The notes: a model not told the origin generated them from the sequence alone. A DNA stretch of 64,000 nucleotides from Spirochaetia bacterium (GCA_963675665.1 OY776510.1:1088001-1152000), one strand, 5' to 3'. Positions 1 through 64,000 are shown, numbered from the stretch's first letter. A program made the numbers and translations.

Positions 1-921
1 GGAGCACTTGAAGCAGGAAAACACGTCTGGTGTGAAAAACCTCTGGCAGTTGATCTTGAAGACGGTTTGAAAACTATAGAGCTGGCAAAGAAGAAGAATC
101 TCAGGGTAGGCTGCGCACCCGATACATTTCTTGGCGGCAGGATGCAGATGGTTAGAAAGATAGTTGATGACGGCTGGCTGGGCAATATTATCGGTGGGAC
201 AGCTACTATGCTCATTCCTGGACATGAGTTATGGCATCCCGGCCCTGATTTTTACTATAAGAAAGGGGCAGGTCCTCTTTTTGATATGGCACCTTACTAT
301 ATAACAGCCCTGTTGTCTACATTGGGACCGGTAAAGAGTATCTCAGGTGCTATTGCCACTACGTATAAACAGAGAGAGATAAAATGTGAGCCTCTTAAAG
401 GTCAATTGATGGATGTAGAGGTTCCCACTCATGTTTCAGGTATTCTCCAGTTTGAGAACGGAGCAATTGTAAATTTAATCGTAACATTCGATGTATGGGA
501 TTCTAAATTGCCCAGGTTGGAATTATATGGAACAGAAGGTACATTATCGATTGATGATGCTGATCCATATGGCGGGCCGAATACGTTTGAAGGGCCTATA
601 AAGTTTAGAACAAAGGATGAATCTGACTGGCTTGGTTTTCCTACGCAGATTCCAAGACGTCCGGAAGCGACTGAATGGCCGAGAATCCCAACCCTTTTTC
701 AGTACAACAGCAACAGTCGCGGCGTTGGTCTTGCAGATTTAACTACCGCCCTTCAGTCAGGTCGTGTTCACAGGGCCAGTGGTGAGATGGCTTATCATGC
801 ACTCGAGGTTATGCATGGAATATTAATCTCTGCTGATACTGAAAAAAACTATAACCCCAAGAGCAGTTTTGAGCGACCTGCTCCAATGGTCGCAAACCTT
901 CCTGAGTTTACTCTGGACTAG
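1..921 (+). CDS. Gfo/Idh/MocA family oxidoreductase (5' end lies before the window)
   Basis: Frame is open from base 1 (GALEAGKHVWCEKPL), followed by GCAPDTFLG and GAGPLFDMAPYY motifs; TAG at 919-921. Confidence 0.9.
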   Translation, partial: GALEAGKHVWCEKPLAVDLEDGLKTIELAKKKNLRVGCAPDTFLGGRMQMVRKIVDDGWLGNIIGGTATMLIPGHELWHPGPDFYYKKGAGPLFDMAPYYITALLSTLGPVKSISGAIATTYKQREIKCEPLKGQLMDVEVPTHVSGILQFENGAIVNLIVTFDVWDSKLPRLELYGTEGTLSIDDADPYGGPNTFEGPIKFRTKDESDWLGFPTQIPRRPEATEWPRIPTLFQYNSNSRGVGLADLTTALQSGRVHRASGEMAYHALEVMHGILISADTEKNYNPKSSFERPAPMVANLPEFTLD

Positions 922-932
922 ATTACTTATTC

Positions 933-968
933 ACTGCCCGGATACTTTTAGTTTCCGGGCAGTTTTTA
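933..968 (+). terminator. Rho-independent terminator; target hairpin of the group IIC intron
   Basis: ACTGCCCGGA (933-942) pairs with TCCGGGCAGT (954-963), followed by a T-run. Confidence 0.85.
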
Positions 969-1491
969 GTTTGCCCTGCATGGGTAATGACTTGACGGTG
1001 AGAGTCCGTTACAGGTGGTAGTGTTAAAGAAACTGTTAGCTGACAGCAAGGGCGTAGTCGTGAGGCTGGGTCTGAAGGAAGCATGAGGCAAATTTCCGAA
1101 CCGACGAACAGAAATCACATATAAGGCTTTATCAGTGGACGAGTTTGCTAAAAGTGACGAAATCCGCACTACAACTGATGAAGTAAATGTGGCGGTTACA
1201 TGGAAGGAAAGTCATTATCCTTAACGGGGGAGGTCTCATGGACGTCTTAGGCTGCAATATCGCTTATTATAGACGGAGTAAAGCTTGCCATGAGAAGTCA
1301 GCAGAAGCCATAGTAGTGATGAGGAAACATCATGAAGGGCTGAACAATCAAATACCTTTCAAAGCGGAAAGGCCTACCTGATAATCCGAACGACGAAAAA
1401 AAAAGTCTTCACAGGGGATAATTCAGAGTAGAAAGGAACACATGAGAAAGGACGACAAGTTAATACCGAATACCAATCTATGCGAACAACT

Positions 1492-1499
1492 GATTTCCC
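1492..1499. repeat. IS66 target-site duplication GATTTCCC, left copy
   Basis: Identical to 3805-3812; 8 bp is the usual IS66 duplication. Confidence 0.95.
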
Positions 1500-1518
1500 G
1501 TAAGCGGTAATTCTTCCC

Positions 1519-3051
1519 CTATGACTTTATCTGTTCAGCGGTCAGGTTGAACGGTAGCAGTTTTTCATAATCTGCGGGTTCTTCACAGTACGGTAACTTG
1601 CGAAAAACATAGTAGAAGTAATCATAGACCGATAGCTTCTGCAATTTAGCAGATTCAACAAGACTGTAGAGTACCGCCGAAGATTCGGCTCCATGTTCGG
1701 TGTCGGAAAACAACCAGTTCTTCCGTCCGATTACAAACGGCCGGATTGCATTTTCAGCAATGTTGTTCGACGGAGTAAGCAGCGGATCTTCCAAGTATAA
1801 CTTTAACTGAACCCAGTTATCAAGCGTGTATGATATCGCCTTCCCGAAAGCCATTGTAGGCGGAGTCCCTGCTGCATGTTTAGTAAGCTGTTTGAATAAA
1901 GAATCAAGGATAGATCCGGCCTGGTTGGCTCGATGCTTCTGAAAGCCTTTTTGGGAATATTGCTCGCGCAGGGCTTCAAGCTCGAACAGGTCTTTAATCA
2001 ATTCAAGTATATGTTTTACTTCCGGAGATTTAGACATCTCCCAGTATTTATAAAAATACCTTCTGGCATGCGCCCAACATAAAACATGACGGGGTCCATC
2101 ATGTCCATCTTTTCGCAGCCTTTTCAAAGCAGTGTGATAGGCCTCATAATCATCAGTCTGCAGCCAACCGGTATAACCTTGCAGAAAATCATACGGTATT
2201 TCATGAGAACGGCCTGTTTCATACTGAAACACTACCGATTTTTTATCAGGTTTTCCGCCAAGAAAGACCCACATCCAGGATTTATCCTGTGCTTTGCGAC
2301 CTTTTTCTTTCAAAACCTGTACCCGGGTTTCATCGGCATTTATTATCGGCCCGTTTTTAATATTATCTTTAAGCAACTCATAAATCGGTCTGCATTTATC
2401 AGCGCACTTTATTGCCAATGTGCTCAGTGTTGCCCTTGGAATATCTGCACCAATTGTATTCAGTCTCTTGCTCTGACGGTAGAACGGGAGAGCATATTCA
2501 AACTTCTCATTTATGATCCACGCGAGAAGGCTTTCATCGGCAATGCTCCCGGCGATCAGATGTTTAATCCCTTCAGCAGTCTGCACCCCCGAAGTTTCAT
2601 CGGTGGTTCCTTCACAATTTCTGCAAACATATTTTTTCTTTATCTCACGCCTGACTACTACTTTCGCAGGAACTATGCATAGCCGTTCGGAGACATCTTC
2701 ACCAATACAAATCTTCTCAGTTCCGCAAGCGCATGTTTTATCTTCCTCATCAATATCGTATTCAATAATTTCTCGGGGAAGATCTTCTGACAGAGCTTTT
2801 CTACCGACACCCTTACGAACAGTTTTCGTGTGAGCTTTTACTTCACGGGTCTCAGTTTCTATTTCTTCGTTCTGCTCAAATGCCGTATCCTCTGCCTCGT
2901 TGAAAAGTGACGCCTGTTTTTTATTTTCATTCGTGAGCTTCTCTGATTTTGTTCCGAAATGAAGAGATTGCAAAAGCTGGACCTGCTCTTCTAATCGGGC
3001 AATTTTTATTTTTAATTTCTCATTCTCTTCAAGCAAAGCCTGGCTGTTCAT
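1519..3051 (-). CDS. tnpC: IS66 DDE transposase TnpC
   Basis: N-terminal coiled coil with FGTKSEK, Cys motifs CACG and CRNC, INADET, CWAHARRYF, SNNIAENAIRPFVIGRKNWLF. Confidence 0.95.
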   Translation of the reverse strand: MNSQALLEENEKLKIKIARLEEQVQLLQSLHFGTKSEKLTNENKKQASLFNEAEDTAFEQNEEIETETREVKAHTKTVRKGVGRKALSEDLPREIIEYDIDEEDKTCACGTEKICIGEDVSERLCIVPAKVVVRREIKKKYVCRNCEGTTDETSGVQTAEGIKHLIAGSIADESLLAWIINEKFEYALPFYRQSKRLNTIGADIPRATLSTLAIKCADKCRPIYELLKDNIKNGPIINADETRVQVLKEKGRKAQDKSWMWVFLGGKPDKKSVVFQYETGRSHEIPYDFLQGYTGWLQTDDYEAYHTALKRLRKDGHDGPRHVLCWAHARRYFYKYWEMSKSPEVKHILELIKDLFELEALREQYSQKGFQKHRANQAGSILDSLFKQLTKHAAGTPPTMAFGKAISYTLDNWVQLKLYLEDPLLTPSNNIAENAIRPFVIGRKNWLFSDTEHGAESSAVLYSLVESAKLQKLSVYDYFYYVFRKLPYCEEPADYEKLLPFNLTAEQIKS

Positions 3052-3089
3052 AAATAAATTTTAACATGATTAAATTCCGGTGTGAAGCA

Positions 3090-3434
3090 TTAAACGCGGG
3101 AATATGATAATTCTTTATGCGCGTTGAAGAAATCTATCCCGTCCAGCAGCATCTTAAGTTCCTCGAATCTGATTTCTCTGGCCTCTTCTTCTGTTTCAGG
3201 CCAGGGAAACTTGTTCTTCTCCAACCGTTTCTGCCATAGGCAGAATCCGTTTCGATCCCAGTAGACAATTTTCAAAAGTTTTTGTTGGCCGTTACAGAAC
3301 AGAAACAAACTTTTCGAAAACGGGTCATTATGCATTACGTTCTGAATCTGAAGGCTCAATCCGTTTACCCCTTTTCTTAAATCCGTTTTGCCGGGCCGTA
3401 TAAAATATCGGTAATCTGTATAATCGAAAATCAT
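3090..3434 (-). CDS. tnpB: IS66 accessory protein TnpB
   Basis: TDLRKGVNGL...LFLFCN...KIVYWDRNGFCLWQKRLEKNKFPWP. Confidence 0.95.
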   Translation of the reverse strand: MIFDYTDYRYFIRPGKTDLRKGVNGLSLQIQNVMHNDPFSKSLFLFCNGQQKLLKIVYWDRNGFCLWQKRLEKNKFPWPETEEEAREIRFEELKMLLDGIDFFNAHKELSYSRV

Positions 3435-3727
3435 TCAAGTTCTCCGATTATTCTCAGAACTGATTTCAGCTCGGCTTCATCAAACCCGGCAGTTATTGAT
3501 ATTAAAAACTTTTTGGACTTCAATACAATTGGTGCAGCTGCTACAGATTGAACGGGTTTTATTTCTATTATCTCTGAGCTCTTTGACAGGTTCATACCGA
3601 ACCGTTTTCTGTGCTTATAGAAAGTATTTGGATGAATTTCAATCTCTTTGCAAAACTCCGGAATTGATTTTCCGCTCATCTGTTGTTGTTCAAATATTTC
3701 TTCCCAGTTTTTGATTATCTTCTTCAT
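3431..3727 (-). CDS. tnpA: IS66 accessory protein TnpA (HTH)
   Basis: WEEIFEQQQMSGKSIPEFCKEIEIHPNTFYKHRKR; GGAGG RBS before ATG 3727; ATGA overlap with tnpB. Confidence 0.88.
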   Translation of the reverse strand: MKKIIKNWEEIFEQQQMSGKSIPEFCKEIEIHPNTFYKHRKRFGMNLSKSSEIIEIKPVQSVAAAPIVLKSKKFLISITAGFDEAELKSVLRIIGELE

Positions 3728-3804
3728 TTCATTCCTCCGTGATTCTTTTCCCGGAGGATAGTACATTTTCAGATTTTCGCAAGAAGGAAAGAATTACCGC
3801 TTAC

Positions 3805-3812
3805 GATTTCCC
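3805..3812. repeat. IS66 target-site duplication GATTTCCC, right copy
   Basis: Identical to 1492-1499. Confidence 0.95.
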
Positions 3813-5108
3813 CTGCAAATATTCAGGAAGCTGTCAGAAAGGTGATGGCAAATAAAGGTGCCTGTGGAGTGGATGGAATGGGAGTAGAAGAACTCCCGAA
3901 ATACTTCGAGGCGAACTATCCTGAAATATGCAGGCAGATTTTGAGCAGGAAGTACAAACCAAAACCAGTACTGCGAGTAGAAATACCAAAAGACAACGGG
4001 GGCGTACGACTTCTGGGGATCCCCACGGTAATAGACCGTGTAATCCAACAGGCTATGGTTCAGGTTTTAACTCCGGTGTTTGAACCGACTTTCAGCGACT
4101 TTAGTTTTGGGTTTCGACCGAACAGAAGCGCAGAAGATGCGGTTCGACTCGCCCAGACCTACATGTCCGAAGGATACACCCATGTAGTTGATTTGGATTT
4201 ATCCAAGTTCTTCGACACTGTAAACCATGACATCCTAATGAGTTTGATAGACAAACACATGGACGATAAGGACATCAGGAGGCTCATCTACGTATTCTTA
4301 AAAAGCGGAGTGATGACGGATGGAAGTATGATGGCCACAGCCTTGGGAACACCTCAGGGGGGACCGCTGTCTCCACTACTGTCAAATATTTATCTAACCC
4401 CGTATGACAAGGAATTGGAAAAGCGGGGATTACGTTTTGTCAGGTACGCAGATGACTGTAACATCTTCACAAAGAGCAAGAGGTCTTCTTACCGGGTGAG
4501 AGATAGTGTGAAAAGCTATCTTGAGCGAAAATTAAAACTTAAAGTGAATATGGAAAAGACAGAGGCGCGAAAAGCCGCGGGCTCTTCCTTCCTCGGATTC
4601 ACCTTCTTGACCTACGGGAAACAGGAAATATTAGGAATAGTCTATCCTCAAAAGAAGAAACTTAAGAAGCTCGAAGACCGTATCAGACTAATTACCCGAC
4701 GTAACAGAGGAGTAAAGATTGAAACGGTTATTAAAGAGCTTAACAGCATGTTCAGAGGATGGATAGGATACTTCGCAAGAAGCTCCATGAAAAACTACCT
4801 CGAAAGGTTGGTGGAGTGGACAAGAAGACGCATTCGCCAATATCTTTGGAAACAGTGGAAAACCGGAAGGAATAGAAAACATCGTTTGAGACAATTAGGC
4901 GTTAGTGATTCTGTTCTGAGCCATTGGAAACTTGGAAGCAACTCTTATTGGAAAATGGCCGGTGTTATGAATCCTCTGTTGAAGAACGATATAATTCATA
5001 ATCACTTTGGGTTGTTAGATGCTCTGGATTTCTACAAGAAACTCCATACGAAACGCATGGAGGCTGATCGGGTGGTACTTGATTTGAGGTACCACAGTCT
5101 ATTTGGTT

Positions 5109-5180
5109 GAACCGCCGTATACCGAACGGTACGTACGGTGGTGTGAGAGGCAGAAATTTATTGATTTCTGCCTACTCGAT
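5109..5180 (+). ncRNA. Group II intron domains V and VI
   Basis: GAACCGCCGTATACCGAACGGTACGTACGGTGGTGTGAGAGG has the IIC-type CGC triad; DVI hairpin GGCAGAAAT...ATTTCTGCC with bulged A; terminal AT. Confidence 0.95.
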
Positions 5181-5392
5181 TTTAAAGATAATAAAATAAT
5201 TTAATAAAGCAAAAATGTGAAATCACTCAATTTTTGTATTTGAACCAATTAGAATGGGATAATGAGTAAAACGGTCTAATTTGCCGTCTAAAGTGGTGAT
5301 AATTAGATAAATTTACATAATATGCTACAAATTTAGTAATATTTTTCCTGAAAATATACGGATTTATTAGTAAAATTACTTAATAAAGTAGC

Positions 5393-5421
5393 TTGACAAA
5401 TAGAGGAAGTGGTATTAAACT
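5393..5421 (+). promoter_or_regulatory. Sigma70-type promoter of the sugar-binding protein gene
   Basis: TTGACA-17 bp-TAAACT. Confidence 0.5.
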
Positions 5422-5497
5422 TTTAAATTATAATGGCAGTCTGCATCCGAATTGTATATTATGTTCGGCAGGCGCTATAAACAAAAGGAGATTGGAA

Positions 5498-6451
5498 ATG
5501 AGAAAAGTCTTGATTATGTTTGTTTGCTTTGCAATGGCAGCATCTTTTGCAGTTGCAGGCGGAGCACAGGAAGAGGGAGATACTGTTGTTTTACTTAATA
5601 TCGGTATGCAATCGCCGTATCCGCCGTTATATTCCGACAATCTTGAAAAACACCTGAATGCTGAAGGAATTGAGATGTTCATGTTTGACGGCAAGTTTGA
5701 TGCACAGCTGCAGTCAAGCCAGATGGACGATGCAATTGCAATGAGCCCCAAGGCGATAGTTGTATTTCCCGTTGATTCTGCGGCAATGGCTACAGCAATC
5801 AAAAAAGCTTATGATGCGGGAATACCTGTAATTATGGGAAACGGTCAGCCTGTTGAAGCATCAGTTCCCTATACAACTCTTTATTTTGGACCGAACAACT
5901 ATGAAGAAGGAAAGGTTGCCGGAAATACTGCCAACGAGATTCTTGGAAGTTCAGGAAACGTAGTTATCGTTGAAGGTGCAACAGGACAGGATGCGTCCAT
6001 CAAGAGAACCGAAGGTTTTAAAGATGTGCTTAACCCGGGTATCAAGGTTCTGGCAGCACAGCCTGCAGACTGGGTAAAAGATGATGCGGTCAGGGTTATG
6101 TCCGATTTTATCACAAGTTATGGTGCTGATATTGATTTAATCTGGTCTCATAGTGATGATATGGGCGCCGGTGTAGGTATTGCGCTTGAAGAAGCCGGTT
6201 ATAAACCTGGTGAAATACCGTCGGTATCTTTAGGCGGAAGCAAGGCCGGAATGGAATCGATAGAAGCCGGTTACATAACAAACCTGATTATACAGTCTCC
6301 AATTGATGAAACCGATCAGTTGGCTCCTTTTGTAATCAAGGTAGTAAAAGAAGGCTGGAAGGCCGGACAGCAGTGGGACCCGTACTGGAATTTTATGGAA
6401 ACTCCTGTAGTCGACGGAAGCTCATATAAGCCTTACATGCCGGGATTCTAA
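5498..6451 (+). CDS. Sugar ABC transporter periplasmic substrate-binding protein (RbsB-like)
   Basis: Signal peptide ending AGGAQEE; IVVFPVDSAAMATAIKKAYDAGIPVI, RTEGF and SHSDDMGAG motifs; AGGAG RBS before ATG 5498. Confidence 0.88.
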   Translation: MRKVLIMFVCFAMAASFAVAGGAQEEGDTVVLLNIGMQSPYPPLYSDNLEKHLNAEGIEMFMFDGKFDAQLQSSQMDDAIAMSPKAIVVFPVDSAAMATAIKKAYDAGIPVIMGNGQPVEASVPYTTLYFGPNNYEEGKVAGNTANEILGSSGNVVIVEGATGQDASIKRTEGFKDVLNPGIKVLAAQPADWVKDDAVRVMSDFITSYGADIDLIWSHSDDMGAGVGIALEEAGYKPGEIPSVSLGGSKAGMESIEAGYITNLIIQSPIDETDQLAPFVIKVVKEGWKAGQQWDPYWNFMETPVVDGSSYKPYMPGF

Positions 6452-6468
6452 AAAAACGATTTTACATC

Positions 6469-6497
6469 GGGGAGCGTTAAAAGCTCCCCTTTTTTTT
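6469..6497 (+). terminator. Rho-independent terminator
   Basis: GGGGAGC-loop-GCTCCCC followed by T8. Confidence 0.85.
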
Positions 6498-6546
6498 GTT
6501 TAATTCATTTATCCGGTGCTGTCTTTTTATGAATAAACCCGGACGG

Positions 6547-7737
6547 TTATTCCGGTAAAGGTAAATCATCGGGTAATTGATGAATTTTAGGTCTTCTCGG
6601 CTGTCGTTTCGGTATCATGCTGCGCATTGCTTCAAGTTTGCCGAAACAAAGCAGCCTGTCGTTGGCTTCCAGTATTCTGGAGTCCCTCGGGTTTGGGATT
6701 ACTTCAGTACCTCTGTGCAGCGTAAGAACCGTTATGTCGTTGTCCCTCAATCCGGAATCCCTGATGCTTGAACCTATCAGATGACTGTCTTCCTTTACAA
6801 GAAGTTCGGCTACTCCGTAGCCTGTGCTTACGGTAAGCCTTTGCCTGACATCAAGTTCGGGAAATGCAACCTGATTTGATATATAATCGATTATTGAGCC
6901 GGCTATATCCAGGTTTGTCGCTTTTTCAATTCCTTCAAGCCCCGGTGATGAATTGACTTCCAGAATAAGCGGCCCGCCGCCGCTTTCTATCATATCTACG
7001 CCGGCGACCTTAAGCCCCATTATCTGGGCTGTTCTTACTGCCGTACGCTCATATTCTGCAGTAAGTTTAACGGCTTCAGTTGATCCGCCCCTATGATAAT
7101 TGGAACGAAATTCATCGCCCCTGGCTGTTCTTCGCATGGCAGCAACAACACGATCGCCGACAACGAAAGCCCTTATATCGCTGCCCTTGCTTTCTCCCAC
7201 ATAATTCTGGATAAGCACATTCTGCTTGGTGCTATGGAGGGTTTCAATAATTGCTTCTGCAACCTTTTTATCCGGGGCGAGAATTACTCCTATCCCCTGG
7301 GTTCCTTCAAGAAGCTTGATAATAACGGGAGCGCCGCCGACCCTTTCAATTGCCGGTATAACATCTTTTCTGTCCCGTACAAAGGTGGTCGCCGGAATTC
7401 CTATATCGTGTCTTGATAAAATTTGGGTCGCGCGGAGCTTGTCTCTTGAATTGAGTATTCCGTTTGAAGTATTCGGAGTGTATACATCCATCTGTTCAAA
7501 TTGCCGGACAACTGCTGTTCCGAAATATGTTATTGATGCTCCAATCCGGGGGATTACGGCATCAAAATCGTGAACCGGATTTCCGCGATATTGCAGGTCC
7601 GGCTCATTTCCGGAAAAATCTATTGCAAACCTGAGAGTATTCATGATTTTACTGTCATATCCACGTTCTGCTGCAGCCATTTTCAATCTTTGGGTGCTGT
7701 AAGATTTCGGGGCGCATGAAAGAATTGCAATTTTCAT
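6547..7737 (-). CDS. rimK: RimK-family alpha-L-glutamate ligase (ATP-grasp) with C-terminal TrkA-C/RCK_C domain
   Basis: PRIGASITYFG, KLLEGTQGIGV, FRSNYHRGG, LEVNSSPGLEGIE; C-terminal LIGSSIRDSGLR...VLTLHRG...PRDSRILEANDRLLCFG. Confidence 0.92.
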   Translation of the reverse strand: MKIAILSCAPKSYSTQRLKMAAAERGYDSKIMNTLRFAIDFSGNEPDLQYRGNPVHDFDAVIPRIGASITYFGTAVVRQFEQMDVYTPNTSNGILNSRDKLRATQILSRHDIGIPATTFVRDRKDVIPAIERVGGAPVIIKLLEGTQGIGVILAPDKKVAEAIIETLHSTKQNVLIQNYVGESKGSDIRAFVVGDRVVAAMRRTARGDEFRSNYHRGGSTEAVKLTAEYERTAVRTAQIMGLKVAGVDMIESGGGPLILEVNSSPGLEGIEKATNLDIAGSIIDYISNQVAFPELDVRQRLTVSTGYGVAELLVKEDSHLIGSSIRDSGLRDNDITVLTLHRGTEVIPNPRDSRILEANDRLLCFGKLEAMRSMIPKRQPRRPKIHQLPDDLPLPE

Positions 7738-8240
7738 TATTCCTGCAGTCCTCCGCTGTTTAATTTCCGAATATTTGAAGGGGCTTTTTTCCCCAGATAT
7801 GATTTCCCGGTTATTACCAGAAAGTTCTGATCCAGCGCTTTTCGGCCGAGAAGCATTCTGAATCCCATAAGTTTCCTGTTTGTCAGCGTTAATTCCGTAT
7901 TTATATAGCGTCCCGCTACATTTATGCCGGTCCGAATTACAGGACGTCTTTCCATGCTGCCGGAAGAGCTGCGGATATTTCTGAATGCAATCAATTCGGC
8001 AGTTACTGCTTTTTTATCCGAATTGCTGTTTTGCCACGGATACACGGTAAATGTTACCATCCTTACTCCCTGGTGTTCGAATATGCTGATATCTTCAGCA
8101 TGTAATGATGAGGTTTTTGCCCCGGTATCAACCTTGGCTTTAATATATCCTATTTCCCATTCAGGAAAACTAATCCATTCACGCCAGCCGAGAGGAGTTA
8201 ATGAATTAAGATCCACCGATAACCTGTTCATAATTTGCAT
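7737..8240 (-). CDS. rimB: RimK-associated retropepsin-like protease (RimB / putative ATP-dependent Zn protease family)
   Basis: LGWREW, KAKVDTGAKTSSLHA, MGFRMLLGRKAL; TAATG overlap with rimK. Confidence 0.82.
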   Translation of the reverse strand: MQIMNRLSVDLNSLTPLGWREWISFPEWEIGYIKAKVDTGAKTSSLHAEDISIFEHQGVRMVTFTVYPWQNSNSDKKAVTAELIAFRNIRSSSGSMERRPVIRTGINVAGRYINTELTLTNRKLMGFRMLLGRKALDQNFLVITGKSYLGKKAPSNIRKLNSGGLQE

Positions 8241-8312
8241 ATTAGTGAATATATAAGAATACGTCTATCTTCTTCTATGAAAAGGATATTTTTTTCAGTT
8301 ATAATAAATAAC

Positions 8313-8693
8313 ATGACCAGACTGATCGTCAAATTGAAAATGAAGGCACGGGAACTCGGAAAAATGGTAACGGCGGTATATTATGCAGGCAGAAACCCTG
8401 AATTGCCGGGATTTACCAGGTTCCTGATAATTTTCACAACAGCATATGCTTTAAGCCCGATAGATTTGATTCCGGATTTTATCCCCGTTCTGGGATACAT
8501 TGATGATTTAATAATTCTTCCGGCGCTTATTACCCTGTGTATAAAAAGAATTCCCGACGGAATAATGGAGGAGTCGCTGAGACTGGCCGAAGAACAGCCG
8601 CTGTCCCTGAAGAAGAACTGGAAGGCAGGCGCAGTAATATTACTGATCTGGGGGAGCGTTATTTTCAAAGTTGTTCTGGCCGTTATAAAATAA
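8313..8693 (+). CDS. YkvA/DUF1232 membrane protein
   Basis: AYALSPIDLIPDFIPVLGYIDD signature. Confidence 0.88.
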   Translation: MTRLIVKLKMKARELGKMVTAVYYAGRNPELPGFTRFLIIFTTAYALSPIDLIPDFIPVLGYIDDLIILPALITLCIKRIPDGIMEESLRLAEEQPLSLKKNWKAGAVILLIWGSVIFKVVLAVIK

Positions 8694-8707
8694 CGCCCTG
8701 AAAATTA

Positions 8708-11464
8708 TTAATTGTTCCAGGGCCAGAGGTCGAATATAGTCATGCCGCCGGCGGAAGCAATATAACAGTATTCACCGAGTACGCGGCATTCGTATATTGT
8801 TGAGCCGACCGAATATTCAGCTACTACCCGGGATGATGCCGGGTCGGAAATATCGAGAATAATCAGGTTTTTGTACTCGCCGTTGCCGATAAAAGCATAA
8901 TCTCCCTGAATGTCTACAGCCCGGACCGAAGATGACGCCGGAATGTAGGAGCCTTCTTCGGTTATATTGTCCGGGTTGCTTATATCCAGGATTAGGAGAC
9001 CGCTTGAATTGTCGGCTATAAAGGCAAAATCGTCCCGGACCACCAGGTCGTAGCTTGCGGCTGGCAGGGTTGATGTGCCGATAATAAACGGGGCGGTTGC
9101 AGTCGAAACATCAATAATCCTTAAATAATTATCGGAACAATATAGTAAACCGTCTGAAAAGTCTATTCCCTTCGGAGTGTCGGAAAGAGATAGGCCCCCG
9201 AGAAAATCCGGCTGATTCGGCGAAGAAATATCAATAACCCGAAGATAGGGGCTGTTGTAATTGAGGAGAAAAACAGTATCTCCGCGGGCGAAGACGTTGA
9301 CGGCGTTGCTTCCGTCGCCAATCGGATAAGACCCTGAAATAGCGGCTTCGGCAGGAATTCCGATATCGGCAATCTGCAGGCCGTTCATATTGTCCGCAAT
9401 GTACCCGTAATTTCCCTGTATCGTACATTTTGTCGCAGAATTGGGAGTATCGACAGTTTTCTTCCAGACAGGAGTCGTGTTTTCCGGATCGGCAACGTCG
9501 TATATTTTGATTCCGTAAGCTCCGTTTGACAGAACGGCGGTATCACCTTCCACGGCCACACCTGTAATTGCTGTGGAGGAAGCTGTAAATGACAGCAGCA
9601 AGGGCTCCCCGGGCTCCGCAATATTCACTGTCTGGACGCCTTCATCGCTGTCTGCGATGTAAGCATATGCTCCTGAGAGGGCCACGGCTGCGGCATACCC
9701 GTTTGAATGGTAGGATTTTACCAGCGACATTGCCGTGGGATTGGAAACATCAATAATATGCAGGCCGTTACCGGGACCGCCGTTCTGCCCTTCCGTTACG
9801 AAGGCGAATTTTCCGCGAACGGCTATTCCCTGGGAATTATTGGCAACAGGATTGAGAAAGTTATAAGACTCTACTGTTGCAGACAGATCTCCGGTTTTCG
9901 CAGTTATATCCACGTAACATATACCGCTTAAGTAATCGGCGAAAAAGGCGGAATTTCCGCTGACGGCCACATCGAAGGGGTGAGAGTCCGGAAGGTCGGC
10001 TCCCCCGGTTTTGGTAAATGAATCAATTTCCACTATTACAAATTCTTCCGAGGCCTGGCCGGAAGCTACATATAAATATGAATCGTCCGTTGTTATGCCG
10101 TAAAAAGCTCTCGGCAGTACAAGGCTTACAGGGGCTGGAACGGACGCGAGGTTGCTGATATCGAATTTCCAGATACCGTAATAATTAGCCGGAATATAAA
10201 CAAAATTACCGGAAACGACAAGATCCTTGCACTCGCCGTTTGAAGTGAAGGTATAGGAATAAGCAAGGTAGGGGGCCGCTGGAGCAGCTGTTATGGAATA
10301 TATCCGGAAAAAATTATACCCGCATACATACAGGTACGCATCATCGGAAAAAACGGCGGCCGGGGTATTCGGCATGGAAAGGTATCCGGAATAAACCGGT
10401 TTGTCGGGCTGTGATATATCGAAAATGCCGATTTTCTTTTTGGTTGATCCTTCGGCGGTATAAAGGTAATTACCCTGAACGGTAACGTCGGCGGAGTAAC
10501 TGGCCCCGGGAATACAAACAGGGAACGACAGCCGCTGATTGTCACGGGGAAAAAACGCGCGGGTTCCGCGTGCCGGGGCACTGAGTATGTCCCTCTGCTC
10601 AAAGGGGGCGACTGCATAATAATATTTTTCTCCCGGTTCAGTCTGGGTATCGAAATAAGAAGAAGCGCTGAGGGCCCCGCTGACCGGGTAAAAAGGACCG
10701 GTCCCGCTCATCATGGTCCGAAAGACCTGATACCTGTCGGTCCCGGGAATGGTTGACCATGACAAACGGATGCCGTCGTATTCTCCTTTTACTGCGGGGA
10801 TGAGGGTGTTTTCGGAAAGGGGGATACAGCTTATTTCCTCCGATATGTTGTTTTCGCCTGAGGATGATACTGACTCGAGCATAAATGTATACTGATAACC
10901 GTTTTTGAGTCCGGTAACGGTATAAGGCGAAACAGCTCCGGAATAAGAACTTCCGCTTACCAGTTCATGGATAATATACTCTTCCGAAAGGGTTACCTCA
11001 TCCCAGGCAAGTACAGCCTGTTTGTTCCCGGGAGCAAACAGGAAACTGGGAATATCGTTTCCTCCGTCGACCAGCGTTATAGATACCGCGGTGATATTGC
11101 CGTTCCAGTCTTCAGCTGTCAAGACTATGGTTACTGAACCGGAGAGATTGTCGGCAGGAAAACTGAAAGTAAATGTACCGTCGTCAGCCAATTCTACAGC
11201 GTCGGCAATGGAAGTGGAGAGAACCTCATATTGAAGAGTTGAAACTGCTCCTGAAGTTTCTTCCGAATCAGCGGTATCTGAAACCGAGCCCTCAACAACA
11301 ATTGTTGAAGCATAGAAAGCCCCTTCTTCCGGAGATTTAATGGTAATAACAGGAGAAATCATGTCTTTTACCTGAAGCAGCGACTCCTCAAGCATGGGTT
11401 TGGGGCATGATAAAATAAGGAAAACACCGAATATTATAAAAAAAAGATTATTATATTTTTTCAT
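8708..11464 (-). CDS. Surface lipoprotein with Ig/FnIII-like N-terminal domains and LVIVD beta-propeller repeats
   Basis: Lipobox LILSC; many repeats like VALSGAYAYIADSDEGVQTVNI and FAFIADNSSGLLILDISNP. Confidence 0.85.
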   Translation of the reverse strand: MKKYNNLFFIIFGVFLILSCPKPMLEESLLQVKDMISPVITIKSPEEGAFYASTIVVEGSVSDTADSEETSGAVSTLQYEVLSTSIADAVELADDGTFTFSFPADNLSGSVTIVLTAEDWNGNITAVSITLVDGGNDIPSFLFAPGNKQAVLAWDEVTLSEEYIIHELVSGSSYSGAVSPYTVTGLKNGYQYTFMLESVSSSGENNISEEISCIPLSENTLIPAVKGEYDGIRLSWSTIPGTDRYQVFRTMMSGTGPFYPVSGALSASSYFDTQTEPGEKYYYAVAPFEQRDILSAPARGTRAFFPRDNQRLSFPVCIPGASYSADVTVQGNYLYTAEGSTKKKIGIFDISQPDKPVYSGYLSMPNTPAAVFSDDAYLYVCGYNFFRIYSITAAPAAPYLAYSYTFTSNGECKDLVVSGNFVYIPANYYGIWKFDISNLASVPAPVSLVLPRAFYGITTDDSYLYVASGQASEEFVIVEIDSFTKTGGADLPDSHPFDVAVSGNSAFFADYLSGICYVDITAKTGDLSATVESYNFLNPVANNSQGIAVRGKFAFVTEGQNGGPGNGLHIIDVSNPTAMSLVKSYHSNGYAAAVALSGAYAYIADSDEGVQTVNIAEPGEPLLLSFTASSTAITGVAVEGDTAVLSNGAYGIKIYDVADPENTTPVWKKTVDTPNSATKCTIQGNYGYIADNMNGLQIADIGIPAEAAISGSYPIGDGSNAVNVFARGDTVFLLNYNSPYLRVIDISSPNQPDFLGGLSLSDTPKGIDFSDGLLYCSDNYLRIIDVSTATAPFIIGTSTLPAASYDLVVRDDFAFIADNSSGLLILDISNPDNITEEGSYIPASSSVRAVDIQGDYAFIGNGEYKNLIILDISDPASSRVVAEYSVGSTIYECRVLGEYCYIASAGGMTIFDLWPWNN

Positions 11465-11557
11465 TCTTTTTCAATCTTAATGTAACAAGATTATATCACG
11501 TCATATATTCTGTTTACAATGAAATGTTTTGATTCGTTTTCCGTTCCCGAAATTATC

Positions 11558-11585
11558 TTGACATAATTATAAAATAGGATATATT
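11558..11585 (+). promoter_or_regulatory. Sigma70-type promoter ahead of an approximately 200-nt leader
   Basis: TTGACA-16 bp-TATATT. Confidence 0.5.
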
Positions 11586-11788
11586 TAAACTGAATTTACA
11601 GCAGGCAAAGGAACCTTAATGCTAACAATGTCTGCTTATATCTTTTAGGTTAAAGTGGCTGATTAATCGGCAGTTTTTGTTTTTAAGGTATAAGTATGAG
11701 GTTGGTGCGGATCCATGGACCCTTTCCCTTCATCATTACAGCAGAAGAGCCCGGCAGCTATTTGTACCTTATTTTTAAGGAGAATAAA

Positions 11789-11989
11789 ATGGCAAGAAAA
11801 CTCTGGTTTGTTACGGACGGCGTCAGTCTTGTTGATGTTTTTATAAGGAAAAATGACGCTGAACGAGAGTATTTGAAATTTCAGGATGATCCTGATTTTG
11901 CCTACTATGAATATTACGGGCTGGATGTTGATGAACTTGAAGACTATCCCCAGGAATATGATCTGGCTCTTGAAGAAGGCTACATATAG
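11789..11989 (+). CDS. Small acidic, Tyr-rich hypothetical protein (66 aa)
   Basis: Strong AAGGAG RBS before ATG 11789; MARKLWFVTDG...LALEEGYI. Confidence 0.75.
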   Translation: MARKLWFVTDGVSLVDVFIRKNDAEREYLKFQDDPDFAYYEYYGLDVDELEDYPQEYDLALEEGYI

Positions 11990-12057
11990 GAAGCGTTCTG
12001 TTTAAAAGAGATTGCTGACTGATGGAGTTTTTCTTTTAACTGTTGTATTCTTATGAT

Positions 12058-13029
12058 ATGACCAAACTTGATCAGTTGGCTGCCCTGCTTAAGCAGGCCC
12101 CCGATGAAGTATTTATCCAGCCCCATAATGTTCCCGATCCTGATGCAATTGCTGCCGCTTTCGGTCTGCAGTATCTTCTTAAGGAAAAGGGAATAAATTC
12201 TGAAATTGTATATGAATATGAAATTGAAAAAGCCAACTCGTTAAAAATGCTTGAATTGTTCGGTGTTAAAATGAAACCGGCTTTTGAAGTCGAAACAATG
12301 GGAGAAGAAGACTGGACTGTTCTTATTGATGTGCAGAAACATAATTCGAACGTTACGGATCTTGTTACCGACGAAGTTGCGTGTATTGATCATCACGAAC
12401 TGAATGAAAAGGACGGCGGGTACCGATTCAGTGATCTGAGACCGGAAGTCGGCGCCTGCTCAAGTATAATCGCCGAATATTTTTTTGAAAACGGGATTGA
12501 AATTCCCAGAAATATTGCCACAACTCTCCTGTACGGAATATTTATGGATACTTCGGACCTCTCGCGGGGCGTTTCCGAGCTTGATATCAACATGTTCTAC
12601 CGCCTTTATCGACTATCCGATATATCGTTGATAACCGAATTGAAGGGAAATCAGATAAGCAAGGCTGATCTGGACGATTATGCCCGGGCCTTTCAATCCG
12701 TAGAGATATATGATGAAGCAGGTTTTCTTTACCTGGATAATTGTAACGATTCGCTGCTTGGCGCAGCAGGAGACATTGTTCTTTCTGTTGCGGGAGTGAA
12801 TATTGTCGTGGCCTATTCTCCGAGGCCCGAGGGGATAAAATTCTCCCTTCGCAGCATCAATCCCGGGGTCAGCGCTGAAGAGATGGTTAAATCTATCCTT
12901 GAGGGCAAAGGATTCGGCGGCGGTCACAAATCAATGGCGGGAGGATTTCTCCCCGCAAAGAATATTGAAGCCGACAGAAGTATTCATACCTTCGTCAGGC
13001 ATCGGGCAATCTCATTTCTGGAAAAATAA
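12058..13029 (+). CDS. DHH/DHHA1 phosphoesterase (NrnA-like)
   Basis: HNVPDPDA, IDHH, GIFMDT, SLRS and GGGHKSMAGG motifs. Confidence 0.9.
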   Translation: MTKLDQLAALLKQAPDEVFIQPHNVPDPDAIAAAFGLQYLLKEKGINSEIVYEYEIEKANSLKMLELFGVKMKPAFEVETMGEEDWTVLIDVQKHNSNVTDLVTDEVACIDHHELNEKDGGYRFSDLRPEVGACSSIIAEYFFENGIEIPRNIATTLLYGIFMDTSDLSRGVSELDINMFYRLYRLSDISLITELKGNQISKADLDDYARAFQSVEIYDEAGFLYLDNCNDSLLGAAGDIVLSVAGVNIVVAYSPRPEGIKFSLRSINPGVSAEEMVKSILEGKGFGGGHKSMAGGFLPAKNIEADRSIHTFVRHRAISFLEK

Positions 13030-13056
13030 ATCACGAAACTACTGTATACTGATCGA

Positions 13057-14037
13057 ATGAAAAACGAATTTAATGAAGAAAAACTGTTCCAATTAATTGA
13101 AATGAATCTTAAAAAACTGCCGGTACTTCTTTCAGCCGACGGGCTTCCTGCGGAGCCGGCAAGAATTTTTTACGGACGGGGTGCCTCGGACAGCGGATTT
13201 TTTGATTTCAATATGGATTTTTACCCTCCGTTACTGTACATAACTTTATATCGTGATTATTCGGATTCCATGATAGAAAAGCTTGTCGGGATTCTGAATA
13301 TAAAATTCAGGAACTGCCCGGTTCTGATTCAGGATCGTTCTATAAGACCGGCTGTAACTAGATTTCAGTCGGAAGATGTTTCTGATGAGATACTTATAAC
13401 CGAAAACGGTCTGAAGTATTATTTAAATCCCCTACGCGGGCAAAATCCCGGGTTCTTTATTGATATGCGAAGCGGCAGGAATCTGATACGAAAAACCGTG
13501 GGGCTGATGAAAAATGCAGGATCAAAGGACATAAATGTACTGAATCTGTTCTCGTATACATGTTCCTTTTCGGTGGCTGCTCTGGCGGAAGGAGCGGATA
13601 AGGTTGTCAATATTGATAAAAACAAACGCTCACTGGAAATAGGAAGAAAAAACCATATTCTGAACAGTGATGTAATCTCCGGCGGCTACCGAAACCAGGC
13701 CCGGTTTCTGCCGCATGATATATTCAAATCTATTGGAAAACTCAGGAGAGAAGGGCCTTATAATATAATTATAGCGGATCCCCCGCCCAGTCAGAAAGGA
13801 AGTTTTGTTATACAGAAGGACTATCCCCGGTTACTTAGAAGATTTCCTGAAATGTTAAGCCCGAAAGGGGTTTTATTTCTTTCCTGTAACGGTTCCGGCT
13901 GGAACTGGGAAGATTTTGAAAATATGGTAAGAAATTGTCTGCCCGGTTTTTCGACTATTGAAAGGGTTCAGCCTCCGGACGACTTCCTTCCGGAGGAAGA
14001 CGGCAGGGGGCTTAAGATTCTTATTGTCTCTGCATAA
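13057..14037 (+). CDS. Class I SAM-dependent methyltransferase (RlmI/RlmK-like)
   Basis: GQNPGFFIDMR, VLNLFSYTCSFSVAA, IIADPPP. Confidence 0.85.
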   Translation: MKNEFNEEKLFQLIEMNLKKLPVLLSADGLPAEPARIFYGRGASDSGFFDFNMDFYPPLLYITLYRDYSDSMIEKLVGILNIKFRNCPVLIQDRSIRPAVTRFQSEDVSDEILITENGLKYYLNPLRGQNPGFFIDMRSGRNLIRKTVGLMKNAGSKDINVLNLFSYTCSFSVAALAEGADKVVNIDKNKRSLEIGRKNHILNSDVISGGYRNQARFLPHDIFKSIGKLRREGPYNIIIADPPPSQKGSFVIQKDYPRLLRRFPEMLSPKGVLFLSCNGSGWNWEDFENMVRNCLPGFSTIERVQPPDDFLPEEDGRGLKILIVSA

Positions 14038-14043
14038 TAATTG

Positions 14044-15093
14044 TTAAAGTTTGCCGGATACGCCTGCATCTTCAAATGAAGACATTTCTCTTAAAAAAGC
14101 GCATGCGTTTTCAATTACATGCATTGCAAGGGCAGCGCCTGTTCCTTCTCCGAGCCGCAGGTTAAAGTCTACAATCGGACGCAGGCGCAGTATTTCCAGA
14201 GCGACTTTATGGCCTTTTTCAACCGAATTATGCCCGGCAAATGCAAAATCGATAACAGCCGGGTTCAGCCGGGCTGCTATCAAAGCCGCTGAAGTGGAAA
14301 TAAGCCCGTCAAATACAACAGCTACCCCGTTTTCAGCAGCCGCGAGAGCAGCGCCCGCCATTCCGGCAATCTCAAGTCCGCCGATCTTCCTGAGTATGTC
14401 GATTCCGTTGTTTGCGTCGGGTTTATGGTACTCCAAAGCCTTTTGGATAACCGCCGCTTTATGTTCCAGTCCCTTTTTATCCAGTCCGGTACCGTGTCCT
14501 ACAATGTTTTCGGCCGACAGTCCGGATATTGCAGCTATAATTGCCGAAGCGGAAGTTGTATTGCCTATTCCCATTTCTCCAAGGCCGATAATCTGCAGAT
14601 TATGTTTTTTATGCATAACGAAAAATGCGTCCATTCCGGCCTGAAGGGCCCCGTAAACCTCTTCTTCAGTCATTGCCGGTTCGACGGCAAAATTGCGTGT
14701 TCCCTTGCGTATTTTTTTATCTATAAGATTTTTATCTGCCGTAAAATCGTGATTTACACCGATATCAACAACGGCCATTTCGATGTTTCCCGTTCGGCAG
14801 AACACATTTATAGCCGCCCCTCCGTTAAGAAAATTCAATACCATCTGCGGGGTTACGTCGGCAGGGTAGGCTGAAATCCCTTCTGCTGTAATTCCGTGAT
14901 CCGCTGCAAATACGATGATGCCTTTTCTTTCTACGGCCGGAACAAGGCTGTGCTGAATCAGCCCCATTTTAAGCGCAAGCTCTTCAAGAATGCCGAGAGA
15001 ACCGACGGGTTTGGTCTTTTTGTCGATTTTATACTGCAACTCCGGCTGCAGGCTCTTGTCAGTCGGTTTGATGTTCACTGTAATCTGTCTCAT
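14044..15093 (-). CDS. cobT: Nicotinate-nucleotide--dimethylbenzimidazole phosphoribosyltransferase
   Basis: KTKPVGSLG, FAADHG, GEMGIGNTTSAS, LRLGEGTGA; AAGGAG RBS before ATG 15093. Confidence 0.95.
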   Translation of the reverse strand: MRQITVNIKPTDKSLQPELQYKIDKKTKPVGSLGILEELALKMGLIQHSLVPAVERKGIIVFAADHGITAEGISAYPADVTPQMVLNFLNGGAAINVFCRTGNIEMAVVDIGVNHDFTADKNLIDKKIRKGTRNFAVEPAMTEEEVYGALQAGMDAFFVMHKKHNLQIIGLGEMGIGNTTSASAIIAAISGLSAENIVGHGTGLDKKGLEHKAAVIQKALEYHKPDANNGIDILRKIGGLEIAGMAGAALAAAENGVAVVFDGLISTSAALIAARLNPAVIDFAFAGHNSVEKGHKVALEILRLRPIVDFNLRLGEGTGAALAMHVIENACAFLREMSSFEDAGVSGKL

Positions 15094-15145
15094 GTTTCTC
15101 TTTTCTCCTTTTACCTCGGTGTGCTTTAACCCCGAGCGGGGCAGC

Positions 15146-15186
15146 AAAAAAAAGTCCTTCGCAGATCAAATCTACGAAGGACTTTT
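15146..15186 (-). terminator. Attenuator terminator of the B12 riboswitch
   Basis: Minus strand AAGTCCTTCGTAGAT-TTG-ATCTGCGAAGGACTT plus U-run, between the aptamer and the cobT start. Confidence 0.85.
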
Positions 15187-15210
15187 CCATCACCCTGGTA
15201 TTTAAAAACT

Positions 15211-15378
15211 TGCAAGGCAGGTCTCCTGGCTTGTGAATCATCGCGTATAAAACACCTTCCCGTAATCCTTAAAGACCACAGTGGCATACGTTTTAACGCT
15301 CCTCCAGTACAGTGGCGGGACCGCGCCGTTTTTCGGCTTCCCTATTCTCCCTGAACTTTTTCAGGGCACCTTGCTGTC
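15211..15378 (-). ncRNA. Cobalamin (AdoCbl) riboswitch
   Basis: Minus strand AAGGTGCC...AATAGGGAAGCCG...GCGGTCCCGCCACTGT...GCCACTG...GGGAAGG...AAGCCAGGAGACCTGCC (B12 box), upstream of cobT. Confidence 0.95.
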
Positions 15379-15515
15379 GTATTAATTTCAAAAAACCGAA
15401 TTAATATTTATCATCGACAGTCCTGTTAGTCAAGGCAGGAACACAATTAATCAGTCTAAAAACCGGGAAACGGCATGTTGACTAAGAGGTAGGTAACTGG
15501 TAAAAACAGGGTCTG

Positions 15516-15992
15516 ATGATAAACGTTTTATTTGTCTGTATGGGAAATATCTGCCGCAGTCCTTCAGGTGAAGGCGTGTTTGCAAAGCTTGTAGATAATG
15601 CAGGGCTGTCCGATCAGTTTAATATAGATTCCGCGGGAACAAGCGCCTATCATATCGGCGAACCTGCCGATACAAGAATGAGAAATCATGCAGCAAAGCG
15701 CGGTTTACAGCTTACCTCGAAATCAAGGAAATTTACCCGATCCGACCTGGAGGAATTTGATTACATCCTTGCCATGGATTATGAGAATTACCGGGACATA
15801 CTCGGTTATGATCGGCAAGGCACTTGTAGAGACAAGGTGTATATGATGAACGATTTTTCCGAAACAGATAAAGGCGCAGATGTTCCGGATCCTTATTACA
15901 AAGGGCCTGCCGGGTTCGAAATTGTTCTGGATATGCTGGAAGAAAGTTGCCGGGGACTGCTTGAACATATTAGAATAAAGCATGGATTTTAA
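15516..15992 (+). CDS. Low-molecular-weight protein-tyrosine phosphatase
   Basis: VLFVCMGNICRS P-loop and DVPDPYY. Confidence 0.93.
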   Translation: MINVLFVCMGNICRSPSGEGVFAKLVDNAGLSDQFNIDSAGTSAYHIGEPADTRMRNHAAKRGLQLTSKSRKFTRSDLEEFDYILAMDYENYRDILGYDRQGTCRDKVYMMNDFSETDKGADVPDPYYKGPAGFEIVLDMLEESCRGLLEHIRIKHGF

Positions 15993-16803
15993 AAGAGTTA
16001 TAAAAGAAAAGATTCTCAGCGCTAACCCTCTCGGCGGCGGAGATATCGGCAGCAGCTACAGGGTAAAAACAGATAGCCGGGAATATTTTATAAAGCGCTA
16101 TTCGTTTGCAGGCACCGCGGAAGCCGAGGCCCTTGGACTGAAGGCCATGGCGGAATCAGGTGCTGTAACCGTTCCTGAAGTATTAAATTATGATGATCAT
16201 TTTCTTGTGCTCGGTTATATTTCCCAGGGCCCCAGGAGCAGGGATTTTCAGAAAAAACTGGGCCGGCAACTTGCTTTGATGCACCGGCGTTCTTCGGCTG
16301 AGAGGTTCGGATTTTATCAGGACAATTTCATCGGTTCCACACCGCAGAAAAACGAATGGAAAGACAGCTGGACGGAGTTTTTTACAGAAAACAGAATAGA
16401 ATACCAGGTTAAGCATAGCGGGAACCGTGATCTGATTGAATGCTGGCGCAGATTGAAGCCGAATGTTCCCGGTATTCTTTCCGAGACCGAAGAGCCCCCT
16501 TGTCTTATTCATGGAGATCTGTGGGGCGGCAATGTGATCAGCAATCCGGATGGAGATCCTGTTTTAATAGATCCGGCAGCTTATTACGGGCACAGGGAAA
16601 TGGAGCTGAGTATGACTCAGCTCTTCGGTGGTTTTTCATCAGATTTCTACAGTTCCTATGACGCTGAATTCCCGCTTAAACCAGGATGGCGCGGTCGTAT
16701 GGATTTATATAAGCTGTACCACGTTCTTAATCACTGCAATATGTTCGGCGGGGGTTATTGCAGTCAGGCCGCGAGCCTGATGAAAAAATATCAGGCATTA
16801 TGA
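15982..16803 (+). CDS. Fructosamine/ribulosamine 3-kinase family protein
   Basis: LGGGDI, FGFYQDNFIGSTPQKN, LIHGDLWGGN, IDPAAYYGHREMEL; overlaps the phosphatase gene by 11 nt. Confidence 0.92.
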   Translation: MDFKRVIKEKILSANPLGGGDIGSSYRVKTDSREYFIKRYSFAGTAEAEALGLKAMAESGAVTVPEVLNYDDHFLVLGYISQGPRSRDFQKKLGRQLALMHRRSSAERFGFYQDNFIGSTPQKNEWKDSWTEFFTENRIEYQVKHSGNRDLIECWRRLKPNVPGILSETEEPPCLIHGDLWGGNVISNPDGDPVLIDPAAYYGHREMELSMTQLFGGFSSDFYSSYDAEFPLKPGWRGRMDLYKLYHVLNHCNMFGGGYCSQAASLMKKYQAL

Positions 16804-16833
16804 TCAGTCGCAGCGGCCCGACCGCTCCGGATA

Positions 16834-19398
16834 TTACTCCTCGAACCTTATATTATCAATAATTGTTTTTTTATTTATCCTCTTTACGGGAAAATACCCG
16901 GCCGTAATTGTTATGATAAGAAGGCCGATTGCCGCAATGCCTATCTCCTGCCAGGGAATACGGAACACCGACATCCGTATATTGCTCATCTCTTTTATAA
17001 GCAGGTACCATAAGCCTGTGCCTGCAATGCTGCCGAGTAACAATGCCGAGCTGCTGTAAATAATGCATTCTTTGAGGATCAGCATCTTTAGCCCGGCTTT
17101 ATCCAGGCCGACCGCCCGAATGATCCCGAATTCTCTCGAGCGTATAAGAAGATTTGTGCTTATTGTATTGATGATATTCAGGCAGCTTATTAACGCTATA
17201 ACAAAGATAAAACCGTAGAAAAAAATATTTATTGCCTGCATTTCCCGGGAATTCTCATCAGCCTGAATCTGCGCGTCGATATAATTATAGCCTATCCGCG
17301 TATTTGCTATTTTATCAAGATATTCAACGAGAGCATCTTTATCGCCGTCGGGTTTCAATCTGATATAAATAGTCTGAATATCCGCGGCCCCGGTCAATTT
17401 CGCGTAAAGGGACTCGTTTACTACAATATCAATTCCGCCTACCGATTTATTAAAATCTTCATAATAGACATCCCTCAAAACACCGCTAATTGTTTCTTCC
17501 ATACAGGTTCCGTTAATATTGAGAATCAAATTTTCACCCGGGCGGTAACTGCTGTTCGGGAAATATGATTTTCTGCCGGATTTATTATAGAAAAGCCCTT
17601 GTTTTGTCAGCATGATACCCGATGAATTTCCGGATTCAAGATATTTCTCAATCTCGGGCAGAGCTGCGTCTCCGTAACAGATTATTCTGCAGTTCGGAAT
17701 ATGGATGCCTTCTTCGGTTTGTCTGAAAGAAGAAAGATCTTTTACGTAATCATAATAATATGATGATAATTTTTCCGGCTCTGCAATAATACTGATGTCC
17801 GTAGTTGTGTATTTGATTAACAGATCAATGTCTTCAAACGATTCCAGTTCATTTAAAATATCTTTAGAGACGGTACTGTCCGATTCCAGCATGAGTCCGG
17901 GCATGGTATTATCCTGGATCAGATACAGCGAACCGACAAGCCTGAGCATTCCTCCGAATGATACAAAAAGGACCACGCTGATCACCATTGAAAAAAGGGT
18001 AACGGCAAATCTTTTTCGATTGCGACTGATGTTTCGGTATGCCATGACGGTTGAAAACCTTCTGAAAAGGCCTCTGAATTTTATAAATCTCTGTTTTTTT
18101 ATTCTGTCATGATTATACATCCCGGTGCTTCTTACTGCCTCCATCGGCGGAATCTTTCCTGCAATAAAGGCCGGAGCGAGAACTGAAATAAAAACTGTTG
18201 CTGTACAGATAATAATTGAATAAAAAATAACCTTAGGAGAAATTACTATCTGAAGTCCCTCAAAAAGCGGATTTCTGCTGAGAATATCGGCAATAAGAAA
18301 AACCAGTTTCATTGCAATAAGTCCTGTGAATACACCGGGAGGAATCGCAGCAAGGCTGATCAGTCCCGCTTCTCCAAGCATCAGTTTTCTAATCTGACCG
18401 GGAGCTGCTCCGATGCACCTCATGATGCCGAATTGCGATATTCGTTCAATCAGGGAAATATTGAATGAATTATAAATAACCGCAATTGTTGCAATAACAA
18501 TGATTGCAACAACTATAAATTCAAAACCCAGGATACTTGTTCTGACGTTATCATCTATACTATTGCCTGAAAAATTCAGCAACCTGTGGTTGTAAAGTAT
18601 TTCGGAACGGTCAAGACCGATAGCGGCGGCGATCGTTTCAGCCGTCGCTTTCGCAGAAGCCGGATCTTTCAGCAGAACAAGCATATTAAACCGATCCTCG
18701 GGCGACGGTTCGGAAAGGTCTTTATATATCACAGCGTTTAAAGAATAATTTTCAGACATATAAAAGTCTTCCGACAGGATTCCTGTTATCGTAAATACCC
18801 GGTCTCCTTCGTAATCAAAATGCTCCTGCGGATCTTCCTCTTTTTCATCAATAGATAAAGGATAAAGGTGGCTTGTAATTATGGAATTATCAGAGTTCTT
18901 TCTGCGTTGCCCTGTTTTAAGACGGATGAGACTATCTGTTTTTATATCCTTTCCGAGAATTTTTATTACGCTTTCTTCAACTGCAATTTCATTTGAACTC
19001 AGCGGTAACCTGCCTTCGATTAGCCGGTCTTTCATCTGCAGCATTTTCATAGCGTTTTCGTCATTCTGATTAAGGCGAAGCAGCCGGTACGGAATCTCAT
19101 CGTCGCCGGTTTCGGCAAGAACTGAAAAGCCGGCGATCTTTCCGGAGCAGCTTTTTTCCACAGCTATATGGTTTCTGATTAAAAAGGCCTGCTGCGCATC
19201 AACGTTTTTAAAGCAAACATGGAAATTCCCTTCGCTTTTAACGGCACTTTGTATCATCTGGTTTTTTACGCTTTCTATTATTGTTCCTGTTCCGGTTATC
19301 AGGGCTGCCGACATAAGAACGCCTAGAATATTTAAAATTGTGCGTTTCTTCTGTTTTTTAAGATACCTGAACGACAGGCGGTCATATGAACTTATCAT
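16834..19398 (-). CDS. ABC transporter permease (FtsX/MacB-like, two FtsX units)
   Basis: ERISQFGIMRCIGA and RSREFGIIRAVG; multiple TM segments. Confidence 0.88.
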   Translation of the reverse strand: MISSYDRLSFRYLKKQKKRTILNILGVLMSAALITGTGTIIESVKNQMIQSAVKSEGNFHVCFKNVDAQQAFLIRNHIAVEKSCSGKIAGFSVLAETGDDEIPYRLLRLNQNDENAMKMLQMKDRLIEGRLPLSSNEIAVEESVIKILGKDIKTDSLIRLKTGQRRKNSDNSIITSHLYPLSIDEKEEDPQEHFDYEGDRVFTITGILSEDFYMSENYSLNAVIYKDLSEPSPEDRFNMLVLLKDPASAKATAETIAAAIGLDRSEILYNHRLLNFSGNSIDDNVRTSILGFEFIVVAIIVIATIAVIYNSFNISLIERISQFGIMRCIGAAPGQIRKLMLGEAGLISLAAIPPGVFTGLIAMKLVFLIADILSRNPLFEGLQIVISPKVIFYSIIICTATVFISVLAPAFIAGKIPPMEAVRSTGMYNHDRIKKQRFIKFRGLFRRFSTVMAYRNISRNRKRFAVTLFSMVISVVLFVSFGGMLRLVGSLYLIQDNTMPGLMLESDSTVSKDILNELESFEDIDLLIKYTTTDISIIAEPEKLSSYYYDYVKDLSSFRQTEEGIHIPNCRIICYGDAALPEIEKYLESGNSSGIMLTKQGLFYNKSGRKSYFPNSSYRPGENLILNINGTCMEETISGVLRDVYYEDFNKSVGGIDIVVNESLYAKLTGAADIQTIYIRLKPDGDKDALVEYLDKIANTRIGYNYIDAQIQADENSREMQAINIFFYGFIFVIALISCLNIINTISTNLLIRSREFGIIRAVGLDKAGLKMLILKECIIYSSSALLLGSIAGTGLWYLLIKEMSNIRMSVFRIPWQEIGIAAIGLLIITITAGYFPVKRINKKTIIDNIRFEE

Positions 19399-20075
19399 CT
19401 GATACCCCTGTCCTGTACTATCCGGCCGTCATCTACAGTCAGAACTCTGTCCGCTTCACAGGCTAGCTCGTTATCGTGTGTAACAAGAAGAAGGGTCTGG
19501 TCGAGCTTTCGACAGGTCAGTTTCAGTAAATCCATTATATCGCGGCTGTTCTTGCTGTCGAGATTTCCGGTAGGCTCATCCGCCAGTACTATCGACGGCC
19601 GTGATATCAACGCTCTGCCTATTGATACCCGCTGCTGCTGTCCTCCGGAGAGCTGAGACGGAAGGTGCTCTCTCCGGTTTGTCAGGCCCAGCAGATTCAG
19701 CAGTTCATCAAGATAATCCCTGTCAATCTTTTGTCTGTCCATCAGCAGCGGCATTGCAATATTTTCCTCGGCTGATAATACCGGAAGCAGATTATTAAAC
19801 TGAAAAATAAAACCTATTTTTCTTCTTCTCAGAACAGCAAGCTGTTTCTCCGGATATTCGTAAATATCTTCGTTGTCGATAAAAACCTTTCCGTTGTCCG
19901 GCCTGTCTACTGCACCTATAAGATGTAGAAGCGTGCTTTTCCCTGAACCGCTTTGCCCGACTACAGAAATAAATTCTCCCTTTTCTATTGAGAGATCTAC
20001 ATCAACCAGAGCATTTACTCTGGTTTCTCCCATACCGTACCATTTGCTCAATTTCTTTGTTCTTACTATTTCCAT
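19395..20075 (-). CDS. ABC transporter ATP-binding protein (LolD/MacB-like)
   Basis: GQSGSGKST, LSGGQQQRV, LADEPTGNLDS. Confidence 0.95.
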   Translation of the reverse strand: MEIVRTKKLSKWYGMGETRVNALVDVDLSIEKGEFISVVGQSGSGKSTLLHLIGAVDRPDNGKVFIDNEDIYEYPEKQLAVLRRRKIGFIFQFNNLLPVLSAEENIAMPLLMDRQKIDRDYLDELLNLLGLTNRREHLPSQLSGGQQQRVSIGRALISRPSIVLADEPTGNLDSKNSRDIMDLLKLTCRKLDQTLLLVTHDNELACEADRVLTVDDGRIVQDRGIR

Positions 20076-20098
20076 ATATTCCTCAATTTATGATAGGT

Positions 20099-20154
20099 AT
20101 TATAGGGAGAGAATCTTTCAATATGGTGAATTTGAACCTTACAGTTCAGTAAGG
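20099..20154 (-). promoter_or_regulatory. Putative response-regulator-activated promoter of the ABC genes
   Basis: Inverted repeat CCTTAC-AGTTCA-GTAAGG (20137-20154); minus-strand TATAAT at 20099-20104; no consensus -35. Confidence 0.5.
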
Positions 20155-21402
20155 TAAGGTAATTATAAACTCGGCCCCGTTTCCGTCTGATCCTGAAGCC
20201 CTTATATCGCCGTTGTGCGCTTCGGTGATCATTTTGGCAAGAGACAGTCCTATTCCAACATTTTGCATGCCGGTAGAGTTGCTTCCTTTATAAAAACGTT
20301 CAAATATCCTAGGCAGTTCCGCTTCCGGAATGCCTGATCCGTTATCCTTTACGGATATTTTTAAAAAAAGCGGAGTATCTGACAAGGTGATTCTGATGAC
20401 TCCCCGCTGAGGATTTACATGTTGAATTGCATTTTTCAGAATATTGATAAATGCTTCACGAAGCCAGTTTGTATCTCCGGGAATCATGTGTATTTCATTT
20501 CTGTTATCCGAAATGCTCAAATTTATTTCCCCGGCAAGCGGTTGAAGATTTTCTACAGCCCTGTTTATCGGTTCAAGGATATTCAACGGGGTTTTTTCAA
20601 ACGAAATTGCTCCGGCTCCGAGTTTTCCTAACTGTAGAAGACTTTTTATCAGCCATTCAAGGCGTTCCAGCTGGTTTCTGCAGACCGTAAGGAATTCAGC
20701 CCGTCTGGCTTCTTCCATATGCGGTTCTTCTATCATAAGATCGTTATACATAATCAGTGAAGCTAGCGGAGTTTTCAACTGATGTGATATATCAGATATT
20801 ATATTACGCAGAAACAGCTTTTCTCCGGAAAGTTTTTCGGTTGACGACTGAACCAGTTTTACCATCTGATTAAATCTACAAACAAAAAGATCGACAATTC
20901 CTTCTTTGTGCTTTGTTTTTCCAAAAGCCGGCTTTCCGTCCAGAATGGAAATAATACAATCGGAAAGTTCAGCTATTCTGCTGTAAAGTCTTTTCTGATT
21001 GAATAAAAATCCTGAATAATTAAGAGCTGTTATTATTAGCGCAAGAATACCGAACCCTGTAACAACAGAAGGCAGCATTCCTGAATAAACCGGATTAGGA
21101 TTTTTCAGGCTGCCGGAAAGATACCCGAAACGGGCAAGATATTCTTTTCCGGGTTGTACGGAGAGTCCCGGGGCGTCCTCCAGAAGCACCGGGATGACTT
21201 TTTCAAGACTTCCGGGATAATCATTCTCAATTACTGCCGCAATTCTGAAGATTCTTTCGTCGATTCGCACGTTAATCTGATAAAGCAGAACCGTGATGAA
21301 GCCCGCAGTGAGTATCAACCCGGCAATCTGTATAAACAGCAGGGTAATTAAATGCCTTCTGTAATCCGGTGTATTGATCAGTTGATGATTTGTTATCGCC
21401 AT
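20146..21402 (-). CDS. Sensor histidine kinase
   Basis: Two TM segments, DISHQLKTPL, NILKNA, DNGSG, GIGLS. Confidence 0.92.
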   Translation of the reverse strand: MAITNHQLINTPDYRRHLITLLFIQIAGLILTAGFITVLLYQINVRIDERIFRIAAVIENDYPGSLEKVIPVLLEDAPGLSVQPGKEYLARFGYLSGSLKNPNPVYSGMLPSVVTGFGILALIITALNYSGFLFNQKRLYSRIAELSDCIISILDGKPAFGKTKHKEGIVDLFVCRFNQMVKLVQSSTEKLSGEKLFLRNIISDISHQLKTPLASLIMYNDLMIEEPHMEEARRAEFLTVCRNQLERLEWLIKSLLQLGKLGAGAISFEKTPLNILEPINRAVENLQPLAGEINLSISDNRNEIHMIPGDTNWLREAFINILKNAIQHVNPQRGVIRITLSDTPLFLKISVKDNGSGIPEAELPRIFERFYKGSNSTGMQNVGIGLSLAKMITEAHNGDIRASGSDGNGAEFIITLPY

Positions 21403-22082
21403 CTGTATCCTGTTCCTCTTATTGTTTCTATGTATTCCGGATTTGCCGGATCTTTTTCGATTTTTTCGCGAAGCCGCCTGATATATACCGACAGTGTGTT
21501 GGAGTCTACAAAATGATCGTTACTATCCCAGAGTTGTTCAAGCAGCTTGTCGCGCATTACAATATTGCCTTTATTTTCAAGAAGAACATTTACCAGCCGG
21601 AATTCTGTTGATGTAAGCTGCAGATCGCTGCTGTTTTTATAAAATCTTGCCGCCCCGCGGTCTATTGTAAAAGGGCCGTCGGAATAAAGATTTCTGCTTT
21701 GCCGTGGAGCTGAGTTTCGTCTCAGCACAGCATTTATTCTCGAAATCAGTTCGTTTACACGAAAGGGCTTTGATATATAGTCGTCTCCGCCTATGTCCAG
21801 ACCCATAACTACATTTACTTCTTCATCACATGCGGTTAAAAAGATTACAGGAAGATTTGAATCCTTGCGTATCATTCGGCAAAGGTCGTAACCATTTCCG
21901 TCTGGCAGATTTATATCAAGAAGAACTATTTCATAGCTTTTCTCAATACTTGCCGACCGGTAAAGATTCATAAATTCCGAGACGGTAAACACGGTTTTTA
22001 TTGAAAAACCGCTTTTCTTCAAAGCGTATTCAAGACCGTTCGCCAGTGATATGTCGTCTTCTACAAGCAAAACACTTTTCAT
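21393..22082 (-). CDS. OmpR/PhoB-family response regulator
   Basis: LLVEDD, LLDINLPD, DDYISKPF, IETIRGTGY. Confidence 0.94.
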   Translation of the reverse strand: MKSVLLVEDDISLANGLEYALKKSGFSIKTVFTVSEFMNLYRSASIEKSYEIVLLDINLPDGNGYDLCRMIRKDSNLPVIFLTACDEEVNVVMGLDIGGDDYISKPFRVNELISRINAVLRRNSAPRQSRNLYSDGPFTIDRGAARFYKNSSDLQLTSTEFRLVNVLLENKGNIVMRDKLLEQLWDSNDHFVDSNTLSVYIRRLREKIEKDPANPEYIETIRGTGYRWR

Positions 22083-22092
22083 GTTTTTTACC

Positions 22093-23244
22093 TTATTGTT
22101 GATGGACCCTGTTGAGGAAGTCCATAATCGCCCGCTCCGACGGCGGGCAGCCGTTGATAAAAACCGGTGCGCCTTTCGTACATATGCCGACCCCGATTTT
22201 CCCTTCCGGCAGGTCTGTTCCGCGGAAATCCTGCCCGATACAGATTGAGCCGCGGGTAAACCTGTCGACGGCCTCGGGGTTTGCGGCCTTTATCCTGCGC
22301 AGGGCGCCTGCAAGGTTTCCGAAACAGGCTGAGCAGGCTGAGCGCTGATCTACAATTTTATTAATCCAGTTTTTTACAGCGGAAGCTTCGGTTTCATTAC
22401 GGCTTCCGATGTTTACGACCGTCTGCTTTTGTCTGCCGCCGGGGTTCGTTATATCTTCTTTTGAGACGGAGGAAGTGCCGACCCCGTATGATTCCGCTAT
22501 GGCTATATATTTAACAGCAGTCTTATCAATATCAAGAAGGCTGCAAGCATAGCTGTCGATTGAAACCGAATCTCTGCCGAGCAGGAGCAGGTCTCTCTTC
22601 TCCGGGCTGCCGCCTTCTTCCCAGTACGGGTCTCCGTTTAAGCCGTCGACAAGGGTGAAGGCGGGTTTGATAACCGTATTCAGCAAGGCTACCGGCATAT
22701 GGACGCCGAGGCTGTGGTAGCGCCGTTTCTCACTGTCGGGGATGCAGCCTTTCAGATTTTTAAGCGCGCATGTCAGTTTTGTCTGTCCGTGCCCTTTGAG
22801 TACCGGAAGATTTACCAGGCTGCCGCCGTTTTGCCGTAATTCGACAACAGTTCTGCATATTTTGAGTTTTTCGCCCTGCGTTTCGATTTCTGTAAAGTCG
22901 TCTTTCTGAAGATCAATCAGCTTTACGCCGTAATGTTTAGAAAGGGCTGTATAACCGCAGGCCTTATAGGCTTTAACTGTTGAATCACCCACCCATGAGC
23001 CTTCGGTGATTGAAATTCGGTAATATCCCTTTTCTTTTAAGTATTCAATCACTGCAGCAACAATTTCAGGATGAGTTGTCGCCCCTCCTGATGCAGGCTT
23101 GCTTACAACAAGGTTTGGTTTGAGCAGAATCGGGGCTTCTTTCAATCCTAGCCAGTCGCAGGCTCCGGCTGAATCAAGCAGCTTGAAGATGTCTTTTGTA
23201 AGTTTACTTCTGTCTTTATTTAGAATTTGCCATATAACACTCAT
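22093..23244 (-). CDS. DUF362 domain protein with Cys-rich C-terminus
   Basis: LLKPNLV, TTHPE, NLPVLKGH, ALKNLKGC; CSAC, IGVGICT and GCPP; ATGA overlap with the upstream vWA gene. Confidence 0.8.
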   Translation of the reverse strand: MSVIWQILNKDRSKLTKDIFKLLDSAGACDWLGLKEAPILLKPNLVVSKPASGGATTHPEIVAAVIEYLKEKGYYRISITEGSWVGDSTVKAYKACGYTALSKHYGVKLIDLQKDDFTEIETQGEKLKICRTVVELRQNGGSLVNLPVLKGHGQTKLTCALKNLKGCIPDSEKRRYHSLGVHMPVALLNTVIKPAFTLVDGLNGDPYWEEGGSPEKRDLLLLGRDSVSIDSYACSLLDIDKTAVKYIAIAESYGVGTSSVSKEDITNPGGRQKQTVVNIGSRNETEASAVKNWINKIVDQRSACSACFGNLAGALRRIKAANPEAVDRFTRGSICIGQDFRGTDLPEGKIGVGICTKGAPVFINGCPPSERAIMDFLNRVHQQ

Positions 23245-24578
23245 TGTCCTTTACTATAAACAGTTGTTTCAGGCATGTCAAAGACGATAGTACTGCCTTC
23301 AATTCTAATAACATCTCCGGGAGCAAGCTTTTTGTTTTTCAATTTACGGTTGTTGACATGAACAGGTTTTTCGCTTACCAGGGTATATGTTCCGGTTTTT
23401 GCATCATTAAGAATTGTTGCATGATGAGCATCAACCCCCGGGTTTCCGGCGATTGTATAATCAGCATCCTTATCGGCCCCGATTATTGTGGCTTCGCCGC
23501 TCAGAACTGTTTTTCCGCCTGTTCCTACGGATTGAATTTGTGCTTCGCCTACCGCTTTTTCATAAGGTATTAAATACAGCGCGGCAAGGCCTCCCGTTCC
23601 GCAGAAAAGTATTATCAGAATAATCAGAAGATGCTGCCCCGAGGATGTTCCGAACAGTGCCGGTGTAAGCACGGTGCGGCTGTCGCTGTTTCCGTCGTAT
23701 TCAACAGAGATCTTTGCGGAAGTATTTTTAAACGGGGGCGCTGCTACCGTAATTCTGTATTCTTTCAGAATTCTGTCCCTGATTTCGGTATAAACGTTTT
23801 CTATTTCGTTTGTCGATCTGACATCATAAAAACTGCCGCCGGTTTGCATGCATATCCTTTGAAGTTCCGCGTCGCGATTGTCCGAAATATTAATCCCGTC
23901 GAGAGAGATTCCTGCGTTGTGAAATAATCTGATTAAATCATCCGGTGCTGCTGTAGTGCTTCCCCATACAGAGTTTAGTTTACCGGTCCGGTTGTATAAT
24001 GAAAAATTTTCTCCGTCCGAGAGAACAATGACGGCCTTTCGCCCGCCTTCTTTCGGGAATAGCGACGTTATTTCAGCAAGGGAATTGTACAGTTCTGTAT
24101 AAGCTTCATCGGGCCGAGGTTGCCTCAGCGCCGATATGCTCCGCCTTATCTCTGCAGGGTTTGACCCGAACCCGGCAAGTTTGTCAAGATTTGTATTGAA
24201 TGCATAAACAGCGGCACGATCTTCGGATGAATCCATCTGATCCAGAAACGAATTAAGAGCAAGTTTTGCCTGGGCTATTCTTATACTGCCCTGATAACTT
24301 TCGTCATACATTGAACCCGAGTTGTCTATAAGAAGAAGAAAATCAATGCCGGCGTTTTTATTGGGCGCCGATTCAAAGGATATTATCTCAAGAAGTCCCA
24401 GATCTTTTTCAGTTACCTGAAAATTTTCAGCAAGGGCGTCTTCAGGCGCTGTGAAATAGATATCCATCCGGCCTTTCAGCAGGAGGTGGTTGGTGTCAAT
24501 CTGGCTGATCTTCACTTCCTGTGCTGAAAGAGGAAAAAGAAAAGCGGATATAATAAAAACAAAAAGCAGTTTTTTCAT
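23241..24578 (-). CDS. Exported vWA domain - TM - cytoplasmic FHA-like domain protein
   Basis: Signal peptide; MIDAS DNSGSM, TELYN, VLSDG; TM; C-terminal TIIGADKDAD...VDAHHATI...VNN...LAPGDVIRIEG. Confidence 0.82.
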   Translation of the reverse strand: MKKLLFVFIISAFLFPLSAQEVKISQIDTNHLLLKGRMDIYFTAPEDALAENFQVTEKDLGLLEIISFESAPNKNAGIDFLLLIDNSGSMYDESYQGSIRIAQAKLALNSFLDQMDSSEDRAAVYAFNTNLDKLAGFGSNPAEIRRSISALRQPRPDEAYTELYNSLAEITSLFPKEGGRKAVIVLSDGENFSLYNRTGKLNSVWGSTTAAPDDLIRLFHNAGISLDGINISDNRDAELQRICMQTGGSFYDVRSTNEIENVYTEIRDRILKEYRITVAAPPFKNTSAKISVEYDGNSDSRTVLTPALFGTSSGQHLLIILIILFCGTGGLAALYLIPYEKAVGEAQIQSVGTGGKTVLSGEATIIGADKDADYTIAGNPGVDAHHATILNDAKTGTYTLVSEKPVHVNNRKLKNKKLAPGDVIRIEGSTIVFDMPETTVYSKGQ

Positions 24579-24593
24579 GGAATTTCTCTCCTG

Positions 24594-25493
24594 TCAGCCA
24601 GGCAGATACAATAGTTTAAGGCTTCCCAGCTGAATCACATCCTGATATTTAAGATATTTTTTGCCTGATACGGGCTTATCGTTAAGAAGAGTAACTTCAG
24701 TATTCTCCGGGAGCGCAGGGGTTTCTGAAGGTTCAAAGAAAATCTCGTAACCGTCTTTTTCAACCACGGTTTTAGGTATCGACTTGTACCCATGGATATA
24801 AATATCGCTTCTCATTGCAGGGCCGACAACGGTCCTTTTTTTAATCAGCAGATACTCCCTGTTTTTTAATTTGCCGTTAAGAACTTTCAATCTTCCGTAA
24901 CTGAACCTGCGTTCAAATTCCCCGAGAAAAACCCCTATGAGTATACCCATTGCGGCAAGCCCGGAAGCGCGGACCGCGAAATTCTGCGGGTAATAGACGG
25001 TTAAAAACCCGTAAAGCAGACCCCCGGTCAAACCTCCCGCAAGCCCTCCGAGGATACCGGCTACAGCTCTTCTTGCTGTTTTCTTCAGTATTCCGTCGAT
25101 AGCGCCTATGGAGATTCCCATAAACATCCACCCTGTTCCGCGCCAGATCGGCAGTATAAGATCTATTGATTTTTCATAATCCATGTTAAGCAGATTGGCG
25201 CTGAAAAGCATTCCCCGGGATGCTGTTATCTGTGAAGCTGCAGCTATTATCGCCCCGGTCGCAGCTGAAACAGCTGCATTAAATATTCCGCTCTTTAATT
25301 CCTTATATACTATTGCGTCAGTAAAACCGAAAGTGAATCCGAAAATCAATCCCAGGGCAGCCCCCTGCAGCAGAGACAGTTGAAGATAACTTTTAAACCC
25401 GGAAATATTCATTATTTCGATGATTGAAAATGCTGTCAGTCCGGCACATAATCCCGTTAATATATAAACAATCGTTTTATTTCTTTGTGTCAT
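24594..25493 (-). CDS. Polytopic Gly-rich membrane protein with C-terminal FHA-like domain
   Basis: About 6 Gly/Ala-rich TM helices, then LKVLNGKLKNREY...VVG...SDIYI...LLND...LKYQDVIQLG. Confidence 0.72.
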   Translation of the reverse strand: MTQRNKTIVYILTGLCAGLTAFSIIEIMNISGFKSYLQLSLLQGAALGLIFGFTFGFTDAIVYKELKSGIFNAAVSAATGAIIAAASQITASRGMLFSANLLNMDYEKSIDLILPIWRGTGWMFMGISIGAIDGILKKTARRAVAGILGGLAGGLTGGLLYGFLTVYYPQNFAVRASGLAAMGILIGVFLGEFERRFSYGRLKVLNGKLKNREYLLIKKRTVVGPAMRSDIYIHGYKSIPKTVVEKDGYEIFFEPSETPALPENTEVTLLNDKPVSGKKYLKYQDVIQLGSLKLLYLPG

Positions 25494-25502
25494 GTTTTCT
25501 CC

Positions 25503-27065
25503 TTAATTGTTAAGCGGAACCAGTTCCGTCTGAAAATGGACTGAAATCTGCCCGGCTTTTATGTTCAGAACCCATTCCTGTTTTTCATAGCCGTCCGCCG
25601 TCATTCGGAAGTTGCAGACCTCACCCGACAGAACCACAGTGTCTTTAACCGGTATAAATTCTCCGTTCCGGTAGACCTCGAGAACCGTTTTTCCGGAGAG
25701 ATCCCAACCGCTTTCGGCGTCGAGGACCTGAAAGGTCAGTTTTACAGGCGCAGGCATTGTCGGGGGTAAGGAAAGCAGTATTTCAGAACCGCGTCCGGCT
25801 TTTTCCCACGGTACTATCCGAAAAGAGTTCCAGATTATTTTTTCGCCTATAAGAGTTTTTGCCCTGTATTTTCCTTCAGGCAGGTATAACGGCAGTGAAT
25901 AATATCTTTCTTTAAAAGGCAGATACCGGACCTTCAATCCTGCCGCCGGAATATCTTTTCCGTCGTCGAGAAAGATCTCAGTATGCGGGATTACAGTTGA
26001 GTCCGAATCCGGGATGTCTGAAGAGAATCTCACCTGTCCGAACCCGGAAGGAGATAATATCCGTTTATGCAGATCTGTCATACTGCTTAAGCCTGCAAAA
26101 GAAGCTGATAAGACAGCAATAATAATCACAGCCGCGATTACCGGTTTGAACATTTTTTTATTTTTCTTTTTCAGCGGAGGCGCGGTTTCCTCCTTAATCA
26201 GAAGACGAAGATGTTCTTTTAAATCTTCGGTTTTATAGGCAGCCAGCCATTTCCCGAGTTTAATGATCAACCGGTCAATATTTTTATACCTGGATCCGGG
26301 CTTTGGCTTTATCAGCGAACGGATAATTCTTTGCAGTTCGGACGCAATTGACGGGTTTATCTTTCCCGGTTTTTTATATTTTCCCTTCCTGATCATCCTC
26401 ATTGTTTCCGGTGTGAACCCGCCGGGGAATGGTTTAAGTCCCGTAAGCATTTCATACATCATTATGCCCAGCGAATATAAATCAGCCCTGTAGTCGACAG
26501 TTCGTGAGTTCTCAAACTGTTCGGGCGCCATATAAGCCGGGGTTCCCAGGGTTGTCCCGTCGGCGGTCAGGCTGTCTTCTCCCGTGTCCGGGTTTCCTGC
26601 AGACGCAATACCGAAGTCGGCAAGTTTTATTTCACCGTCCCTGGATATTAAAACATTGGCGGGTTTGATGTCCCTGTGAACAACACCCCTGGAATGTGCA
26701 TATTTCAATGCTTTTGCAGTATAAAGCGTAATGTATGCAGCGGTACAGTTGTCAAGATAGCGCTGCTGCTCAATCAGCTCCTTAACCGACATCCCGTCGA
26801 TATATTCCATTACAATATAATGGCTTCGGCCCTGAATAAAATGGTCCTGAACATCAACAATATTATCGTTTCTGAAATCAAGGAGGATTTTTGCTTCGCG
26901 TCTGAAACGTTCGGTTATTGTTGCATTGCCTCTGAGCGTCAGTTTCTTCAGGATTACCGGACGGTCAAGGGTTGGGTGAATACCTTTATAAACAGCGCCC
27001 ATTCCGCCTTCGGCAACAAGTTCTTCTATCCGGTATTTATCAATTTTATCAGGTATTCTGGCCAT
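25503..27065 (-). CDS. Transmembrane Hanks-type Ser/Thr protein kinase
   Basis: EGGMGAVYKG, HRDIKPANVL, KLADFG, GTPAYMAPEQ; TM VIAAVIIIAVLSASF; extracytoplasmic tail. Confidence 0.95.
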   Translation of the reverse strand: MARIPDKIDKYRIEELVAEGGMGAVYKGIHPTLDRPVILKKLTLRGNATITERFRREAKILLDFRNDNIVDVQDHFIQGRSHYIVMEYIDGMSVKELIEQQRYLDNCTAAYITLYTAKALKYAHSRGVVHRDIKPANVLISRDGEIKLADFGIASAGNPDTGEDSLTADGTTLGTPAYMAPEQFENSRTVDYRADLYSLGIMMYEMLTGLKPFPGGFTPETMRMIRKGKYKKPGKINPSIASELQRIIRSLIKPKPGSRYKNIDRLIIKLGKWLAAYKTEDLKEHLRLLIKEETAPPLKKKNKKMFKPVIAAVIIIAVLSASFAGLSSMTDLHKRILSPSGFGQVRFSSDIPDSDSTVIPHTEIFLDDGKDIPAAGLKVRYLPFKERYYSLPLYLPEGKYRAKTLIGEKIIWNSFRIVPWEKAGRGSEILLSLPPTMPAPVKLTFQVLDAESGWDLSGKTVLEVYRNGEFIPVKDTVVLSGEVCNFRMTADGYEKQEWVLNIKAGQISVHFQTELVPLNN

Positions 27066-27074
27066 AATTCTCCC

Positions 27075-28100
27075 TTAAAATAAAGAATTGTCCTTCAGAC
27101 AGACTATGTCCCTATCCGGTTTAAAGAGCTTCATATCAGTAAATGCGGCTATAACCCATTTGTTCGGGGTGTTTATCTGGATATAACGCCCGTCCTGACG
27201 TAGAGAATATCTTCCTGATACAGGCCGGTGCCCTCCGAAAATTCTGCCTTCTTCAGAAGTGATTCCGAAGTTGTATAGTGTTGAAATTACGCTGCCGGGT
27301 TCAGCTGACCCGTTATCGGTCCAGGTAAGATTGTATATTACGTCATCAGTATCATAGGCATTTATAACCTCGTTTCTTGTAAGGGCACGCCCGGGTTCGC
27401 AATGACTTACCAGAAAACCCGGGCCTTCGGCCATAAGGGGAAGGGATTTTTCCCATACCCGGATAAGCCTGAGAATTTCTTTGCCCAGAAACGTTTCAAC
27501 CCACTGTTTAACCATTTCTCCCTCAAAAACGAATTTCCTGAACGGGAAATTGCCCTCGCCTTCTTCGTTACCGATATTCTCATGATTACCTTTAAGAAAA
27601 TGGAACTGCCGGGGCAGTGTGCTTTTTACAATTGCAAGCATTTCAAGCAGACCCAGATTTTCCCGCATTTCAAGATCCATGTGTTTATGCTGTCCGAACC
27701 CGGCCAACCACTCTTTCATTGCTTTTTGCCATCTTTCGCGTCCGCGCACTTCACTGTGAAAGGCGTCTCCTACACAGACTACCTGTGCCAGACCGTCGGC
27801 CATGTCGGCTAATACGGACCGGCCGGAAAACCCTGACCAGTTCATAACGGCTGAGAAAAAATCCATCCTTCCGTGAAGGTCGGGGATAATTATAAAGTAT
27901 CCTCCATGAGACAGTCTCACCAGGCTGCCGGAGCCTCCCCTGTCTGAAGCCGGCCGGACTTCTGCCGGTTCGTTGTATAGAGCATTGATTCCGGCCGTTA
28001 GAGAGTCTTTTAGCGCCTTTTTTGAGGGAAAATTCCCGCGGTTCAGAATGTCTTCAAGCATCGCGGGAATTTCCTGCCGGTCGATGTTCCTGCCTCTCAA
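27075..28100 (-). CDS. Calcineurin-like metallophosphoesterase (candidate protein phosphatase)
   Basis: PDLHG, VGDAFH, KGNHE, VSH and GGHRP motifs; TTG start. Confidence 0.82.
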   Translation of the reverse strand: MRGRNIDRQEIPAMLEDILNRGNFPSKKALKDSLTAGINALYNEPAEVRPASDRGGSGSLVRLSHGGYFIIIPDLHGRMDFFSAVMNWSGFSGRSVLADMADGLAQVVCVGDAFHSEVRGRERWQKAMKEWLAGFGQHKHMDLEMRENLGLLEMLAIVKSTLPRQFHFLKGNHENIGNEEGEGNFPFRKFVFEGEMVKQWVETFLGKEILRLIRVWEKSLPLMAEGPGFLVSHCEPGRALTRNEVINAYDTDDVIYNLTWTDNGSAEPGSVISTLYNFGITSEEGRIFGGHRPVSGRYSLRQDGRYIQINTPNKWVIAAFTDMKLFKPDRDIVCLKDNSLF

Positions 28101-28108
28101 AACCTGCC

Positions 28109-28642
28109 TCAGTTTTCCTGAATTGTGGTTTTATTGATTGAAGTGAAATCCTCGGCAATAAGCAGTGTAACTTCGTCAAGCAATCCTGCCTCTTCTTCCG
28201 GCAGCATTTCTTCCTTTACAACTGCAATCGCATATACCGGGCTGCTCTTTTGGATGGGACCTTTTTCAAATTCGACAGGCATTCCCTTTATGACGTTATC
28301 GTTCAGTATGGATTCTTCTTCGGAGGCTGATTCCGGAACATCGTTCCGCAGCCCGATGCTGAAATATTCAACATTTCGGAAATCATTGATTTCCGGGCCG
28401 ATATTAATCAGTGAACCGGACCATGTCATTATCAGAGCGCCCCTTTGATCATTAATATCGAGGTTGTCGGTTTCTTCCATCTCCCGCTGTTTTGTCTGTT
28501 CCATGAACGCCTGATGTTTTTCAAGCCATCCGCCGGCCATCAGTTCAAGCGAATCTTCGCTGTTTTCCAACCCCGCAGTTTTTACCAGTTTCTTTATATG
28601 TGTCTGCACTTCAGGTTCCAGACCGTTAAATTTTTCACCCAT
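28109..28642 (-). CDS. Hypothetical protein (177 aa), paralog of the N-terminal domain of 28881-29753
   Basis: AGGAG RBS before ATG 28642; shared blocks RGALIMTWSGSLINIGP / RGMMVLTYSGSILSIGP. Confidence 0.8.
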   Translation of the reverse strand: MGEKFNGLEPEVQTHIKKLVKTAGLENSEDSLELMAGGWLEKHQAFMEQTKQREMEETDNLDINDQRGALIMTWSGSLINIGPEINDFRNVEYFSIGLRNDVPESASEEESILNDNVIKGMPVEFEKGPIQKSSPVYAIAVVKEEMLPEEEAGLLDEVTLLIAEDFTSINKTTIQEN

Positions 28643-28692
28643 TTTTTTCTCCTGAAAAATGATCTTGCCGCGACGGCAGATCATTATATATA

Positions 28693-28758
28693 TGAAGTTT
28701 GGAAGCAACGCTTCCAAACTTCAAAAAACATAAAAGACACGGATGTACTTTATGTTTT
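28693..28758. repeat. Two-hairpin intergenic element, copy 1
   Basis: TGAAGTTTGGAAGC-AAC-GCTTCCAAACTTCA, then AAAACATAAA...TTTATGTTTT; related copy at 60566. Confidence 0.75.
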
Positions 28759-28880
28759 ACAGCTGCGAACATAATCCTATCCCCGTTTTCAAAAAAAAAC
28801 CATTTTTTCCGGTAAAATTTGAAAAAAAGTTGTTTTTCAGACGAATTTGATCTATTTTTTGATATGAAGAGAGGAAGGAT

Positions 28881-29753
28881 ATGGATAATAACAGTAAATT
28901 TACGGATCTGCCGAACGCCATACAGCATCATCTGGCTGGTCTTGCAGCGGACTTGAAGAGGCAGAATGATCCTGAATATATGAAAATGCTTTCTGATGTA
29001 TGGTTCCGAAAAGAAGAACTTTTCAGACAGCAGGTCAGGGCAATGAAACTGGTTTTTACGGATGAAGTATCGAACAGGGACACCCGCGGAATGATGGTTC
29101 TTACGTACTCCGGGTCAATTCTCAGTATCGGCCCTGTTTTTTTAACCAGCACAAATATAAATTCCAGCAGATGGATAGAATATTCAAGTATTAAATTGCG
29201 GACCGAAGTTCCCGATATATTAATCGAAAAAAACGCAACGATTTCAGCGCCGTTATTTGCAGGCAAGCCTGTTCTGCTTGAAAATTCCAGGGTTAAGGCT
29301 ACAAGTCCGGCATATATGCTTGCGGTCTGCCCTGAAGGACTGAACGAAGAGGAGCAGGATAAAAGAATTCGTGAAAGTTCTGTTTTTATTACTGCCGGGT
29401 TTATGAAATACAATCGAAGTCTGCAGATTGACAGTAAATTTATTCCTGATCAGTTTACCATGAAATCAATGACGCGTTTTCTTGCAAAGAAGCACGGGCT
29501 TACCGGACAGGAGGCTCGGCTGATAATAGATGATTTCCTGTCTCTTATCGAAACAGGAATGCTGATGGGCGAATCGGTGCCTTTCGGGCGGCTGGGGCGT
29601 TTTTCCGTTAAGATGCGCGACGCTCAAAAACCCCGTGTAATCCGGCATCCTGTTTCCGGAGATGAAATGACTGTAAAGGCAAAGCCTGCAAAGGGTGTTC
29701 CCAAGATTTCTTTTTCAAGTTATATGAAGGAACGTGCAGAAGGTATTTTGTAA
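28881..29753 (+). CDS. Unknown N-terminal domain fused to a C-terminal HU/IHF-like DNA-binding domain
   Basis: C-terminal TMKSMTRFLAKKHGLTGQEARLIIDDFL...GESVPFGRLGRFSVKMRDAQKPRVIRHPVSGDEMTVKAKPA. Confidence 0.85.
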   Translation: MDNNSKFTDLPNAIQHHLAGLAADLKRQNDPEYMKMLSDVWFRKEELFRQQVRAMKLVFTDEVSNRDTRGMMVLTYSGSILSIGPVFLTSTNINSSRWIEYSSIKLRTEVPDILIEKNATISAPLFAGKPVLLENSRVKATSPAYMLAVCPEGLNEEEQDKRIRESSVFITAGFMKYNRSLQIDSKFIPDQFTMKSMTRFLAKKHGLTGQEARLIIDDFLSLIETGMLMGESVPFGRLGRFSVKMRDAQKPRVIRHPVSGDEMTVKAKPAKGVPKISFSSYMKERAEGIL

Positions 29754-29861
29754 ATAATGTAAATTATGTAAAGAGAATGTAAAACATCGACGGATTTCGT
29801 GAATAAATTGATTTATGAAATAATCTATTTTATATGTCGAAGTGCATTATTGGAGATTATC

Positions 29862-31646
29862 ATGAAATACAGATTTATTCTTTTATCCGTTATGTTCATA
29901 ATTTTGCTTTTTATTACATCCTGCGGGAAAGATTCAACAACAGACGACTCAACAACGGGCAACTATAATACGGATACAGGGGGTACTGTTTCGGAAGCCT
30001 CAACAGATGCGGATGAGGCTATGGATCTGAATACAGCCTCACATGAAAGCGACGGGGATTATTCCTTTGACACAGCGGATGTCGTTTCTGTAGTTCTCGG
30101 AGATTCTTCAATTACCATAAACGGTACGGATTATGATTCTTATTCGGGGTCGGGGTTTTCCCGGGATGCCGAAAACAGCATTCTAACTATAACGGAAGCA
30201 GGGGTGTACAGTTTGTCGGGAAGTTTCAGCGACGGACAGGTTGTAGTCAACACTGCCGATGAGGATACGGTGAAAATTATTCTGGATGGGGTATCAGTAG
30301 CCTGCTCGGACAATGCACCTTTGTACATCGAAGCCGCGACGAAAGCAGTAGTTTTCCTTGCTGAATCGACATTGAGCAGCCTTTCTGATTCCGATCGGGA
30401 GAGCGGGATGAAAGCTGTTTTATACAGCGATACGGATCTCAGTATTTGCGGAAGCGGCAGTCTTTCCGTTGAAGCGAACTATAAAGACGGTATTACAGCT
30501 AAAGAAGGTTTGATTATCAACAGCGGCACCATCGAAATAAATTCCGCAGATGACGGGATTCAGGGTGAAGATTACATTATAGTTGAAAACGGGAATATTA
30601 CCGTTTCGGCGGGAGGAGACGGATTTAAAACCGATAATGATTCTGATGAAGGTCTCGGGTATATTTATATAAACGACGGGACCTTTGATATTACAGTACT
30701 AAATGACGGAATACAGGCGGACACCGATATCATCATCAAAGACGGCGATTTTGAAATAAACTCCGGCGGGGGGAATACGGTTGAATTATCGGATGACAGC
30801 GATTCCTGCAAGGGAATCAAAGCGGATGTCAGCATAGTTATCGACGATTGCAGCTTTGATTTTGATACGGCGGATGATTCTGTTCATTGCGACGGTGATA
30901 TCGTTATAGGAAACGGAAGCTTTACAATCAAGGCGGGTGACGATGGAATTCATGCGGATACGTCGATCGAGATAAACGGGGGAGATTATGTGATCTCCAG
31001 GTCATATGAGGGAATAGAAAGCGCGCTGATAACGATAAACGGCGGGAATTTCCATGTGACAGCTGATGACGACGGGATTAATGTGGCGGGCGGTACGGAT
31101 TTTTCAAGCCCGGGATCATTTAACCAGTCGGGTAATTATTATCTTTATATAAACAACGGGTATATAGTTGTAGATTCCGACGGGGACGGTATTGATGTTA
31201 ACGGAACTATTATAATGACAGGAGGCTTGGTAATAGTTAACGGACCGACTGAATCCAATAATGGAGCTATCGATTATGATTTATCTTTTACCATCAGCGG
31301 CGGTACTCTTATAGCTGCCGGCAGCGCCGGTATGGCCCAGGCTCCGGGAACGGCCTCAACCCAATATAGTCTTAATATTGTTTTCGGCAGTAATTTATCA
31401 CCCGGCACAATAATCCATATCAGAAATTCAGACGGCGACGGGATTCTGACGTTTGCTCCGTCAAAATCTTTTCAGTCCCTGATCTTTTCCTCGGACAGTA
31501 TTGTTTATGATTCCGACTATTATCTTTATACCGGAGGAAGCGCCACCGGGAATAAGACGGACGGCCTTTATACAAACGGAACATACACCCCGGGCACCCT
31601 TTATGGAGATTTTACCGTATATGGTGTTGTCACAAATATAGATTAG
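29862..31646 (+). CDS. Carbohydrate-binding beta-helix lipoprotein (Cthe_2159/DUF4353-like)
   Basis: Lipobox FITSC; repeated I-x-x-G-x-x-x-I-x-A-x-D-D-G-I motifs; NGAIDYD. Confidence 0.85.
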   Translation: MKYRFILLSVMFIILLFITSCGKDSTTDDSTTGNYNTDTGGTVSEASTDADEAMDLNTASHESDGDYSFDTADVVSVVLGDSSITINGTDYDSYSGSGFSRDAENSILTITEAGVYSLSGSFSDGQVVVNTADEDTVKIILDGVSVACSDNAPLYIEAATKAVVFLAESTLSSLSDSDRESGMKAVLYSDTDLSICGSGSLSVEANYKDGITAKEGLIINSGTIEINSADDGIQGEDYIIVENGNITVSAGGDGFKTDNDSDEGLGYIYINDGTFDITVLNDGIQADTDIIIKDGDFEINSGGGNTVELSDDSDSCKGIKADVSIVIDDCSFDFDTADDSVHCDGDIVIGNGSFTIKAGDDGIHADTSIEINGGDYVISRSYEGIESALITINGGNFHVTADDDGINVAGGTDFSSPGSFNQSGNYYLYINNGYIVVDSDGDGIDVNGTIIMTGGLVIVNGPTESNNGAIDYDLSFTISGGTLIAAGSAGMAQAPGTASTQYSLNIVFGSNLSPGTIIHIRNSDGDGILTFAPSKSFQSLIFSSDSIVYDSDYYLYTGGSATGNKTDGLYTNGTYTPGTLYGDFTVYGVVTNID

Positions 31647-31674
31647 TTTTAAATGCGTGCCGGAGCAATGTTTA

Positions 31675-31730
31675 TTGACAAGGGAGAGTTTAATGTTTTA
31701 ATATGTTAACGATAACAGATAACGTTAACA
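31675..31730 (+). promoter_or_regulatory. Promoter with tandem LacI-family operators
   Basis: TTGACA at 31675-31680; CG-centred palindromes TGTTAACGATAACA (31704-31717) and AGATAACGTTAACA (31717-31730); LacI gene in the downstream operon. Confidence 0.75.
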
Positions 31731-31810
31731 GATGCACGTATCTGCATTGTTATTCCGCTTGTAATAACTCCAGCGAAACAGATACTGTTTTGATTGTTTA
31801 GGGAGAATAT

Positions 31811-32761
31811 ATGAACGTAGACGTAGCTTCAACCGGAACCCTTGCTGTTGATTATTTCGGTTTTGTGCCGATACTGGTTCCGGAAGATGGTAAAACAATG
31901 GCCAAAAAGTATGAATATCATCCCGGAGGGGTTGCCGGAAATGTAATTACCCAGCTGGCGAGGTTGGGGTGTTCAACAGGGTGGTTCGGTAAGATTGGTG
32001 ATGATGATTCGGGAAAGATTTTACTTGATGAGTTTAAGAAACTCTCCATCACAACGGAACATGTAGAGGTTGTTAAAGGCAAAAATTCAATGTTCTGCTG
32101 GATTCTTGTAGACGAGAATGGAAATCGCTCAATTACAATGTTTCCAAACGTCCTTAATGAATTGACTCCCGAAGATGTCAGAAGCAAGCATGCCGACATT
32201 ATAAAAAACGCAAAGATTCTGATGGTGGAAGCGTGCGTTATGCCGCTGGCTCCGATGCTTGAGGCAATGAGAATTGCAAATGAAGCCGGGGTTCGCGTCG
32301 TATTTGATATGGACGTGACTTTGTCCGATATAAAGCTTACGGATATGGGCTCCGAAGAGGATCTTCGTGAAGCTATATCAAGGGCGGATGTTTTTATCCC
32401 CTGTAAAGCGGCGGCGCAGGAACTATTGGGCACTTCAGATATCAGAAAAGACGTAAAATTTTTACAGGCGGAAGAATCACAGATTGTTGCAGTGACAATG
32501 GGAGATAAAGGTTGTGTGATATATGCAAACAACAATACGTATGAGGTTCCGGGATATAAAGTAAAAGTTGTTGATACGACCGGGGCCGGAGATGCTTTTC
32601 ACGGGGGATTTGTATATGGTTTGCTGAATAATTTCAGCATGGAGAAAGTCGCAGCTTTTGCAAATGCCTGCGGAGCTTTTTGCTGTACAGGTGTCGGAGC
32701 AAGATTTTCAGGAACATTGGACCAGATTAATGCGATTCTTTCCGGTCAGATGATGAGCTGA
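31811..32761 (+). CDS. PfkB/ribokinase-family carbohydrate kinase
   Basis: PGGVAGN, GKIGDD, VDTTGAGDAFHGG. Confidence 0.92.
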   Translation: MNVDVASTGTLAVDYFGFVPILVPEDGKTMAKKYEYHPGGVAGNVITQLARLGCSTGWFGKIGDDDSGKILLDEFKKLSITTEHVEVVKGKNSMFCWILVDENGNRSITMFPNVLNELTPEDVRSKHADIIKNAKILMVEACVMPLAPMLEAMRIANEAGVRVVFDMDVTLSDIKLTDMGSEEDLREAISRADVFIPCKAAAQELLGTSDIRKDVKFLQAEESQIVAVTMGDKGCVIYANNNTYEVPGYKVKVVDTTGAGDAFHGGFVYGLLNNFSMEKVAAFANACGAFCCTGVGARFSGTLDQINAILSGQMMS

Positions 32762-32769
32762 GGAATTGT

Positions 32770-33768
32770 ATGGGCATTACAATTAAAGATGTAGCAAAAG
32801 AAGCCGGCGTTTCCATAATGACTGTTTCCCGGGTTATTAACAATAAAGATTATATTGCCGACGGTACCAGAGAAAGGGTCCGGGCTGCTCTTAAAAAACT
32901 TAATTATATGCCTAATATCAGCGCCCGCAATCTGGTCACAAAAAAAACGGATTTCCTGGGACTTGTAGTTCCTGACATAAGCAACCCGTTTTTCGGAGAG
33001 CTGGTAAAAGCTTCAGAGAAGATCGCCAAGGATCGGGGTTATTCAATAATTCTGGGCGACAGCGACGGTAATGTTGAAGCTGAAGCCGACTATATAGATG
33101 CTTTCAGGGGCAGGATGTGCGGAGCGATAATTCTTGTTGCTCCGCGTGTTGAAGACAAAATTTTGCAGGAACTGAACAGAGAAATTCCTCTTGTTCTTGT
33201 GGACAGAAAGATTGACGATGATGACATAGTTCAGGTTTATCTTGATAATGCGCAGGGAGCTTATTCGGCCGTAAGGCATCTTATTGAACATGGTCACCGA
33301 AGAATAGGATTTGTGATGGGTCCGGCAAATGTTCCGAACAGCTACCGCAGAAAAAACGGATATATTGAAGCGCTAAACGATTTCGGTATTGATTATGATC
33401 CGGAACTTGAATACCAGGGAGAATTTATAGCAGAAACCGGAAGGCAGGCATTCAGTAAATTCATCAGCCTGAAAGAACCGCCCACTGCCGTATTTAACTC
33501 AAATGATATGATGGCGTTCGGATTTGTGCAGGCGGCGCGTGAGGCGGGATACTCCATTCCGGATGATTTCTCGGTTGTCGGTTTTGATGATATATTTCTG
33601 TCTTCTTTAATGGAACCGGCCCTGACTACGGTAAGATATCCTTTTATAGAAATGGGGAAAGAGGCTATAAACCTGCTTCTTGATTCCCTGGGTACCAGCG
33701 AGAAAGGGAAAATGAAAAAAAATCTTGAACACGAATTAATAATCAGAAAATCAACAAGGAGATTATAA
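32770..33768 (+). CDS. LacI-family transcriptional regulator
   Basis: TIKDVAKEAGVSIMTVSRVIN; NDMMAFG; VVGFDD. Confidence 0.95.
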   Translation: MGITIKDVAKEAGVSIMTVSRVINNKDYIADGTRERVRAALKKLNYMPNISARNLVTKKTDFLGLVVPDISNPFFGELVKASEKIAKDRGYSIILGDSDGNVEAEADYIDAFRGRMCGAIILVAPRVEDKILQELNREIPLVLVDRKIDDDDIVQVYLDNAQGAYSAVRHLIEHGHRRIGFVMGPANVPNSYRRKNGYIEALNDFGIDYDPELEYQGEFIAETGRQAFSKFISLKEPPTAVFNSNDMMAFGFVQAAREAGYSIPDDFSVVGFDDIFLSSLMEPALTTVRYPFIEMGKEAINLLLDSLGTSEKGKMKKNLEHELIIRKSTRRL

Positions 33769-34608
33769 ATGGGAAAGGAAGCAGCTTTTATTGATATTTT
33801 TAAAACCGATAAACCTGTTATCGGGATGGTCCATCTTAAACCGCTGCCGGGAACGCCGGGGTATGATCAGCGTTTGGGAATGAGCTGGATTATTGAACAT
33901 GCGGCGGCTGAGGCGGAAAGGCTTGCAGAGGGCGGCATAGACGGCATACAGATAGAGAATCAATTTGATAAACCGTTCTGCAAGCCTGATGATATCGGCC
34001 CGGAGATTGTTGCCGCGATTACGGCTGCGTCTTCGGCCGTCAGAAAAGCCGTAAATATACCAATCGGGATTAATGTCCATCTTAACGGAATCAGGCAGGC
34101 GCTTGCAATTGCAAATGCTGTCGGGGCCGAATGGATCAGGGCTTTTGAGCTGGCAAATGCGTATATTTCGAATTCAGGTATTATCGAAGCGGCGGCCCCA
34201 GAAGCTCTTCGTTACAGAAGAATGTTAAATGCGGAAAACATCAGGATTTTCGGTGATTTTCATGTTAAACACGGAAGCCATTTTATAATAAGTGATCGGA
34301 CTCTTGAGGAACAGGCAGAAGATATTGAAACCAGCGGAGGCAGCGCCGTAATTTTAACCAGCACGGCAACGGGAAAGGCGCCGTCTGTTGAAGATGCGCA
34401 ACTGGTAAGAAATGCAACAAGTCTTCCGATTCTGATAGGCAGCGGGTTTTCGTCTGTGAATGCAGGGGAGCTTCTTGAATATGTTGACGGCGCAATTGTA
34501 GGCAGCTCGCTTAAAGTCGACGGTAAAATTAAAGAAGACACTGATCCTGAAAGGGTGAAAGAACTGATGACTGTTGTAAATTCAATAAGAAACAGAAATC
34601 AACGGTAA
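33769..34608 (+). CDS. BtpA/SgcQ-family TIM-barrel protein
   Basis: IGMVHLKPLPGTP, QIENQFDKPF, DFHVKH, GAIVGSSLK. Confidence 0.88.
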   Translation: MGKEAAFIDIFKTDKPVIGMVHLKPLPGTPGYDQRLGMSWIIEHAAAEAERLAEGGIDGIQIENQFDKPFCKPDDIGPEIVAAITAASSAVRKAVNIPIGINVHLNGIRQALAIANAVGAEWIRAFELANAYISNSGIIEAAAPEALRYRRMLNAENIRIFGDFHVKHGSHFIISDRTLEEQAEDIETSGGSAVILTSTATGKAPSVEDAQLVRNATSLPILIGSGFSSVNAGELLEYVDGAIVGSSLKVDGKIKEDTDPERVKELMTVVNSIRNRNQR

Positions 34609-34670
34609 AATAATTTATAATAAAATTGACCTCCGCAGCCCCTGTAATTTATACTGGGGGTGAGGATTTT

Positions 34671-35102
34671 ATGAAAAAGAACGGTATTCTGAATGGTGAT
34701 CTTCTCAAGCTGACAGCATCAGCAGGGCATGGCGATTTGATTGTAGTTACTGACCGGGGGTTTCCTCTTCCTTCCGGAAGATCTGAGGTCAATGTAATAG
34801 ATCTCGGAATTGCCCCGGGACTGCCGTCGTTTTTGGATATAGTATCCCTGTTGACTGAAGAACTGAAAATAGAGAAGATTATACACGCTGAAGAATCGCT
34901 TGATAAATGTCCCGATGTTATTTCCGTGTTGAAAAGGATGTTTGATCCGGATCTTCCATGCAGAATTATTCCGCATAAAAGGCTGAAAGAGACGGCGATC
35001 AGCGGTAACGATCATGAACTGGGACGTGTAATAGGCTTTATCAGAACAGGCGAGTTTACTCCGTACGCAAATGTAATACTGGGCTGCGGGGTTATGTTTT
35101 AA
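34671..35102 (+). CDS. RbsD/FucU-family pyranase/mutarotase
   Basis: MKKNGILN, GHGDLIVVTDRGFP, IRTGEFTPYANVIL. Confidence 0.88.
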   Translation: MKKNGILNGDLLKLTASAGHGDLIVVTDRGFPLPSGRSEVNVIDLGIAPGLPSFLDIVSLLTEELKIEKIIHAEESLDKCPDVISVLKRMFDPDLPCRIIPHKRLKETAISGNDHELGRVIGFIRTGEFTPYANVILGCGVMF

Positions 35103-35112
35103 CGGGTTAATA

Positions 35113-37380
35113 TCAGCATATCCCTGCTTCTCTGGCAATGTGAACAGCCTGTGTGCGATTGGCTGCTCCGAGTTTTCCATTAATATTTTTCAAATGAGTT
35201 TTTACTGTATTCATGGATATAAAAAGGGTTTCCGAGATTTGAAAATTCGAATATCCTTCCGACAGGCAGACAATAACCTCTTTTTCCCGCTGTGATAATT
35301 CCTCCATAAATGCAATTTCATTAACCACTTTTTTTGCGGGTTTTGCTGAATCGTCAAGGTTGCTGATCCAGTCATCATGCAAATCCCTTGTCAATTCCGG
35401 AAACCATGGAAGAATCGTATGCTCGGCTTCAAATCTGAATACCTGTTCAAATCCCTGCTCAATCATCTTTTTGTCGTCGGTCAGGCTCAGCACCCTGAGA
35501 CGCGCAAACATGCTCCACCAGATACTGATTACCGAGCATGAAGCCTGCGATAGTTCGTATCCTTTGTCGACGAGGCTGAGGCATTCCTCATCGGGGGCTG
35601 TTTTGCTGAGCAGATACCCTGTTTCACTGTAACTGTTACCTAGAATTCCAAAAAAAGGCAGGTTGCGTGATTCTATTTCCTGTATCCTTTTCCTGTGATC
35701 ATTGAGGGCTTCCTCCAGCATTCCGGCGTTGGACATGAAAACAGCTTTCTGAAACCCGGCGGAATAACTTTGTATCCAGTCTCCGGCGACTGCCCCGGCC
35801 CGTTCGGCATCGCCCAGCAGTTCAATTGCTTTGTCAGCCTGTATTTTCCCTGCAAGGAGTGATGATATTGCATAATAAGTTAAACAGATGCTGTAGAGCC
35901 TGTCTTCAGGGCCGCTGATGTTATCCAGTGCTTTTCCGGTAAGCTGAATAACTTCAGCATGTTTTCCGCCGTATAAAGCTATGGCGGCTTGCATTGCTGT
36001 AACCTTTGCAATTGTTCTTGCTGGGTTTTGGGTAAATGCAGCCGATGCTTCCGCTTTTATTAAATTTTCAAAAACCTGATTGATTTCTCCGCTGTGCAGA
36101 TGGATTCTGGCTTTGTGAAGCGCCACTTCTGATGCTGCAGAAGTTTTTTCCAATGCAGAGGTATCAAGCCATTTTTTATAACGAAAAAGTATCCTGTTGT
36201 CAGAATTACGTTTAACTACTTCTTCTATCATCAGGGGAATTTTGTCGGCATCTGCTGCCCGGAACGCATATTCAAGGGCCTCTTCCGGCTGCTTATTATT
36301 AAAGTACCATTCGGATATAAGTTTCTGAATATCATTTTTTTGAAACGGAGCTTCCCTGTCAAGTTGATGCATAAGAAACTGTCTGAAAAAATCATGAAAC
36401 CTGTAGAGCTGTTCCTGCTGATCGGTGCAACTGAGAAACAGGTTCTTTTCCAGCAGATTATGAATAAACTCAATTCCGGATATTTCCCTGCTTACATTCC
36501 CTGAAAAGTAATTGGTGAAAAGAAAGTTGAAAAGATCCGGCGATATATAATCAGCGGGAGAAATCCTGTGAAGCAGGTATTTATAATCAGGCTCCATACT
36601 CTCCATGATCTCTTCCATCAGAAAACCGGACAATTCCTGTATGCCGTCATTTCCGGTATGAAGATGCAGCGATTTACCGTTTCCAAGACTCAGACCGTAA
36701 AGCTGAACAGCAATACCCCAGCCTCCGGTACTGTTCTGAACCTGTTCTATTACTGTGTGGTCCGGAGACTTCCCGGACTCCCGGGTCAGAAGACTGCCGG
36801 TCTCGTCCAGTGTGAAGGCAAGATCTTCAGAATTTAAAAAAGCAAGTTTGCCTGAAGTTTTAAGCCGTGATACCGGAAAAGGAAGAGTCGATCTGGAAAG
36901 TATCAACATGCGAAGATTATCGGGAGGATGATTTAAAATAAACTGAAAGGATTCATGAACTGATTGCGATGTAACGGTATGGTAATCATCAAATATAATC
37001 AGATAGTCTTCTTTCTGTTCTTCAAGTTCCGATAAAAAGGCTGCTGTTATTTCAATACTGCCGATACTGCTTTGGGAACCGGAAGCTGCCTCCGCCAATA
37101 CGGAGAATCCGTTTAAAGTAGTGTTGTAACATGATTCAATACATTTTACCGTGTTTCCGATTACTGAAACAGCGTCGTTGTCTGTATCATCAAAACAATA
37201 CCATGCAGCTTTTTCCTTTCTGTTCTTCAGCCAGGATGCAGCCAGAGTTGTTTTACCGCTTCCCGCAGTGCCGCATACAAGTACGGACCCGGATAAGATT
37301 CCGGCATCAATTTTTTTATACAGGCGTTCACGTTCTATTGCAGGTTTGTCTGAATACGGGATATTCCACTTTGATTTCAT
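35113..37380 (-). CDS. MalT-like STAND ATPase transcriptional regulator with C-terminal LuxR HTH
   Basis: GTAGSGKTT, IFDDYH, TGGWG, YRFHDFF, LSQREKEV...LFISMNTVKTHLKNI. Confidence 0.9.
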   Translation of the reverse strand: MKSKWNIPYSDKPAIERERLYKKIDAGILSGSVLVCGTAGSGKTTLAASWLKNRKEKAAWYCFDDTDNDAVSVIGNTVKCIESCYNTTLNGFSVLAEAASGSQSSIGSIEITAAFLSELEEQKEDYLIIFDDYHTVTSQSVHESFQFILNHPPDNLRMLILSRSTLPFPVSRLKTSGKLAFLNSEDLAFTLDETGSLLTRESGKSPDHTVIEQVQNSTGGWGIAVQLYGLSLGNGKSLHLHTGNDGIQELSGFLMEEIMESMEPDYKYLLHRISPADYISPDLFNFLFTNYFSGNVSREISGIEFIHNLLEKNLFLSCTDQQEQLYRFHDFFRQFLMHQLDREAPFQKNDIQKLISEWYFNNKQPEEALEYAFRAADADKIPLMIEEVVKRNSDNRILFRYKKWLDTSALEKTSAASEVALHKARIHLHSGEINQVFENLIKAEASAAFTQNPARTIAKVTAMQAAIALYGGKHAEVIQLTGKALDNISGPEDRLYSICLTYYAISSLLAGKIQADKAIELLGDAERAGAVAGDWIQSYSAGFQKAVFMSNAGMLEEALNDHRKRIQEIESRNLPFFGILGNSYSETGYLLSKTAPDEECLSLVDKGYELSQASCSVISIWWSMFARLRVLSLTDDKKMIEQGFEQVFRFEAEHTILPWFPELTRDLHDDWISNLDDSAKPAKKVVNEIAFMEELSQREKEVIVCLSEGYSNFQISETLFISMNTVKTHLKNINGKLGAANRTQAVHIAREAGIC

Positions 37381-37424
37381 CTAAACATGATAGCCTGATG
37401 TCGGGTATATGCCAATTATAAATT

Positions 37425-37440
37425 TCACCCGAACGGGTGA
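37425..37440. promoter_or_regulatory. Palindrome, probable site for the MalT/LuxR regulator
   Basis: TCACCCG-AA-CGGGTGA between the regulator and a divergent small gene. Confidence 0.6.
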
Positions 37441-37488
37441 TTCGTTTTAAACAGTTCCGGTGTAGTCTCAATGTAAACAGGAGGACTG

Positions 37489-37689
37489 ATGCGGAATTAC
37501 AGGATCAGTATCGGAAAAGAGTTTGATCAGTATCTTAAAAGCTGGTTTGAAGACTGCCTGATAGAAGAACGGCCGGGTGTTACTTTTTTATGTTGCGAGC
37601 TGACCGACCAGGCGGAGATTTTCGGAATATTACAGAGGATTCAGAGCCTTGGTCTACCGCTTATCGAAGTGGTTAAAACTGATAATTAA
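37489..37689 (+). CDS. Small conserved hypothetical protein of the type found next to MalT-like regulators
   Basis: GGAGG RBS; YRI...WFE...DQAEIFGILQRIQSLGLPLIEV pattern. Confidence 0.7.
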   Translation: MRNYRISIGKEFDQYLKSWFEDCLIEERPGVTFLCCELTDQAEIFGILQRIQSLGLPLIEVVKTDN

Positions 37690-37694
37690 TATTA

Positions 37695-38015
37695 TTATGT
37701 TTTCCGGATACTCTTTTCAATCTCGGCTTTTAAAGCTTCATATGGGTATGCTCCCTGTAGACGCATTAATTGCTTTCCCCTGTGAAACATCATGATTGTC
37801 GGAATGGACTGGATGGAATACTGAGCTGCGATTCCGGGTTTTTTTTCAGTATTTATTTTGACTGTTGTTATCCGGCCTTTAAATTCTTTGGCAATTCGGG
37901 CAATTATCGGGCTTACCATCTTGCATGGACCGCACCAGTCGGCATAAAAATCTACAAGAACCGGGATCTCGTTCCGGGTGATTAATTCTTCAAATTTATT
38001 CGGCAGATCAGCCAT
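37695..38015 (-). CDS. trxA: Thioredoxin
   Basis: VDFYADWCGPCK, SIPT; AGGAGG RBS. Confidence 0.92.
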   Translation of the reverse strand: MADLPNKFEELITRNEIPVLVDFYADWCGPCKMVSPIIARIAKEFKGRITTVKINTEKKPGIAAQYSIQSIPTIMMFHRGKQLMRLQGAYPYEALKAEIEKSIRKT

Positions 38016-38122
38016 ATGCGCCTCCTTGTTTATCATGTATTTAATATAAAATAATAACTTTCCGGTGTCCCGGCAAACAATATATGTTATATTTAATATA
38101 TTGTTTTCAGGTGAGGAATTGT

Positions 38123-39292
38123 ATGAATAATTTTGATTTTTTAAATCCGACCAGAATTATTTTCGGCAAAGGTCGGGAAACCGAAGCCGGCAGGTATGCC
38201 GCTGCATACGGGAAAAAGGTGTTGCTTCATTATGGCGGCGGCAGTATAAAAAAGACAGGTCTTTACGATCGAATTACAAAATCTCTTAAAGATGCAGGGC
38301 TTGATTATTCGGAGTTGGCGGGAGTCAAGCCGAATCCGAGACTGAGTCTTGTTCGCGAAGGCATAGAGATTTGCCGCAAGCAGAATATTGATCTGATTCT
38401 TGCCGTAGGCGGAGGGAGCGTTATCGATTCCGCCAAGGCTATTGGAATCGGGACCGGATATTCAGGTGATGTATGGGATTTTTATACAGGCAAGGCTGCC
38501 CCTGAAACTTCTGTTCCGGTTGCAACTGTTCTTACCATTCCTGCAGCGGGAAGCGAGTCCAGCCAGGGAAGCGTAATTACAAACGAGGACGGAGGACTTA
38601 AACGGCCGTGTAATGCCGCCTGCATGTTTCCGGTTTTTTCAATATGCAATCCGGAACTTGCGTTTACTCTTCCCCCTCATCAGGTTGCAAACGGAACAGC
38701 CGACATCTATGCTCATATGCATGAGCGGTATTTTACCAATGTTGAGAATGTGGATTTAACCGACCGCCTTATAGAAGCCGGAATGCGGAACATTATCCAT
38801 CATGCCCCGCGCCTGATTGATAATCCTCGTGATTATAATACCTGGGCTGAGGTTATGTGGACAGGTACGATAGCGCATAATAATATTCTTGATACAGGAA
38901 GGATCGGAGACTGGGGATCCCATGATATCGAGCATGAACTGTCCGGCATGTTCGACATTGCTCACGGCGCCGGGCTGGCGATAATAATACCGGCATGGAT
39001 GAAGTATACCCTTAAGCATAATATTGAAAAGTTTGCACAGCTTGCAGAAAGGGTCTTCTTTGTAGAGCGTGATTATAATAATCCCGAAAAAACAGCAGTT
39101 GAAGGAATATTCCGGCTTGAACAGCATTTTAAACGGATGGGCATGGCTGTAAGGTTGTCGGAGGTCGGAATCGCCAAAGACAGTTTTGAAGAAATGGCGG
39201 AAAAGGCGACAAACGGCAGTTCGGCAAGCCTTGGAAATTTTGTAAAGCTTGATAAAAATGCCATAGTCAAGATTCTGGAGCTGGCGGAATAG
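38123..39292 (+). CDS. Iron-containing alcohol/butanol dehydrogenase (BdhA/YqhD-like)
   Basis: NPTRIIFGKG, AVGGGSVIDSAK, HDIEHELSG, HGAGLA. Confidence 0.92.
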   Translation: MNNFDFLNPTRIIFGKGRETEAGRYAAAYGKKVLLHYGGGSIKKTGLYDRITKSLKDAGLDYSELAGVKPNPRLSLVREGIEICRKQNIDLILAVGGGSVIDSAKAIGIGTGYSGDVWDFYTGKAAPETSVPVATVLTIPAAGSESSQGSVITNEDGGLKRPCNAACMFPVFSICNPELAFTLPPHQVANGTADIYAHMHERYFTNVENVDLTDRLIEAGMRNIIHHAPRLIDNPRDYNTWAEVMWTGTIAHNNILDTGRIGDWGSHDIEHELSGMFDIAHGAGLAIIIPAWMKYTLKHNIEKFAQLAERVFFVERDYNNPEKTAVEGIFRLEQHFKRMGMAVRLSEVGIAKDSFEEMAEKATNGSSASLGNFVKLDKNAIVKILELAE

Positions 39293-39302
39293 GGCGGGTG
39301 TC

Positions 39303-39686
39303 TTATACCGGAGACAGTTTATTATTAAGGGCGTCTTCGATCGTCTGCAGCAGTTTTTCCCTCGGAACCGGCTTTTCAAGATATGCAACCGGATTTGTTC
39401 TTAACGCCCGTTCCTTTATAGCACTGTTCGGATAGGCTGTAAGAAAAATCACAGGTATGGGTTTCATCAGTTTAACCCGTTGTGCAGCGTCGATGCCGTC
39501 TATAAAACTTTTCAGATTGATATCCATAAGGATTAAATCAATTTGATTATTTAATGCGGCTTCAACTACTTTGTTTGCAGAGTCAACCGGTTCACAGGGC
39601 TCGTAACCGCAAGACTCCAGAAGCTCTTTCATTTCAAGCGCCGCAACCGCTTCATCTTCAACGATGAGAATTCTGTTGTTTTTCAT
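39303..39686 (-). CDS. Stand-alone response regulator receiver domain
   Basis: ILIVEDE, LMDINL, FLTA, YLEKP. Confidence 0.9.
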   Translation of the reverse strand: MKNNRILIVEDEAVAALEMKELLESCGYEPCEPVDSANKVVEAALNNQIDLILMDINLKSFIDGIDAAQRVKLMKPIPVIFLTAYPNSAIKERALRTNPVAYLEKPVPREKLLQTIEDALNNKLSPV

Positions 39687-39789
39687 TTGCTACAGCGTAA
39701 CACATTGTAGTCACGGGCTCAAGCACAATTCCCGAAAGTATATTTAAAATGGTATGGATTTTTTATCAGCAGAATACTAAAATTGACAT

Positions 39790-40842
39790 ATGAACGACCC
39801 TGATAAAATCTCATATTTGTACGAAGGCTTGTTTACAGTACGGAATATAGACAGATTAATTCATAATCTGCATACAAACCGCAGCGGTTTTAACAAGCTG
39901 TTATCAATCAGCGGAAGTATTCTTGTATATGCTGCGGTAATGCTTCTTTCCGGTAAAAAATTGGGTGTTTCATCCAATTATTTTGTAATAATCCCGTTGA
40001 TGGCGGTATCTTTCTCGTGCGGATTCAAAGGCGGCGTTGTTGCCGGAATTTTTGCACTTCCTTTAAATCTTATGATGTTCAGCATGACAGGATCACCGGA
40101 ACATGCGCCGGCGAACAAACTTATTGCCGAGTTTTCCGGCATAATAGTCGGGTCAATAGTAGGATACCTGAGTGATTATTATTACAAGCTCGAGATCGAA
40201 ATAGAAAAACGAAAGGTTATAGAAAACCGTCTTAATCAGACTGTACATGAAAAAGAGATACTTATTCATGAAATTCATCACAGGGTAAAGAATAATCTGA
40301 ACCTGGTTAAAAGCCTGATACAGCTGCAGATTAACCGAAGCGACGATCAGAAATTCAGGGATGAGGCAGAGAAGCTGATAAACAGAATTTATTCGATTGC
40401 GAGGGTTCATGAACATTTGTATACCGGCCAAAAGGTATCGTTATCACCATTAAAGGAATATATTCCGCTGTTGATAGATGACATCCTGGCGGGAATAGAA
40501 GCAGGAAATCTTGAAGTTGAATACCGGATAAATATACCGGATATTGAAATTGGTATCGAGCAGGCGACATCGCTCGGTCTTATCCTTAATGAAGTTCTCA
40601 CAAATTCAATAAAATACAGTTTTACTCTTGTGGAAAACCCGAAACTGATTATTGTTTTGAGGACCAAATTTGATAAAACAATCATCGAACTGATAAACAA
40701 CGCTCCGACTTTTGTGCCGGGAAGTGAAGACTACCAGGGCCTTGGTTTAAAGCTGATTAAAACCCTTTGCGGACAGATTGATGCCGAATATGAGTGGGTT
40801 CCCGGCAACGGTACAACCTTCAGACTGAGTCTGCCCTGTTGA
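39790..40842 (+). CDS. Membrane sensor histidine kinase, HisKA_2 type
   Basis: EIHHRVKNNL, LNEVLTNSIKY, GLGLKLI. Confidence 0.88.
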   Translation: MNDPDKISYLYEGLFTVRNIDRLIHNLHTNRSGFNKLLSISGSILVYAAVMLLSGKKLGVSSNYFVIIPLMAVSFSCGFKGGVVAGIFALPLNLMMFSMTGSPEHAPANKLIAEFSGIIVGSIVGYLSDYYYKLEIEIEKRKVIENRLNQTVHEKEILIHEIHHRVKNNLNLVKSLIQLQINRSDDQKFRDEAEKLINRIYSIARVHEHLYTGQKVSLSPLKEYIPLLIDDILAGIEAGNLEVEYRINIPDIEIGIEQATSLGLILNEVLTNSIKYSFTLVENPKLIIVLRTKFDKTIIELINNAPTFVPGSEDYQGLGLKLIKTLCGQIDAEYEWVPGNGTTFRLSLPC

Positions 40843-40863
40843 AGATACTGAGTAAAACAATAT

Positions 40864-41154
40864 TCAGCTGCACCCGAAGACTGTTTTAACCTTAAGCTTT
40901 TTCCCCCAGAATGTATCCTCAACTTTTATTTCCGCATCATCCAGGTATCTCTCAATAGAAGGTCTGATATGAAAGTTGAAACCGTTAATATCCGTAACAA
41001 GATCGTCTTCAAGCGGCGGCCTCATCTCTATCTTGATAGCCGGAGAACCGCATCCGGCTCCGGCCGACAGCAGGGTAAGCTTTTTTTCTTCGGAATTGTT
41101 TTCCTCAATCATTTTATTAAGCATTTCCGCTGCATCTTTTGTAATACAAATCAT
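40864..41154 (-). CDS. HesB/IscA-like protein
   Basis: ICITKDAA...GAGCGSP...FGCS; GGAG RBS before ATG 41154. Confidence 0.7.
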   Translation of the reverse strand: MICITKDAAEMLNKMIEENNSEEKKLTLLSAGAGCGSPAIKIEMRPPLEDDLVTDINGFNFHIRPSIERYLDDAEIKVEDTFWGKKLKVKTVFGCS

Positions 41155-41189
41155 GTTTTTCTCCGTCATTAATGATATTATCATTCATC

Positions 41190-41384
41190 ATGGATGGGAA
41201 AACAAGAGTAAATATAAAACCGGGAATGAAAGTAACTATCGTACTGAAAAAGGATCAGCGAACAGGCAGATTGACGGAAGGAATAGTTGCCGATTTGCTG
41301 ACAAAATCGCCGACGCATCCCCACGGTATAAAGGTCAGACTTGAGGACGGCCAGGTGGGCAGGGTAAAGGACATTCTGAAATAA
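41190..41384 (+). CDS. YwbE/DUF2196 family protein
   Basis: LKKDQRTGRLTEGIV...LLTKSPTHPHGIKVRLEDGQVGRV. Confidence 0.88.
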   Translation: MDGKTRVNIKPGMKVTIVLKKDQRTGRLTEGIVADLLTKSPTHPHGIKVRLEDGQVGRVKDILK

Positions 41385-41398
41385 ATTCCGAAAATCCG

Positions 41399-42763
41399 TT
41401 AGATGACCGGCAATTCAATAATAAATCCGGCGCCTCCAAGTTCGGAAGGTTCATAGTGTATACTGCCGCCGTGGTTTTCAATTATTGTTCTGGCGGAGGT
41501 CAGGCCTATTCCGATTCCGCGGGTATTTCTTCCGGAATCCGCCCTGTAGAAACTCTCGAAGATATGATCTCGGTGCCGCTCGCTGATTCCGGCGCCCGAG
41601 TCCTCGAATACAATACGTGATATGTCTCCGGAAATTACGGCTGAAATTCTGATTTTGTCGTTTTCTTCGGTATATCTGCATGCATTGTCAAAAAGGTTTT
41701 CGAATACCTGGAAAAGCAGCTTTCTGTCGCCGCGAATAATTTTATTTTCTGAAAGTTCGGATGAATAGTTGAATTCACGTTTTCGTATCAGAGAATCGTT
41801 TCTGAAAATATCTGCAGCTTCGTTGAGCATGCAACCGAGGGAAAAGTCTTCAAAACGCGCCTGCCAGTCCGATGTTCTGAGTTTCGCAAAATAAATGAGA
41901 TCATTGATCCTTTCTTCAAGCAGCATTGAGCGGTCGTATATTACATCGGCATAGTCCGCGATATCTTCCGGGGAGTTTGCCATCCCGTCTTTTAGCGCCT
42001 CGATATAGCCTTTTATCAGGGTGAGCGGGGTTTTCAAATCATGTGATATGGCCATGATAATTCTGGTTTGGGTCTCATAGTTTTCTTTCAGTTCGAGACG
42101 CATTTTTTCGAACGCCTGAACAAGCGATTCCAGTTCAGTGACTTTCTTATTACGCCCTTTTTCAGGTCTGGCGGTTCTAATCGGAGTATCAAGATTTCCC
42201 TTTCCTATTTCGTTCGCTGCTGTTTCCAAGGCAATCAGTGAGCGCATTACGGGCCTTGAGTTTTTAATGAAATACAACATGGGAAGACCGATTAACGCGA
42301 AGTACATAACAAACATGGAAACTGCGTTTATTCTGAAGAGTTTCATCCCGGAAAAAAATTGTTCCACATAAACGACAATACCGGTGTGTCCCTGGTAGGA
42401 ATAAACCGAGATACTAATCGGTATATTGGGAAGATTTTTCATGATATCAGTGTATGCCTGCTCCATGCTGTCCCATTTCATATCTGCTGATGCTTCTTTT
42501 GCTTTCGGAGCCAGATAAACTATATCGCCTTTATCATCAAGAACCATGATTATACCGGCGAATTTTGAATCTGAAACTTCCCCTCCTCTTAAGGCTTTAA
42601 GAAGCGGGGCGTGCAGGAATCTCGGCACCGACAAATTTTCAGATTCAGTCCAGCTTAAAGTCCAAGAAATTATAAAAACAGAACTTGTTATCAAAAGGGC
42701 TGCAAGAGGGACAAGAAATGTAAAGAAAGCAAGAATTTTAATCTTTTTATTAAGTTTCATCAT
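41399..42763 (-). CDS. HAMP-domain sensor histidine kinase
   Basis: AISHDLKTPL, NLFDNA, DSGAG, GIGL. Confidence 0.92.
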   Translation of the reverse strand: MMKLNKKIKILAFFTFLVPLAALLITSSVFIISWTLSWTESENLSVPRFLHAPLLKALRGGEVSDSKFAGIIMVLDDKGDIVYLAPKAKEASADMKWDSMEQAYTDIMKNLPNIPISISVYSYQGHTGIVVYVEQFFSGMKLFRINAVSMFVMYFALIGLPMLYFIKNSRPVMRSLIALETAANEIGKGNLDTPIRTARPEKGRNKKVTELESLVQAFEKMRLELKENYETQTRIIMAISHDLKTPLTLIKGYIEALKDGMANSPEDIADYADVIYDRSMLLEERINDLIYFAKLRTSDWQARFEDFSLGCMLNEAADIFRNDSLIRKREFNYSSELSENKIIRGDRKLLFQVFENLFDNACRYTEENDKIRISAVISGDISRIVFEDSGAGISERHRDHIFESFYRADSGRNTRGIGIGLTSARTIIENHGGSIHYEPSELGGAGFIIELPVI

Positions 42764-43451
42764 TAGTGCCGTCTATACTCAGATAATAACCGAACCCGTA
42801 TGATGTTTTTATGAATCGCGGTACGGCCGGATCTTCCTCTATTTTTTTTCTCAATCTCTGTATGTGAACCGATACAGTCGTCAGGTCTCCGTAACTGTTG
42901 TTCCAGACTTTTTCATACAGCTCTTCCTGTTTAAACGGTTTGTCGGGCGATTCGGCAAGCGTAATCAGCAGGGCCATCTCCTTGGGGGTAAGTTCCAGAC
43001 GTTCGCCGTTTCTTTTTAGCCAGATGTTGTCAACATCCAGCAGGAACGGGCCGAATTTCAACTGGTTTCCGGGCGTTGCTTCGGAGTTCTGGCTGCGTTT
43101 GAGATTGGCCCGGACCCTTGCGGCCAGAACCTTGGGGCTGAAGGGTTTGGATACATAATCGTCTGCGCCGATACCGAAGCCCATAATCATGTCTTCGTCT
43201 TCCTGTCGGGCCGATACTATTATTACAGGCAGTTTTTCGAGGCGCCTGATTTCCTGAAGCACTTCAAAGCCGTCAATTCCCGGCAGATTAATATCGAGAA
43301 TGATCAGATCTACCCCTCCTTGCCGAAGCAGTGAAAGCCCCTCTTCTCCCGTGAGGGCGTGTATTGTTTTTATACCCTCTTTTTTCAGGTATAGAGATAT
43401 TAATTCTGCAATCCGGGGTTCGTCTTCAATTATCAAAACAGTCGCTTTCAT
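42750..43451 (-). CDS. OmpR/PhoB-family response regulator
   Basis: LIIEDE, ILDINLPG, DDYVSKPF, VHIQRLRKKIE. Confidence 0.94.
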   Translation of the reverse strand: MKATVLIIEDEPRIAELISLYLKKEGIKTIHALTGEEGLSLLRQGGVDLIILDINLPGIDGFEVLQEIRRLEKLPVIIVSARQEDEDMIMGFGIGADDYVSKPFSPKVLAARVRANLKRSQNSEATPGNQLKFGPFLLDVDNIWLKRNGERLELTPKEMALLITLAESPDKPFKQEELYEKVWNNSYGDLTTVSVHIQRLRKKIEEDPAVPRFIKTSYGFGYYLSIDGTNDET

Positions 43452-43464
43452 CTTCTCTTCCTGA

Positions 43465-43755
43465 TCAGATCTCCGTTATGCCGGGGTGCTCAAATGCCGC
43501 CAACCCCAGCAGCGGGAAACTTTCCCTGATACCGGAAAGTTTCTGTTTAATGATCTCCAGCCTGTCGTCGTCAAGAAACAGGATAAACATGACATTTTCT
43601 TCCGGCCATACCTCGTTGCCGAGGCAGAATCCGGAATATCCGGCCCCGTCAACCTGTTTAAGCATAGTGTAGCACGGTTTCCCGTCATTCATAGGCATGA
43701 TTTCCATTAAGGGCGCTTCAAGGGCCTGGTTTGCAATTATCTCAAGTTTGGTCAT
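43465..43755 (-). CDS. PII-like transporter-associated protein (PG0541 family)
   Basis: LEIIANQAL...YT...VDGAG...LGNEVWPEEN; overlaps the RND permease stop. Confidence 0.72.
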   Translation of the reverse strand: MTKLEIIANQALEAPLMEIMPMNDGKPCYTMLKQVDGAGYSGFCLGNEVWPEENVMFILFLDDDRLEIIKQKLSGIRESFPLLGLAAFEHPGITEI

Positions 43756-46700
43756 TTTCCGCCTCCGTCAACAGTTCCTTTTTACGTTCCTTTCCGTGCA
43801 GCATCAGGTATAATACGGGAACAAGAAACAGTGTAATTATTGTGTTTGAGGTAAGTCCTCCTATAACCGTTATTCCTATCGGTTTTACCATATCAGTGCT
43901 CGAACCCCCTGAGAAGGCCATGGGTATCATTGCAAAAACAGTTGTCATTGTTGTCATCAATACCGGTCTCAGACGGTTTGCTGCAGCTTCGCAGCAGGCG
44001 CTGAACACATTGTGTCCCCTTTTTCTGTGAAGATTAATTGAATCAACGAGGATAATACCGTTATTAACAACAATACCGAGCAGCATCACTATTCCGATAA
44101 GCGACGGCATGCTGAGAGGTTCTCCGATAACCATATGAATTGCAACAACACCTATAAGCAACATGGGAATCATTGCAATGATTATAAACGGAGATTTCAG
44201 CGATTCAAACTGGCTGACCATTACGGCGAATACCAGCAGCGCTGCAAAGATAAGCACGAGTACCATTCCGTCCAGAGCGTCGGTCAGCATTTCCATTTGG
44301 CCTCCGGTACTGATTGTAACGCCGTCGGGAAGAACAAGCTTCTCTTCTGCGAGGGTCTCTATCTGGTTCTGTACAAAGCTTGCTACTGATCCTTCGGTAA
44401 TATCTCCGGACAGCGTAATTGTTTTAACCCTGTCTTTTCTGTAGATTGAGACCGGACCGTAGGTTTTATTAACTTCGCCGAAGCTTGAGAACGGGATTTT
44501 CTGACCGGTATTGCTTGTAACGAATATCTTGTTGATATCAAATGTCGAATCCCTGTCTTCTTCCCGAAGCTGGAGAACAACATCGTAAGTTTCTCCTTTC
44601 AGGGTTATTTCCGTTGCGGTAACTCCGGCTATCTGTGAGCGCAGTTCGTACGCAATTGCCTGTGTATTCAACCCAAGATCAAAGAGCTTTTCCCGGTCGA
44701 GAACAAGCTCCATTTCAGGCAGAGCGTTGGAATGACTGCTGGTAAACTCAAGAATTTCGGGAATTTCGGATTTAACCAGGGCTGTCAGCTCTTCACTTAT
44801 CCGCACAAGTTCATCCAGATCGTTTCCCTGCAGGCTTAGAGATATATCCCTGCTGCCCGTCATCATTCTTGCCTGGTCGGTGGTTGAGAAACTGATAACA
44901 GCATCCGGAAACATTTCAAAATGTGATCTGAGCATGTTTCGTATCTCATCGTCGCTCATGATTCTCTGCTCGGCCGCAGGAAGGGCAATTTCGAGTTTTC
45001 CGGTATGGGTTCCGCCGGAGGATCCCATGCCTCCGCTTGAGCCGGTTGTTACAATTACATTGGTACGCTCCGATTCGGGAATACTGGTTTCAACAATATA
45101 CTGCCATTGCTGCATAACCTCATCGGTGTTTTCAAGCGCGGTGCCTTCCGGGAGGGTGATATCCAGCACAATTGATGTTTCACCTGAGGACGGAATCATT
45201 ACCATTCCAAGCCTGGGAAGCTGGAAGATCGAACCTGCAAGAAGAACAAGCGAAAGAATAATGATAACAGCTTTATGATTGAGACACCATCCCACGGTTT
45301 TTTTGTAACCGTTGGTAAAGCCGTCCATTCCTTTTTCCATTGAAACGTCCAAAGATCTCAGAGCCCGGTTTTTGATAGGTCTTTCAACCCTTGTATAGAT
45401 TGGAAATACCTTTGATGCAAGAACCGGCACAAGAAGAATCGAAACAGCGAGCGATGAAAGAAGCGCCAGAACGACTGTGAATGCAAGATCCTCGAACATT
45501 ATTCCTACCATTCCAAGATCGCTTTTGAAGATTAAAAGAGGCAGGAATACGCAGACTGATGTAAGAATCGAACCGGTTATTGCGCTTATAACTTCCTGTG
45601 TACCGAGTTCGGCCGAGGGCTGTTTAAGCGCACCTTTTTGACGGTAACGGAATATGTTCTCAATTACTACAATTGAACCGTCGACAATCATTCCGAGCGC
45701 CAGAATCAGGCCCGTCAGTGAAATCATGTTGAATGTTTTACCGGCCAGGCTCATTCCGCCGATTGTGATCAGCAGACTTACCGGAATTGATATTGCAACG
45801 ATAAACGTGGATTTGATTCGCCTGAGAAACAAAAGCAGAACAAGAACTGCAAATATTATTCCGAGAAGAGCAGAGCTGATAACCTGCTGAAGAACGGAAA
45901 TAACCTGAACTGAATTATCCTGAAGTACTATAAGCGAGTTTCCGGAAGATAATCCGTTGCCGATATCGTCAGCCGTCTCCTTTACCCTGCGGACAACATC
46001 GACCATATTTGCATCGTCTGTTTTTTTAATTGCGAATTGAATACCTTCGCGGCCGTTGATCAGAACAATACTTTCCTGGTCTCTCGCCCCGAAAGAGACG
46101 TCCGCCACATCACGCAGCAGAACTTCATAAAAGGAGTTTATGCCGGTCGGTTTAACCGACACAATGGTTTTTTCCAGCTGCTCTAAAGAAGTGATTTCTC
46201 CCGATGTTTGCAGCAGGTAATTTGTGCCGCCTTCTATAAGCTCACCTGCTCCGAGTTTCATGTTCTGGGCGGCAAGAGCTCCTGAAACCTGACTGATGCT
46301 TAAACCGAGAGCATCAAGCCTTTCCTGATAAAAACTGACCAGAATAATCTCTTCAAGTCCTCCCGACAGCGAAACTTCGGCAACTCCGCTGATGCGTTCG
46401 AACCGCGGCTGAATTTCTTCTTCAGCGAGTTTTAAAAGATCTTCCAGGCTCTGATCTCCCGTAAGCGCCAGCTTGATAACGGCCTGGGAATTAGGATCAA
46501 ACTGGAAAAGAAGAGGTTTATCGCATTCATCCGGAAGAATACTTTCGGCCCTTGAGATTTTATCTCTTACGTCGGCTGTAACTTCATGCATATCGGCATC
46601 ATAATCCATCATCATGATGATCATGCTGTAGCTGTCGAATGAGTAGGATGTCAGCGAGTCGAGTCCTGAGGTGTTGGCCAGAATTGCTTCAATTTCACGG

Positions 46701-46891
46701 GTGACCGTATCCTCAACCTCGGCAGGAGACGCCATCGGGTATGTCGTGACTACAGCCATGGCCGGCATGTCCATTTCGGGCATCAGATCAATAGCCAGTC
46801 TGCCGATTAATGTTCCGCCTGCTATTGATGCGACAAGAAACACGATGATCATCGTCATCGGTCTGCTTAAAATTCGTCTTGATAGAGTCAT
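43742..46891 (-). CDS. RND efflux transporter permease subunit
   Basis: 1049 aa; GMIVDGSIVVIENI, GIVVNNGIILVD, RLRPVLMTT. Confidence 0.94.
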   Translation of the reverse strand: MTLSRRILSRPMTMIIVFLVASIAGGTLIGRLAIDLMPEMDMPAMAVVTTYPMASPAEVEDTVTREIEAILANTSGLDSLTSYSFDSYSMIIMMMDYDADMHEVTADVRDKISRAESILPDECDKPLLFQFDPNSQAVIKLALTGDQSLEDLLKLAEEEIQPRFERISGVAEVSLSGGLEEIILVSFYQERLDALGLSISQVSGALAAQNMKLGAGELIEGGTNYLLQTSGEITSLEQLEKTIVSVKPTGINSFYEVLLRDVADVSFGARDQESIVLINGREGIQFAIKKTDDANMVDVVRRVKETADDIGNGLSSGNSLIVLQDNSVQVISVLQQVISSALLGIIFAVLVLLLFLRRIKSTFIVAISIPVSLLITIGGMSLAGKTFNMISLTGLILALGMIVDGSIVVIENIFRYRQKGALKQPSAELGTQEVISAITGSILTSVCVFLPLLIFKSDLGMVGIMFEDLAFTVVLALLSSLAVSILLVPVLASKVFPIYTRVERPIKNRALRSLDVSMEKGMDGFTNGYKKTVGWCLNHKAVIIILSLVLLAGSIFQLPRLGMVMIPSSGETSIVLDITLPEGTALENTDEVMQQWQYIVETSIPESERTNVIVTTGSSGGMGSSGGTHTGKLEIALPAAEQRIMSDDEIRNMLRSHFEMFPDAVISFSTTDQARMMTGSRDISLSLQGNDLDELVRISEELTALVKSEIPEILEFTSSHSNALPEMELVLDREKLFDLGLNTQAIAYELRSQIAGVTATEITLKGETYDVVLQLREEDRDSTFDINKIFVTSNTGQKIPFSSFGEVNKTYGPVSIYRKDRVKTITLSGDITEGSVASFVQNQIETLAEEKLVLPDGVTISTGGQMEMLTDALDGMVLVLIFAALLVFAVMVSQFESLKSPFIIIAMIPMLLIGVVAIHMVIGEPLSMPSLIGIVMLLGIVVNNGIILVDSINLHRKRGHNVFSACCEAAANRLRPVLMTTMTTVFAMIPMAFSGGSSTDMVKPIGITVIGGLTSNTIITLFLVPVLYLMLHGKERKKELLTEAENDQT

Positions 46892-47817
46892 CAGCGGCTT
46901 TCCTCGTCGTTAAGAATCCTGATTTTGCTGCCGTCCGAGACCAGGGTAGCGCCTTCTATAACAACACGGTCGTTTTCAGAAAGTCCTGAAGAGATTTCAA
47001 CAAGGCCGCTGTTTTTTATTCCGGTTGAAACAGTTGTTTTTTCTACGTGTTCTCCATTTACACGGAATACATATGTTGTATCATCGCGGGAGAGAATAGC
47101 TTTTTCGGGAACAACCAGAGTGTTTCCGGAGGTAGAGGTTGTCAGTTCGATACCGACAAACATTCCCGCTTTTATCGGTGTTTTTCCGGTCAGGCTGAGT
47201 TCAATGGAAAGAGTTCTGCTGGCAGGATTAACAACAGGAGAAATGGTCGTAACTTTAGCTTCATATTTCATTCCCGGGGCGGCTGTGGTGCTTATTAAAG
47301 CCCGTTGTCCTTTTTTAACGAGATAGATAAATCGTTCAGGAACATTTGCCGTTATTACAAGACGGCTGATATCCCCGATAGTGACAAGGGGCATCTGCGG
47401 ACTTACGGTTGCGCCGGCATCCGCATTGACGGCGGTAACTGTTCCGCTTATCGGGGCTTTAACCGGGCTTTCGGCATAATTCATGCCGGGCCGGCTGGGA
47501 TCAATTTTGGCAATAACCTGATTTTCAGTCACAATACTTCCTGTTTCAACAGGAAGGGCAATAAGTTTTCCGGAGGTTTCCGGGTAGACATCGACTGAGG
47601 CAGACGCCCCGACATCACCTGAAATGGTCAGTTTGCTTGATATATCCTGCCGCATTACAGTTACAGTTTTAACATTAAAACTCTTTTCAACCTTGGGTTG
47701 TTCAGGGGATGGTTCCGGTTTGGCGGCTGGAACTCTGCCCTTAAGCGGATTACAGCCGCTAAAAAAAGCAAGCAGCAGCGCTGCGGCAAGTATTATAATT
47801 ATTGAACGTATTTTCAT
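46891..47817 (-). CDS. RND periplasmic adaptor (membrane fusion protein), lipoprotein
   Basis: Lipobox FSGC; VKAPISGTV, KAGMF, LVVPEKAI, VEISSGL. Confidence 0.92.
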   Translation of the reverse strand: MKIRSIIIILAAALLLAFFSGCNPLKGRVPAAKPEPSPEQPKVEKSFNVKTVTVMRQDISSKLTISGDVGASASVDVYPETSGKLIALPVETGSIVTENQVIAKIDPSRPGMNYAESPVKAPISGTVTAVNADAGATVSPQMPLVTIGDISRLVITANVPERFIYLVKKGQRALISTTAAPGMKYEAKVTTISPVVNPASRTLSIELSLTGKTPIKAGMFVGIELTTSTSGNTLVVPEKAILSRDDTTYVFRVNGEHVEKTTVSTGIKNSGLVEISSGLSENDRVVIEGATLVSDGSKIRILNDEESR

Positions 47818-47862
47818 AATTTCTCCTGTAAAAAACTTTCACCATGGAAGGTGTTTGGCTCT

Positions 47863-49287
47863 TTATTTTGTCAAATTTTTATTGATTGCAGTTTCGAGGT
47901 TCAGAAGCGATGAAATATAATTGTATTTTTCCGAAACCAGATCCAGTTCAGCCTGAAGCAGATCGTTTTCAGCCGTTTCAAGATCAAGAAGGCTGAGCTG
48001 CCCGTTATTATATGATTCAGTACTCATTTCCAGGCTTTTCCGGTTAATCTCTATGACTTCAGCAAGAACCTTCAGACTTTCCCTGCTTGTATTAAGCGTC
48101 ATCACAAGAGAACGTATTTCCATTTCGGCGCCGAGAAATGCAAGTTCTTTCTGGTATGCCATCCTTTCGATTTCATCGCCGGCTTCACGGATACTATTTG
48201 AAGTTCCTGAATGAGGAAGCCAGTCTTCCACGGGCAGCGACAGGGTAACGGAAAACGACCCGTTATCGCCGAAATAACCGTCGTCGCCCCAGGTTTCTGA
48301 TTCAAAGGGATCGGCCTGGTAAGGGCTGTAAGACCAGCCGAGAACCAGTGCAGGAAGCAGGCTCTGGTTAATGGTAGCCGACTTTCCGTTTTCAAGCATC
48401 TTTTGCGCAATTGTAAGCTGCTGAATATCAATGCGGTTGGCCATATAGGTGTTAACAAGGCTGTCCGCATCCCATATTTCCGGGGAGGCTTCCACCGAGC
48501 CGTCAAGGATAATTTTCTGATTCAGATTAAGGCCCAGATCCATTAAAAAGACCATCTTCAACTGTTCATAACCGTTTTCAATTTTTAAAAGCGAAGGTCC
48601 CATTGATGCGAGGCCGGCTTTTGTATTGAGAAGATCTATTTCCGTTATATACCCGTATTGATACATATCTTCCATGCTTTCGAGTCTTGCCTCTGTGGTT
48701 TTTATGTTCTTTTTCAATACATCAATCTGCTCCTGCAGCAAAAGAAGATTGTAAAAATTTGTTTTTATGCTTTTTTCTGTGTTTTGTTTTGAAGAATCAA
48801 GCTCCAGAAGCGCGTTATTGTAATCAAGTTCCAGCTGCTTTATCCCGTTAAACATGGCAGCGCTCAATGCAAGCTGAGCCGAAATATTACCGACGGCTGT
48901 CCACGGGCTTATTTCACTTTCATATGATGTGAGCATGAGGTAATCATACATCCCGTCGGCAGTTGTCGGCTCTGTAATGCCCGACATTGGATCAAGCCCC
49001 AACACAGCTGTTCCGGCGACGGTCTGTGAGGAATTGCTTCTGCTTAATGTTGCAGACATTGAAATGTCCGGCAGAAAAACATTCCAGGCATCTTTTCTGC
49101 TGCGCTCTTTTCCTGCTGCAGTGCTTTCCTGAATTTTTAAATTGTAATTGTTGGCAAGCCCGAGCTCAACTGCGGTTTCAACCGACAGAACAAGAGGGGC
49201 GCCTGATATTGATGTTGCCGGTTCTTCTGCCGACAGTGAAACCATACCGGCGGAGATTATAATAAATGTTAAAAGAATACGTTTCAT
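47863..49287 (-). CDS. TolC-family outer membrane efflux protein
   Basis: Signal peptide; LSVETAVELGLANNY; YQYGYITEIDL and YNNGQLSLLDL repeats. Confidence 0.88.
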   Translation of the reverse strand: MKRILLTFIIISAGMVSLSAEEPATSISGAPLVLSVETAVELGLANNYNLKIQESTAAGKERSRKDAWNVFLPDISMSATLSRSNSSQTVAGTAVLGLDPMSGITEPTTADGMYDYLMLTSYESEISPWTAVGNISAQLALSAAMFNGIKQLELDYNNALLELDSSKQNTEKSIKTNFYNLLLLQEQIDVLKKNIKTTEARLESMEDMYQYGYITEIDLLNTKAGLASMGPSLLKIENGYEQLKMVFLMDLGLNLNQKIILDGSVEASPEIWDADSLVNTYMANRIDIQQLTIAQKMLENGKSATINQSLLPALVLGWSYSPYQADPFESETWGDDGYFGDNGSFSVTLSLPVEDWLPHSGTSNSIREAGDEIERMAYQKELAFLGAEMEIRSLVMTLNTSRESLKVLAEVIEINRKSLEMSTESYNNGQLSLLDLETAENDLLQAELDLVSEKYNYISSLLNLETAINKNLTK

Positions 49288-49334
49288 ATTGTACTCCGGG
49301 ATAGAAATTAAGAAGAGAATACTTCAGATTTATT

Positions 49335-50309
49335 TTAATTAACATTAAAGCCGGATAACATGATTATAAACATTCTGTTTATATTTACTGAATAGAAATA
49401 ATCCGGATTTAACGGTATGATGATTGTTGTTTCCGTTCCGTTGTCGGAGCTGATCAGGATTTCTGCGTTAAGTTCTTCTGTCAGGCTGGAAATCAGTTTC
49501 ATTCCAAAACCGCCGCTCTTTGAATTGTTTTTACTAAGGGAGAATCCTTTTCCGTTGTCCTTTACCGAAATATAGGCTTTTCCGTTATCTTTTTTTATTA
49601 TTACCGACAAAACGGGGTTTTCTATTCCGTCGAAAGCATACTTTATGCTATTTGTTATGAGTTCATTGATAATTATTCCGATGTAGTAGATTTTCTGGAT
49701 GTCCAGTTCAAAATCTTCTATTTCTGATTTCTGTACAATATTCAGATTTCCGGAACTGGTGTTTTCTATAATTTCTTCTGTCAGAGACTGAAAATAATCT
49801 TTGGTGGAAAGTTTCTGAAAATTTTCAGATTGATAAATACGGTTATACAGATGGAACATGCTTCGAACCCGGTTTCCGGCATTGGCAATTATTTCACGCG
49901 AATTTTCATCTTCAATTGTTTCACCCTGAAGTTCGAGAAGACTGCAGACCGTATTCATGTTGTTTTTTATACGATGATGGACTTCTTTCAGCAGCAGTTC
50001 CTTCTCTTTTAGAAGGTTCTGTATTTTCTGCTGGTTTTTTTTCCTTTCAATCAGAATTTTGCCGAGGCCAAGAATTCCTGCAAACATCAGAACCGACAGA
50101 ATCAAGCCTATTATTTCAAACTGAGGATCTACTATGTGTGTTGAAGTTTTTGCATAAGTATATAAAGTCAGAATTCGCCTGACACCCATTAGTAAAAGTG
50201 CGGATGAAACACAGAGCCAGGAAACAAGAATCCGGGTGTGCTTTATTAACCTGATCGCATATGCGGCAGTGAACAATTGAAATACAATCGACATTATAAT
50301 AATAGTCAT
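49335..50309 (-). CDS. Membrane sensor histidine kinase, HisKA_2 type (start approximate)
   Basis: Three N-terminal TMs, EVHHRIKNN, INELITNSIKYA, DNGKG, GFGMKLI. Confidence 0.85.
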   Translation of the reverse strand: MTIIIMSIVFQLFTAAYAIRLIKHTRILVSWLCVSSALLLMGVRRILTLYTYAKTSTHIVDPQFEIIGLILSVLMFAGILGLGKILIERKKNQQKIQNLLKEKELLLKEVHHRIKNNMNTVCSLLELQGETIEDENSREIIANAGNRVRSMFHLYNRIYQSENFQKLSTKDYFQSLTEEIIENTSSGNLNIVQKSEIEDFELDIQKIYYIGIIINELITNSIKYAFDGIENPVLSVIIKKDNGKAYISVKDNGKGFSLSKNNSKSGGFGMKLISSLTEELNAEILISSDNGTETTIIIPLNPDYFYSVNINRMFIIMLSGFNVN

Positions 50310-50388
50310 TCCTGATTTTATCATTAATATTACCAAACATATTATTTTTTTATTTGATCTGAAGCTTGTTTTGCCTATAATTGGAAAT

Positions 50389-51816
50389 ATGACAGGCCCG
50401 CTCAACAGAATTTTTTTTATACAGGTTTTATTATTTGCATTATCCATTTTCCTGATTCTGTTGGCTGTTTTTTCTTTTCAAACAATGGGTAATGTCAGGA
50501 ATAATATTGTTCAGGAATTTAAAACGAGCCTCCAGATAATGGCCAATAATGTTACTCACAAGGTTTTAATCGCCGAAGAGAACGTGAAAGCCGTTTCAAG
50601 CCGATCGATGATAAAAACCCGGTTATTTGATTATCATAACGGAACTTTCAGTCTTGAACAGATCAGGGAATACACTCAGCCGAAATTTGAAGAAGGAGTT
50701 GCAGTTTACAGCAACATTCTTTATGCTGCAAGAACAGATTTAAACGGTACGGTAATTGCAGATTATTTTCCGGAAGCCCGGGGAGCAGAAGCAGATATGG
50801 CGGGAAGCCCGCTTTTTTTTAAAACCGAAAACGGCTGTAATGTTCTGATCAGAAACCGTATTATACATAACCAGACTGAAATAGGAACAGATGAGGCCGC
50901 TTTTTTAATGGATAGGTTTCCCGAAAATGACTATAAGATACTTCAGGCGGTATGCATAAAAGAAGAGTTTATTCATGATAAAAGAATGCACCAGTATTCT
51001 TTTTCTGTCCCTATAGGCAGTACCGGGTTTCATTTATATGCCGAACTAAATCAGGAAATGCTTAAAGAAGCGCAGCTTTCGGAAATCAGGCTTGTGCTGA
51101 TTGAATCATTTCTTCTTTTTATCGTTGTAATCATCATTTCATATTTTACCATTCTGAGGCTTGCTCTGGGGTTGAATGAAAAACTGCAGGAGTCCAACCT
51201 GAACCTGAATGACGCGTTGAAAGGCAAAGACCTGCTGTTTAAAGAACTTCATCACAGAATAAAAAACAATCTGGCCTTCATAACAAGTTATATCAGGCTT
51301 CAGCAATCCCGTACGGATGATAAAGAGATAATTCAAAAGAATGATCAGCTGGTCAATAAAATAGATGCAATAAGCATAGCATATGAAATGCTTCGAAACG
51401 GAGATGAAATATCATATCTGTATTTGGGAGATTATCTTTATAAATTATGCGTAACAGTTGTTGATTCCAGCCATGTTCAGGGGGTCAGCATTGAACGCGG
51501 CCATACGGATCAAATAAGTATGAATTCAAAAAAAGTTATAACAATCGGTTTGCTGTTTTCAGAACTTGTAATAAACTCCATCAAGCATGCAAAGGGAAAA
51601 GAAGATTTAAAAATAACAATCGGGATAAAGATTAATCAAAAGAATGTTGAGTTATCTTATGAAGATGACGGGAAAGCTTTTCCCGAGGACATGAGTATCA
51701 GTGGGTCGGAGTCTTTTGGTATGTTGATTATATCGAGTCTTGCAAAACAAATTGATGCTTCGATAGAGTATAATTTTATGCACAGTAAATTGATGAAATT
51801 TATTGTGCCTGTTTAG
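50389..51816 (+). CDS. Membrane sensor histidine kinase, HisKA_2 type, with periplasmic sensor domain
   Basis: Two TMs, ELHHRIKNNL, SELVINSIKHA, DDG, SFGMLII. Confidence 0.87.
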   Translation: MTGPLNRIFFIQVLLFALSIFLILLAVFSFQTMGNVRNNIVQEFKTSLQIMANNVTHKVLIAEENVKAVSSRSMIKTRLFDYHNGTFSLEQIREYTQPKFEEGVAVYSNILYAARTDLNGTVIADYFPEARGAEADMAGSPLFFKTENGCNVLIRNRIIHNQTEIGTDEAAFLMDRFPENDYKILQAVCIKEEFIHDKRMHQYSFSVPIGSTGFHLYAELNQEMLKEAQLSEIRLVLIESFLLFIVVIIISYFTILRLALGLNEKLQESNLNLNDALKGKDLLFKELHHRIKNNLAFITSYIRLQQSRTDDKEIIQKNDQLVNKIDAISIAYEMLRNGDEISYLYLGDYLYKLCVTVVDSSHVQGVSIERGHTDQISMNSKKVITIGLLFSELVINSIKHAKGKEDLKITIGIKINQKNVELSYEDDGKAFPEDMSISGSESFGMLIISSLAKQIDASIEYNFMHSKLMKFIVPV

Positions 51817-51819
51817 ACC

Positions 51820-52566
51820 GTGATGCTGAATGCCGTTGTAAATATTGATAAAAGCCTTTATTTCTTTTTAAAGAAAAAGTATGGACAAAATAAAATCAAT
51901 ATTGAATTCAAAAACAAACGAACCGTAAAAGATTTGCTTGAAAGTATCGGTATTCCGCATGTCGAGGTCGGCGATATTTTAATTGACGGAGAGCGGAAAG
52001 ATATAAATTTCCTGATAGACAGAGACTGCAGTCTGAGGGTGTTTAATGTTCTGCCCGGTATGCCTGCCCCGGTGGCTTTCCCCCCGGTCTTTATCCTTGA
52101 TGTCCATCTCGGCAAGCTTGCCTTAAACCTGAGAATGTTGGGGTTTAAGGCCGACTACTCCAATAATCGTGATGACCGGGAACTTGCCGGGACGGCTGAG
52201 AAAACCGGGGGTATTTTGCTGAGCTGTGATCGGGGTCTTCTAATGCGCCGTAATGTTAAAACCGGAATGGTGATAAGAAGCCGCGAACCGGTTAAACAGG
52301 CAGCAGAGGTCGTTCGGCGATTTAATCTTTACGGGCATATAAAACCCTTTTCTGTTTGTCCGGGATGCGGCGGAGCTTTGAAGCGGGCAGGAAAACTGGA
52401 TGAGCTAACATCAAGTGAAAAAAACTCCCTTCCGCCGAAGGTCAGAGGCTGGTGTGATGAATACACCCGGTGTGCCGGGTGCGGGCAGCTTTACTGGGAG
52501 GGCAGCCATTTTCCCTCGCTTTTAGCAAGGATTAATGAAATTATTGCTTATTCAAAAGCCCCGTAA
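51820..52566 (+). CDS. Mut7-C RNase (PIN-like) with N-terminal ubiquitin-like domain and Zn ribbon
   Basis: TVKDLLESIGIPHVEV; FILDVHLGKLA..LRMLG; LSCDRGL; CPGC...CAGC.QLYWEGSH. Confidence 0.88.
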   Translation: MMLNAVVNIDKSLYFFLKKKYGQNKINIEFKNKRTVKDLLESIGIPHVEVGDILIDGERKDINFLIDRDCSLRVFNVLPGMPAPVAFPPVFILDVHLGKLALNLRMLGFKADYSNNRDDRELAGTAEKTGGILLSCDRGLLMRRNVKTGMVIRSREPVKQAAEVVRRFNLYGHIKPFSVCPGCGGALKRAGKLDELTSSEKNSLPPKVRGWCDEYTRCAGCGQLYWEGSHFPSLLARINEIIAYSKAP

Positions 52567-53423
52567 TTGGCAGAAACATTATTGTCGGAGGTGAAAATGG
52601 TTAGAAAGTCTTCTCCCTCAATTGATATAAAAATATTTTTTAGACTTTGATCCTTTATATCCGTTGAAGATGCGACCGACTTTAAATTATCAAGGGGTAT
52701 ATAGAGATCTTCTCTGCCGTAGATTGGAAAGGAAAGATACTTGAAATTCCTGCCGCGGTTTATGATTTTTAATTCGCTGCCGTCGCAGAAATGGAGAGAT
52801 TCAAGAAGCTGTTTGGCGGTGATGATATTCAGAGCTTTGACGAAAAAATTTTCCTTCTGACGGGACAGACGGGTTCTCGGCTGGTATGCAAAAAGAATAT
52901 TGTCCGGGTTTTTTTGTTTTTCCTGCATGATTATACTTTCAAAATAAAAATTAAACACATCTTTTTCAGGGTGTGCCGCCTCGGGAATTCTCTCTTTAAT
53001 ATTCCTGTTGTTTGTCAGGTATCGCCTCCTGATAATTTCTACAGCCTTTTTAATAAGATTGGATGATACTGTACTGTATGAGAATTCATATACCGAGTTT
53101 TTACTGTACAGAGAGAGATTTCCGTTCAGCAATGCTTCATGATGCCTGATGGACAGTATTTCGTGATAACTGAAGCAATCCGTTATAACATTATCGTCTT
53201 CACGTTTCATTATATCGAAATTGTTTTCGTACATCGTCAGGACATAATCATAAAGATTCATACCCGGTGAAGCGTCCCGGCGGTCTATTGATCTCGGTAT
53301 CTTTATCTGAAGCAGAATATTATCTTTTCTGGTGAAGTAGGGGACAAAAAGGGGAGGCAACGGATCTTCGTCGGTTATCTCGAGTATCCATGGTCCGAAT
53401 CGGTCGTATTCAGCATTTCTCAC
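52548..53423 (-). CDS. Hypothetical protein, co-transcribed with marR
   Basis: AAGGAG RBS before GTG 53423; EYDRFGPW...KIPR.IDRRDA.PGMNLYD. Confidence 0.7.
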   Translation of the reverse strand: MRNAEYDRFGPWILEITDEDPLPPLFVPYFTRKDNILLQIKIPRSIDRRDASPGMNLYDYVLTMYENNFDIMKREDDNVITDCFSYHEILSIRHHEALLNGNLSLYSKNSVYEFSYSTVSSNLIKKAVEIIRRRYLTNNRNIKERIPEAAHPEKDVFNFYFESIIMQEKQKNPDNILFAYQPRTRLSRQKENFFVKALNIITAKQLLESLHFCDGSELKIINRGRNFKYLSFPIYGREDLYIPLDNLKSVASSTDIKDQSLKNIFISIEGEDFLTIFTSDNNVSANYGAFE

Positions 53424-53877
53424 TGTCTTCTCCTTTGGTTTTAAAATATAAGCGCAGGAGATGCAGTCCTGTTTCAATTTTATTTTTATCAGTATCATTT
53501 AATCCGTTAAAAAACAGGTTGAGATTATAATCACAGTTTTTCTTGTGTTCGAAAAAAAAGGCTTTTCCGTTTTCCGTCAAACTCAAATAATATTTACGAT
53601 CATCGTCCGGATCATCCGTTCTGCATACAAGATCCAGATTAAGCAGGGTTTTAAGCATTCTGGTCAGGCTTCCTTTCTGAATATCAAGCCTGATGCTGAT
53701 TCCTCCCGGCGTAAGGCTTTTTTCAATATCCAGCACCGCTATTATTTTAATATGATTTTTCAGAAGCCTGATTCCGTTGTACTCGGCCCTGTTTACAATA
53801 GGGTTTATAAATCTATGCAGCCCCGGCAACAGCTCCATTATCACTTCGTTAAGCCGGGATGAATATTCAACTTCCAT
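53410..53877 (-). CDS. MarR-family transcriptional regulator
   Basis: LTPGGISIRLDIQKGSLTRML...DPDDDRKYYLSLTENG. Confidence 0.88.
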   Translation of the reverse strand: MEVEYSSRLNEVIMELLPGLHRFINPIVNRAEYNGIRLLKNHIKIIAVLDIEKSLTPGGISIRLDIQKGSLTRMLKTLLNLDLVCRTDDPDDDRKYYLSLTENGKAFFFEHKKNCDYNLNLFFNGLNDTDKNKIETGLHLLRLYFKTKGEDSEKC

Positions 53878-53892
53878 GTTATTTTCTCCAAT

Positions 53893-53951
53893 ATAGTTGT
53901 AAATACAACTGTTGTAGTTACAACTATAAGTGTCTTTTTATTGTGTGTCAA
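53893..53951 (-). promoter_or_regulatory. marR promoter with tandem palindromic operators
   Basis: Minus-strand TTGACA (53946-53951)-17 bp-TATAGT (53923-53928), overlapping AGTTGTA-AA-TACAACT (53895-53910) and GTTGTA-GT-TACAAC (53911-53924). Confidence 0.75.
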
Positions 53952-53954
53952 GTT

Positions 53955-53989
53955 AAAAAAGCCTCTGTCCGTTGCGGCCGGACAGAGGC
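53955..53989 (-). terminator. Rho-independent terminator after ackA
   Basis: GCCTCTGTCCG / CGGACAGAGGC stem with a U6 tail on the minus strand. Confidence 0.85.
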
Positions 53990-54012
53990 ATTATATTCAG
54001 TTTAAACCTGAT

Positions 54013-55227
54013 TTAGTTTTCGGCGAACCTCATTGCTTCCAGGGCGAAGATTTTTTCCTCGTCGGTAGGTATTACCCAGGCTTTTAATCCGGGAATTGTT
54101 CCGCTTTCGGCGACAATGCATTCTTCGCTGCGGGTTGCGTTTGCCGTTTCATCTACTTTCCATTTATACAGCTTCATGAAATCGAAAACCCTGCTTCTGA
54201 AGTATCCTTCATTTTCTCCGATTCCGCCGGTGAAGACTATTCCCTTCGGATTTTCCATTGTTCCGAGATAACTGCAGAAATACTTTGCAGTACGGTATGC
54301 GGCAATATCTACCACAAGTCCTGCTTCTTTATTGCCTTCAACAGCGGCCTGGCGGATGAAATGCATTTCCTTGATGCCCTTGCCGTAAAGACCGTAAAGC
54401 CCGGATTCCTTGTTTAGAATTCGTACTATTTCCCTGATGTCGGTTTTCAGATTATTGGCCATCAATTCCAGAACGCCGGGATCCAGATCGCCGCTTCGGG
54501 TGCCCATAACAAGCCCCTCAAGCGGTGTTGTTCCCATTGTGGTGTCTGCGCCTGTGCCGCCGACGACCTTTGCCATTGAACAGCCGTTTCCAAGATGGGC
54601 AATTACAAGATTATTTTCGGGTTCATTGAGATTGTTAAGTTCGGCGAATCTTCTTGTAATGAAGGTATATGATGCGCCGTGAAAGCCGTAACGCATAATA
54701 TTGAAATTATCGATCCATTCTTTGGGAACGGCATAGTATCTGGCATATTCAGGCATGCGCGCGTGAAACTGGGTGTCGAAAATACCGGCATTGGGGACCT
54801 TTCCGAATACCGGATCGGCAAGTGCCGCCTGGACAATCTGCAGGTTTGCCGGGTTGTGAAGGGGCGCCAGTGCTGAAAATTCTTTCAGGTAGCCCGTAAT
54901 CCTGCCTTCGGGGCCGTCTATCAGTACTGTATCCTTGATTGCTGGTCCGCCGTGAACGCAGCGATGTCCTGCCGCTACAATATTCAAGCCCGGAAACTGG
55001 TCGGCAATTATCTCTGTTACAGCATGCAGTGCGGATTTATGATCCTTCATGGCCATCTGCAGGACTTCCTTTTTTCCGTCTACCTTTACGTCAATATATC
55101 CTTCGGCTGTGCCGAGGCCCTGACAGTTAAAATCGACAACGGATTCAACGTTGTTTCCTTCAACCTTCTTCACGGCAACCTTTATGGATGAGCTTCCCCC
55201 GTTGAAACAGATTACGTGTTTGTCCAT
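54013..55227 (-). CDS. ackA: Acetate/propionate kinase
   Basis: NGGSSSIK, GHRCVHGG, APLHNP, RYGFHG, HLGNG, TPLEGLVMGTRSGDLDP, FTGGIGEN. Confidence 0.93.
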   Translation of the reverse strand: MDKHVICFNGGSSSIKVAVKKVEGNNVESVVDFNCQGLGTAEGYIDVKVDGKKEVLQMAMKDHKSALHAVTEIIADQFPGLNIVAAGHRCVHGGPAIKDTVLIDGPEGRITGYLKEFSALAPLHNPANLQIVQAALADPVFGKVPNAGIFDTQFHARMPEYARYYAVPKEWIDNFNIMRYGFHGASYTFITRRFAELNNLNEPENNLVIAHLGNGCSMAKVVGGTGADTTMGTTPLEGLVMGTRSGDLDPGVLELMANNLKTDIREIVRILNKESGLYGLYGKGIKEMHFIRQAAVEGNKEAGLVVDIAAYRTAKYFCSYLGTMENPKGIVFTGGIGENEGYFRSRVFDFMKLYKWKVDETANATRSEECIVAESGTIPGLKAWVIPTDEEKIFALEAMRFAEN

Positions 55228-55517
55228 ATTTTCTTTATCTCCTCTTTTCCATGATATCCGCCATGCATTTCCACCTTGCCGTTGACTACAAGCGCGGGTG
55301 TGAATCTCTGTTCCGGATTCTCTGCAGCGATTTTATGGCAACCGGGACAGTAACCCATAAGGCATCCCTGGTGTACGCCAAATTTTTCAATTTCCGTAAT
55401 GTCTGTTATTTTTCTTATTGTAAATTCAATCCTGGATTCTTCTGCGGCTTCAATTACGAGATCCATATACTGATCGCTGACCGCACAATCTGACCCGAGC
55501 ACAATTAATTCCAACAT
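55212..55517 (-). CDS. Small thioredoxin-like protein (MTH895/Thioredoxin_3-like)
   Basis: IVLGSDC...KITDITEIEKFGV...TPALVVNGKV; internal CLMGYCPGC insert. Confidence 0.7.
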   Translation of the reverse strand: MLELIVLGSDCAVSDQYMDLVIEAAEESRIEFTIRKITDITEIEKFGVHQGCLMGYCPGCHKIAAENPEQRFTPALVVNGKVEMHGGYHGKEEIKKIWTNT

Positions 55518-55598
55518 CGGAATCAGGATAACACAGATTTCAGGATGTTAACAGGGCGAATCCGACCGGTTCAAAATTGCCGGAGTGTGTGCGGATTT

Positions 55599-56111
55599 CT
55601 ACTCAAAACCTTTTGGTTTTCCCAGTATTTCCGCCCATATAACGGCTTTCTGCAGTTCCGGAAGGCTCTTCAGACGCTTTAATGACCTTGCAGAAGAATC
55701 AGCTTTCTGCGGTTGCTTTATTTTTTCCACGTACTCGTCCAGACTGCCCTCCGAAACAGGTTGGGCCGGTTCGAAGGGGGCGGCTGTCTTCCCGAGAGGC
55801 GGTGCTTCGGCTACAGGCTTTGCTCCGGCGTTGGCTGCAAATGAAGAGCGGTCGAAAACCTTCTTCTTGTTTACAGGCGGGGTTTCCCGCAATGGACTTT
55901 TTTTTCGATTGCCCTTCCGGTTTTTCTCACGGAGTGGTCGGGTAACGGATCCCGCAGCTTCATTTTGCCTGTTTTCCTCTGCGTCAGCGGGCGGAATAGT
56001 ATTCAGCGGTTTGGGACGGTTTTTTTTGCCTGCAGCCTTTGCGATCCGCGCAACGAATAAAATAATCATTAAAAGAGGAACAAAAGAAAATATCGTCTCT
56101 AAAAAATCCAA
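55599..56111 (-). CDS. Hypothetical membrane-anchored protein (YqfB-like position in the floA operon)
   Basis: N-terminal TM, low-complexity linker, C-terminal LQKAVIWAEILGKPKG. Confidence 0.72.
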   Translation of the reverse strand: MDFLETIFSFVPLLMIILFVARIAKAAGKKNRPKPLNTIPPADAEENRQNEAAGSVTRPLREKNRKGNRKKSPLRETPPVNKKKVFDRSSFAANAGAKPVAEAPPLGKTAAPFEPAQPVSEGSLDEYVEKIKQPQKADSSARSLKRLKSLPELQKAVIWAEILGKPKGFE

Positions 56112-56134
56112 GAAACTACTCCCTGCCTGTACGG

Positions 56135-57127
56135 CTAATCCTCTTTTTCAATTTCCTTGCCTTCTGCGCCGATACTGCGGCGCATGTCGGTATCCGCCTG
56201 GATGTTTCTAAGTTTGTAATAATCCATAATTCCGAGGTTTCCTTTTTCGAAGGCGCCGGCTATTGCTTTTGGAATTTCCGCTTCGGCCAGAACAACCTTC
56301 GCCCTGTTTTCCTCAACAAGCGCTGACATTTCCTGTTCCCTGGCCCGTGCGGCTGCCCGGCGCTGTTCGGCAACAGCCTGGAAACGGCGTTTGTCGGCTT
56401 CAGCCTGGTCCGCCTGAAGCTTGGCCCCGATATTGTCTCCGACATCAACGTCGGCAATATCAATGGAGAGAATTTCGAAGGCGGTTCCGGCATCAAGCCC
56501 TTTCTGAAGCACGGTTTTGGAAATATTGTCCGGGTTTTCAAGAACGTGCTTATAGGTTTCGGCGCTGCCGATAGTGGTAACAATACCCTCGCCGACGCGC
56601 GCTATTATGGTTTCTTCTGTGGCGCCGCCGACCAGCCGTTCAATGTTGGCCCTGACGGTAACCCGGGCTTTCGCCCTGAGCTGTATTCCGTCTTTTGCCA
56701 CGGCATCTATTGTCGTTCTGCCTTTTTCAGGATCGGGACAGTCTATAACTTTCGGGTTAACGCTTGTTTTAACTGCATCCAGTACATCCCGTCCGGCAAG
56801 ATCGATTGCAGCCGCGCGTTTGAAATCAAGAGGAATATTGGCTTTATTGGCGGCAATCAATGCCTTGCTGACGCGGATGACGTCGCCGCTTGCCAGAAAG
56901 TGGGTTTCAAGAAGATCGGAGTCTACGGAAATGCCAGCCTTGGTAAGCATTATACGACTGTCGACTATAACACGGGATTTTACTTTACGAATCCACATTC
57001 CAATCAGTCTGCCGATCGAGATATGAGCTCCCGACAGCAATGCCCTGAACCACAATCCGAAAAACTTGAGAAAGATAGCAATAATTGCAAGCGCAATAAT
57101 CCCCAAAATAATATAAATAATAAACAT
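56135..57127 (-). CDS. floA: Flotillin-like protein FloA (YqfA)
   Basis: [55 protein letters not shown]. Confidence 0.93.
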
Positions 57128-57131
57128 CCTG

Positions 57132-57605
57132 TTATACCTCCGCTACCGTAATTTTGCTGCCTTCGGTTTTAACGACACAGATTTCTTTTTCTTTTTTAAT
57201 ATATTCACCGCCGGTTACGACGCTGTATTTTTTATCATCGATAACAGCGATTCCCGAGGGTCTTAGATCTGTAACCGCAGTACCTGTTTTTCCGGCAATT
57301 ACCGAATAGTCAAATGCAGTCGATTCAAAACCCTCGGCTTTATCAAAATTACGATGAAGAATCAACTTTTTACCAATCAGTGTTTTGGGGAAAATTCTGA
57401 AAAAAATAATTATCATTACGGGAACAATAATCAGTGATGCCGTAAGAAAAACCGAACCGGCAAGTTTGCTGAAGTTGAATGCAGTGATTATACTTCCGAT
57501 TATACTGCCCGCACCGATTATACCGATCAGGCCGAATGAGGGAATAAAAAACTCAAGAAGTATGGCGGCTATGCCGGTTATAAGTAAAACAACAGCTAAT
57601 ACCAT
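57132..57605 (-). CDS. Short NfeD family protein (TM + OB fold)
   Basis: LEFFIPSFG; [14 protein letters not shown]. Confidence 0.85.
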
Positions 57606-57606
57606 A

Positions 57607-59079
57607 CTACACCTTCTCCGTCAGTTTTTTTACGATAATACGGTTTGAATCAGCCCCGGTAATTACCACCGGGGTTCCTGCTTCAAGAAAATCTCCGTCT
57701 GTTTCAACAACAACCGTTTCTCCGCTGAAAACAGCTTTTCCGGCCGGCCTCAGGGTTGTAACAGCTTTGCCGGTGCTGCCGATTCTGGTTCCGGCTGTTT
57801 CGGGCTGCTGCATGGTATAGCCGTCCGCAGGCAGCTGGCGTGTCTGCAGGATCAGTCGGTTAAGAAAACCTACTCTGGGAAACAGCTGAATTATTACTGC
57901 GATAAAAATAATTGAACCGAAAACCCCTGTGCCCACTGTTAAGAGGTTCTTTTTCAGAATTTCAGTCTGCCACTCGAATTCCGGCAGAACAAAACCCTGC
58001 CGGGACAGCAGCAGTGAAGCTGCAATAAGAAGAATTCCCGAAATTCCGGCAGCGCCGAAACCCGGAATAAGAAATATCTCTACAACAAGCAGAACAATCC
58101 CGGCAATAAACAGAAGGATTTCCAGTGAACCGACATATCCGAGCATTCCGTTCGATATAAATATTACGGCAAAAATGATTATTGCGAGAGTTCCGGGAAT
58201 TCCGAACCCCGGGCTTGTAATCTCCATGTAAAGGGCGCCGAGGCCGAGGATTATAAGGATTGTCGTAAGCGCGCTTCCGGTAATTATGGTGATAAGGGTG
58301 TCGGGGCCCGACTCTTCCGCTTCCGTAACGTCCGGATTTTCAAGTTCAAGCATGGCAAACAGCTGTTCGCGGTCTTCCGGGTTGCCGGAACTTATTCCGT
58401 ATCTGAGCATCTCATTCGAAGTCAGAGTGAGAAGTTTGCCTTCGGCTGAGACCGTTCGTCCTTTTTTAAAAGTTCCGCCGGCGGCTTCTGTTTCTTCCTT
58501 CAGCAGATCAAGTTCGGCGGCGGAAGAGAGCATAATCCTGTCGTTAATTTCAACTTCTACAAGTTCGATATCCGAATCAACCATTGCAAGCGCAGCGTCC
58601 TTCGGGTACCCGTTTTTTTCTGCCAGTGCCGCCATCTGGGCTCTAACCGCGCTTACAGTTTTTTCTTCTGCAGCCTGCATGCCTTCCGTACTCTGATATA
58701 CCGGAGCAGCTGCGCCCATGGAAGTCCCCGGCGCCATGAATATCCGGTTGCAGGAGAAGCTTATCAGCGCTCCGGCAGACCAGCTCACCCCGGTTGATTC
58801 AGGAATGGCCGGGATAAAGGCGATTGTTTCGGCTTTGGCGCTTCCTATAAGGGTTGCTATCTGCAGTGCAGAATCAACCCGGCCTCCGAAAGTATTTATC
58901 TCAAAAATAATTGTCCTTGAATCAGCGGCATCAGCCGCAGCAAGGCTTCTTCTGATAAAAACAGTGAGCGCGCGGTCAATATCGCCGTTTACAGGAATTA
59001 TATATACTCCGTGTTCTTCCGCGAACGCCGGAGAGACAGCGGCTAAAAGTAGAAATATTATTAAAACGTTTTTTAACAT
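57607..59079 (-). CDS. Long NfeD/YqeZ protein with ClpP-like protease domain
   Basis: INTFGGRVD, WSAGALI, MGAAAP, EKTVS; VEIFLIPGFG; TTLRPAG. Confidence 0.88.
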   Translation of the reverse strand: MLKNVLIIFLLLAAVSPAFAEEHGVYIIPVNGDIDRALTVFIRRSLAAADAADSRTIIFEINTFGGRVDSALQIATLIGSAKAETIAFIPAIPESTGVSWSAGALISFSCNRIFMAPGTSMGAAAPVYQSTEGMQAAEEKTVSAVRAQMAALAEKNGYPKDAALAMVDSDIELVEVEINDRIMLSSAAELDLLKEETEAAGGTFKKGRTVSAEGKLLTLTSNEMLRYGISSGNPEDREQLFAMLELENPDVTEAEESGPDTLITIITGSALTTILIILGLGALYMEITSPGFGIPGTLAIIIFAVIFISNGMLGYVGSLEILLFIAGIVLLVVEIFLIPGFGAAGISGILLIAASLLLSRQGFVLPEFEWQTEILKKNLLTVGTGVFGSIIFIAVIIQLFPRVGFLNRLILQTRQLPADGYTMQQPETAGTRIGSTGKAVTTLRPAGKAVFSGETVVVETDGDFLEAGTPVVITGADSNRIIVKKLTEKV

Positions 59080-59157
59080 ATTTTAAATTTCTACCCCTTT
59101 GGCGGGAAAGTCAAGTGAGACGTTGCAGAAATTACTACAATCCCGCCGCTTAAGGTT

Positions 59158-60519
59158 TTATTTAAGAAAAGACGCCAGCCCCAGGGCCATGTCGATTCCG
59201 ACTTCTTCAGCGGATTCAGACGCAAGCTGCTGGGCCGATAATACGCTTTCCTCATATGTATCAATGAGAAGTTTGTCTTCCCAGGTCAAAGCCTCTTCGT
59301 TTCCGCTCCATTCGGCCCATTCGCTGCTGTCTTCGGTCAGAATGTTTAATGTGTCGCTTTTCAGAATTGTTCCAGTCTCGACATCTATTGCCCTGTACGA
59401 AACAGTCACCTCGAATTCAATCGATTTTCGGTATATGAAAATATCAGCTTCAATTTCCCTTGTACCGTACACTGTTTCTTCTGCGGATGAGGAATCGGAA
59501 TCAGCGTCTTTATAATACGGATCAGTTTCGGAATCCTTGTAATAACCGAGGCTCTCGGAGTTTTCATTTTTATAATAACCGGAAGACTGTTCGGAGGTTT
59601 CTTCCACTGTGATTTCAGCTGTTCTGTGGTACTGGTTCATTGATGTTTCAGGACCCTCGAGCCGCGCCGAGTCGATAGTGCCTGTGATAAGGATATTTGA
59701 ATTAAGCAGCTGGCCAATTTCAACCCTCGATTCATCATTCATCATCGCATTAAGGGATCCCAACTGTTCTTCAATCAGTTGCTGTTGCATGTTTCGATCA
59801 ATTATTTTTGTAAATTTCATTACGGAAGGATCACTCATCAGTTCAGAAATGGCGGTGTTCAGCATGATGTCTGAAAACTGGGCGGTAGGAATGTTCCATG
59901 CGTTATTTACAAAAGGCAGAAAGGCCAGGATCTGGGTTCCGGCTTCAAGGGCCTGTGACGCCCTGGTTTCAGCATCCTTGTAACCCGGAACATACGACAG
60001 GGCTTTTTCAAATTCCATGGCAGCTGCTTTGGCGTTTTCCCTGCCGCTCAGTTTCTGGAACCGAAGTCCTTCAAGATAATGATCTTCAGCTGCAAGTTCC
60101 AGGGCGGCATCAAGCTCCATGGTGTAATCTGTATATGTAAAACTGATTCCCATTTTGGTTTTAGGATTGATAAGCGGGGGAAGGGTTCTTACCGCTTCGT
60201 TTATATCCTTCAGGTATCCGTAAAACCTGGCAATGTCGTCGTTTGCGAAAGTTTCGCTTCCGGCCCTCTTTTCGTCGATTTTAAGCGCATAGTAACTGTT
60301 TGCCCGAGGGTATATATCTATCAGAAATTCAATTGCCTTTTTGTATTCATTGTCTATTCGAACGGATTCTACTACACTGAGAACTGCAGCGTGATAATTT
60401 CCTCTTTTATCAGCCTGTTTGGCGTCAGACAGGAGGTTTCCTTCTCTGGTAAAAAGTGATTTACAGCCGGTAAAGATGACCGCAGCAGCTATAATTATCA
60501 GTAAAAGTTTTTTCTTCAT
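59158..60519 (-). CDS. Lipoprotein with TPR-like and CsgG/TolB-N-like domains
   Basis: Lipobox FTGC; FEKALSYVPGYKDA; LAFLPF...IIDR...EQ...VEIGQLL...ILITG. Confidence 0.72.
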   Translation of the reverse strand: MKKKLLLIIIAAAVIFTGCKSLFTREGNLLSDAKQADKRGNYHAAVLSVVESVRIDNEYKKAIEFLIDIYPRANSYYALKIDEKRAGSETFANDDIARFYGYLKDINEAVRTLPPLINPKTKMGISFTYTDYTMELDAALELAAEDHYLEGLRFQKLSGRENAKAAAMEFEKALSYVPGYKDAETRASQALEAGTQILAFLPFVNNAWNIPTAQFSDIMLNTAISELMSDPSVMKFTKIIDRNMQQQLIEEQLGSLNAMMNDESRVEIGQLLNSNILITGTIDSARLEGPETSMNQYHRTAEITVEETSEQSSGYYKNENSESLGYYKDSETDPYYKDADSDSSSAEETVYGTREIEADIFIYRKSIEFEVTVSYRAIDVETGTILKSDTLNILTEDSSEWAEWSGNEEALTWEDKLLIDTYEESVLSAQQLASESAEEVGIDMALGLASFLK

Positions 60520-60565
60520 GGTTTTCTCCTATAAAAACTTTATGCCATGAGGGCAGGTTAGGGGG

Positions 60566-60650
60566 TGAAGTTTGATGAGCAACGCTTGTCAAACTTCAAA
60601 AAGATAAAAGAACAAAAGTACGAAGTACTTTAGAAGTTTCTTTTATCTTT
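60566..60650. repeat. Two-hairpin intergenic element, copy 2
   Basis: TGAAGTTTGATGAGC-AAC-GCTTGTCAAACTTCA, then AAAGATAAAAGAA...TTCTTTTATCTTT. Confidence 0.75.
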
Positions 60651-60773
60651 CCTCCTCTTTCTTTAAGACTATCCAATTTTCGGCTTCGGCGCAACTAAAA
60701 TTAATTTATGTATATCCCCGGAAGTAATGAACAGGCCTGTATTCAGTTTTCGGATACCGCTGTATAATAAAGA

Positions 60774-61619
60774 ATGGAAATTGGAAAATACAACCGTGGG
60801 AAAATTGTCCTTCTAACTGAAAAAGCATGCTTTATCGATCTGGGTGGAGAAAAGGATGTTTTTTTGCCTCCCTATGAGGCTCCGGATGGCGCAAAAACCG
60901 GGGATGAAATAGAAGTTTTCGTTTATAATACTTCAGCTGATGAATTCCGGGCCACAACAGTCAGGCCGTATGCCCGGCTGGGAGAATTCGCTTCCCTTGA
61001 AGTGACAGAAGTTACCTCATTCGGTATGTTTCTCAACTGGGGGCTGCAGAAAGATCTTTTTGTTCCGACGAGGAATATTCGTACAGAACTGAAGCCGGGT
61101 GATATGGCGGTAGTTAAAATAGTAACCGACTATGCCGGCAAAGGCGTTATCGGCACCAGCCGGTTTGATGATCTGTTTGAAAAACTGCCCGATGATGCAG
61201 CTGAAAAAATGACGCCGAACCGAAAAGTGGATCTTATAATCTACGGTTTTTCACGGCTGGGCGTGCGGGTGATTGTGGACGGAAAATATTCGGGAATGCT
61301 GTACGGGAACGAGGTTTTCGAAAAACTGCGGATCGGCGATCTGCATACCGGTTATATCAAGAAAGTCCGAGAGGACGGACTTATAGACGCGGCCCTTCAG
61401 CCTCAGGGGTTCAGGGCGGCAACAAGCGATGCCAGGCGGGTGATTCTTGATGCTCTTGAAGGCGCAGGAGGGTTTCTTCCTCTTAATGATAAAACCGGTG
61501 CAGACAAGATCAAAGAAAGCCTTCTGATGAGTAAAAAGGTATTCAAAAAAACTATCGGCGGGCTTTACAGGGAAAAGAAAATAATCATTGAAGATAAAGG
61601 AATAAGGCTATTGCGTTAG
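60774..61619 (+). CDS. CvfB-family S1 RNA-binding protein
   Basis: EIGKYN...VFLP...VFVY; FLNWGLQKDLFVP; C-terminal winged helix MSKKVFKKTIGGLY. Confidence 0.9.
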   Translation: MEIGKYNRGKIVLLTEKACFIDLGGEKDVFLPPYEAPDGAKTGDEIEVFVYNTSADEFRATTVRPYARLGEFASLEVTEVTSFGMFLNWGLQKDLFVPTRNIRTELKPGDMAVVKIVTDYAGKGVIGTSRFDDLFEKLPDDAAEKMTPNRKVDLIIYGFSRLGVRVIVDGKYSGMLYGNEVFEKLRIGDLHTGYIKKVREDGLIDAALQPQGFRAATSDARRVILDALEGAGGFLPLNDKTGADKIKESLLMSKKVFKKTIGGLYREKKIIIEDKGIRLLR

Positions 61620-61646
61620 TTCTGCATTTTCAATATCTTCTTTAAT

Positions 61647-62438
61647 ATGAATCAGGACCAGATAAAAGATATACTTCTGCAGATCAACGATGATGTGGAG
61701 GAGTTTTTTGTTATTTTCTCGGGAAAATCAAGCAAAAAGGTAAACGGGCTGTATCATCCGGACAGCCGTGAGATAATAATACACAATAAAAATTTTCAAA
61801 ATGATCAGCTGCTTCTTTATACAGCAATCCATGAGTTTGCGCATCATGTACATATAACGCAATCTCCGATTCCTGTAGGTTCCAGGGCGCACACAATTGA
61901 GTTCAGACGAATTTTTCATGAACTTTTAAATGTTGCAGAGCAGAAAGGTTTTATCAGGAATGTTTTTGAAGCTGATCAGGATTTTGCCGTTCTTACCGAA
62001 GCGATAAAAAAGAATATGATAGGGCCCCAGGGCGAACTTGCCCGGAAACTGGGCGAGGCTTTTATGCAGGCGCAGGCTCTTTGCGAGAAAAAAGGATACC
62101 GCTTTGAAGATTATATTGAGCGGGTTCTCCAGTTTGATACTTCAACTGCGCGTACCCTGATGAAAGCGAATAATTACGATCTTCCTTCGACATTAGGTTA
62201 TGAAAACATGAAGCTTATTGCCGCTGTAGCCGATGACGACAGCCGCGAGCAGATTCAGAGCAGCCTTATGAGCGGCAACAGCCGCGATACCGCCAAGTTT
62301 TCAATAAAAAAGCCGGAAGATCAGGACCCTGTTACAAAACTGCTTAAAGAAAAAAAACGGATTGAAAAGACAATAGACAGTCTTACTAAAAAACTTGAGC
62401 AGGTTAAAATTAACCTCGAGAAGATGGACCAGGTTTAA
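61647..62438 (+). CDS. Hypothetical protein with HExxH metallopeptidase-like N-terminus and coiled-coil C-terminus
   Basis: VNGLY...IIIH...TAIHEFAHH...AH. Confidence 0.7.
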   Translation: MNQDQIKDILLQINDDVEEFFVIFSGKSSKKVNGLYHPDSREIIIHNKNFQNDQLLLYTAIHEFAHHVHITQSPIPVGSRAHTIEFRRIFHELLNVAEQKGFIRNVFEADQDFAVLTEAIKKNMIGPQGELARKLGEAFMQAQALCEKKGYRFEDYIERVLQFDTSTARTLMKANNYDLPSTLGYENMKLIAAVADDDSREQIQSSLMSGNSRDTAKFSIKKPEDQDPVTKLLKEKKRIEKTIDSLTKKLEQVKINLEKMDQV

Positions 62439-62479
62439 AGTTATAAATGTGATATCTTTGGTCTCGGAGGTGTTACCTT

Positions 62480-63148
62480 ATGAAAAAAAGTTTTTTACTG
62501 TTATTTATTATTGTTGTCCTGTTCTTTTATGGATGCGGAGATTCAGATGATCCCGCTGATTATTCCGGAGAATACAACGGTTCCATGCTCTATGACGGGG
62601 AATTCTGCGGGGTTTGGTATGCAGTTGTCGGAACTGATCAATCGGTAGATCTGGAAGCTGAGGACGGGATTCTTCGCACTTTCAAAGGATCTGTTTTTTC
62701 TTCCGGTCGGGTCAGCGTAACAGGCTGCGATGAAACTGCAACAACAGGCAGCGGCAACTGCACAATTGAAAACAATTATGTTTCAGGATCACTGGATACT
62801 GACGGGTTTGATATTGATCTTGAAGGGAAATTTCTCGATACAGATGCTGATTACTCCGGAACAAGGTATGAGGAAACAGAAGAAGGTTATTACTATAAAT
62901 ATGTTATAGGCAGCGACAACAGTTATGCTGTTTATGACTACCTGGAAGCTGAAGAGGTATATAACACTACCCCGATAGATGAGGGTGATTTCACTATTAG
63001 CGGATGCAGAATTAACCTTATGCCGGATAACGGAGTGACGGAATCCGGGTTGGTTTACCTTACAGATGATGACATTTTTCTTATTGCGCTTGAAGGGCTT
63101 TCTCCGGTTATGAGCCTTTGCAGGACTGATCCGGCTGCAGGCAACTGA
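62480..63148 (+). CDS. Acidic hypothetical lipoprotein
   Basis: GGAGG RBS; lipobox FYGC; Asp/Glu/Tyr-rich. Confidence 0.72.
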   Translation: MKKSFLLLFIIVVLFFYGCGDSDDPADYSGEYNGSMLYDGEFCGVWYAVVGTDQSVDLEAEDGILRTFKGSVFSSGRVSVTGCDETATTGSGNCTIENNYVSGSLDTDGFDIDLEGKFLDTDADYSGTRYEETEEGYYYKYVIGSDNSYAVYDYLEAEEVYNTTPIDEGDFTISGCRINLMPDNGVTESGLVYLTDDDIFLIALEGLSPVMSLCRTDPAAGN

Positions 63149-63155
63149 TATTATT

Positions 63156-64000
63156 TTAAAAATATCTTCTTCGGCTGTTCAGTGTGAGGAGGTTTTTCAA
63201 TTCAACCTCTCCCGCGGATTCAAGCCATTTCTGTTTGAATTCCGGGAGACTCATCAGCGAAGCTATTGCCGCAATAGTCTTCAGATGAAGAGCCTTTCTG
63301 TCTTTTGTTCCGCCAAGAAGAAAGATTGCTTTTACCTCCGGCTCATCTTCTGTAAACCTGATGCCGGTTTTTGCACGGATGATATGCATGAACATCTTGC
63401 TTTCTCCTTCAATGACGATGTGGGGTATTGCGAGAAATTCGGAGATTGCCGTATTTGATTCCGCCTGTCTTTCGAGGAAACGTTTTATTATTTCTTTTCC
63501 GGGCATGCTGATTTTGTCCTCGATTTTTTTCGAGATCAGGTTAAGCAGTGCTTCGAAATCCGGATTTCCCGGAATATCCGTGATTTCAGCGCCCTTGATA
63601 AGGATATCGAAATTATCCTGTTCGATATTGTCCCGGTTTATTATTATATCGCGGAATTCATCTTCAATCGAACCGTCGAGCAGTCTCTCATCGGTAATCC
63701 TTTTCAGAAGGTGCAGAAATGCGGATTCGTGACTGGCGTTCTTTCGGCCGTAAAAAAGGTATATAAGCACGCCGGCAAGGACAAGTACAACACTTATTTC
63801 AATTGCGGACAACCCAAGGTCGACTATAAAGAATGAAAACAATCCGATTGATATTATCTGCAAAAAAGGGTAAAAAGGCGTCCTGAAGCTGGGTTTGTAG
63901 TTCGTAATTCTGCTTTCCCTGAAAATAATTACCGCCATATTGGTTAATACATATGATGTCAGAATAACGGTAGACGCAACCTTTACCAGTGTTTCAAGCG
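63156..64000 (-). CDS. Amino-acid permease (APC superfamily) fused to a PTS EIIA-like domain (5' end lies beyond the window)
   Basis: AVIIFRES...YKPSFRTPFYP and TM helices; C-terminal ERQAESNTAISEFLAIPH...IRF...HLKTIAAIA. Confidence 0.82.
   Translation of the reverse strand, partial: LETLVKVASTVILTSYVLTNMAVIIFRESRITNYKPSFRTPFYPFLQIISIGLFSFFIVDLGLSAIEISVVLVLAGVLIYLFYGRKNASHESAFLHLLKRITDERLLDGSIEDEFRDIIINRDNIEQDNFDILIKGAEITDIPGNPDFEALLNLISKKIEDKISMPGKEIIKRFLERQAESNTAISEFLAIPHIVIEGESKMFMHIIRAKTGIRFTEDEPEVKAIFLLGGTKDRKALHLKTIAAIASLMSLPEFKQKWLESAGEVELKNLLTLNSRRRYF

Follow-up and report, generated by a model that had tools for sequence, protein, structure and literature searches.

The stretch of DNA analysed here, which we call the window, is 64,000 nt long and comes from a Spirochaetia bacterium (GCA_963675665.1 OY776510.1:1088001-1152000); positions are counted from its first letter. 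All seven genes that a preliminary description had placed between positions 22,093 and 29,753 are present there. Together with the region between the two divergent genes, they are:

22093-23244, minus strand: DUF362 gene (Pfam DUF362, 7.5e-49), outside the conserved unit
23241-24578, minus strand: vWA-TM-FHA, in which a signal peptide and an exported, MIDAS-bearing vWA domain are followed by one TM helix and, in the cytoplasm, a degenerate FHA domain
24594-25493, minus strand: TM-FHA, a glycine-rich protein of about six TM segments that ends in a cytoplasmic FHA fold
25503-27065, minus strand: Hanks-type Ser/Thr kinase with a single TM helix and, C-terminal to it, about 190 aa forming an extracytoplasmic domain
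27075-28100, minus strand: PPP-like metallophosphoesterase, judged from its motifs and model to be probably the module's Ser/Thr protein phosphatase
28109-28642, minus strand: sm, the first gene of the operon, encoding a 177-aa soluble protein with a single domain of unknown family (the sm domain)
28643-28880, no strand: putative shared divergent control region between sm and the HU fusion
28881-29753, plus strand: HU fusion, divergent from sm; residues 1 to about 185 form an sm domain, and the C-terminal part is an HU/IHF DNA-binding domain

From sm to vWA-TM-FHA the coordinates leave gaps of 8, 9, 9, and 15 nt, and vWA-TM-FHA and the DUF362 gene overlap by 4 nt. The tight, co-oriented string of genes reported previously is therefore real, but it does not end at the DUF362 gene as had been proposed, since after a gap of 10 nt it runs on through a response regulator, a histidine kinase, an ABC ATPase, and an FtsX permease to position 16834. 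The ATG at 28642, at which we start sm, agrees with the MGE start of its homologs. At a strict hydropathy threshold no TM segment was found in sm, the phosphoesterase, or the HU fusion.

In a genome scan a relative was found encoded in 111 species genomes, and 80 loci were kept, 78 of which are named as spirochaete taxa. These loci were chosen by the presence of sm, and the linkage counts that follow hold for sm-bearing loci. Downstream of sm the phosphatase gene was colinear in 72/77 loci, the kinase gene in 70/70, the TM-FHA gene in 66/66, and the vWA-FHA gene in 61/61; the phosphatase gene was missing in three loci (L046, L061, and L066) and displaced in two. The order sm, phosphoesterase, kinase, TM-FHA, vWA-TM-FHA was intact in 57 of the 61 loci of sufficient length. 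The preliminary description had named a lack of co-conservation as the finding that would count against it, and what we observed is the opposite: the kinase, the phosphoesterase, both membrane FHA proteins and the first gene are conserved together and in order. Its second proposal, that an HU-fused paralog of sm lies divergent from the operon, describes the usual arrangement, with the HU fusion adjacent and divergent in 55/75 loci, elsewhere in the locus in one, and not found in 19; the core can therefore be expected to work without an adjacent copy. The DUF362 gene, which had been counted as a member, has a homolog in only one of the 80 loci (L005), where it lies beyond the HU fusion, and is thus a local passenger. 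Conservation places the end of the unit at 23241, not at 22093. A five-gene membrane kinase/phosphatase cluster, built mostly of familiar parts, is thus conserved in many spirochaete species.

Residue conservation in the families was read from alignments of hand-picked subsets (25–28 out of 50–67 ORF-called orthologs). The kinase is an unambiguous Pfam match (Pkinase 7.9e-53, 180 bits against a cut-off of 31.7), as are all 26 aligned orthologs. Hanks kinases are defined by the β3 Lys, HRD...N, DFG, and APE motifs, and in the 26 sequences K40, H130-R131-D132, N137, D150-F151-G152, P181-E182, and the activation-loop residue T167 are invariant. A single TM segment is predicted from hydropathy at residues 303–332, and the domain that follows it gave weak leads to PEGA or CarboxypepD_reg (2/26 members, Atlas scores of 0.84–0.85).

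The phosphoesterase is more divergent. The window protein falls slightly short of the Metallophos cut-off (E 5.1e-4, 21.0 bits, cut-off 21.5), and the family was found in 26 of 29 orthologs at E<=0.01 (best 2.1e-8). The dinuclear metal-site motifs DxH, GD, GNH[ED], H, and GH are all present (n = 29), with D74, H76, G111, D112, G171, N172, H173, H233, G290, and H291 invariant. A Foldseek search with the structural model (pLDDT 92.9) returned 178 PDB matches at E<=1e-3, of which the best 50 were all PPP phosphatases (PP5, PP1, PP2A, and RDGC; E ~2e-11, TM 0.55–0.63). The full PPP signature is GDxHG / GDxVDRG / GNHE; the spirochaete proteins have PD[LIV]H[AG]R as motif 1 and GDxxH, without DRG, as motif 2, and the family profile matched PPP sequences in the PDB only around GNHE (E 1e-3). 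We consider the phosphoesterase to be PPP-like and probably the Ser/Thr protein phosphatase of the module. Both enzymes look active, the kinase based on its invariant catalytic and activation-loop residues and the phosphatase based on its invariant metal ligands and the PPP-like fold of its model.

The kinase domain also bears on a possible anti-phage or conflict role of the cluster, akin to TerY-P or kinase-based defence and implied by the phage-challenge assay proposed earlier, since it matches the PADLOC kinase models PD-T4-6 (5.8e-76) and mad6 (7.4e-70); the genes flanking the module also differ from locus to locus, consistent with such a role. However, PADLOC (PADLOC-DB 2.0) matched only one of the seven proteins, through its generic kinase domain, which leaves the idea unsupported. 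Neither the cluster nor the 60 ORFs of the window contained a PP2C, Ter, nuclease, or other effector family, the base composition of the cluster resembles that of its surroundings, and the module is restricted to one phylum, within which identity to the window proteins drops in parallel across its genes (rank correlations 0.42–0.80). We therefore regard a defence function as very improbable.

The two FHA proteins are the membrane components that accompany the kinase. TM-FHA has about six hydrophobic segments by hydropathy, and twelve glycines in this region are invariant across the family. In the vWA protein hydropathy identifies an N-terminal signal-like segment and a TM segment at residues 307–339; its vWA domain is well supported (VWA_2 8.8e-15, 55.7 bits against a cut-off of 27), and the MIDAS motif, DxSxS...T...D, is complete, with D85, S87, S89, T161, and D188 invariant in 26 sequences. 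The FHA-like matches of the two window proteins were both weak (1e-3 to Yop-YscD_cpl, Pfam), but within the TM-FHA family Yop-YscD_cpl was matched by 25/26 members and FHA by 17/26. The TM-FHA profile matched the FHA domain of GarA at 6e-9 and Rv0020c (FhaA) at 1.4e-6, and the vWA-FHA profile matched the FHA domain of Rv0020c at 8e-8.

According to the accounts of FHA domains drawn on here, the pThr-binding residues are an Arg in the β3-β4 loop and a Ser in the β4-β5 loop. At the corresponding positions of TM-FHA, read from an alignment to GarA, Arg is present in 2/26 sequences, Ser in 4/26, and His in 18/26; for vWA-FHA, in which the columns were positioned by eye on the G...H pattern, the counts are Arg 1/26, Ser 0/26 (Lys 13, Asp 6), and His 23/26. 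Both window proteins lack the Arg and the Ser. As judged from profiles and alignments, both domains are real FHA folds that nearly always lack the pThr-binding Arg and Ser. The general rule that FHA domains read pThr, which had been applied to these proteins, does not carry over to them, and because they cannot be assumed to be pThr readers, the usual link between a kinase and an FHA partner is removed.

A different precedent is offered by SctD/YscD, since Yop-YscD_cpl is the best Pfam match of both domains. As described in the source drawn on here, the cytoplasmic domain of SctD, an inner-membrane protein, adopts an FHA fold with neither the phosphate-binding Arg nor the Ser, as in both spirochaete domains, and docks its partners without pThr. 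By analogy, the spirochaete FHA domains may be phospho-independent docking modules. The likeness is limited to this domain; the membrane and periplasmic parts are unrelated and no secretion-system genes accompany the cluster in the window.

The sm domain is the least familiar part of the module. It has no match in Pfam, NCBIfam, or PADLOC, and its 51 homologs, where named, are all spirochaetal. The AlphaFold2 model (pLDDT 87, pTM 0.84) had no Foldseek match at E<=1e-3 in either the PDB or BFVD (viral), and the family profile found no sequence relative in the PDB. The proposed paralogy of sm with the N-terminal half of the HU fusion was confirmed (29% identity over 175 residues, E 8e-29). The remainder of the HU fusion, for which 97 homologs were found, matches Bac_DNA_binding at residues 195–286 (3.5e-11, 43.6 bits against a cut-off of 22.4) and reached no NCBIfam HU or IHF equivalog cut-off, making it a divergent HU/IHF member. 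The sm domain was found fused to HU, to DUF2442, and, in ten representatives, to an unnamed C-terminal domain, and one protein carries it after a vWA-TM segment, where the FHA domain would otherwise be. These sequence contexts indicate that it is a portable module. In 13 of the 80 loci a small FHA gene lies between the HU fusion and sm; it retains the canonical GR and SxxH residues and may provide a link to phospho-recognition.

The residues common to the two paralog families include T73, S75, G76, S77, R89, Y93, S95, R99, D101, and P103, together with W39 and K42, and can be interpreted in two ways. The T-x-S-G-S hairpin among them is a candidate phospho-acceptor. The conserved polar residues, however, would be equally suited to a ligand-binding pocket: most of the shared positions are polar or aromatic (W39, K42, R89, Y93, S95, R99, and D101), and a fold without a known relative does not reveal its function. 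The sm domain would then sense a small molecule or nucleotide instead of accepting phosphate; the HU fusion would be a DNA-binding protein under ligand control, and sm itself a ligand buffer or an adaptor reporting to the kinase and phosphatase. We think this improbable, given that sm matched no ligand-binding family in Pfam, NCBIfam, and PDB profile searches, and that its tight linkage to the kinase and phosphatase genes, together with the canonical FHA gene, points to phospho-signalling.

Our preferred interpretation, to which we assign a probability of about 0.5, is that these genes form a Spirochaetota-specific, vertically inherited Ser/Thr signalling module that spans the inner membrane and has the sm-domain proteins as its likely cytoplasmic targets. 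The retention of gene order amid variable flanking genes and the parallel drop in identity across the genes speak for this reading. The kinase and the two FHA-fold proteins would form one membrane scaffold, as is suggested by the occurrence of TM-FHA and vWA-FHA as a single ORF, and hence a single polypeptide, in two species (L014 and L020). Kinase activity would change in response to a periplasmic event, sensed through the vWA domain, the kinase ectodomain, or both, and the PPP phosphatase would reset it. The phospho-state would be handed to the sm-domain proteins, presumably at the T-x-S-G-S hairpin, and we infer that a phospho-relay extends to the HU fusion, whose phospho-state would change its DNA binding, most simply at the A/T-tract region between the divergent genes.

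The same components could instead serve the envelope itself. The kinase and phosphatase would then control the assembly or gating of a glycine-zipper complex of TM-FHA and the vWA protein, for instance in envelope homeostasis by analogy to Bat-type vWA proteins, with sm serving the phosphatase or kinase as a regulatory or targeting subunit and the HU fusion at most a transcriptional regulator of the operon, not a signalling output. Consistent with this are the twelve invariant glycines, the fact that sm always adjoins phosphatase or kinase genes (with the 8-nt gap in the window), and the retention of the core in the 19/75 loci without an adjacent HU fusion; PPP phosphatases also commonly act with regulatory subunits. 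In addition, the vWA domain is nearest to membrane vWA proteins of the BatA/BatB type, its closest solved relatives (PDB 3ibs, 4jdu, and 4rck; profile matches from 7e-19 for 4rck to 6e-8 for BatB), although in NCBIfam this likeness is weak (VWA_BatA_Lepto 1.6e-6, with 27 bits far under the cut-off of 380). To our knowledge, Bat proteins are linked to MoxR-type ATPases, not to kinases, and carry no FHA domain. Against an envelope-directed reading, sm is kept in the three loci from which the phosphatase is missing, its varied C-terminal fusions suit a signal receiver better than an enzyme subunit, and the HU fusion is adjacent in most loci (55/75). On balance we regard an envelope-directed role as unlikely, while giving it serious weight.

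Literature searches found no description of this architecture, in agreement with the earlier impression that it is uncharacterized. By analogy, its nearest precedent is the archaeal Arn network. In Sulfolobus acidocaldarius this is described as comprising ArnA (FHA), ArnB (vWA), the kinases ArnC and ArnD, and the phosphatase PP2A, and as controlling gene expression (PMC6509490). On that description, four domain types are common to both systems (FHA, vWA, Hanks kinase, and PPP-family phosphatase), and the claim that known kinase/phosphatase/FHA/vWA modules all use PP2C no longer holds, PP2A being of the PPP type. The TM-FHA and vWA-FHA profiles also weakly match the ArnA/ArnB structure 8s05. 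There are, however, substantial differences. The ArnA FHA domain is described as binding phosphorylated sites on ArnB (PMC6509490), whereas the pThr-binding Arg and Ser are missing from both spirochaete FHA domains. The spirochaete kinase and both FHA proteins are anchored in the membrane, with the vWA domain exported, while the account drawn on here does not describe the Arn proteins as membrane proteins. By hydropathy, the FHA and vWA domains of the one spirochaete protein lie on opposite sides of the membrane, and the sm domain and HU fusion are absent from Arn. The Arn proteins are soluble, and we know of no Arn genes forming one operon.

Three bacterial systems show more partial similarity. 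The TerY-P triad consists of a TerY-like vWA protein, a PP2C phosphatase, and a Ser/Thr kinase, and the spirochaete cluster shares the genetic linkage of a vWA protein to a kinase and phosphatase pair. We rejected membership because the phosphatase is PPP-like and Pfam identified no PP2C in the cluster or among the 60 window ORFs, and thus none near the vWA and kinase genes; the spirochaete vWA domain is also exported and joined to a cytoplasmic FHA domain. The PpkA/PppA/Fha1 pathway of the T6SS likewise combines a membrane Hanks kinase, a phosphatase, and an FHA protein, but PppA is a PP2C enzyme and the FHA domain of Fha1 reads pThr, unlike the PPP-like phosphatase and degenerate FHA domains found here. 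Membership in this pathway was rejected as well, as no T6SS family occurs among the 60 window ORFs (Pfam). The actinobacterial FhaA/FhaB-PstP-RodA-PbpA-PknA/PknB cluster is similar in that a conserved operon encodes two FHA proteins, of which one is membrane-anchored in the actinobacterial case, a phosphatase, and a TM Hanks kinase. Its phosphatase is a PP2C, and it includes genes for cell-wall synthesis, whereas no SEDS/PBP genes were found in the spirochaete cluster or among the 60 window ORFs, and the spirochaete module has the vWA domain, the sm domain, and the HU fusion.

The putative control region at 28643-28880, the simplest candidate site for the HU fusion in the signalling module that we favour, was aligned with seven relatives. 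The alignment revealed a conserved core of about 75 bp, with A/T tracts and the palindrome GCAGCTGC; in addition, the window has its own insertion of about 90 nt, which contains two hairpins. Across loci L001-L012 the A/T-tract motif was present in 12/12 and GCAGCTGC was located 34–41 nt upstream of the sm start in 11/12, and by this comparison the putative control region is conserved within the clade of the window.

All genes that the preliminary description listed for this region were present as described, and the topologies proposed for their products agree with hydropathy. The genes considered here are as follows.

28881-29753, plus strand: HU fusion, 290 aa, a paralog of sm with a C-terminal HU/IHF domain, divergent from sm and 238 nt from it
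28109-28642, minus strand: sm, a soluble 177-aa protein of no known family, made up of a single domain (the sm domain)
27075-28100, minus strand: metallophosphoesterase
25503-27065, minus strand: Hanks-type kinase
24594-25493, minus strand: TM-FHA, a multi-TM protein with a C-terminal FHA-like domain
23241-24578, minus strand: vWA-FHA, with a signal peptide, a vWA domain, a TM segment and an FHA-like domain
22093-23244, minus strand: DUF362 protein

The coordinates give intergenic distances from sm to DUF362 of 8, 9, 9, and 15 nt, and then a 4-nt overlap. The six-gene string had been described as ending at DUF362; however, tightly spaced co-oriented genes continue beyond it and spacing alone, therefore, cannot delimit the unit. 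This continuation (16834-22082, minus strand) encodes an OmpR-type response regulator (10 nt after DUF362), a histidine kinase (overlapping by 10 nt), an ABC ATPase (after a further 70 nt) and an 854-aa FtsX/MacB-type permease (overlapping by 4 nt), a layout which we take to resemble Bce-type peptide-sensing/detoxification modules. A sigma-70-like site (23253-23281, minus strand; TTGACA, 17 nt, TATAGT) that matches at 11 of 12 positions lies within the final part of the vWA-FHA gene, shortly before DUF362 begins, and hints that DUF362 may have its own promoter, with promoter-like sites in the region not clearly commoner than in shuffled sequence. Neither promoter nor terminator scans rose clearly above shuffled sequence (25 vs. 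17.7±4.6 and 17 vs. 12.4±3.2, respectively) and these counts were therefore not used for operon limits. The base composition of the cluster is like that of its surroundings.

The limits of the unit are indicated by its conservation. An alignment of the window sm with 13 of its 50 non-window homologs was used to scan one genome per prokaryotic species, and 119 stretches were matched, 111 of which encoded a relative. The best 80 of these loci (L001-L080) were kept; the record titles of 78 carry a spirochaete taxon and those of the other two say only "bacterium." Genes were counted by tblastn of the window proteins against the 80 loci, because for several loci of high GC content (clusters c5, c7, c9, and c36) ORF calling picked shadow ORFs on the antisense strand, and only loci with enough sequence beyond sm were counted. 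The loci were selected through sm and all co-occurrence counts are conditional on its presence. The phosphatase is colinear after sm in 72 of 77 loci (displaced in L041 and L080, absent from L046, L061, and L066), as are the kinase in 70/70, TM-FHA in 66/66 and vWA-FHA in 61/61. The gene-neighborhood comparison of sm homologs supports the grouping of these genes as one system, in that the order sm, phosphatase, kinase, TM-FHA, vWA-FHA is intact, with all four genes colinear after sm, in 57 of 61 loci. The HU fusion is the divergent neighbor in 55 of 75 loci; one further locus (L074) has it at another position, and it was not found within the remaining 19.

The conserved unit is thus five genes plus, usually, the HU fusion. 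DUF362, which had been counted as a member, has a homolog in one of the 80 loci (L005), where it lies beyond the far side of the HU fusion. The window response regulator and histidine kinase have weak matches of low identity (23-37%) in a few loci, at other positions and from generic families, and therefore show no conserved linkage; matches to the ABC ATPase and FtsX/MacB-type permease among the 80 loci are likewise weak, of low identity and at other positions. The remaining flanking genes vary from locus to locus. On the other side of the window cluster, 45 nt downstream of the HU fusion and on the same strand, is a gene for a 615-aa protein, probably a lipoprotein, with a Cthe_2159 carbohydrate-binding domain (29799-31646, plus strand; 1.6e-88), of which the 80 loci contain no homolog. 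Identity to the window proteins declines in parallel across the genes (rank correlations 0.42-0.80), and the module looks vertically inherited within Spirochaetota. That the module exists as a real unit is close to certain.

Both enzymes are expected to be active based on their conserved residues. The kinase-domain profile matches all 26 aligned sequences, in which the catalytic Lys, the HRD...N, DFG, and APE residues and the activation-loop Thr are invariant. Its extracytoplasmic C-terminal domain gave weak PEGA or CarboxypepD_reg leads in 2 of 26 members, and in an Atlas search no match to this ectodomain reached 0.9 (best 0.87; PEGA leads of 0.84-0.85, below evidence level). Taken alone, the window phosphoesterase (5.1e-4) and both FHA domains (~1e-3) fall below the Pfam cut-offs; these assignments, weak in the single proteins, are upheld at the family level. 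In the phosphatase, D74, H76, D112, N172, H173, H233, and H291 are invariant in 29 sequences and correspond to the full dinuclear metal-site set of the calcineurin-like superfamily. The 50 best PDB matches of its AlphaFold2 model (pLDDT 92.9) are all PPP-family protein phosphatases (E ~2e-11, TM 0.55-0.63). We refer to it as PPP-like and not as a standard member, because its sequence similarity to PPPs is limited to the GNHE region and the classical GDxVDRG motif is not kept in the 29 sequences of the family. The family has 865 members at E<=1e-5 and, among the best 120, all named ones are spirochaetal.

The FHA domains of TM-FHA and vWA-FHA are, at the profile level, true FHA folds, and in nearly all sequences they lack the residues by which such domains bind phosphothreonine. 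Phosphate is bound by two residues, the Arg of the beta3-beta4 loop and the Ser of the beta4-beta5 loop. Each alignment contained 26 sequences, the window protein with 25 of 53 (TM-FHA) or 25 of 50 (vWA-FHA) ORF-called orthologs. With columns taken from the GarA alignment, TM-FHA has the Arg in 2/26 and the Ser in 4/26; with columns placed by eye from the conserved G...H pattern, vWA-FHA has the Arg in 1/26 and the Ser in 0/26, the latter position being Lys in 13 and Asp in 6. The Lys may still contact phosphate. The best Pfam match for both domains is to the cytoplasmic domains of SctD/YscD, which likewise lack the phosphate-binding residues and dock partners independently of phosphothreonine. 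The membrane part of TM-FHA has 12 invariant glycines. The MIDAS set of the vWA domain is kept (D85, S87, S89, T161, and D188), and its closest solved relatives are membrane vWA proteins of the BatA/BatB type. In two loci, TM-FHA and vWA-FHA form one continuous ORF (L014:13190-15478, 763 aa; L020:7742-10255, 838 aa), which argues that the two act jointly. In these fused ORFs the one-time signal peptide would serve as an additional TM helix.

The first ~180 residues of the HU fusion are 29% identical to sm (E 8e-29), and residues 195-286 match the HU/IHF family (3.5e-11). The sm model (pLDDT 87, pTM 0.84) begins with helices, continues with a sheet region of seven strands and ends in a long helix, with no PDB match at E<=1e-3 (best TM 0.24) and none in the viral structure library. 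A search of the sm profile against PDB sequences found no relative, the best match, a proteasome subunit (E 0.015), being taken as chance; an Atlas search gave no lead (best 0.81, none at 0.9). Conserved in both the sm and HU-fusion families are T73, S75, G76, and S77, at a hairpin between two strands, as well as R89, Y93, S95, R99, D101, and P103. The profile used for the exhaustive HMM search included HU columns, and most of its 2395 weak hits are therefore probably plain HU proteins; we used the ~86 representatives at E<=1e-30, nearly all of ~175 aa (sm type) or ~290 aa (HU type), along with the other architectures listed. These are 10 representatives of ~300 aa with an unnamed C-terminal domain of ~120 aa, one protein with DUF2442, and one 701-aa protein that carries an sm domain in the FHA position, behind a vWA-TM segment resembling the one in vWA-FHA, a single case that could be an assembly or deletion artifact. 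Proteins P0234, P0208, P0232, and P0194 show the alternative architectures.

Between sm and the HU fusion is an intergenic core of ~75 bp (within 28763-28880) with phased A/T tracts and a GCAGCTGC palindrome, which is conserved in the clade of the window, whose proteins are only 57-73% identical to those of the window. The A/T-tract motif is present in 12/12 loci (L001-L012) and the GCAGCTGC palindrome lies 34-41 nt before sm in 11 of these 12. We consider the core a candidate shared promoter or operator, and A/T-tract bent DNA is a plausible target for HU. Between the core and the sm start, the window has an insertion of ~90 nt (28657-28762), absent from seven aligned relatives, with hairpins at 28694-28722 (13-bp stem) and ~28657-28682, the latter followed by a T run. 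A full-length plus-strand match to the Rfam TD-2 RNA (RF03162) fell short of the gathering score (41 vs. 48.7 bits; E 1.1e-4 when 701 nt were searched) and is a lead only, being absent from the whole-window search at E<=0.01. In 13 of the 80 loci (L013, L018, L019, L021, L023, L024, L030, L037, L049, L051, L053, L056, and L059) the interval between the HU fusion and sm contains a small gene on the HU-fusion strand, whose product (123-151 aa by ORF calls) is an FHA protein in which the GR and SxxH residues are canonical. This gene is absent from the window.

The conserved gene set is self-contained, consisting of a membrane kinase, a PPP-like phosphatase, two membrane FHA proteins and two paralogous soluble proteins. 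One FHA-fold protein exposes its MIDAS vWA domain outside the cytoplasm, and the FHA folds of both are cytoplasmic. In the mechanism that we propose, the two FHA-fold proteins and the kinase would assemble into a complex at the membrane; kinase activity would be set by an event in the periplasm, acting on the vWA domain or on the kinase ectodomain, and the phosphatase would reverse its effect. The sm-domain proteins would receive the signal and, in the case of the HU fusion, DNA binding would be altered, most simply at the shared control region. We give this mechanism as a whole, from envelope event via kinase and phosphatase to the sm-domain proteins and HU fusion, a probability of about 0.5. 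Its weak link is the step to the HU protein, because an adjacent HU fusion is missing from 19 of 75 loci. An envelope-directed module, in which sm would serve one of the enzymes as a subunit and the HU fusion would do no more than regulate locally, is possible and carries appreciably less weight with us. That the sm domain is a ligand sensor we think quite improbable. A defense system is not favored, because PADLOC matched a generic kinase domain only, in one of seven proteins, the 60 window ORFs include no effector or PP2C family, and the distribution of the module follows a single phylum; we regard it as very improbable.

Within the proposed relay, a more specific and, in our estimate, unlikely reading would make the sm domain a previously unseen fold and the dedicated acceptor of a Hanks-type kinase/PPP phosphatase pair, with interchangeable outputs, docked on two phospho-independent FHA domains that act as a membrane scaffold, with input from a MIDAS vWA sensor in the periplasm. 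The outputs seen with the sm domain are HU DNA binding, DUF2442, the unnamed C-terminal domain and the stand-alone form. If true, this would be a Ser/Thr-kinase counterpart to the receiver-plus-output logic of two-component systems, and an sm domain that proves to be a phospho-acceptor with swappable outputs would found a new signaling domain family.

All of the enzymatic and adaptor domains belong to known superfamilies, and the kinase/phosphatase/FHA/vWA theme is established. The TerY-P triad includes a PP2C by definition, the T6SS PpkA/PppA/Fha pathway is defined by T6SS genes and a PP2C, and the actinobacterial Fha/PstP/PknAB cluster has a PP2C along with cell-wall genes. The cluster described here, in contrast, has no PP2C and no cell-wall genes, and T6SS genes are missing from the window. 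Among known systems, the archaeal Arn network is the nearest; it regulates archaellum gene expression and is made up of ArnA (FHA), ArnB (vWA), two kinases (ArnC and ArnD) and a PP2A phosphatase (PMC6509490). The statement in the preliminary description that modules of this type use PP2C is, in view of Arn, too strong, as is the view that they have no gene-expression output. The cluster differs from Arn in its membrane topology, degenerate FHA domains, sm domain and HU fusion. A full-text literature search found no description of this architecture. Passages of an eLife survey of vWA-centered conflict systems mention FHA and PP2C in other contexts only, and "kinase" and "FHA" do not occur in the main text of an HU superfamily survey (PMC5499826). 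The module is real, conserved and uncharacterized. Its novelty lies in the sm domain with its HU fusion, in a phosphatase of PPP-like type, in two FHA domains that have both lost phosphothreonine-binding residues, and in a vWA domain that is exported.

Hanks-type kinases are widespread in bacteria and, to our knowledge, most lack a known output. The present kinase/phosphatase pair is locked, across at least 111 species of spirochaetes, in one operon with few candidate partners, among them a protein of unknown fold and its HU-fused paralog. The operon narrows the candidate substrates to a few that can be tested, and it offers a plausible path leading directly from a signal at the envelope to DNA binding. 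It is also a bacterial case in which FHA folds beside a kinase lack the phosphothreonine-binding residues and the partner phosphatase is PPP-like and not PP2C.

Two other features of the window were noted. A gene for a DBI_PRT (CobT-type) phosphoribosyltransferase (14044-15147) is preceded by a cobalamin riboswitch (15199-15388, minus strand; 114.7 bits, E 5e-28). A group II intron (1054-5180) shows domain matches at 1054-1340 and 5110-5180 and encodes a reverse transcriptase/maturase at 3842-5107; it is seemingly interrupted by an element of the IS66 family, whose TnpB and transposase ORFs (1522-3766) run on the opposite strand.
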